NCBI GenBank assembly: GCA_973895155.1
Contig: OZ316893.1
Span: forward strand, 10,669,660 to 10,733,659
Source: Marsupella aquatica
Taxonomy: Eukaryota; Plantae; Marchantiophyta
Reading direction: 5' to 3'
Length of the DNA stretch: 64,000 bases
Within the stretch, counting starts at the first letter, position 1; each line of letters starts with the position of its first letter. Under the pieces are notes generated by a model. The model was not told the origin of the DNA. It did no database searches and saw only the letters and a program-made list of their open reading frames with translations. The translations under genes and the position numbers were made by a program. Shown here one piece after another: positions 1 to 64,000 of the stretch.

Positions 1-712
1 CTAATCATCAAGCTTTCTTGGCCACCTTTGCCCCACTCACTCAAGAACTGCTCAACTTGTTCTCTCTGCTCCATTGAAATACCAAATGGAAATAGAATTC
101 TTGGAACCATATGAGCTCTGAAAGGATACATAGTACAAGTTTGGTCACTCCAAATCCAAAAAGAACTCACAACATCTATTAGCACCTTAGACACACATTC
201 CCATTGACAATGTCGTGGTAGCTAAACAATCTTATGCAGCATTGAAGTTTGAATTTTGTGCATGTTTGCCAATGTCTCCTTGTAATCTTTCACCTGGTTC
301 TTCAATGCCTCATAATGTAACCTGTCAAAGCACCAAGGCCATCCCCCTATCTCTTGTATCAATAAACAAATATAATCAAAATCATACTCAGTGCAAAAGC
401 ATGATAGTTTAAAACTTACATACGCAATTCAGAATACTCTCACCAACTAGGCTTTCACACATATGCAATTACAAATGTTACATCACACAATACATTGAAC
501 AAACTAAACTTAAAGAATGGGGGAAAAACATAAAGAATGTAAAAGGGCACCTCAATGGTGACGATTCAGCCTCATCTATGTTATTCTCTCATGTAATATG
601 TGTATGTGCGTCCTCTGGTATGTTCACGTTTCCATTCTTTGTTCTGCGATTTGCTCGTCTTGTATGCCGTTGACAGCCATTCTCTGTCTTGCGGACTCCA
701 TTTCTGAAAGGA

Positions 713-2343
713 TTAGACCACCAGTTGCTCACAGGACGTGGAGTACTCTGTACAAAAGTATCTTATTTTGTGGAAACTTCCTCTGACGATGATCCTATGT
801 TGACTATAAAAGGGGCCCGGGAAAGCAACACAACCGAGTGACTTTGAAAGTCCTTGAAACCCAATCCCCCATCCACCTTGGGTCTTGAGATTTGAGCCCA
901 AGAGACCAGCGACACTCTTCTCCCCCCTTCATTGTTATGACCCACATAAAGTCTCTGCACAAAGCTGTCATCTTCGTGCTAGGCTCGTTGACGCTTTCAT
1001 GAACATAGTATGATAAATTGGTATCGCAAGTAAGATATGCCTGACCAGAAGCGAACGCCCCATGAAAATTAACATCTTATTGGACCAAGAAGATAATCTC
1101 TTGCCAATCATATCTAAGCAAAAGCTTGTAGCTATTTTGTCTTCAAGTCAACCCCCCATGGTGCCCCAAGGTATTTTTGAAGCTTCCCCTAGCATTGATC
1201 ACACAACCTATGTTTCTCAGCCACTCCGGAATAATCAGCATTGCCAGCGGCATCACTATAGATTTATGCAAATTTAGCCTAGCCTTAGTGGCCACCTCAC
1301 AACACTGAATCACCTCTGTTACACGTTGAAAGCTTCTCTCTAAACATCCTCATGTCATCCCACACAGGAATCTACAACAAATTGTAAGTTGTTTGGAAAC
1401 TTGGATTCCATCTAACCATCTTGCCCTAATCTCAGCATCCATGAAGTCCATTAAGGGTTGCATTGAAGTGTCGACAAACAGGAGTGGCGAGAGAGGGCAT
1501 CCCTACCTTACCCCCCCCCGGCATAGACCAATTTCCATAGAGATCATCCCATTCACATAGACCCTCGAGGATGCCTACATCACTAACGTCTGCACAAGCT
1601 TGATAGGGTAGGTAATGGTTTGATGCATGGTTTCCCATATGTAGCTCTGACCTACCCTATCAAAAGCCAAGTTCTCGAAGTCCAACTTAAGGAGTAGCGC
1701 TTCAACTCTCCGATTCTTTGCCCAATCAAACATTAGCCATGCCATGAAGATGTTTTCACGTATATTCTTCTTGGAAGGAATCCAGTTTGTTGACTGAGGG
1801 CCTATCAAGCCATGGTAGGATGCGTATTAGCCTAAGTGCCAAAATCTTGGCAATTAACTTGTATATTGTGTTCAGCATAGTAAGTGGCTCCAATTTCTCA
1901 TAAATTCTTGTAAGATTTCTTTGGGATAAATTTCCCTTCTTTGAGCCCTGCAGCCAGGTTACCTGTCAACCAAAATTCCTGCACCATTGCTACCAGATCG
2001 TCCTGCATAAACTCTTAACATGCTTGATATACTTCCACCGTGTGCCCATCCAGACCGAGAGCCTTATCCCTAGGCAACATCCACATTACTTCTTTTATTT
2101 CCTTATTTGTTGGCAGCCCTTCCAACATAGTTATCTTTGCTATTGTAAGAGCAAACCTCATGTGTGCCAGCATCTTACCTCGCATCTTACCTCTTTCATT
2201 CAACATCTCCACCCTCTCCCCACTGGAAGGCTCCCTTGGTGGATAAAGTTCCAGGCATGTCTTCTTAACTTCCCTCAAGATCATCACCGGATCTGTAATC
2301 TCGTCTCCTCCTTCTAGCATTAGACACTTCATCGCCTCCTTCT
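713..2343 (-). mobile_element. Degenerate L1-type LINE ORF2 (reverse transcriptase region) fragment
   Basis: Frame-shifted minus-strand peptides with LINE RT motifs: LPRDKALGLDGHTVEVYQAC (KAPGPDG), LLLKLDFENLAFDRV (KLDFEKAFDRV), VSLVSWAQISRPKVDGGLGFKDF. Confidence 0.85.
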
Positions 2344-2678
2344 TGTAGAGGTTAACTCAGTCTTGGGTTGAACTATGGTCAGTATGTTAACCAGGGTTTG
2401 CTCTAACCCTAGTTGAAGAGATTGGTCCTTATCTCTTCAACTTCTATGTGGTGTGAGAACACACAAAAGAGTTCTCAAGAGAGAACAGATATATAGCATA
2501 TAGTAAGAGATGAGAGCTATGGTGATGCTTGAGTAGACATATAACCGTTAATAAAACGTTGTCTTCCCGTGGACGTAGCCGACCTTGAGGCAAACCACGT
2601 AACTATTGAGCAAGTGTATGTTTGGAGTGTTTTTCTTGATCTGATTTCTCCCCACACCTCTCACGTTTAGCCTTAACA
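2344..2678 (+). repeat. Copia-type solo LTR-like remnant
   Basis: TG...CA ends (tgtagag...ttaaca); AATAAA followed by CCCGTGGACGTAGCC...AACCACGTAA, a motif also present in the other copia LTRs of this window; no TSD found. Confidence 0.55.
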
Positions 2679-5600
2679 ATCACCGTCACAAACTTAGCCG
2701 CTGTAAATTGATTTCTTTGATTACGTTGCCATCACTTGCCTACAACGCTTGCTTCCCGACTTGAATTGTTTGCGTCCCTCCAATCTTCAACCAAAGCTCA
2801 CTCTGAACACAGGTTGACGCCAAATGCAGCCTTTATGTCAAAGGAACAATCGCTGGTCTCCCTCTCACACCATAGTTTTCTTAAATAAAGAAACTATAAA
2901 ACCTTCATGTAAAGTGATGGCTCATCCGTTTTGTGCGTTCTTCCCACCAAAATGACAAATGCTCTTTTGCCAACAGTTGAGTGTTGTCCTCCAATCTATC
3001 TTGTGGCGGTAATGCTCAACGTAACTCATAATCAATCAATCATGAATGGTAGAAACATGATTTCTCCAATTTGTAAGCGAAAACTGTCAAAAAACTCAAT
3101 TTGTCCACATTCAACTTTCCGTTTGATAAACCAAAGAGATAATCTCAACCATGACTATCGGGAGACTCCAAACCATTGGTTACTCCTTGCTGAAAATTGA
3201 TTTCAGTTGATCGCACACGTACACATTCCTTGGATGAACACGGGGTCCACGGATTAATTGTTGTACCTAACCCCTAAGTTCTGGAATAAAGTGTTGCAGG
3301 ATATGTGCAATTGAGAAATGATATTTGATTTTTCAAGGTCTGGACTTGCTTGTTCAAATGATTTCTGCCAAGAGAGTCATGACACTTGTATTTAGAGATA
3401 AACCCTCCATTTGGGTCTGGACTATCTAAACCCTCTATTGTCAATACAAGTTTTTACATTTACAGGAGATCAGGGTCATTGCAATCTCTACCCTAAATTA
3501 TAAAGGACAAATGACCATTGGTCACTCGCTACCCTTGACAAACTACCATATTTACTAGTGTTACTTAGGGTAGAGACAATTAACTAAACTTATATAGTCA
3601 CTCATGTATCTCCAATAATTTTTATTTAATACATTGTTACATTCTATTTATTGATGCTTTTTTAGACTATATAATAATAATGATACTATATATTATAATA
3701 ATGTAAATTTATATTATATAAATATTAATTAATTATAAATGACTGTTTAGTTCTTCAATAATTTGGGTTTAAGAAGTGTAATTTTAGACCACAAAAAGTG
3801 TATATTTTGGGCAAAATTTGTGTAATTTTGGGGATCAAACTTTTGGACTCTAAACATTTCAGTTTTAATGAATAGAGTGATCCTAATAAAGATGAACAAT
3901 GTAGTATATTACTACAGACAACAAAGTAAAGGGCACCGGAAGGTGCATGACTATGTAGCCAAAGCACCACTGAGAAGGCTACAAACTCTGGGGCTGTTCA
4001 CGGTAACTCAGGTAGTTGTAGAATGCAAGTAACATAAAGTTTACTCTTATGAGTAGAAAAACCTCACTTCACTCGCAAAGTTTAATCCCTAGCTACCTAA
4101 ACCTGGTTAGTAAAATCCAAATTTGAGACTCTTATTTTGTCTAGCAAACATGCTAGCCCTCTCGAGTCTTAAAACTGCACTAAAAATATAAAAATAAAAT
4201 GAAACAAAAAACCACTAGTGAGTTGCTAAGAACACTCTCCTTGCTACCAAAATTCTTGTTTGCTTGCATCATACAATACCTCAAGCCCAATTGGCCGGCT
4301 AAGCTTCCAGATTCTTCTCTATCCCCATTCTTTGGGTATCAACCCTCTAAATTTATGGACTACAAAAAAATCATAATCCATAACTTTTGCCATAAAGCTT
4401 GGTTATGTGCCATGACCTTAAGTCACTATAAAGGGTAGTGAAAAATAAGCAAACTTTCACATAACCCTAGCTGTGAAAAAGCTATGGTCAAAATCCATGA
4501 TCTCTAACATGTGATCTCTACCTACTGTGATCTCTACCTTAAACCACAGCTGCCCCTTCAAGAGCAGGGTAGCAGCCAGTTTTCACTTTTAAGAGTTAAT
4601 TTTCCAAAATAGTGGAGCAAAGGGGCACCTTAGAGGAAATAAGTGAGTGGGATGGGGAAAAAGGGAAAAATCTTGACAACTTCCCCCTCGTATGTGGGCA
4701 GCTGTGGTTTCATTAACAGTTACTCCTCCTTCACTAAACTAAACGCCACATTACGATTAATCAGACGAAGCAAATTGAGTCTTTGATTAGAGTTAGGAAG
4801 ATTGTAAAAAAGGCTCTCACTAGACGCCTACGAAGTAACAACTGGGATGCTCTGGGAATACAATAATACAGGAAATCATTGATAAGTCCCCTCAAACAAT
4901 GATGGGCCCAATGATAGCCACTCACGCGTCGGTCTGAGAAAATGACAAACCAGTAAGGTACACTTATCCTACGCGAATGAGTCCACGTCTAACTATACCT
5001 ACTCAATGTCACTTGAGACAAGACGAACCCAGTCATCCAGATCTCCTCACAAAGCTGAATCCCGGGAGACTCAATTATTGTTACCCATTTTTGTGTGTTT
5101 TCAATCATTAGCCAAGGTGGCTTGTTTTTGACCATTAGCCAATGTGCCTACTATTTACCCTGAGACAAGCACGGGTGGGGTTATGGAGTATTTTACTTTA
5201 ATTATGCAATACTGTCTGATTGTTGTACAGTATTTCCTGGCACTTCCCATAGTGCATGAGGTGGTGGCCAATGAAACATAATATTTTAAGTTTAAGCCTG
5301 TTAATTTTTGCCCACAAAACAATGGCTGGTGCTGCTCCTCAAAGTTATCAGTCCATCAAGCACAGAAGACAATCATGAAGGTGCTCACAGTCCATGGGGT
5401 TGGCATGGTTCACGTATTTGGTCTAAGGAAGCATCGTTGGGAATGGGAGGTCAAATTTTGGCTCTGGTTGCCAGGTTGTTTTTAATTATTTATTAGGTTC
5501 CAGGTGACAAAACATCCGGCTCTCGCTCACTGCTTCTCCACAAAGCAGTGTTTTTAACAGTTGCAATGTGTTGAAGACCCTTGTGAGCAAGATGCCCCAA

Positions 5601-6567
5601 GACCTGGGTAAGATGGGCAGTCACAAGGGTCCTATTAAGTCTTCATGGCATCTTGCTGTACTTAATGCCAGAGGGGTCTTGTTAAGTCATTTTTTGGCAT
5701 TAACACTACTTAAAACCTTTGACACATTAAATTGTATTTGAAATTGGTTCACATTTTGGTCACTCAATCCTTGAAGTTTTGCTAAGTACAGGATCCTGTT
5801 CCTTGGCATATAAAGTCACCCATATAGTCTCCCCGGCATGCGCGGGTTATTCGGTTGCCTTTATATTCCATTGTGGGACAGGTCCCGTCCTTAACCATAT
5901 AAGTTTTGGCCATAGTGAAGAAAAGGACTGTGTCCCTGTCTCCCATTAGCTGGTTTTGCACCAAGCCACAAACCCCAGTTGCCAGAACTAACAGCCATCC
6001 TGAAATTTAGGGAGATCTAGCGGCCAGAAAATAATCAAGGAAACTCAGACCAGGAACATTCCTAGCATCTTCTTTGGCACTAGCAAAAGAGTAAAAAACC
6101 AAAGATTTGGCTACTACAAAGGCCTCGTCGAAATTGGACGGTCACGATGATGAAGAAAAGGGGTTAGGTCCATGAGAGCATCATCGGGAGGTCGAGTTTT
6201 GGCGCTGGGCGCCAATTTGTTTTAAATTAATTTATTATTTTGCCATCTCCAGCAGCAACGAAACATCTGGCTCTCGCTTACTACCTCGCCACGAAGGCCT
6301 CATCGACATTCGACGGTCACGATGAATACAGGGAAAATCTTTCCGTGCAATCTCGGAATTCGTCGACACAAACAGACTACAGTAAAGCTTCTTTTATGGC
6401 GTTTCCCAGACGGAGCAAAGGTAACGAAAGCATCGTTCGAACTTCGAAGAGTGGTCCGTAATTTCACAATCCATTCGGACGATTGTATCGGTGAGTAGCT
6501 GCGGAATTTCTCGAGCGCTTCACACTCCGAGCAGCGCGGGAGGGAGTAGTCTTATCGAACTGAAGAA

Positions 6568-8686
6568 ATGGCCACGGCGGTGGCGGGTTGTGTTTCTCCG
6601 TGCACCCAAATTGCACGATCACCTTCAGCTTCCGGCGGACCCATCGACAGTCGAAGGAGCGCTAGTCGTCTTGCTTTTCCAGTAGTGCGTTCGAATCGTC
6701 TGTGTTGCGGGTGGTCGCGAATTGTCGATGGTGAAGCAATTGGATTCAGGCGGGCATCGTCCGCGCTTGTGGTAAGAGCGACACTAGCAGCGACGGGGGA
6801 AGCTCCTGCGAAGCCGGAGGTTGCTGGATTGAAAGCGGATCTGTTGGTGAGTTGGATGTTGTTGATTTGGACTCTGGTCTCGTTTCTGATTTGGTATTGT
6901 TGTGCATGAAGTGCATGTTTCTCTGCTCTCTTCGCTACTAGCTGCGTTTAACATGAGCGAGTGGCAAAGGTGCACTGCACGGTCTTGTTTGAAGAGCCAT
7001 TGGATCATTGCTTAGCATCAGCGGTGACACCGGGCACAAAATGTGAATCGGAATTATAGCAACAGCAGATCCTGAGGCTGTAGAAGTTCTTTCTATGGGA
7101 CAACACTGGCTAATTCTACTGACAAACTAAAATGCATGCTCTGTGTGAATTCGGGACTTCTCTAACATGGCTGGCTAAGAATGTTACCCTATGAGGAACA
7201 TTCGTGTCAATGTCACGGATTTGAGTTTGATGAATTCTGATTATTCCATTATGTAAAATTTTCATCTTGTTCTAAGCAACTACTGACCTAAGAAGTGGAA
7301 CCTTTGAAGGTTGCTTTTGTTCTTTGCCACTTTTGTCAAGGATGTGCTTTTCACCAAGCTTGCATATTGTTTAATTGTTTTGATGTTTCGAACATATTGT
7401 GACTAGTGATATGTGGTGTAGGCTGCGGTGGCAGGGCTTGACAGGGGACTGGTAGCAACAAAGGCGGATGAGGATCTTGCGGATTCGTTGGCGCTCAAGT
7501 TAGAAGGTGCAGGTGACACTATAGTGCTACCCGATGACCTCGATAAGCTTCAAGGAAGGTGGCGCCTCATTTTCAGCAGTGGCTTCAATACAGGCAGTTT
7601 GGGTGGCCAGCGTCCAGGCCCTAGCATCTCTCGGTTGCCCTTGGTATCGATTGGCTTGGTATGTCCTGGAAAAGATTTTTGTTATCTGCCTGCAAAGCTA
7701 ATTAGCCGGAGCTGAGGGTTTAAGTTGATAGCAAATATGTGCTGACATTATTTTCTTACAAATGTTCCAGTCGGACTCTAGTGTCATAAGGAGAGCTGAA
7801 AGTTTGAGGTGGATAGCGAAATATAGGCCATTCCTTCAATTGCTGGAGAACGTTGTTGTCAACTCTTTTTCCCGCTTTGGTGCTACCTTTACGCTTTTAT
7901 TCAATACCCAGTACAACGTGCTTGTTTGATGCTTTTGCATTCAAGTAGGGGACAGAAATGCAATACCTGTATCTAGTTATCAATGACCTGTATCTACAAG
8001 AGCATCGTCATCAAGTCAGGTGATTTGTATTTTTATTATCTCACAAACTGCTAATTTGTTTGCAGGTGTATCAGAGAATCGATGTGGCAACCCGCGAGCT
8101 TGATAATATTGTGGATTTGAATATTCCTGCACCTTGGCCTTTTCCCCCAATTCAGGTTACAGCTACTCTGGCTCACAGCTTTGAGCTAACAGGTAAACAC
8201 CTTGACGCGGCATTCTACCTAAACAGATGTGAAAGCTATTCGACTTCATCTAAACTTGCGCTGACTGGATACTTTATCATGGTAGATTGGAAGGATGAAA
8301 CAGCTTGGGAGGCTATGCAATTTCTATTTTTCTCGGTGAAAGTCTTTAGACAAATATATTCTGAAGAAGGTTATCGTCGTGTAGCCCGTGAGGGTGCTCT
8401 GCTAATTCGGAGTGGGTTTTTGTTATGCATGCCAATAATGAATGTTGTGGCATGTTTTTGTTCAGGAGGGTCAAATATCACTATTACTTTTGAAAAGACA
8501 ATTATAAAACCAGCAGGTGGTTTGTCAAGTGTGCCTCCTTTCGAATTACCACAGATCCAGATACCCGACTTTGTCAGGACCCCTCGAGGTACTGGTAGTG
8601 GAGAATTTTCAACGACCTACATTGACAAGGATCTTCGAATCAGTCGAGGTGACAGGGGGGAGCTTCGCATCTTCGTCAGGTCATAG
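6568..8686 (+). CDS. FBN4: Plastid fibrillin / PAP, FBN4-like (harpin-binding protein type); exons 6568-6846, 7422-7658, 8066-8192, 8466-8686 (287 aa)
   Basis: GT-AG introns join in frame; transit-peptide-like N-terminus; GLDRGLVA, DLDKLQGRWRLIFSS, APWPFPP..TATLAHSFEL and TYIDKDLRISRGDRGELRIF match FBN4. Confidence 0.93.
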
Positions 8687-10306
8687 GGCATGTTAAGTTT
8701 CAGGATAAGTTTCCAATACTGTAAATAAAAATTAGTGTACCAAAGTTCTGGTTTGGAAATTGATGATTCATGTCTGAAGAAGTTACTGAAAATAATCCTG
8801 TTCGGTGGAGTGTATATTTCAAGATTGGTTTGAATAAAGGGACGTATTGTCTGTAATTGTTATGTGACTACGCTCCACATATATTTCTAGGAGACGCACA
8901 TGTCTGCTGCACCAGAGCATGAAGGTTCTCTTTCCAAGTTTTTCCTGGCTCTAGCAACGTCCTTGGTTTTCTTCTTCGTTATTGAAGAACGGTGGGTAGT
9001 AGAGTACACTACTTCCTTAGTCGAGAGTTAGTCTCGTAGGGGCGCGGCCTTATCATCTAGATCGTTCTGCTCTGCGTTTACAGTCGAAGTACTCCATCGA
9101 GCAGTAGCCCAGAATAAAAGCATTGCACCACCCTGAGCTGATTAGGACTTCAGTTGATCTCTAGAATTTCATGGTTGGCCGAATTGTGAGTGCTATCCAT
9201 GGCTGTTCGAATTATTTTGCTGCGTCATACTGCCAAACAGGGAAAGCAGAGTAGACACGTCTGCCTCCTTATTTATTCAAATGAGTAAGATGTGCACAGT
9301 TTGCTTCATTAATTAGCTGACTCGTTCAGACTTCTCCCGAAGACACAGTTGAAAGAAAAAAATCACAGCCCTGTGCATTTTGTACATACCCAATTTGACC
9401 TTCGATACCCAATTTGATCTTCGAGTATACATCTGCTCTGTCAACGCCGGTCTTCACCCAGACGGTATTATTGAAAAGACGAGAAAATGAAGACCTCTCC
9501 AACGACGCTCTGAGCCATCTCTGCAAATTAGGTTTCTCTAGCTAGCTACTCAGCCGTACTACAGTCGCTCAACGTACGCACCGAGGTCAGAAGACTCGAC
9601 GCATTGGACTGATTGGAGGTGATGAATCCGTGTCAAAGGCATTTCCGCGTGTACTCCGTACCTCGTATGTGTGCAAGAAAAGGCCCAAATTAATGCTGGC
9701 GGCTCCGTAACACCCTCTGGATACCTCACCGCGAATCAGTCATGCCTTCCCGTCGTCCAGTTGGCTGGCCACTTGGCAAGGCGGCGTGATGCCCTTTTGA
9801 CTAGGTTATGGTCCTTGAGTATAGGAAGTGGCACCTTGCCACTTACTCCATATTAGTCATGTATGGGAGACGTGTAGGTGTAGAATGCTACAGGATGACT
9901 ACTGGAAGCTCCTAGAAAGTGACCTCTCCTGGGTTTTGAGATTCGTCGCTAGATTGTTGAGCGAAATCCCATCTCTTTCTTGAGAAACGCTCTTTGGTGA
10001 CTAGTGGTCGAGACGCATTCTCCGCGCCTGTTCTCTTTCGCCAGCACCGCGGTCGGCCCAACCGCGCCTGCCCTACGGGGAGATGCTGAAGAGAAACCCC
10101 AAGTACAAACTGGCCGGTCCAGAGCAACATCCCTGCTAGGAAGAATCTGTTTGCAGGTGTTTGGGGACTCCCCTTCTGGTGGCTACTTTAGTGGTGTTTT
10201 GTTACTCGAGCAAGAAGAGTATACTTGATTGATTGGTAGCACGAAGGCTGCAGGAGCGAGTTTTGTAGGTGTTGGGCGCTCGGAGAGGATCTGCAGGTGT
10301 TGCAGT

Positions 10307-10810
10307 ATGTCAGACAGCCAAGCCAGTTTACTGCTTCGGAAGCAGCTCAAAGATCTCTACAGACATCCAGTCGACGGCTTCTCAGCGGGGCTTGTAGATG
10401 ATTCGAATGTGTTCGAGTGGAATGTCACTATCATTGGACCCCCAGAGACGCTTTACGAAGGTGGCTATTTCAATGCGATTATGAGTTTTCCATCGAATTA
10501 TCCGAACAGTCCTCCATCGGTTAGGTTTACCTCGGAAATGTGGCATCCAAACGTCTACCCGGATGGGCGTGTCTGTATCTCTATCTTACATGCGCCCGGA
10601 GACGATCCAACTGGTTACGAGTTAGCGAGTGAGCGGTGGACTCCTGTTCACACTGTAGAAACAATACTCTTGAGCATTATTTCTATGTTATCTAGTCCAA
10701 ATGACGAATCGCCTGCCAACATAGATGCTGCCAAGGAGTGGAGAGAAACCAAGGACGAATTCAAGCGGAAAGTGAGCCGGATTGTCAGGCGGTCTCAGGA
10801 AGTGTTGTAA
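10307..10810 (+). CDS. UBC7: Ubiquitin-conjugating enzyme E2, UBC7/13/14 (UBE2G1) type, 167 aa, intronless CDS
   Basis: MSDSQASLLLRKQL..., WHPNVYPDGRVCISILH (catalytic Cys), acidic insertion APGDDPTGYELASERW, PNDESPANIDAA. Confidence 0.95.
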   Translation: MSDSQASLLLRKQLKDLYRHPVDGFSAGLVDDSNVFEWNVTIIGPPETLYEGGYFNAIMSFPSNYPNSPPSVRFTSEMWHPNVYPDGRVCISILHAPGDDPTGYELASERWTPVHTVETILLSIISMLSSPNDESPANIDAAKEWRETKDEFKRKVSRIVRRSQEVL

Positions 10811-12268
10811 ATCAGTCGAGATCTGGTGAATAATATTAGGGCTGCAAGTGAGAGTGGCAATTTTTCGATGGCACCCTAGGCTTTCTTGATCGCTCTTGTG
10901 CATCTGTTTTTGGAGTGGTGCCTTGTTCTTAAGGGTATCTCAGGCTGTTACTTATGAGAGTATTTGTGGGCACCTCCTCTCGGAATCACTTGAGTTGGGA
11001 AACTGTGAAAATTACTTTAGGTAGACATAATAGTTGTGCCAGAAGAGCTGGTCCCAAATTGTATTGAATTTTCACCCAAAAAATTGGGGCAGGTGCTTAT
11101 CCAAGACTTGAGAGGAAGAGTATTTTGTGATCGTTGATGATTCGGTGCCTTGTGCAATGGCTAGATAATTATACTCTACGCATGGAAATTCAATAGACTC
11201 CAGTCAACACGGCAAAAACCATATTGTTTTTTCACATAGACGAGAATTAGGGCAGACTTTGAGAGCACGAGACAGTCATGATTATAAAGTATGATGCAAA
11301 GGGTTTGTTAGAAACATAGGAGATAAAGTCACCCGTCACATTCTCTAACAAACTCCCTTACCCATGACGAAGGGACATAGAAGCCACTTCGATTCTTAAT
11401 ATTCAACACACTAGTGGGGCTGGCAGTAGTACGATGAGAAACTGTAGAAAACCCTAGATTCTTGAAACAGAGGTATGGTTCGAAGGAAAACTCTTCCAAC
11501 ACCATTTTTCCTTTGCGATCAACAATATGGTAAACCCTGGTGGCCTCCTGTGTGTACACTCTTCTGTTCTTTTGCAACGTTCACTAAACAAATCTTTCAT
11601 GGCAACATGTAAAGTTGTTGGGCCCCCCAAGAAAAAGCTCTTCAACACCGTTCTTGCCTGATGCTGGCACAGTTCTTTCTCCTAGGACGACTTTACCTCA
11701 TGAGAGCTGTGTTCTAACGGTTTCAACCGTGGACCACGAACAGGAACGATTAAAGAATTTATCGTTGTTCCTGGTGCAAACCGAATTTTGCCGAATGTCC
11801 GGCAAAGGTACGTGCGATAGCGGCCTGAGCTATTGTGAACAGAGAACATCGTCTGAAGAATTGCGGTTTGTCTTTCAATGCTTTGATTTGTTCTGCAGGG
11901 GAATTTGGCAGAGGGTTGAGTGCACAGCAATTCTGAGTCGTTACGGGGAGGGGGGCCGAGAAGTTATCAATTTCGAAAAGGACTCTTGGCGATCTGCGCA
12001 GGTACTTAATTCCGAGCCTTGTCTACCAAAAAGTTCGGTGCAGACACTTCTTCAGGTGCGAGCTGTGTCTGCTGAGAGCAGCCCCCAAGTATACGAAGGC
12101 GAGATCGTCGAAATCAGAATGTTGAGGGTGAATGTTATTTTAACCAGGCGGGCATTGATCGAGTCCACTGCTTTCCTTCAGCGCTGCGTTTCTCGCGCGT
12201 TATCTCAAGAGCAGGCAATCACCGGTATGTCAACTTTCGAGAACACTACCTTGTAATGTAGTCGATTT

Positions 12269-14276
12269 ATGGACCCTGCCCAGAATAGCCCAGATGTACT
12301 GTCCTCCGCAAAACATGGGCGCAAGCAGTGTGGAAATTCACGAAGAGAAAGTCATATGGAGCCATCTAGTCACTCGATATTGTCCAGGGATTGGGAGAGC
12401 ACTGCTAGTGAGTGACATTTAAGGATATTTACTACCTGCTAAGGAGAATTGGATCTTGAAGACAAATTGGACGAAGTGAAAGGTTGGATGAAGAACGAGG
12501 AAGAGACACAATCAAACTACAATGGTTTTGGATGATTTCTATCATATCCCCTATCATCCGAGCGCAGTGCATTTCGTGTCCCTTGTCTATCTATCTGTCG
12601 TGCATTCTACTGAACTGAGCAATAAGTCGCTCCATATTCCGTAATCATTCATTCTTTGCGCCCATGCAGTGCATTTCGTGCACCTTATCTATCTGTCGTG
12701 AATTCTACTGAATTTGAGCAATAGTCGCTCCATATGCCATATTCATTCGTGCGTTGAGCCGAGGCACTGCATTCCGTGCCCCTTGTCTATCTATTTGTTG
12801 CGAATTGACTGAATTTTAGCAGTACGTCCCTCCATATTCCATATTCATTCATTCGTTCGCTGAGCTCACGCAGTGCATTTCGTGCCCTTATCTATCTGTA
12901 CTGAATTGTACTGAATTCGAGCAATAGGTCGCTTCATATTCCATATTCATTCGTTCGTTGATCCCAAGCAGTGCATTCTGTGCCCCTTGTCTATCTACCT
13001 GTAGTGAATTGTACTGTATCCGAGCAATAGTCTGCCCATATTCTTTTGTCGTTGAGCCTCTACCGACGTCTGGTCAAAGTGATCGCCGAGGTCTAGCTAG
13101 ATAGTAGTTGTCATGATACTCACCAAGAAGTTGGCATGATGTAGGTAGCAAAAAGCAGCTGGACAGAAGAACATGCAGCTCTCTGTCGGAATCAGTAGCA
13201 AGTTCTCCTTCACAGTCCTCCAGGAGTTCCGTTATCCCTGCTCAGTTTGAGCTAATTTGGTGGGACAAGGGTTCAGACTCGAGAAAAGGAGTTTCAGTTT
13301 GGCAACCGAAACCCCCCCCTGGCTATGCTGTACTCGGTGATTGTCTCGTTGAAGGGTACGTTTAATCAAATAGGCAGTTGTCTACTTGACTGGTTCAGCT
13401 GGTCCTGAAACAAAAAACTAAATGGACTGTGCTCTTTGTCCAGAGTTGTCCCATAACATCTAGACCCTATGGGAAACGGGTCCATGAGTGATGATTTCAG
13501 TCTATGTTACCTATTACTAATCCATTTCCCTTCGATTGCCCAATTATCAGATTGGAACCGCCGAGGTGTACCATAGGTCTCGTAGATGATAAAACTGGTA
13601 TTCTCACAAAGCCCACAACGTATCAGCCGTCGGTACACATTTCAGGGAAGGGATTAGAAGATGTATACTTCTGGTTTCCTGTTGCCCGAGAAGGTTATGT
13701 TGCTATGGGGTGCATTGCTACAAAGACACAACAGAAGCCACCTGTAGATCATGTCTGGTGCGTACGCAGTGATTATGCAACTCAGGTCAATTTCGTAAAG
13801 AGACCAATCTGGAGTATGCCTGCTACCCAGGACCAATGCAGTCTGTGGAAGACACAAACTCAGGTATCAATCACACGTCTCCATTTATTACAAAGTTACA
13901 TGACGTTCTGTCAATTCTGTCAATTCTGGAACTAATGGATTCTTTCCTCACAACGGCCTGCTCTGCTTTTGGCCAGGCTCATACTTTCATTGCTCAACCT
14001 AATTTTGAAAGACCACCGGCCTACCTGGCAAACTATTTTGGTAATGGGAACTGTAGAGATGACTCGAGAGCTGATACACGCGACAACTCTGCTGCTGATA
14101 AGGCCTATGGGTCTATCCATGAACCCACTAGTTGGTGGGTGAGGGCAGGGCCTCTTGTCTTAGTAGGATTATGCTTTGTGACTAACTATTATTTCCCAGC
14201 TACTAAACTCACCCCTAAAGTCTACTCTATAGCAGAAGATCTAGAAAAAGCAATTACTACTCGCTTATTTGGGTGA
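12269..14276 (+). CDS. Vps62/DUF946-like domain protein with C-terminal hydrophobic anchor; proposed exons 12269-12407, 13145-13355, 13551-13863, 13977-14276 (~320 aa)
   Basis: FELIWWDKGSD..VSVWQPKPPPGYAVLGDCLVEGLEPP and FWFPVAREGYVAMGCIAT...PPVDHVWCVRSD resemble the Vps62-like repeats of plant VPS13; splice phases are consistent; exon 1 is tentative. Confidence 0.7.
12560..13045. repeat. Tandem repeat, ~100-bp unit x5, in the proposed intron 1
   Basis: Recurring gcagtgcatttcgtg...cttgtctatcta...tactgaa...gagcaatag..gctccatatt. Confidence 0.9.
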
Positions 14277-15380
14277 TGAAGGCCTATGAAGTACGTTGAG
14301 AATATAAATGGAGCACATTCACTGTAATAAATGGTATGTACATGGATTCTCCATCCGAGCTATGCATCTTTCTACGATTATGAACTCAAATCAGTTATAT
14401 GCTATGCCTGATGAAGAAGCACTCATTGAGAATAACTCGAGCCATCTATGTCACAGTGAATGCAACACTAATCTTGAATGTAAGAGTCCAATAAACTGCT
14501 TTGAAGCGTGATAAACCATCGAAGATCTATCTTATCCATCCTTTGAAACTTCGCAAAAGTCGGAAGCATTAAAGTGCGGCTCGAGAGCACAGGCCGTAAA
14601 GCGCGGCAATGAACATTCTATTCCAATTTTTAGGAATTGTGAAACAGGCGACTCTGAGGAGAACACCGTAGCAGCTTAACCCGACTTTTCTTTACATATC
14701 AATGCTCTCACAGCTTGCAAGAAGAGGTCGAGTACTAGTGTTTTGGCGGACTCGTTGTCATAACGATTTTCCCACGATCCTCCTAGTTGCGCTGCGCTGC
14801 ACTGCACTTGGGCTGAGCTGAGTCTTGTATTGCGTACTATGATTAAATCTTGACAGACATTGTGTTCAGTGACTCCAAAATCTAGACAAGCTCGTTTCCG
14901 GAACTGGAAAGTTTCCGCATGACGAAGAACATGGTAGGTCAAATTTTGACCGTCAGAGACGTGTGGCGACAATCGATCATTGAGGTCAGGAGCTCACTAC
15001 TTTAAGTGCTCCCTGCAAATTGCGCTCCCCTGCTGTTATGAAGTTGAGGACCGTCTCAACACAACCAATTGACATCAAATAGCCGCTGGATATCAAAATA
15101 CTGCCACGAATTTTTAGTGGAGCCTTTCAGATCAGCCAACCCCGGCCCACCGCGACTTAACTGCGAACGCAATTGGGCCACTCACTCATGTTTGGACATG
15201 ACGAATTAGAGTTCCATTTGGTAATACATCGCGTCTCGGATAGACTGCATTCGCCGTGTCAGGCTCCTTCCAAGAACTTCTCAAGTATCAGCCACGCACA
15301 TCGACGAAAATTGTTCGTAAGGATCCAGAAGCTCTCGTAAACAGAGTCTTAGGGTGAATCGTCTTAGGGTGAATCAATTG

Positions 15381-15612
15381 ACCGGTAACAACGGCGATTA
15401 GAAGCAGGATTTGTATGACAATATGGCATTGGATGTTTTTGATGATATTGATTGTCATCGTGTTTCTGATTGCCGTTGCTACTGGCCTAGTGGATCCTTT
15501 GACCGGAACCCCGGCGATTACAAGCAGGGATTTGTATGACAATACACGGCTTCCGGGGATGTCAATGATGATATTGATCGTCACAGTGTTTCTGATTGTC
15601 ATTGCTACTGGC
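15381..15612. repeat. Two diverged direct copies of a ~120-bp unit
   Basis: accgg...cggcgatta.aagcag..atttgtatgacaata...gatgatattgat.gtca...gtgtttctgattg...ttgctactggcc occurs twice. Confidence 0.85.
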
Positions 15613-15684
15613 CAGAGCTGCTAGCTCAAGTCTTCTCGATGAGCCCGGTCAAACCATTCGGGAAATCCTAACCAAACCTAGACA

Positions 15685-15749
15685 TTGTATTGATGAGTGT
15701 ATTGATGGAGTGTATTGATGAGTGTATTGATGAGTGTATTGATGAGTGT
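15685..15749. repeat. 12-bp minisatellite (gtattgatgagt) x5
   Basis: Read directly from the sequence. Confidence 0.9.
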
Positions 15750-16405
15750 CTGATCCAATTGGTCCCTAACTGCATTATCTAACTCGGCTGTTGCAATCCA
15801 TTGTCTGCACTTGACAAGTTCGGTCTCATGGAAATTTTGACAATATTTACTCGATCTGGACCTTCTGTGGCGACGGTCACAATATGACTTCGTTCACCAT
15901 GTTGCATTGCAGACAAGTGACTGGCCGGGAAGGAAATTGACCTGATGTTAAGAAAACTGTTCATCATCTTGCATTCCAGACATAAGAATCCATTACGTAT
16001 ACAGGAGGAAAATTCGCAATTGAGGAGGACAAGTCAGTTGGAGCTCGACGATGCAGGATCGTCTACAAATGTAATTACAAAGTATCGAAACATTTTCTCA
16101 TCCTAGGGAAGGAACTTCACTCTGTACAGGAATTCATGCGTTTCGGCGTCGAGTGCACTGAACTCCTGCCGATCTATCAATAAAATATTATTTAGATGAA
16201 GCAAACTATAGATCCAGCCTTAAGTGAACACGAACGGAAAATGCTGGTTGAGAGAAAAATCTAGAGACGCTTTGTTTTGAGAACCAAAGAGAATGAGAAA
16301 TTGCTAATGAGATGCCTTGACTAGGATCTTCTCAGCTATATGTCAAGCTAGCATCGCAACGGAGATGATAGATCTCCAGAGAATTAGAAGCAGTTCGGTC
16401 TATGC

Positions 16406-17252
16406 TTAAGCATAAGCTCCGGTCTTGTTCACGTATGTGCACAATCCCATGAACAGCTTGACCAGTCCCTCCTTGGCGTGTGCCATGGCGCCTTCATTTT
16501 CGCCCTCGTACTCGACCGTGGACTGCCACTTGCAGCTGGTATCGTCGATGGGGGTGAATTTGATCGTGTTTACCCACTTTGTGAATCCTTGACCAAGGTG
16601 TCCTGCCTCAACCTCTTCGGTGACGAGGGTCATGGCGGCAGTATCCAAGGAGACGAGTTTCTCCTTCACGTAGGCACCCTCTGGAGCAGCTGTTTGAATG
16701 AATGGAACCGATGTCAAATGAGAGTCAGCTAAAATTGATCGATACATGACACGCAATTGAGAGAAATGTTTAATCAGATCCAGACCACGATTTCCAGTGG
16801 AATAATCGCAAATGTTCCTCCGAGAACTGTTCCATGAGAAAATTAATTACATGACCTCTGAGGCTGTGGAATTGGTACAAGGGGAGTTCATCGAACTCTC
16901 TCGGACGACCATGTAAGTCTGATCAAGTAAAGAAGAACCACAAAACCATTGAGCTTCGTTCCTATTCTCGTTGAAATTGAATACTGTAGATAGATACTCT
17001 CGTCTCATGCTGAGGTTGGAAATGAGCAGAGTCATAGGCACAGGCAGAAGAAATGGGTTCAGCTGACAACTTACCAGAGCCAAGCTTAATGAGACGAATC
17101 GCGCCCACCGCATCAACGGGGCCATCGACGTGCTCCATGCTGCTGACTGCGTGAGGGGCGATTTTGGGCACAACCACTGGGGAATCCTTCAATGCCTTCC
17201 AGACACGGGGGGCAGAGGCGGGCAAATCAGCTCCAACTGTGAAGGTCGGCAT
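16406..17252 (-). CDS. Bet v 1 / PR-10 (START-like) family protein, copy 1; exons 17252-17075 and 16689-16406 (153 aa)
   Basis: SAPRVWKAL, G..DAVGAIRLIKLG (Gly-loop equivalent), YVKEKL, TIKFTP..SCKW..VEYE; one phase-1 GT-AG intron. Confidence 0.88.
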
Positions 17253-17701
17253 TGTCGGACAACGGAGTGGTCACTCGCTTCAAAACTACAAATCGGACGA
17301 GATTGGATGAGATTTCCAACAAACAGGGGGGCGAATTGCAGAGGCAGATGATCGATGGAATGCGAGGTCGAGCTGCGAATGATGTCTTGTTGCAATGCAG
17401 GGGAGAGGCGGAGCTATTTATATGACATCCTGGAAACATCCGAAGCTTGAAAATTTTGAAAAATTCTCAATGCGGACGCGGATCCCAACAATTTCGATCG
17501 GTGGATGTTGCCAGGTCTTCGTGTAAATCTGATGCTGCGGCTGACTTTCGGTGGGGCCTGTGGTCGGGAGGGTCTTCTTCAGGGCGAGAGGGAATACTTT
17601 TGCAAAGTACAGCATGGGGAAGAGTCGGTCATGTGGGAAGGACGGTCGAGTCTGACGCGCGTGTCCCTAGAGGGCACTGCTAATATAGTGTGCGTGCGCT
17701 A

Positions 17702-19480
17702 AGGACCGGCAGGCACGGTCCTAAGAACGCCATGACTTTCGGGGTACCTTTTGGACCATTTCCGATTCTTCATGTGGTATAATTATACCAGACTTAATGC
17801 CCTGATTTTGAAGCCCCCATGGATCACAAGGTTGGTATTTGAAACCCCCATGGACCAGGGCCACATTTCCCACAATTTGAGCTTAATTGTAATAATTTCA
17901 TGTTCATAAAATTCAGATGTTTTCCTAAGATATGGGGATATGGTATAGGGAATAGGTAAGCTATACTTCCACCAAATTGATGGTGAATGTTTTGGCCATT
18001 TTGGTTGAGATTTTTTTTTACAGTAGAATGGGGAAGGGAAAATACACTAGATTAATATTCATTGTGTTCGTATGAAATGTTCGGGCTTGTGTTTATCTGG
18101 TCTCTTTCTCTAGTTGCCTTGCAGGCCCAAAGTAAAAATTATTTGAAGAGTCATAATCATTAAGTTGGCCCCCCTCAAACTTCCATGGATCACGGGAGCA
18201 CTGTGTTTAACATGGTGGTCCATCCTGGCTAATTACTTTGGGACGTGTCCAATTCTTAAGGTTGTCCTGCATGTGTGAGGTTCTAAAAAAATTGGCCCTC
18301 ACAGTTAACTGATGGCCATGTATGAGTGCAATAGACTTTCATGTTTCAACTCCCTCTCAAGAAGGCCTGCCTGATGGCAACATCTCTAGAAGCTTTCTGG
18401 CCCTTCACATGTTGACCTTTAAAGTTTGGATGAATCAAAGGAAAGCACTCTCTGTACATGTTGTTTAACTGCGAGAGTTCTTGCATACTGGCCTGTGAAA
18501 TCTGAATGTGTTAACAACAGCCACCGACAAGCAAAAGCTTTGACACTTCACACACATTGCAGGGTAGCAATCCACTTTTTCCTACAATACAGGAGTGCTG
18601 AGGGCCATAAATTAGAGGACCCGTTACATACAATCCACTTTTTCCAACAATACAGGAGTGTTGAGGGCCATAAATTAGAGGACCCTTTACATGCAAGACT
18701 ACCCTAAGAACCCCATGACTGTTGTTGTACCTTTGGGATACCCTAAGAACCCCATGACTATTGTTGTACCTTTGGGACTGTTTCCAATCCTTACGTTGTA
18801 TCTACCAGACTTAATGCCCTTCTTCTTGCATGTGTGAGGTCCTCACAAAACCGGCCCTTAAGTTAAGTGTGGCAATGTAAGAGTGAACCAGACTTTTTAT
18901 GCCTCAAGGCAAGACTGACGGCAGCATTCGAGGAGATCCAAGGGCAAGGGGTGGAAACCTTCTAGCTTTCACATCCCTACCTTTGAACTTTGAATGAAAC
19001 AAAGGAAAGTACTTTACACATCTTGTTTAACCAGGCTGTGTGAAATATTGCCCTGTGAAATCTGGAAGTTTGAAACAAGAACCATGGACAAGCAAAGGCT
19101 TCAACAGACATTGCAGTGTAGCAGATTCTGTGGGGAAAGGCAATCCACTCTTATCTAACAATATAGGAGTGGTAAGGGCAAGGAATAGACGAACATGCAA
19201 GATGCCCTTATGTGGTATTTTCCAAACTTGATGCCCTGCATGCAATTTTGCTTTGGAATTCCTTTGGGACCGTTTCCCATTCTTATGTGAGATTTACCAG
19301 GCTCAATGCCCTTTGTGATTCTTCCCTTAGTTTGCAATTCCTTTGAGAACAGTTTTTATCTTATGTATATTTGCCAGACTTGATGCCCTTCTTGATTTTC
19401 CATTGGAAGTCCTTTGTGACTTTTTTCAATCTTATGTGGTGTTTACCAGACTTTCGTGATTTTTCCCTTTGTGATTTTTC
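17702..19480. repeat. Degenerate, internally duplicated region upstream of PR-10 copy 1; includes 60-bp x2 (18567-18690) and 39-bp x2 (18700-18778) repeats
   Basis: cctaagaac.ccatgact...taccagacttaatgccct recurs at ~17720-17800, ~18740-18820 and in degenerate form at 19200-19460; 18260-18560 resembles 18830-19110. Confidence 0.6.
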
Positions 19481-22400
19481 AAGGCATTTCATTGGAGAAG
19501 AATCAACACTCAAGATTTAGACAACTTGAGAAGATTCCCTCTACTTTTACTAAAATAAGTAAAAAAGAAATCTCTTAGGCAATTAAGTGTATCAAGGTCC
19601 TGTTACCCAACATTAATACTAGCCACTCAAAATTGGACGTGAAGCTCTCATTTTTGGGGCATTATATGACACAATGCCTTGTAAACCAGTCTTTACAACA
19701 GAGTCATAAATGCACGGGATACACTTTATGCACTTCTCCATGGTTGCACTGCCCAGTAAGTGCATGGGAAATCGCTTAGTATACACTTTCTCACATATGT
19801 TCCTAGGTCACACATACTGGACTCCTCATATCCAGATAAGTACATGCGACTACATTACGCATTACATGGTGACACTGGGTTCCCTGGTGAAAAAGAAAAT
19901 TCCTTAACATTACCCCTGGTTCACACTCCCAAGTAGCTGTCCCAAGGTTGTGAAGGGGCAGTTGCCGAGTCTGGAAGGGGGCCCCCTTTGGACAGCGGTA
20001 GAAGGCCTAACATGTTTATTTTCCGGGACACTAAATCCCAAAGTGGAGCCCTTGAACTCAATGTACTTTGGGATTTGTCTCCTGTAGAGTATTGTGCTTT
20101 ATAGGGGAGAATGCACAGTCGAGATTTGTAACTACGCCTTATGGAACTCCTCGGTCCTCTACTTTTTGCCCCAAAACCAGTAAACGTAATAAAGCTCGTA
20201 GGCCTGTAATAACATTCTATTATGAAGGCATTATGGGCAATAGCAGCCCCTCAAAACTCAAACTAAAGCCCTTGTTTCTAAGGATGTCATAGAGCATAAT
20301 GTCATGCCACTGTATACACAAAAAACTCGAGTTTCGAAGCCTGTCGACATATATGGTGGGCCAAACTTGGCACTCAACTGGTGAGGGTCAGACAAATTGA
20401 CGGTGATTTTGGTGCATGGGTGGTCTTTACCAACCGCACCAAATAATTTATAGAGGGCCTTGGGGTATGGGACTGGGTCCTGATTGCACTGGGCCCTATA
20501 CTTTGGAGCAGGCCTTGACTTCTTCTCGTGATTGTCAAAGGAAGTACTCAACACACGTACTGTAGATACAGGAAGGAGGACTTTGGGCAGGGACCACTAC
20601 AAAGGTCCAATACTATTTGGCTTTCTAAGGGGAACTTTACAAGAACCAGAGGACAATTATTGAGCATCTTTGGCTTTGCAGTCAATTGTACCGGAATTAT
20701 CCCTATCTTACGTGGGTCCGCCAAAATGCACGTGTATAGTTTAGTTTTGACCAAAATTTAGACCATTGTTCGAGGTCCTGGTAATTAGAAGGAACAACAT
20801 CCAATAACATAGTAGAACGGGTTCATCTTGGTATGGAAACTCTTCTACCTATGCCTGGGCACATGCAGCGTGACATAGTAAACTGTATGTCGCCGCGTTT
20901 TTATGAGCATTTACCAGAAGGACATCTCAATTGCTTCTCATTCTGTAATACAATATTCAGTGCATTGCATGACCACCCTTTTTGGTCGGGAATACTCTAA
21001 ATGGACCTCTGGATGAGGTATAATAAGACACAAGTGAGCCTTTGTTTTTCGTCCTCTTGTCTTTCCCCTAAGGACTTCAAGTGCGGATGACAATCACATT
21101 CGTTTCGAATTCCTTTGCTGGACTTTCTGGAGGCCCTGCATTGCATTACGACAGAAAGAGCTGATTAAAGAACTTCCATGAGCACTCTCTAGGAAAAAGG
21201 GGTCGAAGGAAAGATGAAACTGACGAAAGCAAAGGGAGTGAAAGGTCTGCTTGACCGCTCAGCTTGACTATTTTATCCCTTTCAAGATTTGTTACCCGTC
21301 TGGATCAGAGTCCACATGTTTTCTGCTTGTATGATTATGTATTACTTGAACAGGTTGAGGACTCCCTCCCTTTCTCTCGTGCCCAATTCCCCGTTCTTTC
21401 CGTAATAAGAGGGAAAGGGAGTAAATACATTTACTGTGATTCTTTGTCAACTTACAAAACTGGAGGTATTAGTCAAGTTGAGGAGTCTCACAAGGTAGCA
21501 GCATGATATGTTCTACCAATGGATGTTTGCAATAACCTCATCTTACCAGGTTTGAACTGACCGACACTTTGCAGTGTTGTCCGACACAGCAAGTTGTCAT
21601 TTGTTGGCCCCAAAAGGGGTCAAATGTCGTAAATTTGCCTATATTCCCTGGCCGGTCGGGACAGGCCGGGGTCAGGCCGGGTCGGGGCCGGGGACAGGCT
21701 GGGGCTGGGATGACCAGGTGTAACACATGTAGGATGTCGGGGTCCAGAGTCCAGACCCCGGACAAGTCCAAACTGGGTCATCTTAGCTTGCTTCCTCATT
21801 GTCCACTACCGAGAAGACAAAACTTACATGCAATAATCTCTAAATCCTTTAATGAACTTAAAATAGGGATGGACTGATAAGTTGTCTATGAAGCTCGCAT
21901 GGACAAATCCAGCTTGGATGGACTTGACTCAAACACACCTATATGCTTGGATACTATTTGTTACACTTGTGTCCAAAAATACCATGTTAGATCATCACTT
22001 TTGTTCACCTGTCCAAAAGTACCTTGTCAAAGACCACCTCTGTCCATTTTTGTCCAAAGATACCATGTACCAACCAAATCAGCATTGATTACAAGCCTTT
22101 CTCTTCATATCCTTTTCCCTCAAGCTAGTCACTTTAACAATTTTTTTTAAGAGTTCAATAAAAAACATAAAATATGTAAGGGATGTTTAGATATTTGTAT
22201 GCCTTATCTTGCCTTTATGGTAATAAAATTACATAGACTAAGCTCTTCACAATTTACTCTAGCACCTCAAAGTAGTTTACAGTGCAATGAGCAAAAGCAA
22301 AATTAATTCAATTTTTTCCTCAATAATATTTTTGTGTTTATAATAGATCGCAAAAATCCCACAAAAGGGGGAAACAAGCAACACAATCCCCATGAACCAA

Positions 22401-25084
22401 TCTAACCATTTTCACTAGGAAAACTGGGTGCAAATCTTGATTTTCATAGAACATTGCTCTTGAGGCGGAATTGTATTCTCCATAGAGTGTCGCTCTTGTG
22501 TTAAGGAGAGGTTTGACTTATTTTGCTACAACAAAGTTATCTCAGATATTAATATAAGAGCGTATTGTTGAGAAATCTTATTTTTTAGAGAACTTTGCTC
22601 TTTGACAAAGAGCACTTCAATTAAATTTCCCATTGCAGAGCTCCAAGAAATGATATTAATTTTTCAAAGAGCGTTGCTCTTGTTACAGTAAACACTTCCA
22701 ATACTTTACCGTTGCGGAGGTCTCAAAAAATGCAATTACAATGCCCAGAGAGACATGACTTTGTGATAACTCACTTGAGTAGAGACTGATAGGTATTGGG
22801 TTCAACTATTGTGGGCTAACTCTTCCTAACTATTGTGACTGACTTTTTCATTTCTGTGGGGTTTTTCAGATTTTTCTTTAAAATATTAAAAAATATTAAA
22901 AATATTAACAAAATTTCAAATACAATACTAGATGTAAATCTTTGTTTCATTTAATACATATTTTTAGTTCACTTTCAAGTGTACAGAGTCTCCTAATGTA
23001 CTTGAACTGTAGGTACACAGTTAATTAGACCATTGATTACCTATATTTTCTTATCATTAGATGCAAAATGTTTAGTTTATGTGCCACAGTCCATGGGATG
23101 ATGGGAGACAACCTTCAAGTCCATCAGGGTTTTGGTTTCTCCTTTAATTGTTACCCAACAATGATGCTGGATAAAAAGGTGCAGCAAATTCAGGAAGATA
23201 TATAGTATCCTGTGTTACCCAAGAATGAAGCTGAATGAAATGGTGCAACAGATACAACCGCTTGACAAGCACTTAGTCATGCCTACCTGACTTTGTCACT
23301 AGAAGCTGTCTTAGAAAGGACATGAGAAAAGCTTGTCGAGCTAGTAGTCATACGTTGATTTATTTTTAATTTTTTTCTAGATAGCTCATGGAACGCTACC
23401 ATATAACTGTTTATCAACTCTCGTTTCAAACCAACATGTGAGACAAAAATGTGGAGAAATAAACAATGCGGATGAACAATTGTCTAGAGCTGTGCTGGGT
23501 GAGTGTAGCCGTTTGTAATTTGACTTGCCCGGGTTTTTTCTCGAATAAAATTATCAAGAGACTCGGTCCTTCCTTTCAATGTACCACTTTCAAATGCCTT
23601 TGAACCCAGGGCGAAGCTCACTACGGAAAAGCAATGCCTCCCATCACCTTTCTTGAATGCCGATCCCCTTGACTTGATTGACCTTACAGAGTCTTTGTGT
23701 CCCCACCGTGGTGAGCTGGGGCATGGGACATGCTGCCAACGTATTTGATTACTCCCTAGTTTGGGAAAATTCGAAGAAAGGACATTGATTGTGCGCTGTT
23801 CGATTCTGTTTGATTCGATACCTGCGCCCAAAGTGGGAAGTACGAGCGTTTGACCCAGTAAGTTGTTTGCTGTCAATTTCGTGGGGATGGCTCATTAAAA
23901 CTTACTTTGCTGTGACAGTCCTTCGAACAGAACAAGAAGCACTCAGAGTCTAGAACCGACAAGAACATGCCAACAACATGATTATGACGTGTGAGACAGA
24001 AACGAGCAACACACCACCGTGACAACATCATAAGGGCAACATTCCACTGAAAGAGACGACACGAACAGTGTCCGGAAAGATGAGATGAGATGGGATGAGT
24101 TGAGATGAGATGCGGAAAACCGAGGGAAAAATTGGGTGTGGTTGTACACTCGTAAAGACAAGTTCAACTCTGGGCAGAGTAAGGTACGCTAAGTTGAAAT
24201 CATGTTTCTGGAATTATTAGTGGAATGTCGGTTGAAGACTTCATTCGAGTTCCGAGCCTCTTACAGCACCGGGTGGATAGAGCCATTGAAATTCATCGTT
24301 TGTTAGGCTTTCCTTAAATTGCCGAGAGTTCGAAACATTATTGCTATCGATCTCACTGTCCCCCATATGAGCCCAATATCAATTCACTACTACAATACAC
24401 ATGTGATTGCTTGGGTGCACATCGAATCACACAGGGAGACTGATGTCAATTGATGTCAGTCAAAGGCAAAAGAATGCACAAACCCACTTGGTTAATGGCC
24501 TACAGTATGTAAGAATCGATTTCTTAGGATATGAATGCACAGGCATTACCGTCAAGTTTGGGGTACAGTTTGGAGGGAGTAAACTTCATACCAAAGCCAT
24601 TGAATGCAGTCAGTGCAGAGAAGCGGGAGAGAATTTCACACCAACTGGCATTTCACATCGGCGAGACCATTAGAACAAATCCAAAAACTGGCACCAGGGA
24701 AATTTTCCAATGCGGGGACTCTTCAATTTAAGCTTAACGGCGCAGGATCGTCTGCAATGAACTTCCCTTATTGACAGAAACTTCGTGTTCAATTACACGA
24801 GCTTCCCGTTTCGCAAGAAGCCAACTTGTTTTGACTTCCCGTACTTGGAATTTCCAATCCTGAAATAATGCTTCTAGACGAATTATGAAATACTTTCCTA
24901 GTCAGCCACACAGATCGTCTAGGTCCACCATTTCGTGCACATGGCTGAAAACTACACTCATCTATTTGGAATCTCTGTACAGACACTCTTACAATCTCAA
25001 AAAGAGCGCTCATGAGATGTCCTACCGAGGATTCAATTTCTAAGTCTTCAGCCAAGCGACTACATATGCTGATGAAATGCCTGC

Positions 25085-25851
25085 TTAAGCATAGGCTCCT
25101 GTGGCGTTCACGTATGTAGCAAATCCCACGAACAGCTTGCCCATTCCTTCCTTGGCTTGAGCGATGGCGGCATCATTTTCACCTTCGTACTCGACCGAGG
25201 CGTCCCACTTGCAGCTAGTATCGCTCACGGGGGTCAACTTCCAGGTGGACACCCATTTGGTGAATCCCTGCACGAGATGTCCTCCCTCAATTTCTTCGGT
25301 AGTGACCGTCAAGGTGGGGTGATCCAAAACTAGGAGCTTCTCCTTCACAAAGGCGCCCGGTGGGGCAGCTGCACGTATCCGATCAGTAGAAAGCAAGAGT
25401 CAATTGGAGGTGGTCGACTTCAGGCAGGAAGAGAAATGCTGGATCCAGACTGCTATTTTAAGTTCCATTCATCATTGATTCAGCAAGAATAGAAAGCATT
25501 TCTCTGGGTTTCGTCGTTGGACTGCCGAAATTGTTTGTGCAAGAGTGCTTGGAACTCACAACGATGCTAATGTACAAAATTCCAGTTAATGTACAACAGG
25601 CAGACAATCTCCCTTCCCACCAGATGAAAGGACAAGGAGAGAGGAACAGAGTAGGATTCAGCTGAAAACCCACCAGTGCCGAGCTTAATAAGGCGAACAG
25701 CACCGACTTCCTCATCCTTTCCGTCAAGATGCTCTATGCTGGCGACGGCCTGAGGGGCGACCTTGGGAACGATAGTTGACGCATCCTTCAGTGCCTTCCA
25801 GACGCGGGGGGCAGAAGCTGGCAAGTCGGCGTCAACAGTGAAGCTCGGCAT
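25085..25851 (-). CDS. Bet v 1 / PR-10 family protein, copy 2; exons 25851-25674 and 25368-25085 (153 aa)
   Basis: Same exon sizes (178+284 nt) and motifs as copy 1. Confidence 0.88.
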
Positions 25852-26899
25852 TGTCGATTCAACGAAGGAACAACGGAAGCTTGGATTTGAGATCCGAAGA
25901 GATTGAGAAAAACTTCAGAAGAGCCGATCGACCGAGAGACTGATTGTGGATCCGAACAGATACTGAGAAAAAAGTCAGACGAGTGGATCGATCGATCTAC
26001 TGATTGTGGGAATGCTTTGCTGTGTACAAGGCATTGGGTGGGAGCTATTTATATGGTTTGCCTAGAGGATCATGCTGCAGAGTGCGACTTTCAACATAAA
26101 TTGGCGGATTTGCGAAAAGTGCGTAATTATTACTGTGACCCTGACTCTTTGAGCTAATTGGCCCAGGTGGCCGACAATCGTCAGTTCAAGGAATAATCAA
26201 ATATAATCAAAGGTCAGGTAATGTAAACAGAACAGTTTTCGATTCCATTCATGCCAACCTGGAGCACTTTCAGCCTTCTGAACTGGAATTGGGACTGTAC
26301 AAGGCGTGTAATACTGTATTTTAATTGGAATCCAAGAAACGGAACATGACATGATGTTTTAAAAGATAAAAGGGTAAAAATATGTATAAATGTATATGCT
26401 TGATGGACCCTGGCTAGAAAGCTTGGTGTCCACAAGCCTTATTCAGATCCATCTTTCAAGGTATTCCAAACCCATATGGATGAGACCCACAACCTGTAAA
26501 CCCTGAATTAAAACTTCTGTTGTGATGAGAATGATGGTGAAATTCATGGTTATCTTTTCTTAAAAGGCTATATGGATGCAGACCCGTTCAAGCAGAGCCT
26601 AAAGTAGAGATTTCTGGACGACAACATTCATATCGTCTACCTTCCAAACTTGCACAATTCTGACTACAAGCCTTACCGTTGCGGACTCGGTTCAAGCAGA
26701 GGCAAACGGCTGGTGAAAATTAGAGGCTTCCTTCCACACTTCCACAATATTGAGTTTTGCTTCTGGAAGACAAAATGCATGTTCTCTTCCTTTGAATGTT
26801 GTCTTCCTTCCACACTTAAACAATTTCGGGTTACAAACAACGATGCGACCCTATTGAAGTAGAGGCAAACCGCCAAATGCAGAGGCTTCGGGTGTCCTT

Positions 26900-27320
26900 G
26901 TTACCGAACTATAAACCTGAATGAAAACATGCAACCAAGATCCCAGGGAGATTTACGGTATCGTTTATTACCCAAAAATGACCCTGAAAGAAAGGTGCAA
27001 CAAGTTCAGGGAGATTCACTGGATCCGTTGTTACCCCACAATGAACCTGAATGAAAAGGTGCAACAAATTCAGGGAGATTTAGTGTATTTTGTGTTGCTC
27101 CACAATGAACCTGAATGAAATGGTGCAACCAAGACTTCAGGGAGATTTACTGTATCCATTGTTGCCCCACAATGAACCTGAATAAATGGTGCAACAAATT
27201 GAGGGAGACTCACTGTATCCCTTTATTACCCAACAATGAAAACGTGCAGCAATTTCAGGGTAATTACTGTGTCCTTTGTTACACGACAGATGAACCTGAA
27301 TGAAAACGTGCAATAAAGGT
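26900..27320. repeat. Minisatellite, ~60-bp unit x~7; two related copies at 23148-23250
   Basis: atgaacctgaatgaaa.ggtgcaac.aa.ttcagggagatt.ac.gtatc..tgttaccc. Confidence 0.9.
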
Positions 27321-29401
27321 TTACGGAGATGTACCGTATCCTTTCTCGCCTCACAGCTAAGGGTTTTTCTTTGGGCAGCATTGTTAGCACTAACTGAGAT
27401 TTTGTGCAACGAGGGTTATTGTTTGTTGTTCACCACTCTATCAGCTTTGCGATTATCCAGTATTGCTACTTTGTGGGCAGACCTTCCCTTTTCCCTGTAG
27501 AGGTTTGCTGCGCACTTTTGTTCACTATAGGTTGCTCCCTTAATACAGTTTTCTGGTTAATTCATGTCATCTAAGATGCAGCGCACTTTTGTTCACTTAA
27601 TAAAGTTTTTCTGGTTAATTCATGTCATCAAAGAATAGTGTCAAAATGGTGCTATAGACAAGGATGAAATGTTCAAAATAACGTAATGAGAGCAAGGATT
27701 AGATGGAAAAGTTCAACGTCTCACATTGGCCTATGAATTTGCTACCTGATGTTGTCACTAGAAGCTGGAGGAGTTCAGATTGGAACAATTGTCTCGAGCA
27801 GTGCTGGGTGAGCATAGCCGTTCACTCGTCAGGCTGGCTTGCTCGGGTTCTTATGTTGTTGAGAGAGCCCTGTTCTTTCTCGAATAAATGACCAAGAGAC
27901 TCGGTCCTTCCTTTCCGTTTTCTACTACTTTCAAATTCCTTTGCAACCAGGGCGAAGTTCACCACGGAAAAGCAATTCGAATCTCTCTACCTCTGATTAC
28001 CTTTCTTGAATGCCATATGGGCCGATCCCCTTGCCGCACACTGTGCACTTGACTCGATTGGCCTTAAACGTAGGAGACAGATCTTTGTGTCCCCACCGTA
28101 CTAACCTGGTGGCATGGGACATGCTGCCAACGTATTTGAGGACTCCCTAATTTGCAAAGATTCGAACAAAGGACATTGATTGTGTGCTCTTCAATTGTCT
28201 TCGATCCGATACTCCCACTTTTTATGGGTTGTTAAGTTGTCCCAAAGTGGAAAGTGTGAGCGTTTGACCCAGTAAGTGGTTTGCTGTCAACTTATTGTGG
28301 ATGGTTCCTCACAACTTATTGTGCTGTGACAGCCCTTCAAACAGAACAAGAAGCACTCCGAGTCCCAACCGACAAGAACATGCCAACAACATAATTATGA
28401 CGTGTGATGTAGAAACGAGGAATGCATCAAAGTAACAACATCAAGAGGACGACAATCCACTAAAAGAGACGAGACAAACAACGCCCGTGTATATACCGAT
28501 CGAGCTTTCGGGTTAATGATCCAATAGCTCAATTTTATAGTGAGTGATCGTTAATTTAGACTCTGGATAACTTCACTCTATTGTCCATCGTAAGCCTGCA
28601 CATTCAACCTAGACATTGAAAGAGAACCTCACATTAGGGGAATATAGATAACAGTCTCACATAATTGTCAAGTATCGTCGTCCACCGTTCTGCACAGTTT
28701 ACACTCACAAAAAAGAGGAAATTCACGGCATCCTCTGTTATACCTCACAGAGACTTTCCCAACCGACAGACTACTCTTAGCTAATTCCCTTGTTTCAGGT
28801 ACATCAAACAAGGGATCCATCAAACAAGGGATCCAGTGGAACGGACTCTTAGCTAATATCCTTGTTTAAGGTACATCAAACAAGGGATCCAGTGGAACGG
28901 TTTGCAGGGAGGAAACTTCATACCAAGTTCAGTGCCATCAGTTCAGTGAGAATCTCACACCAACTGGCTTTTCACATCAGCGAGACCATGAGAACAAGTC
29001 CAAAGAGTGGCAGCAGGGAAATTTTCCAATGCGGGGAGTCTTCAAGTGAAGCTTAACGGCGCAGGATCGTCTGCAATGAGTCTCCCTTATTGACAGAATG
29101 TTTGTGTTCGATTACACGTGCTTCCTCTTTGCGAAGTAGCCAACATCTTTTGGCTTCCCGTAAATTGCATTTTCGATCCTGGAATAATGTTTCTAGACGA
29201 ATTATGAAATACTCCTAGTCAACCGCACGGATGGTCTAGATCCACCATTTCGTGCGCATGGCTGAAACCTACTCTCATCTATGTAATGTCTACTGTACAG
29301 ACACTCCTACAATCTCAAAAAGAGGGCTCCCGAGATGCCCTGCCGAGGATTCAATTTCTACGTTTTGAGCGAAGCTACTACATACGTATATGAATGTCTG
29401 C

Positions 29402-30172
29402 TTAAGCGTAGGCTCCGGTGGCATTCACGTAAGCAGCAAATCCCATGAACAGCTTGCTCATTCCTTCCTTGGCTTGAGCGATGGCGGCGTCATTTTCACC
29501 TTCGTACTCGACCGAGGCGTCCCACTTGCAGCTAGTATCGCTCACGGGCGTCAACTTCCAGGTGGGCACCCATTTGGTGAAGCCCTGCATGAGATGTCCT
29601 CCCTCAATTTCTTCGGTTGTGACCGTCAAGGTGGGGTGATCCAAAACTAGGAGCTTCTCCTTCACATAGGCGCCCGGTGGGGCAGCTGCACACACCCGAT
29701 CAGTAGAATGCAAGATTCAATTGGAGGTGGTCGATTTCGGGCAGGAAGAGAAATGCTGGATCCAGACTGCTATTCTCAATTCCATTCATAATTGACTCAA
29801 CAAGAACAGAAAGCGTTTCTCTAGATTTCGTCATAGGACTACCGAAACTGTTTGTGTAGAGTGCTTGGAGCTCACAACGATTACAACGTACAACAATCCA
29901 GTTAATGTACCACAGACAGACAATCTCCCTTCCCACTAGAGAAAAGACAGGACAAGAAGAGAGGAACAGAGGTAGGATTCAGCTGAAAACCCACCAGTGC
30001 CGAGCTTAATGAGGCGGACAGCACCGACTTCCTCATCCTTTCCGTCGACATGCTCCATGCTGGCGACGGCCTGAGGGGCGACCTTGGGAACGATGGCTGG
30101 CGCATCCTTCAATGCCTTCCAGATGCGGGGTGCAGAAGCTGGCAACTCGGCATCAATGGTGAAGGTCGGCAT
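29402..30172 (-). CDS. Bet v 1 / PR-10 family protein, copy 3; exons 30172-29995 and 29685-29402 (153 aa)
   Basis: Near-identical to copy 2; same splice sites. Confidence 0.88.
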
Positions 30173-32892
30173 TGTCGATTCGACGAATAAATCACACAAG
30201 CTTTGGAATTGAGATCCGAACAGCGACTGAGAAAACTCAAGAAGAGTGGATTGATTGTGAGAATGCGTTGCTTTGCTGCAGAAAGTGAGTGGGAGGGATT
30301 TATATGATTTTTCGAGAGGATCACTCTGTAGAGTGAGACTTTCAGCATAACCCAGGGGATTTGTGAAAAGTGCGTAATTATTACTCCGCCCTTGACATTT
30401 TGGGCTGATTGGTCCAGGTGGTCGACAAATTCGTGGAATTGAATCAATAATCAAAGGTCGGGCAGTGTAAACCAATCCGGAGTGATACCCTGGAGCAGTT
30501 TCAGAATTCTGAAATGAATTGAGTACTGTACAAGGCTTTTAGTATGATATTTTTAGTTGGAATCCATGCAGGCGAACATGACATGATGGCTTATAGAGGA
30601 AAATGTATTCATTATTAATGTACAAATATATACATAGCTTCCTTGTGTGGCCCACAGTTGCTGACTTTCTCTCGTTAGGTAGGAATTAAGCCACAACAGC
30701 TAATTCTAATTCAACAGCCACTATCTTTGGGTCACCAAAACGAAGAACAGAGTCCACAGAGAAACCACAGAATATAATCTGACAACAAAAACTACGGACA
30801 TCAATAATTGGTGCCAACAAAAAGCTCATTTTTGCCCCTACCTGGCCAGAGTCAAGGCCTAGATACTTCACTCTAAACCATATATTTAGGCTTCCCTTCA
30901 AGTGATATATTTCTGATCTCAATTACACTAGTGCCATGCAGCCCTGTGTGAAACATTTGCAAGGCCAGAATATTATTCTCCCTAGTTCATTTTCTAAAGT
31001 TGAAAAAAATTCTAACTGATGAAAAGTAAGTACAGGAAATCAAGATATCTACTGTAGAATTTTTGGCCAGTCCAATCAAAGTTTCCAATCATTGATTAGT
31101 ACTTACCTTAACCACTAACCAGGCACTAACAGCAATTGCACTAGGGTAAAGAAAAAATGAAGCATCCTCTGATGGAGGTAAGAGATGCTACTGTAATTTA
31201 GTGACTAAATTTGCAAAAGAGAGCTGCTTCCCAAACAAAAAGTGTGGTCCAAGGTGGAAGAGGGAAGCGGAATTGTGTGGATGACACTGACACCTGGAAA
31301 AGATTATGCATGCAACTGCCATATAATACATTGCAAAAGAACAGGATTTCAAAAACAATATTGAGGAGCAAACAAACGTAAGACCCTGAAGTCCCAAACA
31401 ATGGTTCCCCACAACTGCAATTTGAAACCCTACTGATGGGCAAACTGATAAAGCTCCCCCTAACAGGGAGGGACTATGGGAGGGTCACAAAAGAGGAATT
31501 GGTAAATTTCTGAGCTGGCCAAGCTCCAGGGTAGAAATATAGGAGTGGTCACGAAGAGTAACTTGACAGACAATCTTGTTTTGCAAAAGCCTCTTCGGAG
31601 TAGAGAACAGGGTGGTTCATCTCTTCCCTTTCAATGTTTTCTCCTCTCATGGGTCCACGTCAAGCATGATGACGTTTCACCTCGATATCCACGAACAGTG
31701 CCGCCATTGTTTCACCCGCACCTACAGATCCACATCATCCTTCCTTCACGGGTTCACACGGTGGTTGACGCGATGGAGCCACCAAACCTGAGTGATCATT
31801 GGCTGAACTATGTGCAAGCGGACATTAGTGAAGTCGACTGACTACCTGTAGACGTGGATTAAGCTTTTTGTTAGGCCACGGATCTCAGCTGTTAACCGGA
31901 GGTTTGAGAGGGGAAATGTACAACCTGAATTCTGAAGCTGTTGTGTAGTTGCACCTGTAAGTGTAAGTGCGAAAATTGAACGAAGCTTGTACAGGAATGG
32001 TATGGTGGTCGATTATCGTTATACGATGCTAGAGTCGGATTCTCACCAATAATGTCATGTTTTGGAGTCCACATGAATTTTGTCATGAGTGCATTTTTGG
32101 AAACAACCTTTTAATATAGACCCCCACTAGGGGTCCTTTGCAAACTTTGTGGCACAAGAGAGTGCCACATCAACAACAACCCCAACAAAGACTCCTAAGG
32201 TTTGTAAATCAAACTCACAGTTTTCACTTGTGTTTGCGTTAATTTGGGTGTAAATTTTGGGACGCCATGCTGTAAAAAGAAACATGTGAAAAATTAGAAA
32301 TGCAAAGAGCAAGACAGGTAAAAGTGTCACTATGTAACTGTTTCAGTAAGGTTTCTAATTTTAAACTTAAAATTCATTTTTTATAGTATTTCTTTCATAT
32401 AATAAACAATGACTAATAACTAACTTGCTAAGTCCCTTGTTAAAGGGTATTTGGCACCTGGAGTAAGATTTCCGGCCATTTGCAATTAAGGCAAACTGCT
32501 AGCTATGGTCTGAACTTGAACTCAATGAACTTATACAATTTGTTTGATAGACATTGATCTGGTTTCAAATGGATTTGCCACGGATTGAATTCTGACTCTC
32601 TTAGCTTGAGAATTTGGTTGCATGTAGCAAAAAGGCTTGATTTTGAAAACTGTTTGCGTAACCACGTCGTCAACTTTGGTCTACAAAGCAAAGTATTTGT
32701 GTGGCAGTTGAAGGAATGCAAACTGTAGAATCTATCATACTTGTCCAACACAACATGACTAACAACTTCCCTTTATAATTATCTGTGTTACCAGAACATT
32801 TTAGACCATAATAGCCTCTCACAACTTCAGCTAAAGCTAATATTTCATACATGATTTTTTCTCAAACAAAGCCTAAAAAATGTAGCCAGGGG

Positions 32893-33572
32893 TTCCACAA
32901 ACTAATTAACTTGTCCCCCAAACCAAAGGAATGTACTAAGGTGTCTCCCAAACAAGTTTATTTACTAACCTGACCCCATTTCCTATATGGGTTAATATTG
33001 TCTCATTAGGCATAACTCAACTCTGTCTGCATTGACATCCTTCTGCCTTGTGGCAAGGTGCCATTGGCTGCAGATTAAGCCATTGACTACCCCTCCCTAT
33101 GCTCTGCTGCAGGGGCAAAAATACTTCAAGAAACATCAATTTGCAAAGAAAATGACCTATAAAAGTTGTTTTGAGAGGGAAAACAAGTTTTTGCAAAAGA
33201 AACAAGGTTTTTTTATTGTTCTTCCTAGAAAAATTAAAACTACACCCATGTGAGTCAAAAGTACATGTTTGGGTCTCATGGTTTTTGCACTGCAACAGAG
33301 TTTGGCTGCACTTGTTGGCATGGAACTTTTGGCTGAAAACATGGGGAAGGCCAGGGGAGATAAGCAGGTTAAGCTCACCTCCAAGGGCATCTTGCCATGT
33401 GGCAATGAGAGGTTCTACACCAATGAGCACAAAGTTTGAGTCACATTTACTGAGGCAATACTAATCTATATACAAAATTGGGGTCAAGTTAGTAAATAAA
33501 TCTGTTTTGGGAGACACTCCTTACTAATTTCTGATAGTTTGGGGGACAGGTTAGTAAAAATAGATTTTGGAA
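32893..33572. mobile_element. Non-autonomous DNA element / MITE with long (~85 bp) imperfect TIRs (Mutator-like by TIR length)
   Basis: 32910-32980 (ttgtcccccaaac...gtctccccaaac...tttatttactaacctgacccca) is the reverse complement of 33479-33552; exact ends and TSD are unclear. Confidence 0.7.
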
Positions 33573-34868
33573 AATGTTCAGTCCTTTGAACACACATATG
33601 AACTAAAAGGGAATGTTCAAGCAGCCACCATAAATTCCATTCAACTCCTTTTTGCCGGATTCTTTTTCCATGGCTCCTTTAAAAGCTAACATTGCTACGC
33701 TGACCTCTGCTCATTTAATACAGCATTGCAGCCCTAACTTGACAATTTATTTTTCCAAAGAAAAATCCATACTTTCGCTAAGGTTCCCGAGCCTAACCCA
33801 ACTACTAATGGTTGTGTAAAACCTGGTTGCACTCAACTCTCCATACTAACTGTGTTTGGTACACACCCAACAATAAATCACAAACGCAAAATTTTCTACT
33901 CTAAGCCCCCTCTAAACAACTTTTGTAAACTTAAAAACTACTTCTAATGTGAGCTTACTACTACTCACATTTGTGACATTCCACACCCTCACCCTAATTA
34001 TGTCACGCTACCCTATGCTAATCTTTTACTGTCTTATCCTAGTAATGAAAAACACACATAACCCAAATCTTATAGACTTACTCAAATGAAAATAAAAACT
34101 AAGATTTATGGTAAAGAAAAGATAAGAAAATTAGAAGGGGAGGAAAAGGAACATCCTTTCCGTTTTGATTTTGAAATCTACAACTATAATAAGGGATTCC
34201 GCCTTTTTTTGTCCTTTGTCCTGACACAAAAAAGCTCCTGGGCAGGAAAGATCCATAGCCGTTGGATTCGGTTAGCTGTTTATCTTGACCATTGATGGAA
34301 TAAATGTGCACCCCTGGCGCATATATGTGCTTCCTGCTGCCCCATAAATGCCCCGGCCCAACTCCCTATGGGCTGGCCCTCCTTGCCCAGTGCAACACAC
34401 TGCCATAGGGCTCGTTTACTCATAAGTAGTCAATCAAAAGATATCCTCAATAAGTGTCTGCCCTATCCCCCAAGAAAAATTAAGAAATAAAAAATGCTTT
34501 TAGAAAGAAAATTGTCCCCGGCCCTTTCCCCCTCCCCCCTTCCCATGTCTTTTTCCATAGAGAATATAAATTCTAAAAATAAAATTAAAAACACTATCCT
34601 TGTCCTGTTTTATCCCTCCCCTTAAAGTGCCGGTAATACTCCAAGCAAGCCCACCCTGAAATGATGAAAATAATTACATATATTGATGCTTTATTCCTCC
34701 CCTTGAAGTACCTGTAATACTCCAACCAAGCCCACCCTAAAAGGAGGAAATAATTTCTTTCATGGTGAGTGCCCGGGCACCCTTCTCCCCAAAAACAAAA
34801 TTGGAAAAATGAGTAAATACTGTTTTCATGTCTTTTTGTTTCATTTGGTTGTACATTCCTCCCATGTC

Positions 34869-35250
34869 TGTTAGGTATTGCCTCTACTCTGTACTCGGCT
34901 AACTGCGGTTAGCATTAGCTCTAGCTAGTTAGACACTAGCACAGTTTGTGGAGTGGCTTACTCGAGTAGGCATGATACCTTACAGAGTTCCAGTGTGGAA
35001 CTCATTCTACCCAGTGAGGTCTTCGGTGAATGACCTAGAGAGGAGATACGCCTTAGAGCTCCATGGAGGAGGCTATGGTGGACCATGTATGATTTGATCA
35101 TTAGTGATTTCCTCAACGACAGTGGACGTAGCCCATCCAGGTGAACCGCTTATATGCTGTGTAGTCTCATGGTGAATGTGCATGAGTTGTTGGCGTGCGC
35201 ATTGTTGATGTGACTCTTGTGTTGATCCTGGACAAAGGTTTTTCCCAACA
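34869..35250 (+). repeat. Copia solo LTR related to the LTR at 36863-37210, in opposite orientation
   Basis: tgttaggtattgc...cccaaca; start resembles the reverse complement tgttagatattgctc; internal gtggacgtagcc...gtgaacc; no clear TSD. Confidence 0.65.
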
Positions 35251-36813
35251 TCTTGTGAGGTTGGTTGTCATGAACTATTTGAATACTGTTTATAATTGCT
35301 ATATAAAGTATATACCATGTGACAATACCTGCCCCTCCTTTTTTTTCATCTTGAAAGAAACACATACTGATGAGAAAAGTAAAATATATATCACAGTGCC
35401 CAAGGGTAAAAAGACGCTGAACCTGTAGTTTACTCCCCAAACACAAAGACTAGCTTGTTGTGGTGACATGAAAGAAATCATTTCCATCCCAATAAAACTA
35501 CCATCTTCCCCCAAACACAACACCATGGCCTTGTATTCAAATAGTGGGCCATGGGGCACTCTATTCATTCATATAGTGTGCCTGAAGCGTTGTATTCAAG
35601 TTTTGCCTATGTGTTCAAAAATGGGTGTTGTGTTTGAAAATTGGCATTTTCATGTGATTTCATGAATTTTTTACTGTTTGTCTTGAGTGTTTGCTACCAT
35701 CAATGTAGAACTCAAAGTGTGAGAGTATACTATAAGTTTCCAAGCAAAATGGGGGTAACCGCCAATACTCTTGCCATGAACAAGTGTGGCTGCAACCTAA
35801 TGTGGTTCAGCTTTATGGCTAATACATCCTTGATGTATTGAGCGCATACCCTTTATCTACACCCGTCACACCAAAGAAGAAACCAAGTAATTTGGATGAT
35901 GGCTTTCGGTCATGAACGAATGGTCATAACTTTCTCACAAGGTTATGTCAAAGGTTTTTTCTTTTTCTTTCCACTAGCCGCTACAGTGACTAATCGGATC
36001 ATTGGCAAAAAGTTATGGAGTATGAAATCAATTTGGTAGTCCTTATCTTTTTGTGTCCGTAACCCATAACTACTGAGCAAAGGTCAATCAAATTCTGACT
36101 TTGGGACTCAATATTGGGAGAATGATGTCAATGGAGTGCAAAAGAAAGCACACACATTACCTCTATCTAATGGGTAGAGTGTCTTCCACCCATTTGAGCC
36201 CATTACCTTTTGTTGATTACAATAGTCTGTGCAAGGACAGGGAGCCGACTCAGTGCTATGTGCTCCTTTTTTATTGCCTTGAAACCAGAAGCATACCTAT
36301 CCAACAGATGATAGTGGTTCTACTTTGGAGCATGTACCACTGAAGGGTAGCCCACAAGGCGGGACAATACCCAGGGATCCGTACCAGGAAGAAGAGAGGG
36401 TAGGACCTGAACCCCAAAACAATTGGCCAGAGGGTGTGGAGAAACCAGTATTCCCACCACTAGGGCGTGTCAAGTTTATGAGCTATTGTCACCTTGCGGG
36501 GGCCCGTGTTTCACTAGAACGCACCAAAACAGGGTACAACCCTGTCAGCAATTTTCTCGGATAATCAAATATGAATGGGGTCACGGCTTTGTCTACAAAC
36601 ATGTCCTGAACACTATGTTGTTACAAGCAGTCGGGTCTTCGTATCTGTTGCAATTCCTGGCCGTGACTGTTTGGGTGTCACATTTGGCCCGACCAGTGCT
36701 TACTGTTGCCCTGGCCTGCAACAGTCTAGGGCACACCAACACGACAATTTTTTGTGTATTTGAGACACCCTTCCACACCACACCACCCCACCACACACAT
36801 ACACAAACATACC

Positions 36814-36862
36814 CTCCACACCCCTTTGAGGGGTGTGGAGTGGGGATTGAACCTGGGACCTC
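36814..36862 (-). other. tRNA T-arm / Pol III B-box-like sequence plus perfect hairpin, cut off by the copia LTR (possible SINE head)
   Basis: Minus strand reads GAGGTCCCAGGTTCAATCCCC; 12-bp stem ctccacacccct-ttg-aggggtgtggag at 36814-36840. Confidence 0.4.
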
Positions 36863-37210
36863 TGTTGAGCATAGACGACATTCGCAACAGCAAGCCCATG
36901 AACCATCCAACGCACAATAGTCGACACAAAGAGATACGTGGTTCACCTCCACATGACGTTACGTCCACGGGAACACACAAGAGCTTTACTGCACTCTAGG
37001 CCGACCGGCCATACCTGCCAAGCATCCACAACACAAGTTCTCCCTATCTCTCAACTAGCTCCGTAATAATGAGCCTAAGTTCCACCAGGGTCTGGCATCA
37101 GCCCTGGCTATATGCACACCAGCACTACCGCTAACATTAGCTAAGTCCTAACCTGAGTTAGACTAACTGTGGTTAGCTCATGAGTCACAAGACTAGAGCA
37201 ATATCTAACA
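36863..37210 (-). repeat. Copia 3' LTR (348 bp)
   Basis: tgttgagc...ctaaca; adjacent aactccccct is the PPT on the minus strand; first 56 bp match 63793-63848 with 3 transitions. Confidence 0.92.
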
Positions 37211-37473
37211 AACTCCCCCTTGACTCTTGTCTTGGGGACTGGACTAAATGCTACCATATGGAATCCTCAGCGGGAAGTTCTAGACAATCACCAAACCAGG
37301 TCTCCCCCTAAAAACCACAAGGGTTAACTAAGGGTTAACTAGAACTAAGCCGTAGCCAAACAGGAATGAGTAATCCATATACAAATAGTCACATATTGCT
37401 AAATAACTCTACTTGTACTACAACTGCAAAACTTGCAAAGTAGCACGGTGTCTTGAGAAACTCTCTAAAGGAA

Positions 37474-38346
37474 TCACTTTGGTAAAGGGATCAGTAGCTT
37501 TCCATCAATCTTGACTAGCTCAAAAGTTTTATCAGACACTGCTTGCCTGATAAAATGGTACCTGATATCAATGTGCTTCACCCTGCTATCCATCACCTGG
37601 TTAGCAGCCAAGTGAAGAGCACTCCGACTATCACAATTTAGAGTCATTTTGCCATGCTCTAAACCCATCTTCGCGATCAACTTGTCCAACCAAATTGCTT
37701 CCTTTGTTGCTTCTGCTGCTGCAACATACTCTGCTTCTGTAGTAGACTGAGATATACACTTCTGCAAGGTAGATTTCCAACTGATACATCCTCCTCCAAG
37801 AGTAAATACAAACCCAGTTGTAAACCTTCTTGTATCCAGACAGCCTCCATAGTCAGAATCTACATAGCCAACTAACGTTCTATCTGATCTGTTATCAAAT
37901 AGTAATCCATAGTCCTATGTTCCCTTCAAATACCTGAGAATCCATTTCACAGCTTCCCAATGTACCTTCCCTGGATTTGACATGAATCTGCTAACCTTGC
38001 CCATCGCTAGGGCCAAGTCAGGCCTTGTACAATCCATCAATACATCAAACTGCCTACTATTCATTAAAACTGGAAAATTCTTTGATCTTTGGACATTTAG
38101 GCACCAAAAATATATATATTTGCTTCTCATAAGGAATCTTAGCCATCATACCTTTCTCCATAGCATCCGTAGGAGAGAAAGTCGATGATAACTTGAAGTG
38201 TGAAGCTAAAGGAATACTCACTGGCTTACAGTCCTCCATGTTGAATCGTGCAAGTACTTTCCTCGCATACTGGCCTTGACTCAAACACAACTGTCCAGTA
38301 TCAGAGTTCCTAAAAATCTCCATCCCTAAGATCCTCTTGGCCTTAT
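37474..38346 (-). pseudogene. Copia RT C-terminus and RNase H
   Basis: KAKRILGMEI, CTRPDLA..VSRFMSNPG..HWEAVKWILRYLKGT, STTEAEYVA, CDSRSALHLA, KHIDIRYHFIR. Confidence 0.95.
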
Positions 38347-38676
38347 TGTCACACCATTCTAGGTAGTGTTAGAGTGTATCGTACTATCTAGATCCGTATG
38401 TTTGGTATGTGTGCTATATGAGCCGATAAAGTTCCGTCAGGTTTGTGTCAGAGGGTACTTCTCACTTATGAGGCATTGAAAGGTCATCTTTCAATGTTGA
38501 TCCTTGGAGAGAGAGGAGCTTGAGTGGCTATGGTGGCCGTGAGCTCCGCTTGTGTAACATGGATTCCTTGAGTAGTGCAAGGTGCGTTGGCTTGACATAC
38601 GTGTGTGATCGGATCGGTGCGGGATCGATGGGGTATTGTTGACCGGGATCGTTGTGCCGATTGTATGGAGATTACA
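38347..38676 (+). repeat. Terminal repeat A1 (330 bp)
   Basis: Matches 58277-58605 with ~12 mismatches by eye; tgtcac...attaca. Confidence 0.95.
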
Positions 38677-38685
38677 TTGAAAGAT
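38674..38685 (+). promoter_or_regulatory. Candidate self-priming PBS
   Basis: acattgaaagat is the exact reverse complement of atctttcaatgt at 38486-38497 inside A1; no tRNA-type TGG PBS follows A1. Confidence 0.6.
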
Positions 38686-41376
38686 CAGGAGCTTCAAACT
38701 CTATTGTGTGGACAGAAGCTCAGAGTCTGAGTTTGTCGTTGACGATTTGCGGTAGATCGAATCGATTGGAGCTGTTGTTGTGATCTGTGGTACCTCGGAT
38801 TGTGGAGTTGATCGCCGGTATTTCGATTTGCTATAATCGGTGTTGAGAAGTTTGTATCTGATCTGTGCTGCCGTCTGATCGAATCATCAGAGGACAGATC
38901 GGGAGTTCTGCGAGCCACAGTTGAGAAGAAACTGTTAGCTTGGTGACTGTTTGCTCTCGCCATACGCTCTGCAACCTATAATGTGTTGATCAACTATTTT
39001 CTGAAGGAACTTGACTCTCAAAGTTGCGAGATTGCATAGGGGTTGTTTGTTGCAAGCGCTTGCACACGCGCTCTATTATGTGAACGAAGAGACCCCGAAT
39101 GTTGTGTTTTTGACATCCAATGTGTGTGGTGTGAAACCCGCGTTTCTGTGAAGGAAGTAGCACCAAAAGTTGTTGCTTTTCCGACCTCTGATCCGTAAGC
39201 AGCCGTCGGCTTTGAGGCAACTCGTGGTTACTCGGGACGAGGGGCGTGAGGGCGGAGCAGGAGCGGGCGGGCCAGCAAGCCCAACTTGCTGGTACGTGAG
39301 GAGTAGTTGCAAGCTGCTGATTTTGGAGCGGCCAATTTGGTGCATAACTACAAGTGAGAGGTCACCCATCCCAAAGCTATTCCTTCCCCAAGCGCTTAAC
39401 TATGTGGTTCTTAAACCGCCACTGTCCATCAAAGAAACCTAGATCCACCAGGTTTCTTAATTTAGGGCATGTCCAGCTCCGGGCATCCCCCGACAGTTTT
39501 TGGCCCGTCAGTGTGGCCGATACTTTTTGGACGGGTCAGGTGTGCAAATGTCGCTCGGTGTCCCTACTAGATTTGCGGAGGGCGTGAGAGTTCTTGGAAG
39601 TCCTGGTCCAGCTTCACTCCGCCCATGCTGCGCGAGTGTCAATAGCAGACTCGAGTAATTCTTACTCTCCGGTGCTCAGCAAGTGTTCAGAAAGTGTTCA
39701 ACCACATGAGTCAACCATTTCTCCTGAACCCATGCTGCTGAATAGCATGGAACGTGATTGCTTGAATATGTGAAGTGTCCTGCACCTCTCCTTTGCCCAT
39801 GCTGTGCAAGTGGAGAATGGATCGTGAACTCCTTATGAACCAATATTACTGCACATAACTATTCAGCAGCCGAGTCGTGCAATTATCATACCCCATTCTA
39901 CTACGCAGCAAATTCTACTTTTCATGAGCAGAGCGTTCATCCACAGATCGAGATTTCACATGCCAAGCTTCAGTTGTCGGTAGCAGCGAAGTAGGAGTTA
40001 CCTTCACATTTACATTTCGACGATTTCGGCTGGCAAGGTGGACATCGTACTGAATGAGCTCGGCCTTCAGGCCCGTCTTGCACTTGTGAGAGAGTTTTAG
40101 AATTGGAGTATGTCACACTATCAATTTGCCGTTCACAAGATCTTGTCCCAGACGTCGGGAATAAGTCCACCCAACTGCGCTAATTTATTTTCTCTGTAGT
40201 GGTCCCCGGGGTGGTGCCACTACTGATTGGGTTTCACCATTCATTGAGCCTCGGCCGTTCATTAATTGCTAGTAGGTGGAAAGTCAATTCGGATAGAAAC
40301 GATTAGTGCAACTTTGATAATTGCTGTAATTGAAAGGTCAGCCTGAACAAGACAGTGCTCATGGAACAAGATTTACACTTCACATCATTTCCGTCTCTAT
40401 TGCATCACGGCCTCCCCATTCTGCTGCGCTCATCTTTGCAACTTCATCCATCTCTTGTTCTTCCTTTCCCTTGCCTTGGTCCCGATCGAACAAGTCTTGC
40501 ACTTTCCCAGAAGTCTCTGTCTTCAAAATTCACTGTCAAAGATCTCGATTTTGCAGCTCCAAAACAAGAAGCCTCTGAACCCGAGAAACGCCTGCAATCT
40601 CGTTTGAGACTCACCCATCAACAATAGCACACTAGATTGCAAGTAGACGACAAAAAGGGCTTGACTTGAACATTATGTTGTACTGGTTAATTAGCTGGCC
40701 ACACGAACTCTAACAGTGCTCCCGATCACCCTCTCAGAAATCCTGCGAATCTCCCTGGCTTCTCTACTGTCTACAAACTAGACAAGATTTCTTGTCAGAT
40801 CCTGGTTCTTCCTCTCCATATTCCCTTGCCGACATGGTCTGTTGTCTGGATCCAAACCAAAGAATATAGTCATTCATTCTCATCCTCATTTGGTTGCCTT
40901 GAATTCACTCTTTCTATTTAGGAGGTTTTTTTTTAAAAAGGGCATGCTCAAGTCACTTTTGCAACCCACTATGTTATTCATTTCGTCCTTATGTTGTGCA
41001 GTTGTATTGTCATTGTTCATCGACCTTCCGGTCACTCAGCATGAATAATCTTAGGTAAACTCTATCTTGCAAAAGAAATTGAAGAAATTGCTTCAAATTA
41101 TTTTGGCTCATGTCTACTTTGCTTGTGGCCTGTTTTTATGCATAGAAGTTGCCCCTCTTTTTTCTCATGTATTTGGGTCTTACATGCACAAATTTAATGA
41201 GTTTGTGTACAATTTACTTTCCATCATGCACTGTCTTGCATAATAGTTGCTTGGTCTTGTTTAATTATCTCATTTAAGATATAACATGTATTCATTGAAC
41301 AACAACTAGTATCCTGCCCAACTTTTCTAGGTTTATAGTTGCATGAACATTGAATTTAAATTGGCCATGTTGTAGG

Positions 41377-41778
41377 AGTGTCGAGCATGAAAACAGACCG
41401 GCATAATTGATATCCTATGGAGATGGCATATACCGCTTGTCATGGCCAGTTCCTCCACCAGGACGTCAGAAATTCCGACTTCTGAGACATGTAGACATTG
41501 TTGCTAGGTTCCCAAATTTTTGCACAGCAATCGACGAAAACCTTGCTGACCTCAACTCTGCCCAGGCTCTTTCTCCCGCAACAGCTCAGGCTTTTCATAT
41601 GTGTGCTGCATGGGCATACACTGAAACTGTTCCCCGCAGACAGAGGTACATTGTCTACCGCAAACTAGCACATGTTGCTAGTTTTGCAGATAGAACACCC
41701 TTCCCGGCAGCAGTTACAAGTGCAGTGCAGTCCACTTGGGAGCTACCTGGTGAACAACATGTGGATTTCCGGTTTTAG
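41377..41778 (+). pseudogene. KolX-like / P2X7 C-terminal 'ballast'-like accessory ORF (last exon; in-frame stop just before 41407)
   Basis: C-terminal RRQRYIVYRKL...RTPFPAAVTSAVQSTWELPGEQHVDF fits the pattern R..AYR....R.P.PSCV..IR..FP...Y.GF; convergent with the transposase. Confidence 0.65.
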
Positions 41779-42686
41779 GTTTGGAGGTTGTTTTTACTTT
41801 TTTCTTTTCATCATTGTTCTTATCACTTGAGTTATTTTCCATGTCTGGGTTATTTGTTCTACTAGTTTTTGGGTCTTTGTATTGTAAGTGCCACCCTTTC
41901 TTTCCCAACTACAAGTGCAGGCCACCTAGTAGTTCCTAAGCAAACACCATGTTGGTGTATGCCTTTAGTTTTCTAAGGTTGTGTGGTTATCTTTTCATCA
42001 ATATGAATTTGCTTATTGTTCCATGCTTTCTTTGTTTTATCATACTATTTTATTATTTTTGTTTGGCATGTGCCTCCTTCTTCTCTCAAGTGCATTAAGA
42101 ACCCTAACTTGGGAGATGCAAGGCAAAAACCATCCCTCTTTCTGCATTTACTTGTTGAGGTTCACTTGTGTTTGTTTAAGTTTATTTATTTGTTTATTTC
42201 TAGTACTGTCATTGTATGGGTTCTTTGTGCTACTCTTTACATGTGTTTCTTTGGCTTGTGCCTCCTTCCCCCTTCTCTGGGTTGGAACTCCTACTGGATG
42301 GCAGCATGAGGGGTTCAATTCCCCTTTGGATTATTGTCAAATTTTGGAAAATTGTTTCAATTTTTATATCTACTAGGTTCTTCCGTAATGCCATGCCATG
42401 CATGCTACTCTTCATAGGCAGGGCAAATGAGGGATACTTGGGCCATGGCCATTTGCCAAAAGTGTGACAAATCTCAACATAACTCACAACTTTCATTCAT
42501 GGTACTAAACCCTAACTTTCACATCCTACTAATACACTAATACAAAAAAGAATAGATGGCAAGGTGATATATTGGACTAGAAAAATGACAAATGAATATA
42601 GTAAAATCCACAACTTATATATCTCCTACATGTCAAATAAACAACACGTGTGGATTTTTCCAAGCGAAAATAAATTTATCAAGTGC

Positions 42687-45600
42687 TCATGAATCATAAT
42701 CTACACCTCTTTCGAATATGATACGGGCCACGTCTTTCTTCCATCTGATGCTTCTAGGGACAAGGTCACGGACCCTAGATGGATGTTGACGAGTGCAAGT
42801 ATTACTAGGCTGTCGTGTTCTAACTCGTACCACCTCCCGACCGATGTTCTCATTCCAGCACATTGCAGCACAAGCCATGCGGGCTTCGTGGGTCATGGAA
42901 AAATGAATCCTCTTCATAGCATATTTGTTGACATTTCCATGAAATGTTTCACTAAGAAAGTTTGCCCGGGCTCTAGTGTACAAGCGAACATTGACTGCAG
43001 TGACATTCTTGTGCAATCATTGCTTTAGAGCTCTATGTGTAGTGCCCCCTGTAAAATCCACAAGTATCCACATTAATTTATTTTTTTGGAAATATTAAAA
43101 TATTACATAACAACCCAAGCACATTATTCATGTCATATGCAACTTACAACCAGGGAGAATTGCTAGTAGATTTTCACTTACCCGCGATATAATATGGACT
43201 ATAAATTGCACCTTCCTCACAACACTTGCGAGGAAGGAAACTTTTACAAGGTTCATGGTTACCAGCCCAGTGATCAGCTGCAGTGATGATCTCCCTAGCC
43301 AACATGGTAGCATCATCATTTCCCCTGCAAGTAGTCATTAAGATTCAACTCAAGAATTAGGTCAGTTAAGTTCAATCCAAAAGTAACATTGACTGAAGTC
43401 ATGTAAATGGAAATAAATACCATAGTTATCATCCTACCTTTCTTTTGCATTGCAACAACAATAGTAAAACCAACTCTTCAACTTATCACCAAGTTGCTTC
43501 TCTATCAATTTTGGATACTTCAACTGCCTCCTGGTACGCAATGTGATGTCCTCCTCTGGAAATCCTCTATGTCTTCCAATGCGATACACCAACTCTGTCT
43601 TATTACCTGTGTGTCTCAAATTTTGATTCTTACACCAATCTGACAACACCCGAACTATGAATCTGCCCAATTTCTCCAAGGATGTTGCACCATCAATCCC
43701 ATAAGCAGGTGCTATTTCTTTCACATTTGCCAACTCTTTGTTAAACTACTTCAATAGATTTTTACATTTGTGCCACAAATCCTTCTGGTTATCAATATTG
43801 AATTCATAAATTATATTATCAATAGTGTTGTTATCATCGTGAACAACCTCATTGATTGTAATCCCAACATTCTGAAGATGTTCCAAGGCACGACGAACAC
43901 CAAGTGCCTCAATAGCGCCTGAATTCCCTGCCTCAACCCGGTCAATTGTTACAAGCTCTACTATCTTACCAGTAGCCACGTCTATCACGGGAACAGTGCC
44001 ATGGTATCCAGATCGTGATGAGTCCCAACGACAATCCACATATAGAATTAATGGAGTGGAACCTACAATTATCATAAACCACAAAATAATGTTATGAAAT
44101 CACCATTTACATGCATGCTCTAACAACATGGTACCTAGTAAAATGATAAATTCATTACTCAATGTAATTAACTAACACATGCTTGTGCACTAAAAGGAAG
44201 ACTCATATACCGTCTCTTTCTGCTAGGCCTTGTTGCAACCTTTGTTTCTTATTATCCCAAACTTGCAATACTGCTCCAATCCATCCAATGTCTCTTTGGG
44301 CTTCATTTTGAAATCAAAACCAATGTGTATTTCTTGGAACATGGATTTGAATGTGAGAGAATAGTTCACTTATCATGTTGTGTGTTAGACCAGCAGAGAG
44401 AGCAGAGTGGTAAATTAATCCAGTGATTGCAGGAACACCTGTATTCATAAACTAAACAAGATTAGGTACACAATATTAAGCCATTTAGGTACAAAAAGAC
44501 AGAACTATAAAATTAATTTGAGTAGATTGCATACCTCTATAAAGTTCATTTTCTCTGGTCATGAAAGATTGTGCATGCCCTGTTGGGCACTTTAGCTTCA
44601 ATATCCACAACTGATGGTGTGTGACAATGTCCTCAACCGAGTACTTACCGTCACAATCTTCAATACGACAATTCACACAAAACTCCTGGAAAAATTTGTG
44701 GACCTTACTCTTTTGCCAAAAAGCATACTCCACCAAACTCTCAGGGTCTGACTCAGTTTCTTGAGAAGATGGCTCATACTCATAATCCAAACGGCAGTCA
44801 ACTTCTATTTGCTCAGAAGAAGTAGATGCCTAAAAAAACACACAATAATTAGTAAGTTAACTAAAAATGCAGTAATTGCAAGGAGGAATTATAACAGACT
44901 ATGAATTGATACAAATGACAAGTACAAGAATGTGCAAAAATGTAATACCTGAGTTGGAGCCTCTTCAAATCCAGAATCCATGAAAACCATATCATCTAAT
45001 CCAAATGTTGTTGGATCAGCCACATCCAGCAAACAAATGGGTCCATCCTCATTTGACATCTGTTTAGGGTTTAGGGTACAATATTTGTTTATTAGTTGAA
45101 GCTAAGCTTTACATTAAATTAATGTACACCTATGAAAAACTAGAGGTCCTCATTTGCATGACTTATCAATGTATGGAACAAAGGTAGCACAAAGCAAATT
45201 AATTGAAAAAGCTAAACTTCACAGTTACCTGGGAATCGGACATCATAGAACAATCTTCCAATTCTATGTTGGAGTCCGGAATGTGCTCTGCATCCTCCCT
45301 CCCAGACTGAATGCGGTCAAATACACAAGTGTTGGAGTATGAATGAACTTGCTCATCATGTGAAGGTGATGCCACAACAAAATTGGAATCGTCATCATTT
45401 GGAACGGAGGATGGTGCACCACAAAATGGCTGCAATAAATAAATACAAACATAGGTTAACAATACTAAAACACGATGTATCGGCAAAGATAAAACCTCTG
45501 AATTTTGGATAACCCAATTTTTTTAACACATACAAAAGGAGAGATGGTGAAAGAGTTATACTCCAATTAAATTAAAATCTGGAAAGAAAGGGATTAGGGA

Positions 45601-45967
45601 AGGCAAACAAGTTGAAAGTAGAATGAAAAATGTTATTAAAAGTACCTGAGCAATCAACCCAAAGGTTCCCAAGTCCTCTTCATCAGCAAGGTGTTCATTA
45701 TTTATCCATCCAAAGTCATCTGGACCCTCAAATGCCATTACATCCCCTTCTTCATCCTGTCCGTGATGAGCACTAATAATAGCCGATATTTGCTCGGACA
45801 TACCATCCATGAGCCAAGCCATAATCTTTCCATGAGACATGTTGAGGGCCCTTGTAAGGCATGGTATCTACGTATATGACTTCCAGGAAGCCTACATCGA
45901 AGACTGCCTCCAACTTGGTGATAATCAATCGCAGGCGGTGGACGGTCCATTTGTCCGTCTCTAGCAA
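42687..45967 (-). pseudogene. Intron-containing Kolobok-type DDE transposase (in-frame stop at 43746-43748)
   Basis: YVDCRWDSSRSGYHGT, S..IEALGVRRALEHL, VVHDD, KDLWHKCK, ETFHGNVNKYAMKRIHF..HEARM..A..WNEN; AT-rich introns between exons; 5' end uncertain. Confidence 0.8.
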
Positions 45968-47149
45968 CCTAACAATACAACAAACAAGAATTTGTAAATT
46001 ATATGTCCTTGTATTTGTCTAGTACCTCAAAGGTCATGTTTGCAAGAATGCACTTATGAATGAAGATGTAGAAGTTCACACCAGGTCCATGATTACAATG
46101 AAGAAAAATGTACTGCAGAAAAATACATTGAGAATAATAATTGCAGCAAGTAAGAGAAAAAGAGCCCCACGCCATTCCCAATTATGCTCTAAGTGGATGG
46201 TTTGGTTCATACCTTCCCTTAGAGCGAATCCAGATTTATGGTAGTTGACCGAAGTCAGTACCCTACTACTGTAGATGGCAAGTTATGCAAAACTTGGTCG
46301 TTTCCCTCGGCAAGCTGCATTTGACCCACGTGAGTCCCAGATGTTTTGCAGGTTGTGTCAGCTCCTAGGATGAGACGAGGCTGCCTAGTTCACTTTCAAC
46401 TCCCGTCATTTTGAAGTCGATCGGATTTGTTTGTAACCTCCATGAACCTGCATACTTTCCTAGCCTCAATGTGGGAAGACTCAGTATAATGTCTTTCACT
46501 CCTAGAGTAACCAAAACAATCTAATAAGATAAGCTACTCTTTTGGATCTGCATCACACAAAACCGGACATACTACAGTCCGACCTCAGTTGGATGTTGTG
46601 CATTTTGCATAATTTCCAGTCCGTCATCATTGAGAAGCTACATAAAAAAATTTCATAGACTACATGTGTTTGAATTGACATACTTGGAGCCTCTTCGTTC
46701 AGCCCATAATTTTGAATAACGTTCATCATCTCCCCTCGCGTTTCCCCAAGTTATAGACAACAAATTTGCCGACATGCATTGGGAGTTGCTGGACCTTGGG
46801 CTGACGTTGATGGTTACCCTATTGTTGTAGTGTGCAAGTGACTGAAGGCTGCTAGAGACGGGGTACGTCCATTGTTGCAAAAAATGCTTGTCTACATAAT
46901 TATCTTGCCAAAATTGCGTACCTTCTGCGTAGACGAACAATTGCCCCTCAATCACCCTCGACCTTCAGTGAACTCTTCTTTATCATCGATAATCTGTGAG
47001 GCACCAGCGGTCAAGCTATCTTCCGACCAGCCAATCACTCCTCATTTTTTATGAAAAGCTTTTCACATTGTTCTTATCAAATGGCGAACAACTGAGATTT
47101 GCTAGTTCCAAAAATTCAAACTCAGTGTCACTACTGATGCGACCGTCAT

Positions 47150-47400
47150 GTGATGAGAGCACCTTTGCGGTTTTCAGAGCTTCACTGACTGCCGCCCTTA
47201 CATGGGCCATTCGATCGTGTTTGCAGTCATCCAAGGCTTCAACACTATGTTCCAATTCAACTCTGAAGCAAGAGATGCTTTATCCACAATGGGTAGCACA
47301 GCCTGCAAAAGGCGTGCAACACAAGCTTTTTGCTGCCAAGTACCAGAAGCCGATGTTTGACGAAGAACCTCGGATTGTTGAAGTGGCCAAAGGAAGGAGA
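47150..47400 (-). pseudogene. Captured host gene fragment: ARM/HEAT repeat of TORTIFOLIA1/SINE1-2 type
   Basis: TWQQKACVARLLQAVLPIVDKASLASEL [frameshift] EHSVEALDDCKHDRMAHVRAAVSEALKTAK. Confidence 0.55.
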
Positions 47401-47525
47401 AGCGTTGCCAAACTTTTCCTTCTTCAAAGAGATTGTGCTTCATTGCGGGGATAGACACAGAAGGTTCGCAAAGTTTTGTTACCCTGTTTTCTTGATGGCT
47501 TGTGTCCACTATGGCAGAGGGTTCT

Positions 47526-47700
47526 GTGTCTGGTATCAATGAAAGATTGAATTATGATCTTGCCTTATTGTGATATCTTATGTTCAACAATCGTAAAGCA
47601 CTCATTGGTGCATGTCTGGTATCAATGAAAGATTGAATTATGATCTTGCCTTATTGTGATATCTTCTGTTCAACAAACGTAAAGCACTCATTGGTGCATG
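47526..47700. repeat. ~87-bp direct duplication
   Basis: tgtctggtatcaatgaaag...cattggtgcatg occurs twice. Confidence 0.9.
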
Positions 47701-50491
47701 CAAATGGGCAGACATGGAAATCAAGCACGATCTTGCCCGTAATGACTTGAGAGTGACAGCTCGGTTGTGCTGGTGCACCTTATAATAGAACAATCAATAA
47801 AATCTCTCGCTGATAGCAGGAGTAGTTACACTTTGCTTGTCGCGATTTGCCTGATTTGTCTCGAAAGGATACAGACGCGGCAGTGACAAGATGCACAAAA
47901 TTTATGAGTACATTTGATCTTTGGTGCACTTTTGTTACTATCAAGTGTGTTTGAACAACGTCACTAATTACTTGCGACTACTACAACTTGGATCGATGGA
48001 GGAGGAGATGTACTCCTTGTGGCCATCTTCGATAATGCAAATCCATGACCTAGGTTGTACATCAAGCGGATGTACTCCAAAGAAATTATAAAGGGATATC
48101 TTTAGGGCAGACATGTTTAGCAATGCAACAGCCTTGTGTATGTCAGTGAGAAGATTGTTGCGTCTTGGATCCAGAACTTAGTAGCAGTCATTGTGAATTA
48201 TTGAAGTTTCAAGGGGAAGATTTTGCACGCAAGGACTTGTTCATTTTTGGGAGTGTTGGTCGAATGCTTCATTTCCCACCAACCTTGCTGCGCATGCTTC
48301 TACAAAAACAGAGCACATATCCAATTTGGTCTCTCCCCTTTGAAACCTACTCCACTTCGTAAGACGAAGCATCCCACGGTGAGCGATTATGCACATTGGT
48401 TGTATAGTCAATAAAATCTTGGAAGATCACGTCAGTCTTGCACTTCGCAAATGCCTCCTTGTGAATGGAGTATTTCTCTAACTCTATCATACACAAGTCA
48501 CAGAAACATGACTATCTTGAAGACAAAATAGGAAAAATGGATTCGCACAAGTGACTTTTCTAGATACTGCATAGGTTCGCAACATGCTGTACTTTCCGGC
48601 CATTGTAGACCACCTCTTTCCGTGGGTAGAGGCACCTCACAGAACCCATGTGTATGTCATCGCAGCTAACAAATTTTGGAATCAATAGGGGGACCAGCGT
48701 GGGGCCTGCAAGATCACATTGTGAGATACTCCGTTGCTCGGAAACGTGAAGGTCAGTTAAGTTTGACGGCAATTTTCAAACTCTATCTGAACACACCAAG
48801 ACCATGTGCACTTTCAAGATTTCATTGATTAGTCAGGAACGCGATTGAGACGCAAATAAAATTGATATGCTTTTTCTCAATTTTTGGAATATGAATACAT
48901 TGCATGAGGTTCAATGGGGAAACACGGCTCCAGATGACTTGAGCAGTGACCTTCATCCTTAGCCCAATCCGTCGCATGCCTCTACCAAATTTCCCCAAGA
49001 GGATCTCCGGTATTGGGGTAATGGCTCTGGGTAATGGTCAACATTCGGGGCCATTGGACATGTCCATGATAGTGGGGCTATGAGGATGCTGCGATGTGAT
49101 GCAGTGAACCATACTTGCAAATCTGAGTTGCGATTACTATTGGTGTGATGTTGTGCAATTTGAAGAGATGTTTGTGACTTTCCGCCCCCACATTGAATGG
49201 ATTGGCAGCGGGATTCGGCAAGTCAAGAAGGATGCAGTTTTGTTAGTGATAAGCATTAGTGTCGCGAGCATGCTTGAAGTCCTGGAATGTTTTTAGCTTG
49301 GATGCTTTTCCAGCCCAGCAGAGCACGTCTGTGACGAACATCCATAGCTTTAGCAGCAGATTTTCCAGCCCAGCCTACTGATGAACCCCGATGGCTATGG
49401 CAGCACCTTCTCACGATGACCTTCTCGGGGCAATGCACGCCATTGATGAATGGTGCTGCTCCCAATCCAATCTTGAACCACGCCCGCCCCTGGCCGTAGA
49501 GCAAAGCTGGCCTTAGCAGACCGACACGAGAGCCGTAGGCTTTCAGTAGTTTACTCCCACTTTCCTTTGCCACGACGAAAACAACAAATTCTCGTCCTTT
49601 CTTCGTTCGGTGGGGGTCCCCCTTGTCGATGGCTATGGCAGCACCTTCTCACAGTGACCACCCCACTCACAAACCCACTCAGGATTGCACAGGCCCGTTT
49701 CACAGCACTGCCACATACTAACTACGGGTGCAGTGTTTTGCGGAGCCTTTGACTGGGGCTAGCCGGCTCTGGCTGAGAATCGGAAGCCTGGCCTTTGTTG
49801 GGCACCTCTGGAGAGAATGAGCTGACCGGAACTTGTCCCCTTCTGATATTTATATGGACAGTGGCGGTTTAAGTGCTCTTGTGTACACACACTCCTTTCC
49901 ACTTTGATGTTAATGGAATGAGCACTTAGGCATTTTATACACATACTAGTTTGTTTAGATTGCCATTTTGGAGCAAATCATAAGCTCCCTTAAGGTTTTT
50001 GATGCTTCTGAATCCATCTAGATGCATGGATTGAACCAATTGTGCATGGATCTTTAGCTTCGACATTGAACATTGAGAGACCTATTATGAAGGCCCCACA
50101 TTGAACATTATGAACATTGTTTGATTGATGTATGATCACTATTGATGTGGAGAGTTATTGTGGATCTCTTCTTGTTGATTGGATCCTCTCCACATATGCT
50201 TCCTGTTTATGCGCCATGTCAGTTTGGCGTGGGCGCTTGATTCTATAAGAGTGATCCGGGTTTGCAACCAGACATTCTAGTTGTGCTACGTATTTCTCTC
50301 CTGGTGATGTTGGAGTGATGCCCAACACACCATGGTGAGTGCTTGTGTTGCTGACAGGGACAGATTGCCCTTAGGGTTAGCATATAGATTAGGTTAGGTT
50401 GGTCATCACGAATTCTTCTGGTGCTGCTGGGTTACCCGATGGATGACGGACCGGTTTCACTCGGAGTGGGGCGTAGTTTTGGCCAGCGACA

Positions 50492-52460
50492 TTGGTAGTA
50501 GTCAGCAGCACAGCTTCAGACACTGATTCTGACGAGGACTCTGTGAGCAGTTCTCCTCGTCATCAAGTGATTGCACCTTTGTTGTGGGATATGGAAGAGA
50601 TGTACGGGGCTACAAAGGGCCCACGACGATACTCTGGTGCAGTTGGCACAATTGATCTGGATGATTTCATCCAGGAGTTTGATACGTGGTGCGATATGCA
50701 GACATTGCGTAACGCCACGTTGTTTTCCCCTTTGATGGCATGGAAGGGATTATTTCAGCATTTGGAGGGGCCACCCATGGATGACTACCATGAGTTTTGG
50801 AAGGCTCATTTGGTTGAGATTGAGGCATGGAGGCAGCATTGGTCATCTAATTACGTGTCCATCACCTATGGCACTAGTGCGGCTGCCCAACCCATTGCCA
50901 CAACTGCTGCTTTTTCTAGCAGCACTAGCCAGAGTGACACACCATCCACCACCAGCACTCCAACAGCATCCACCGCTACTCCTGCCGGTGTGATTATGAC
51001 AGGGACTGGAGTTGCGTCAGCATTTAATCTTGTGGTGGAATTCTTTGAGGTACTAAAGCAGAACTATCAGGGTGTGAGAACTGATAAGTTGAAGGATCTC
51101 CAAGAGTTTCAACGCAAGACTGGAGAGAGTCTACGTGAGGCATACACTCGTATGTGCAGATTGGCCTCATTCACAATTGGGTGTACCTCATAGGAACCAC
51201 TTTCAGGACTCAAAAACATGTTTTTTTTAGTGAAAAATGACTTTCGTAACATGGAAAAAGCTTCATCATGATTTTATCTCAAGACATTTAAGTCTAATTT
51301 TTTCACAAGACTATTTTACATGGTGTAATCTACCTCACCATGTAGATAAATCAAGTTTTTAACTTTTTTAAGGGATCCTATTATTGATGGCCCTAAATAA
51401 GCCAAAATTTCTGATTATTTTTGTCCTATACATAAAGGTTTAGTGTGTGTCAATATTTAAGTTTTAAAATATAAGATTATTATATTAGTATGCATGCCTT
51501 GGTAAAATTTCATTGTCTAAAATGCAAGTTTTAGAGTCCTTTCGAGTCCTGAAATGATGTGACTCGTTGCATGACAAGTCATTTTATCGATCTTTGATGG
51601 ACATATAAGGAAAGCTTCAAAGTCTCAAATGCTAGATAGTTTAATTAATGTTACCAACCTACAGGATGTTTATTAAGTATAGTACATCAAATTTTGCATA
51701 TCATCTCATTACACCTTACAAATGATGTCCTAAAGCATAATAAACTATGGTCACTTCTGAGTGTGATGTTCCTTTTGGGTCCTCCAATTGTGAATGAGGC
51801 TGATTGATCACTGTCACCAAGGGAGTGATAGAGGCTCAGGCAGTCCAGGTTTGGTACGCAATCCTGGATAGAGAATTGCAACGCAGAGTGAGAGATGTCA
51901 CCCTGCTTAGGGATGTAGATCCCACATTAGCAGTTGTTTTTACACTTTCTGAGCGCATTGAGCTCAATATGGTGAATGAGAAGGTGGTGACTTTCGGATT
52001 TGCCAAGGAAGCACCAAAGGCTGCATCTACACCCACACCACAGCCTACTGCACAGAAGAGCCAGAGGGAGAAGCCTACTGCACGAGAGTCTACCAGCCAG
52101 AGACCTGTGCCCTCTTATGCTGGACATCATTCAGGATGTTGGACCTGTGGTGGGGATCATGCACAGAGATATTGCCCAGATCATAGAGGATCAGGGGGAG
52201 CATTAGCGCCTGATTAGCGATAGTGTGATCATTGTGGAGCTCCTGGCCACACCAAAGATAGGTGTTTCTCACTCCACCCTGAGTTACGGAGGGAAGGATC
52301 CCGTACTCATGATCAAGGAAGAGGAGGAGGAGGTAGAGGTGGTGGACGTGGTCGTGGCATGCCACATGCAGGGATACAGGGAGGTGACGCTGCCCCTACT
52401 GTAACCATAGATCCAAAGGATGCTAAGATTGCTCAATTGGAGCAACAACTCTCGCAATAG
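50492..52460 (+). pseudogene. Gypsy gag, split by a MITE, with two Cys/His knuckles
   Basis: LQEFQRKTGESLREAYTRM; CWTCGGDHAQRYC (~52138) and CDHCGAPGHTKDRC (52224-52265); RGG-rich tail. Confidence 0.8.
51163..51801. mobile_element. 639-bp AT-rich MITE inside gag
   Basis: TIR gcctcattcacaattgg / ccaattgtgaatgaggc; GATT duplicated (51159-51162, 51802-51805); removal restores ...TRMCRLITVTKG in frame. Confidence 0.9.
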
Positions 52461-53189
52461 CTAGCTACCATGGCTAGTTCCCAGGTGAGACCTACTTCTG
52501 GTGATGGGGCATCTACATCCTATGGACCTTCCACATCCCATGGTCCTTCCACATCTTATGGAGCTGATGGAGATCTTGCCACCATGGGATTCATGTGTGG
52601 CACTGCACATATTGATGCATCAACAGCTTTGACACGTGGGGCAGCCAAAGCTCTTGAGCCCCGAGGAGCAATAGTGGAGTTAGATCCACAGAGGGGGGAT
52701 GCACGTCGACAGACAAAGCTTCCTCAGTCTTTTACATTGGCAGAGACAGTTCAGACTACCTCTATGAACCCGGTTCGGACAAACCCTGGCGTGGGTAAGT
52801 TGGCAGAATCAGGGAGTGATGCAGCAGGGATGATAGGTACCTTGATGGGGGCGGCTACTGCCATGGTACGCGCCCCATTATTTTCAGCGACAGACATGCT
52901 GAACTTGGGAGTTGGTCCTGCAAAAGTGTTCAGATTGGCAGCTACACTCTGTGAGGACACTCCAGTGGTTGCTTCCCATGCAGAAGCAACTTGTAGTGTT
53001 GAAGTAGTGAAGACCATGCCACCTACTGCTACTAGTGAGATATGGCATGCAGCAGCAGCGAGGTTGGTGGATTTACCAGCACGCCCTGCATTTGAGAGGA
53101 CTAGGTTTAAACCTAGTGTTGTATCATTGGATAATCGGAGTGGTATCTTCCAATTAGTTGGGCCTTCTGGAGTAGTATACCAGCCAGAG

Positions 53190-53520
53190 AGGGTGTTACT
53201 GGATACTAGTGCTTAGCCCTTGATGTTGGGAAAGTCTGCCATACGTGGATTGGGATTGCATCTAGAGGATTTGGAGGATTGTCCCTTTCCCATTCAGACT
53301 TCATTGGGGGGACCTACACCTACACAACACATTACCAGGAGACCTCTTGATTTGAGGATTCAGGAAGGTCATACCACAGATAGCTCACAGATACAGGCAC
53401 GAGCTATTTTGACTAAGGCAGAGTCATATGATGTGTTGGTGGGATGTACAGTGCTCTACCCCATGGGATTTATTCTTGATTTTTGGGAAGAATCAGTGTT
53501 ATATAGACCTGATTGGCAGT
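53190..53520 (+). pseudogene. Retropepsin-like aspartic protease
   Basis: RVLLDTSA*PLMLG ... YDVLVG. Confidence 0.8.
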
Positions 53521-53899
53521 CAGGAGATGCTAGATTGAGAAAATTGCCAGTGAGATTTAGTGGACCCATGGGAGGCCCTAAATCCACACCATTGTCTTTG
53601 GCAGCATTCAGTGGTCTAATTGCTGGACCTGATGATTTGATTGAGGGTAATGCGCATGCAGCAAATGTTCCACCATTGGAGGAGTCTCATGAGGAGCACA
53701 TCATGCGAGGATTATCTGTTGGCAGTGTTGTGCCCCCAGTGTGGGGCAATGCACAAGCCTACAGGCAGCAGCACAATTGGTACATGATGCATGGCGTCAT
53801 GCTTTTACACCACAGTCAGGAGCAGAACAGTCTCTTGCAAATGGACCTGTGACTCTTTCACCATTGGATACCACTCCTATTGCTTGGTAGTATCCACTA

Positions 53900-54845
53900 G
53901 AGGATATTTGTTTGTTGGATCTTTTTGGTGGGATTAGCACTGGATTGGCTATTGTTCTTCAGGCAGGAATTCTTGTGCGTCGTTATTTATATGTGGAGAC
54001 AGATGAGACAACACGGAGGGTCTCATTGCGACATGTGGCTATGTTGGTGGATAGATATCCATAGTTGCTGCCAGTGGATGTTGTTCGTGGTTATCAACTA
54101 TGCACTACCTGCTGATATTTCATTGTTGGGGGCGGATCATCTGCATCGTGTTGGCCCCATTGATTTGGTGATTACTGGTTGGCCATGTCAGGGCTAATCT
54201 AGAGCTGGCATTGGGCATGGACTTCATGATCCACGCTCTGCATTGTTTTGGGAGATGTTACGGGTGTTGCGTCATCTCCAGCTACATGAGACACAGTCTC
54301 CAGCATACATTTTGGAGAATGTGCCATTGTTAGGTGATGATTGTAGTTGGATTGTTGCCAATGTTCACCAGGTGAGGTCTTGGATTGGACCTGCTGTGTT
54401 ATTGGATATTGCACATGTGGATTCTCGTGCACATTGTCCACGCTTGTGGTGGACTAATTTGATCCCATGTGAGGTGCTGAAGCGCGCATTTGACAACATT
54501 CCACGCTCACCCGCCTTAGTGGTGGATGCTATTTTGGATCCAAGGCGTCGTGCACAGGGTGTGACCCAATCTGATAGACCTCCATTGGCAATGGTCAATG
54601 CAGTTGGGCGCCCATGTTGTGCATTACCCACTCTTGTAAGCCACTCTACTTCATATGCATTCAGAGCAGGTGGCCCTGGACTTGTGTGGGACACAGCTCT
54701 CCAGCAGTTAGTGGAACCTACTGCTGATGAGAGAGAGCGTGCTATGGGATTTTTGACTGGCACCACTGCAGTTGCCTCTGTGTTAGAGGGTTTGCGGCGC
54801 CAGGTTCTTGGTTAAGCAATGGATCTGAATTGTTTGACTTGGATT
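53900..54845 (+). pseudogene. C5 cytosine DNA methyltransferase domain within the gypsy pol
   Basis: Motif I LLDLFGGISTG (53912-53944), II YVETD, IV DLVITGWPCQG (Cys 54186-54188), V DPRSALF, VI ILENV (54315-54323), VIII AHCPRLWWTN, IX ERERAMGF, X RRQVLG*AM; stops and one frameshift. Confidence 0.92.
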
Positions 54846-55197
54846 ATCAGCTTGGGAGTAGCTGAATAGTTGCGGATGCGCTCTGCTGAAATTACTGATT
54901 GTCCCTTGGTGAGCTTGCGGTCCACTGAGACAATACTGACCACAGTTGGGGGCGAGCAGATAATCCATGGACCTATGGCAGGATTGGCCAAGGCTGGACA
55001 CATTGTTGATCAGGAAGGGACTACTCAATCTACTGCTAAATAGCAATCATCGGCTATCTCTTCTACCCTATAAAGAGATATTAGAGATTTGGTGGAGAGT
55101 TGGGAACCACAGCTTGGCCCTAAGTTGACAGGGGAGGAGAGACGTCGCATGCATCGATTCTTGAAGAGTTACTGGAATTGTTTAATTTGCATTTAGC

Positions 55198-56330
55198 ATG
55201 AAGGATTTGGGGACATTAAAGGGTCCTGGTATTCAGATTGAATTGGCTAGTGATGCGCCAATCTTTCGTAGGCCATACCGTTACAGTGACATGGAAAGAG
55301 CTCTGATTCAAAGCAGAACTCAAGATTTGTTGGAGGCTGGATTGGTGGAGATTTCATATGGGGAGTATGCATTTGCCACAGTGATGCTAGCCAAGAAGGA
55401 TGTGCATGGCAATTACACAGATAGGCGCATGTGTGGTGATTACAGACTCATTAATCGCCAGACAAAATCTGATAGATATGCCATGCCCACACTTGAGGAG
55501 ATCTTTGATGTTGTGGGGCATGCAAAGGTTTTCAGTTCATTGGATCTGAGGGCAGGGTACCATCAGCTTCCAATTAGGCATGCTGACAGGTCCAAGACAA
55601 CATTCTGGGGGATTGATTCTTATGGCAAAGATCATTTGTATCAGTGGTTATTCTTACCATGTGGGTTGAAGAATGCACCAGCTGAGTTCTTGAGAGTCAT
55701 GGATCGAATCCTTGGAGGTTTGGATTTTGTTAGATGTTATATTGATGATATTTTGGTCTATTCTTCTACTGTGGAAGAACATCAGCAGCACTTGCAGATT
55801 GTGTTGGAGAGATTGAGAGCACATGGGTTGAAGCTCCATCCTAGCAAGTGTAACTTCTTCCAAGACCAAATTGAGTATTTGGGCCACACTATATACCCAG
55901 GGGGATTGGGTGTACAACAGACTAAAGTGGAGGCCATTACACAGATTCCTTGTCCTACTGATGTGAGTAGAGTTCGTGCATTCTTGGGATTGGCGAGCTA
56001 CTACAGGAGGTATGTTAAAGGATTTAGCCAACTTGCTAAACCTTTGACCATACTCACTAAGTTGGATCTGGAATGGATTTGGGGTGATGACCAGGAGCAT
56101 GCCTTTTAGGAGTTGAAGCAAAGGTTGGCATCATCCCCTATTTTGAGAAGACCCATTTTAGGCAGGCCATTTCAGCTACACACTGATTGGAGTGGAGTAG
56201 GACTTGGAGCAGTGCTGACTCAGAAGGATGATGAGGGGAATGAGTTTGTTGTGGCTTATACCAGTAGATCAAACAATTCAGTAGAGGCTAAGTAAACTTG
56301 GATGCAGATGGATTAAGCCACAATCCATGT
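55198..56330 (+). pseudogene. Gypsy reverse transcriptase and RNase H (RNase H internally deleted near 56290)
   Basis: RMCGDYR, LDLRAGYHQL, PCGLKNAP, YIDD, FLGLASYYRR, LHTDWSGVGLGAVL; sequence jumps from NNSVEAK to DADGLS. Confidence 0.95.
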
Positions 56331-56651
56331 ATCAGTCAGCAGGATGAGACTGGAGCCAGATGGCATGATGAGTCAGATAAGGAGATGGTGCCAGGATGAC
56401 ATGCATCTGCCTTTCTTTGTTGGGTGCCAGCATATAGTGGATCTGTGGACTCTATCTCATTGGATGGAGTGGATGATGAGTCTTTAGATGTGGATGTTGG
56501 TGAGGTAACTTCTGAACAGCAAGATATTCACAATGATGTGAGAGTGTTGGAATATCTGCGCAGTGGTTCTATTGTTGGCAGTGTTGATGCCAAAGAACGT
56601 AACAGGGTTCTACAGAGAGCCAAGAGATTTTGATGGGAGGGAAACCATCTT

Positions 56652-57780
56652 TTGAGAGTACTGCATGATGGTAGGGTGTTGGTGGTACCAAAACCATCAC
56701 AACGAATACATTTGGTGCGACATGCACACGAGGAGTTGGGTCACTTTGGTGTGAAGCGCACTTACAGCTTGCTGCAGACACAGTATTGGTGGTGTGGTAT
56801 GCACACTCATGTCCAGCAGTTGATAGCTAAGTGTGTGGTATGTGATAGAGTGAGAGCATCATTTAATGCTCCCAATCCCCAGTTGCACCCGTTGCCGATC
56901 ATGGATTTGAGATATCGTTGGAGTTTGGATTTTGCTGGTCCATTACCTCTTACCCAACGTCATAATCGGTATGTTTTGGTCATGGTGGAGCACTTCTCCA
57001 AGTGGATTGAGCTAGTGGTGTTGCCAGATAAAGCTAGTGGAGGAGCTGCTACATTTTTGGATCGTGTACTCAGTCATTTTGGAGCACCAGCTGAGGTGTT
57101 GACTGATCAGGGAACTGAGTTCCGTGGAGAGTTTGAGAGTTTGTGTGAACAAGCTCTGATTGATCATCGTACTACCTCTCGTGATCATCCTGAGGCAGAT
57201 GGATTAGCTGAGAGAGTTATGTAAATTGTGAAGAGAGGATTGCGTAAGTATGGCTTGCAGGTTGGTCATCTGGGAGATTGGGATCTCCAGCTACCTTGGT
57301 TAGCTATGGGCTACCGTTTCAGTCGGCAAGCATCACTTGCATCCTTCTCACCTTACTTTTTGCTCTATGGTAGAGACCCAGATTTTCCAACAGCTGTTCG
57401 TCGTGATGCTGCACCAGTTGTGAACTTGGATGATCCTGATGTTTGGGTCAAGGTGTGTTCTGAGAGAGCACGGGTATTTCAGAGAGTGATGCCCATGGCT
57501 TTTGACAACCTTGCCATTGCCCAACATCGTGATACTTTGAGGTATGCCACTATTCGTGGAGGAGGTTACCGTGCAAGCATTTGACGATTTCATCCTTGTG
57601 ATTATGTTTATTTGCAGTAGACAGCACCCACAACACTTGATGTGACCGCAGGCCAGACAATCTTACGTGTGCGTGAAGTGTTGCCTTCTGGTGTCCTGAT
57701 GTTGGAGAGACGCGATGGTATGGTTTGGAAGGATCATGTGCGTAACTGTGCACCATGTCACCTTCCCAACATTGATGGTA
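56652..57780 (+). pseudogene. DDE integrase (HHCC zinc finger plus rve core)
   Basis: HEELGH...CVVC; WSLDF, LTDQG, GLAERV; SPYFLLYGR. Confidence 0.95.
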
Positions 57781-57821
57781 CAGTAGATCCAAGCTTGGCA
57801 CATGTTCGTGCTAGCTTGAAA

Positions 57822-57962
57822 TGTATGTTATGTGGATCTGCTCAGGGAGCAGCTAATATGTTGATTTGTGATAAGTGTTCTAGAGGATGGCACATGTCAT
57901 GTTTGACACCACCATTGCAGGTGATTCCTAGTGGATCATGGTTGTGTCCTCAGTGTTGGTGA
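57822..57962 (+). pseudogene. PHD finger at the integrase C-terminus
   Basis: CMLC...MLICDKCSRGWHMSCLTPPLQVIPSGSWLCPQC, a C4HC3 pattern. Confidence 0.93.
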
Positions 57963-58126
57963 AGCCGACTAGTTATCATTTGTGTTCTCTTGGCAGATAT
58001 GGATTGCAGGTAGGTGATCGATGAGGCTCACTTGCACCCGGCCTCCTGATCTTCACACCTAAAAAGGTGTATATCAACCTTGTAGAACTCATGGCTAGCT
58101 AGAGTTAGGGGACCTTACTCCCAGCT

Positions 58127-58136
58127 AGGGGGGCGA
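58127..58136 (+). promoter_or_regulatory. Polypurine tract of the gypsy element
   Basis: aggggggcga one base before the TG of repeat B1. Confidence 0.75.
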
Positions 58137-58137
58137 T

Positions 58138-58742
58138 TGTGGGTTTTTGGACATGTGTGGACATGAGTTCCACTTGTATTCCATTCTCTTGTGTTTGTGA
58201 TGTGGCAGTGTGACTATGTTTGGACGCATGTGACAAGCGATGTATGTTGTGTAGCGATGTGTATGCGCACGACAGCTGTCACACCATTCTAGGTAGTGTT
58301 AGAGTGTATCGTACTATCTAGATCCGTATGTTTGGTATGTGTGCTATATGAGCCGATAAGGTTCCGTCAAGTTTATGTGAGAGGGTACTTCTCACTTGTG
58401 AGGCATTGAAAGGTCATCTTTCAATGTTGAGCCTTGGAGAGAGAGGAGCTTGAGTGGCTAGGGTGGCCGTGAGCTCCGCTTGTGTAACGTGGATTCCTTG
58501 AGTAGTGCAAGGTGCGTTGGCTTGACATACGTGTGTGATCGGATCGGTGCGAGATCGATGGGGTATTATTGACCGCGATCGTTGTGCCGATTGTATGGAG
58601 ATTATTGTGGGTTTTTGGACATGTGTGAACATGAGTTCCACTTGTATTCCATTCTCTTGTGTTTGTGATGTGGCAGTGTGACTATGTTTGGATGTATGTG
58701 ACAAGCAATGTATGTTGTGTAGCGATGTGTATGCGCACGACA
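58138..58742 (+). repeat. Right terminal block: B1 (58138-58274), gc, A2 (58277-58605), B2 (58606-58742)
   Basis: B1 and B2 are 137 bp with 4 mismatches; A2 matches A1; the B1/A2 junction is the palindrome gacagctgtc. Confidence 0.95.
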
Positions 58743-61700
58743 TTACCAAGATCCTTCATCCTGAATTCAACACTCAATTTTGCCTTGAGACTGTGAACCT
58801 CAGATTAATCTTTAGCCACTATTAGCATGTCATCCACACAGATAACCAGAATGATGAAACCAAACACATCATTCTTGACTGATTTTGTATACACACAATG
58901 ATCATACACCATCCTTGGAAAACCTTGAGCAAGCATGAAATCATCAAACCGCTTGTTTCATTGTCTAGGAGATTGCTTCAATCCATACAAGGACTTGAGC
59001 AATCTGCAAACTAAGTTCTCTTGGCCCTTCTTCATAAAGCCTAGTGGCTGTCTCATGAAGATCATCTCTTCCAAGTTGCCATAGAGAAAAAACAGTAACA
59101 ACCTCCATCTGATCCATCACCAAACCAAAAAACACAACAAGCTGACATAAGATCCAAATTGTGGAATACTTAGCCACCGGTGAAAAGACCTCATTGTAGT
59201 CCACTCCTTTCTTCTGAGTGAACCCCTTGACAACAAGCCTTGCCTTGCCTTGTAGATCTTATCTCCACCCTCTGAAGGACTGTCTTTCAACTTGTAAATC
59301 CACTTGCTGTCCACCACTTGTTGACGTCTTGGAAGCTCCACCAGCTCCCAAGTCTTGTTGTCACTCAAAGATTGTAACTTCCTCTGCATTGCTGCATTCC
59401 ACTCATGCTTCTGCTCTAAAGCACAAGCCTCACTGTACAAAAAAGGCTCTCCTTCTTCCAAGATCAAAGCCATATCATCTTCATCAGGTGCAATGTCAAT
59501 ATCATCTAGCTTAGATGAGTCTGCCCATTGACCATACCTGGTAGGAGCTCTAGTAGAATGACTGGAAGTTCTTCTAGAAGATGACTCAGGTTGATCTGCT
59601 GCTGCTGCTGCTGCTGGTTGAATTTGAGGTACCCCAGCAATAATCTGCTCCTCTTGTTCCATCATAGGAACCAACTCCAAGCCCGGAGCTTCTCCATCTC
59701 TCTTGTCATGAACAACATCATGACTAATCTCTCTCTCAACCCGGTCCAGGATGGGAGATTTCCCCTTGTCAGTATGGGAGTCTTGAGAACTCTCCCCCTC
59801 CTTTGATGATCAGGATTCATTAAAGGACATATCTCTACTGACAACTAGTTTACAGGTTACTAGATCCCATAACCTATAACCCTTCACACCTTTCTGATAG
59901 CCCAGGAAAATGCACTTCTTCGACTTGGACTTCAGCTTGGATTGAAGCTGGGAACTAAGGTGTAAGCACATAAGCATCACATCCAAAAATCCTTAGATGT
60001 GAGTAATCTGCTGGACGCCCGTACCTCATTTGAAATGGCGTCTTGAATCCAATAGAACTAGATGGAGAAAAATTTACCAAATAAGCTACAGTGTTGACAG
60101 CTTCAGCCTAAAACTCATGTGGTAAGCATGATTGACTCAACATACTCCTCGAGCGGTCCAATAGTGTTCGGTTGAGTCTCTCAGAAACACCATTCTGCTG
60201 AGGAGTATAACTTGTTGTGAGATGGCGGGTAATCCCCTGCTCCTTACAATACGTTCCAAATTCCATGGAATTGTATTCACCGCCGTTATCCGATCGAAGA
60301 TATCTCACCTTATTACCAGTCTGATTCTCTACTTGGGCTTTCCACTCCTTAAAAGTGGCAAAAACATCAGACTTATTGTGTAGAAAGTATATCCACACAT
60401 ACCTTGAGTAATCGTCTATGAACGTGACATAGTATAATCGTCCAGAATGTGAGGGAGTAGGGGCTAGACCCCACACATCACTATGTACATACTCAAGTAC
60501 CTCCTTGCTGGTGTGAGCTCCAACTCCGAAGGGTTTCCTGTGCTGCTTCCCAAGCACACAGTGCTCACAAAATTCCAACTTACAAGATTGCAAATTAGAA
60601 AGCAATCCTTTCTTCTGAAGAATAACCAAACCTTTTTTACTCATGTGGCCCAAACGGAAGTGCCACAGCCGGGTCGTCTTCTCATGAGATAAGGTTATAT
60701 TGGCTTCATCACAAACAACACTGCCCTCCAAAACGTATAGATTGCTATGTCTTTTTCCCTTCAATACAACTTTAGTACCAGTTGAAACCTGAAGGACACC
60801 ATTAGCAGAACTCCACTGATGGCCATTTGCTTCTAAAACTCCAAGTGAAATGAGATTTTTCATCATGCTGGAATGTGTCTCACATTCCTCAACGTTCTTA
60901 CAACACCATCAAACATCTGAAATCTTACAGATCCAAGTCCAACAACTTGACATGGGATTCCATTTCTCATCAACACTGACCCGTTGGAAACTGTGTAAGA
61001 ACTGAAAAAATCTCTCATAGAGCAAATGTGAAAAGTACATGCACTATCTAGAATCCAGTCATCACTACCTGGATTTGACACTACGTTGAGAGCATAACCT
61101 TGACATCACAATATGTCATCATCATTGAGTAAATCTACGTCATGCAAGCTCGATGCCGCGTTAGCAGATGCAGTAGGGACCTTTACTCGACAATCCCTTT
61201 TCATGTGGCCAGGCTTGCCACAATTCCAACATGCAAGAGGCTTCCTCTCTTGCAATTTCCATCTGGATTTAGATCTTCCACGTGATGTAGATCTAAACCT
61301 GTTCTGCCCATTCGTGCGCTGCGCTGCTCTGCCACGGTTCATGTTCAGCGTAGTGCCAGAAGAAGATGCTGTCTGTGATTGACCTAGCTTCTTCTGAGCA
61401 TCATCAGACAGTAAAGAGCTCACCACCTCATTATACGAAATGGATTTCAGATCTCTGTACAAGAGCACCTATTTCAAGCCCTGATATGACGGCGGTAAGG
61501 AGCTTAGCAAAAGCAAGGCCTTATCCTCATCTTCAACTCCTTTTCCTAGGTTTGACAGATCCACCGCTAGACTGTCAAACTCATCCAGGTGATCTGGCAT
61601 CTTGCTCCCTTCCTTGAGCCTGAGACTCATCAAGAGAGACTTCTTGTACAGCCGGTCTGACGCATCCTCCCGGTAGTACTTCTCTCTAAGAGCCTTGAAC

Positions 61701-62170
61701 AATGACGCACAATTCGCATAATCATCCAGCTACTTGATGATGTGCGGCTTGAGATATAGCATCACTGCATTGACAACAATCACCTGCTCCTGTCTCCACT
61801 GTCTCATAGAAATCTCCTCTTCTCCATCATACTGCTCTCGTGAAGAGAGTAGATGAGCTAAGCCCATGGCCCGAAGGACACCCTTCACTTGCTTCTCTCA
61901 CAGCAAGTAGTCAATACGCCCATCGTACTTCTCCACGTCAAACTTCACTCCTCCAAATCTAGCCATCTCCCTCTTCTTCCCAACTACCGATAGCTCTGGT
62001 AGTAGTACAGCTTCCTCCACTGCACGCCGCACCAGTGATCGTATCGGTGTTACAAGTTCCTCCTCAAACGGTAGCAGCTCCTCCTCAGACTCTCCGTCTG
62101 ATTGTCGCAATCCTGAAGCTCCACCGACGCCAATTCTTCCAGTATCCTCCGAGTCACTCATATGAAACAA
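58743..62170 (-). pseudogene. Copia gag-protease-integrase and RT N-terminus
   Basis: [99 protein letters not shown]. Confidence 0.95.
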
Positions 62171-63777
62171 TCACGAAAAAATGTCTTTTTTCAAAACTTC
62201 TCATAAAACTCAAAACTCAACACCACCGCGTAGCCCACGAAGCTAGGAGTCCAATACTGAAAGCCAAAATCAAAATCAAAATTCGACACAAAAGTTATTC
62301 AAATTTCGGTCGGGGTGGGTAAAACCTTGGGAAACTCCCCTGTTTTGACCACCTCGGAGAATAACCAAAATACCCAGTACAACCCGTCGTTGAAATTGCG
62401 ATGTGTTTGGTGCACCGCATTGCTAACTCCAATGGCAACGTCCTCGCCAAAAAAGAACCAAAAAAGTTACCATTCGGCGGACAGAATCTTTGTCGGACGG
62501 CCAAAAAACAGCTCTCTGTTTTTTTGGAAATATTCCCGCACAATCCGACAGGTCTCACAGGGGGCTGTTCCCCCTGTTGGAGTGGTTAAAACAGAGGGTG
62601 GCAGGTCCCGCTACAAGGAGAACAAAGCGGGAGGAAAAAAATGGCTATAAATGGGCACTAAAGGGGGTGCCAAAGCCCCTTAGCAAAAATACGCTCCAAA
62701 ACGCGCATCCGCGTATGCGCGACGTGAGGCGGGCCAGGCAGGGTATAAGGAGGGCGTATGGCCGGGGTGAGTATTTCCGTGTACGCGACTGGTAGTATAA
62801 GGGGCACGTTTAGGCGCAGGGCGCGGGGTCGCAGGTGAACACAGCCGCGGCAACTTGGGGTCGCGGTTGCAGGGCTGGCTGGATGTAAAGGGTGGGGCAC
62901 GGGCCGGCAGGCACGGGTGCGCATAAAGCGCCGGCCGGCGCTGCGTGATAGGGTCGGCCGAGGTCAAAAAAGCAATATACGGGGAGGGGGTATGTGGGGG
63001 TATGCGGGGCCGACCGGGCGTAAACGTGTGTGTACACACGTTTTTGTGTGTATACACACACCAAAAGTGCCCTAAACCCCCTCCTTTAAACCAAAAAAGA
63101 CCCTTAAAAGAAAAAATTGAATTTCTCACCTTGAGAGCCGCTGTTTAAAACGAGAAAAGCAAACGCCACCGACGGGAAAAGTTGTCGAATTGTACCGACA
63201 CAGTCTGTAGCTCCAGCAGAGTAAAAAAAATTCCGATGCGTCGCCTTCACTCCGCGTCAAGTGCCAATCCCGGGCTCAAAACAACCGCCTTGCCGCGATC
63301 AAACCGTTGAGCCGCAGCACTTTGCATTTCTTCCACTGAGTCGGACGTCACAAAGAGAAACCCAGTTCAGATGTAAACAAGCTCCATAGCTTGTGAAAAA
63401 ACCTGAACGCCTCTTTCACTCGTCACGACGCACTCGGTAACAACTCGGCAGCAATCCAGCTATCGAAATGACCAGCTCGCTTCAACCTTCAACTTGAGCG
63501 ATCCCCCGAACACCGCACAGCTCACTCCGTTGAAAAAACAATCTCTGGTCTCTCCCCCGAAAAGCGTCAAACACGAATAAAACCTGAATGACGCAAACTT
63601 CAATTCCTCCGCACCACAGATACCGATCAGCGAGTTCTAACCACCGTTAGAACGCCCTCTCACTAACCTATCTGCTCAACCACATACATTCGAGTTTCAT
63701 GCGATGAAACTCTGAATGTACCATCGACAATGAATGCTGGAAAACTGTCACGAAAAAACCTCATCACCTCCCAGGCA

Positions 63778-63790
63778 TGCTCTGATACCA
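63778..63790 (-). promoter_or_regulatory. Copia PBS complementary to tRNA-iMet
   Basis: Minus strand TGGTATCAGAGCA, 2 nt from the LTR. Confidence 0.92.
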
Positions 63791-63792
63791 CT

Positions 63793-63848
63793 TATTGAGC
63801 ATAGACGACATTCGCAACAACAAGCCCATGAACCATCCAATGCACAAT
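63793..63848 (-). repeat. PBS-proximal 56 bp of the copia 5' LTR; homology stops abruptly at 63849
   Basis: Matches 36863-36918, then unrelated sequence (tggtcattgcagaattgc...) to the window end. Confidence 0.85.
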
Positions 63849-64000
63849 TGGTCATTGCAGAATTGCTCTGAAGTCCAGTGTATATTTGGCAGCAAAATTT
63901 GTGCTTCATACTTACCTAATGGATCCCGTAAATGTGCAGGGACTCCAGGGAGGTTTGGACAATGCAATCCAAGCCGTTGGGGGAGATTAGGCCGTGGAGG

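Follow-up and report, generated by a model that had tools for sequence, protein, structure and literature searches.

A Decayed Ty3/Gypsy Retrotransposon in Marsupella aquatica Carries a DNMT3-Like Methyltransferase Domain Ahead of a Conserved Stop Codon and Between Split Terminal Repeats

The Element and Its Surroundings

A decayed Ty3/Gypsy element occupies positions 38347–58742 on the plus strand of a 64-kb stretch of Marsupella aquatica DNA (hereafter the window, i.e., the whole of this stretch). The element is nested in a minus-strand Copia reverse transcriptase gene and is flanked by a 4-bp target duplication with one mismatch; the Copia frame resumes across the insertion (...FRMKDLG in the right flank, KAKRILGMEIF in the left flank). 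The Copia element hosting the insertion covers 37900–38346 and 58743–62300 on the minus strand. The Gypsy element possesses the order Gag-protease (PR)-reverse transcriptase (RT)-RNase H (RH)-integrase (IN) with a DDE integrase, as well as a polypurine tract (PPT), a primer site, TG...CA ends, and a short target duplication, all of which are typical of Ty3/Gypsy (Table 1). Two complete, identical LTRs at the element ends are absent; instead, the repeats A and B are arranged as A-coding-B-A-B or A-coding-B.

Table 1. Features of the Gypsy element and its immediate flanks, in window coordinates.
Feature	Position	Strand	Remarks
Left 4-bp target-site duplication	38343–38346		one mismatch to right copy; within Copia RT
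Terminal repeat A1, 5′ end, begins TGTCAC	38347–38674	+	317/328 identical to A2
Predicted transcript start inside A1	near 38486	+	
Predicted self-priming primer-binding site	38674–38685	+	12 nt complementary to 38486–38497 in A1
5′ leader and ~11 kb of sequence without assignment	38686–50476		extent inferred from matching ends
Gag, two degenerate zinc knuckles	50591–52460	+	tblastn vs Marchantia P0004
Insert splitting Gag, 637 bp, AT-rich	51164–51800		perfect 17-bp terminal inverted repeats
Aspartic protease, LLDT motif at 53196	53190–53530	+	translation
DNMT3-like C5 cytosine methyltransferase domain	53900–54845	+	unpermuted I–X, broken here
Motif starts: I (FGGIS), II (E), IV (PCQ), VI (ENV)	53924, 53996, 54183, 54315	+	
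Motif starts: VIII, IX (ERAMGF), X (LG*AMD)	54426, 54735, 54807	+	
Conserved in-frame stop UAG-CAA-UCA ending ORF1	55041–55049	+	predicted type I read-through signal (CAR-YYA)
RT and start of RNase H	55186–56295	+	RT 55186–56109, PF00078 E 6e-33
Integrase: H2C2 finger, rve core, C-terminal region	56634–57800	+	PF17921, PF00665
PHD finger, integrase C-terminus	57819–57959	+	PF00628 E 7e-12
PPT	58123–58136	+	directly 5′ of B1, likewise at 21 loci
Repeat B1, ends CACGACA	58139–58274	+	97% to B2
Internal B/A junction palindrome GACA-GC-TGTC	58270–58281		two abutted element ends
Repeat A2	58277–58604	+	differs from A1 at 11/328 bases
Repeat B2, 3′ end	58606–58742	+	
Right 4-bp target-site duplication	58743–58746		

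The ~11 kb between A1 and Gag presumably represent later nested insertions, and no Pfam match was obtained for seven ORFs drawn from this region. Within it, several short minus-strand ORFs at 43700–46970 resemble pieces of a DNA-transposon-like gene, again with no Pfam match. The insert that splits Gag is MITE-like, and ~68 RNase H codons are gone near 56290, as judged from a tblastn gap against P0008. The protease of relatives matches PF13650/PF13975 weakly. Elsewhere, the window holds an intronless ubiquitin-conjugating enzyme frame at 10229–10810 (PF00179, E 1e-50), possibly a retrocopy; a Bet v 1/MLP-like gene at 16000–30540 that is present as three diverged copies in tandem, spaced by ~8.6 and ~4.3 kb; and tandem repeats with units of ~100 bp (12560–13020) and 86 bp (47527–47700).

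A DNMT3-Type Domain at the End of the First Reading Frame

An earlier note on this DNA had reported an ordered set of C5 methyltransferase motifs on the plus strand in a copy that is now dead. All of the motifs were found in the place and order claimed, no intron marks the domain as a later insertion, and the copy is indeed broken, with a frameshift near 54099 and five stops from decay (53888, 54062, 54195, 54813, and 54867) within the domain or next to it. Motif VIII reads RAHCPR in the window, and the commonest form in the family is RAHRPR. The proposed check against PF00145 failed for the longest open piece of the window copy, which stayed below the cut-off (E 0.004), and succeeded for an intact natural sister, P0001 (E 5.8e-12), which is 77–84% identical to the window domain. 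The Marchantia gene Mp4g09160 likewise encodes a natural intact DNMT domain. The domain does lie after the protease and before the RT, but its earlier assignment to pol was mistaken: it forms the C-terminus of Gag-PR and closes ORF1 ahead of a conserved stop.

The classification of the domain as DNMT3-type, and neither MET1/CMT nor DRM, was borne out by the sister P0002, which is closest to DNMT3A by sequence and by fold. Searched against solved structures, the P0002 sequence matched human DNMT3A with E 6e-12, DRM-type enzymes with 1e-8 or weaker, and bacterial enzymes with 3.5e-4 (M.HaeIII) or weaker. Its predicted model (pLDDT 88.3) had DNMT3A/3B as the top Foldseek match (E 2e-19). Compared with DNMT3A, the domain contains a conserved insertion following motif II, and its target-recognition region has diverged; motifs IV, VI, VIII, and IX are intact in 149–164 of 174 domains. 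Sequence and model agree that this is a DNMT3-type C5 methyltransferase, for which catalysis is predicted.

A lack of purifying selection, which the earlier note had named as evidence against its reading, was not observed: dN/dS for the DNMT was 0.09–0.20 in 8 of 11 pairs, although dS was near saturation in most pairs, the exception being L057-L058 (dS 0.27, ratio 0.11). The remaining pairs gave 0.42 and 0.49 (both decayed copies), with one not computable. In the main subfamily, 62 decayed copies gave a dN/dS of 0.60 for the DNMT versus 0.39 for the RT. Between subfamilies, these ratios indicate that the DNMT is under purifying selection. CpG depletion, a measure that cannot tell self-methylation from host methylation, is similar in the element (0.31) and the neighbouring Copia (0.39), and thus gives no sign of self-methylation.

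An Old Family in Bryophytes and Green Algae

The domain has 65 longer homologues, many of them from Marchantia polymorpha, Calypogeia fissa, and Sphagnum, and its homologues fall into 702 clusters when grouped at 50% identity. The domain was confirmed in 297 of 434 candidate stretches of metagenomic DNA, and 80 were fetched as loci. Contigs from four sequencing runs cover the domain without the breaks of the window copy at five checked positions, and all 30 bins were covered in runs X1–X3, in which contig depth is not usable as copy number. Among 81 domain-bearing sequences, the protease lies upstream in 55 and the RT downstream in 64, most misses being contig ends. The domain is therefore kept in bryophyte and algal sister copies, contrary to the possibility raised earlier that such copies lack it.

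That the window copy alone once captured a host DNMT3 gene is a reading to which we assign practically no probability; it was ruled out by this breadth of homologues, by selection, and by matching tree splits, as the DNMT and RT trees separate into the same two major groups. The protein homologue searches turned up no host DNMT3 gene, and all close relatives with a name proved to be element proteins; the DNMT tree consequently has no proper outgroup. In the careful RT tree, 32 DNMT/PHD rows fall on one side and 14 other Gypsy rows on the other (100/100), and the window copy groups with Marchantia, Calypogeia, and Sphagnum-like loci (100/98); the RT trees (115 rows, or 46 in the careful one) took in only part of the outgroup rows. 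The closest named RT of the window copy is from Calypogeia (79%). The family RT stands apart from the sampled chromovirus-type and animal Gypsy rows, a sample that is without labelled Tcn1, Chlamyvir, Phygy, or Selgy.

Named algal members come from Closterium, Coleochaete, Klebsormidium, Scenedesmus, and Haematococcus. In the chlorophyte-type group, comprising P0056, P0119 (Scenedesmus), P0160 (Haematococcus), and ~40 more rows, the order is RT-RH-DNMT-IN-PHD, and the group is a single clade in both the DNMT and RT trees. In Closterium and other algal-type rows, the DNMT shares one ORF with the RT. Judged from these sequences, the DNMT domain has switched position within one RT lineage. The DNMT of P0184, a zinc knuckle-protease-DNMT protein of Klebsormidium nitens that is 38% identical to P0001, falls inside the same 51-row clade (SH-aLRT 96) in a tree with two outgroup rows and without host DNMT3 or K. 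nitens RT. A Coleochaete scutata transcript with an RT-IN-PHD frame (P0236) groups with the land-plant subclade, which therefore either predates land plants or moved between hosts. Taken together, the sequence comparisons identify the element as a member of an old green-lineage Gypsy family found in mosses, liverworts, and green algae.

Three family members (P0023, P0369, and P0438) are labelled cyanobacterial in public MAGs; probably, contigs from plants or algae were binned with bacterial ones. Another protein, P0363, combines a C5 DNMT related to this clade with a Dam-type domain.

A Conserved Stop Between the DNMT and the RT

Unlike the decay stops, the TAG at 55041 is conserved in the family; P0001 and P0409 terminate at the matching residue. 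Of 64 DNMT-RT junctions, 54 have a stop in the RT frame with CAR-YY directly after it, equivalent to about five independent cases because most loci (~62 of 80) belong to one subfamily with many near-duplicates. At two further junctions, including that of the window, the motif is shifted by later indels, and eight are without it. The same context follows only 2 of 554 decay stops. The linker varies in length and sequence by subfamily, and the stop, its context, and the frame stay constant. Among the 65 homologues, 37 end 60–170 residues past motif X, 7 run into the RT or integrase, 3 end sooner after motif X, and 18 are without motif X.

UAG-CAR-YYA is described as the type I read-through signal of tobamoviruses (PMC3542737). 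The exact motif is found in the window, where it is preceded by AA, and in three other subfamilies; the largest subfamily has CAA-CCC, off consensus at the last base. Unlike the viral signal, the stop of the element sits between Gag-PR-DNMT and a retrotransposon RT, and its read-through is predicted. RT-RH-IN-PHD is likely made in this way, as a minor extension of a Gag-PR-DNMT protein that would be the main product. Given read-through, the DNMT would be made at capsid level. It is improbable that pol arises instead by splicing, re-initiation, or a separate transcript, with the stop context conserved for another reason. Such a route could draw on the ATG directly after the motif in the main CAA-CCC subfamily and on the Marchantia gene models that join the DNMT to the RT (P0006, P0008, and P0017). 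However, the subfamilies of the window, L014, L060, and L071 have no ATG and yet keep the frame and CAR-YY, and four subfamilies fit CAR-YYA exactly.

Since algal relatives hold the DNMT and RT in one ORF, or the DNMT between RNase H and integrase, high DNMT dosage is evidently not needed everywhere. Two proteins, P0184 (flagged partial) and P0186, end ~20 residues past motif X with the same last residues and without an RT; on account of these ends, Klebsormidium elements may likewise have a stop following the DNMT.

Split Repeats, Probable Self-Priming, and a Probable Circle Junction

At its 3′ end, the window copy reads PPT-B-GC-A-B, with a second A at 38347, and this A-coding-B-A-B arrangement recurs at L002, L022, L054, and L075. 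The earlier note had overlooked these repeats, as well as the predicted self-priming site and the 5′ end at 38347. Downstream of a PPT, 21 B repeats were found, of which 4 are followed by A, 16 by flanking DNA (A-coding-B), and 1 by a contig end. No canonical B-A...B-A copy occurs among the 17 loci with a complete 5′ end, all of which start at A; the loci are short-read assemblies, and their end structures come from subfamilies other than that of the window. In the nine loci with both ends, the 4-bp duplication is exact in five, has one mismatch in two, and could not be judged in two. Reading 58139–58604 as a canonical LTR was rejected, as it is A rather than B that forms the 5′ end, and the target duplication lies directly outside A1 and B2.

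The B/A junction has the form CGACA-NN-TGTCA in seven sequences from three subfamilies (the window and six loci), NN being GC three times, AT twice, AC, and GT; such variety would fit deamination of methylated CAGCTG. The A/B junction differs from copy to copy, as end-joining would give. A junction-like match in L071–L073 (position 3242) was dropped because no PPT adjoins it.

Directly 3′ of A, the window, L066, and L058 show complementarity to a site inside A over stretches of 12 to 16 nt (12, 12, and 16 nt; 12 nt in the window), in sequences that are unrelated to each other; in a shuffle control, 0 of 2000 shuffles gave 11 nt or more. In the decayed main subfamily, a match of at least 10 nt at the expected place is present in only 7 of 17 loci. 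L066 and L058 also have a TATA-like box ~30 nt upstream. These matches make self-priming of the Tf1 type likely. A short inverted repeat has the predicted transcript start (window 38470–38497; L058, L066) as its right arm and a copy of the primer-site sequence as its left arm.

From the positions of the primer site and PPT, the reverse-transcribed LTR should be B+A. As the integrated ends correspond to the internal B/A junction of this LTR, they point to an integrase that cuts a circle junction, and integration by cutting circular cDNA at the B/A palindrome is likely on the sequence evidence. The A-coding-B form may instead stem from later recombination between B repeats or from assembly collapse. 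An origin of the split repeats in DIRS-like replication or in post-insertion LTR rearrangement, without cutting of a circle junction, appears unlikely. A-coding-B-A-B is indeed the pattern of DIRS elements as described (PMC5890265), and the short-read origin of the loci leaves room for rearrangement. Against a DIRS-like route, there is no tyrosine recombinase in the element; what it has instead is an rve (DDE) integrase, together with a PPT and TG...CA ends flanked by 4-bp duplications. Against rearrangement, none of the 17 loci that start at A is canonical.

A Proposed Replication Cycle and the Role of the Methyltransferase

An account that joins Gag-PR-DNMT3 at capsid level, self-cDNA methylation, read-through pol, and integration from a junction-cut circle seems to us somewhat better than an even bet. 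It builds on the observed domain order, stop context, selection, split repeats, 4-bp duplications at TGTC...GACA ends, and primer complementarity. The RNA would start inside A1 and end inside A2, and its 5′ end would pair with the site after A1 and prime reverse transcription in the manner of Tf1. With the PPT and primer site, a linear B-A-coding-B-A cDNA would be produced, the ends of which would be joined into a two-repeat circle. The integrase would then cut after CA on both strands at one B/A junction, generating ordinary recessed CA ends. A two-repeat circle cut once would yield an integrated A-coding-B-A-B with a variable A/B joint, and a one-repeat circle, or cuts at both junctions, would yield A-coding-B, which could not replicate because its 3′ redundancy is missing. 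Meanwhile, the protease would release many DNMT3 molecules within the particle, where they would methylate the new cDNA, such that new copies would arrive marked like host heterochromatin.

The PHD finger would steer integration via histone H3 tails. Its closest solved relatives are fingers of CHD4, DPF3, ATXR5, KDM5, and PHF21A, a group of readers of H3 unmethylated at K4. By analogy, the finger probably reads H3 tails unmethylated at K4. A chromodomain is absent from the element.

For the methylase itself, packaging with Gag and methylation of new cDNA are about evenly balanced against the rival roles taken together. Action in trans on host chromatin or the insertion site, for example by silencing genes in the flanks, competing elements, or genomic copies of the element itself, is the less likely course: a Gag fusion would package the enzyme, although capsid-level expression would leave free enzyme in the cell too, the PHD finger on the integrase points to chromatin, and the DNMT adjoins the integrase in chlorophyte-type relatives. 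Less probable still is a domain kept for a non-catalytic or RNA role, such as nucleic-acid binding, chaperone activity, or RNA m5C. The K. nitens domain showed no activity in yeast (PMC5890265), and the insertion and divergent target-recognition region noted above could reflect such a role, but the catalytic motifs are intact in most of the domains and the best fold matches are DNA enzymes. Beyond packaging and cDNA methylation, a more far-reaching and less likely form of the account can be offered tentatively: across an as yet unrecognised lineage spanning the Viridiplantae, a retroviral-type integrase would routinely integrate circular cDNA via a palindrome in the LTR, and DNMT3 at capsid stoichiometry would methylate the cDNA, possibly including the CAGCTG junction, thereby choosing the junction to be cut and shielding the intact genomic one.

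Relation to Known Elements

The closest published precedent is KnitGypsy-Dnmt3 of Klebsormidium nitens, described with DIRS-like repeats, a DNMT in the RT ORF, and purifying selection (de Mendoza et al. 2018, PMC5890265). By that description, the present family shares its Gypsy domains, its intronless, unpermuted Dnmt3-like domain with catalytic motifs, its purifying selection, and its A-coding-B-A-B repeats. It differs in its land-plant hosts and in a DNMT that is in frame but behind a conserved stop; a PHD finger, self-priming, a junction palindrome, and an integration route do not figure in the description (PMC5890265). When tried in yeast, the K. nitens domain produced no methylation, an outcome that the authors regard as inconclusive (PMC5890265). 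SymbioDIRS-Dnmt3 of Symbiodinium, a retroelement whose Dnmt3-type domain methylates CG in yeast, is likewise described with split direct repeats (PMC5890265), but uses a tyrosine recombinase rather than a DDE integrase; the S. kawagutii protein P0365 shares just 30% identity and is not a member of the DNMT clade. "Gypsy-DNMT3" is named for 'streptophytes' in a preprint (10.64898/2026.05.21.726589), and such elements are mentioned in 'streptophytes' in a further paper (PMC12344493); both are later works by the authors' group and give no detail in the text consulted.

Other traits have separate parallels. Tf1/Sushi elements and the plant Tcn1 chromoviruses are described as self-priming (PMC6317226), and they also share a chromatin reader on the integrase tail; here, in contrast, the PHD finger replaces the chromodomain and the repeats are split. 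TE-PHD fusions are reported as widespread (10.1101/2021.11.30.470311), and PHD-bearing Gypsy elements, among them Gypsy-7a_cRei, are known in Chlamydomonas (PMC9940879). Compared by description, Gypsy-7a_cRei shares a PHD finger in a green-lineage Gypsy polyprotein and differs in having near-ordinary LTRs and no methyltransferase among its described domains (PMC9940879). Foamy-virus integrase is reported to cleave the palindromic junction of a 2-LTR circle (PMC1180852). The present family resembles it in pairing a DDE enzyme with a palindromic end-to-end junction, where cutting is suggested by sequence; unlike in foamy virus, the junction is templated inside the LTR and retained in the genome of each complete copy. 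Circles as integration intermediates have another parallel, as IS3-family elements integrate from circles.

No description of a land-plant family, a read-through stop, or junction-based integration was found in the sources covered, among them PMC10952607, PMC9033089, and 10.1101/363937; most subscription papers, Repbase, and theses lay outside this scope, and the main supplement of PMC5890265 may show architectures or land-plant sequences. A methylase-bearing Gypsy is thus already known, published for one alga (K. nitens); what the present family adds is its spread across bryophytes and chlorophytes, a position of the enzyme that would give capsid-level production, and the probable integration through a circle junction.

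Significance

Land plants silence retrotransposons by cytosine methylation. In bryophytes, a widespread retrotransposon family carries its own writer of this silencing mark, the activity of which is predicted, paired with a histone reader. The REXdb survey, by its description, required a duplication as well as a pair of full LTRs bounded by TG...CA (PMC6317226); split repeats would hide such elements from surveys of this type, which may explain why they were overlooked. In addition, the genes of these elements can lead to an overcount of DNMT3 in annotations of bryophyte and algal genomes. If circle-junction integration is the normal route, it would constitute a new replication strategy for LTR elements. 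Furthermore, Marchantia polymorpha annotations hold intact-looking Gag-PR-DNMT frames as genes, so that the role of element-borne DNMTs, open since 2018, becomes testable in a tractable model.
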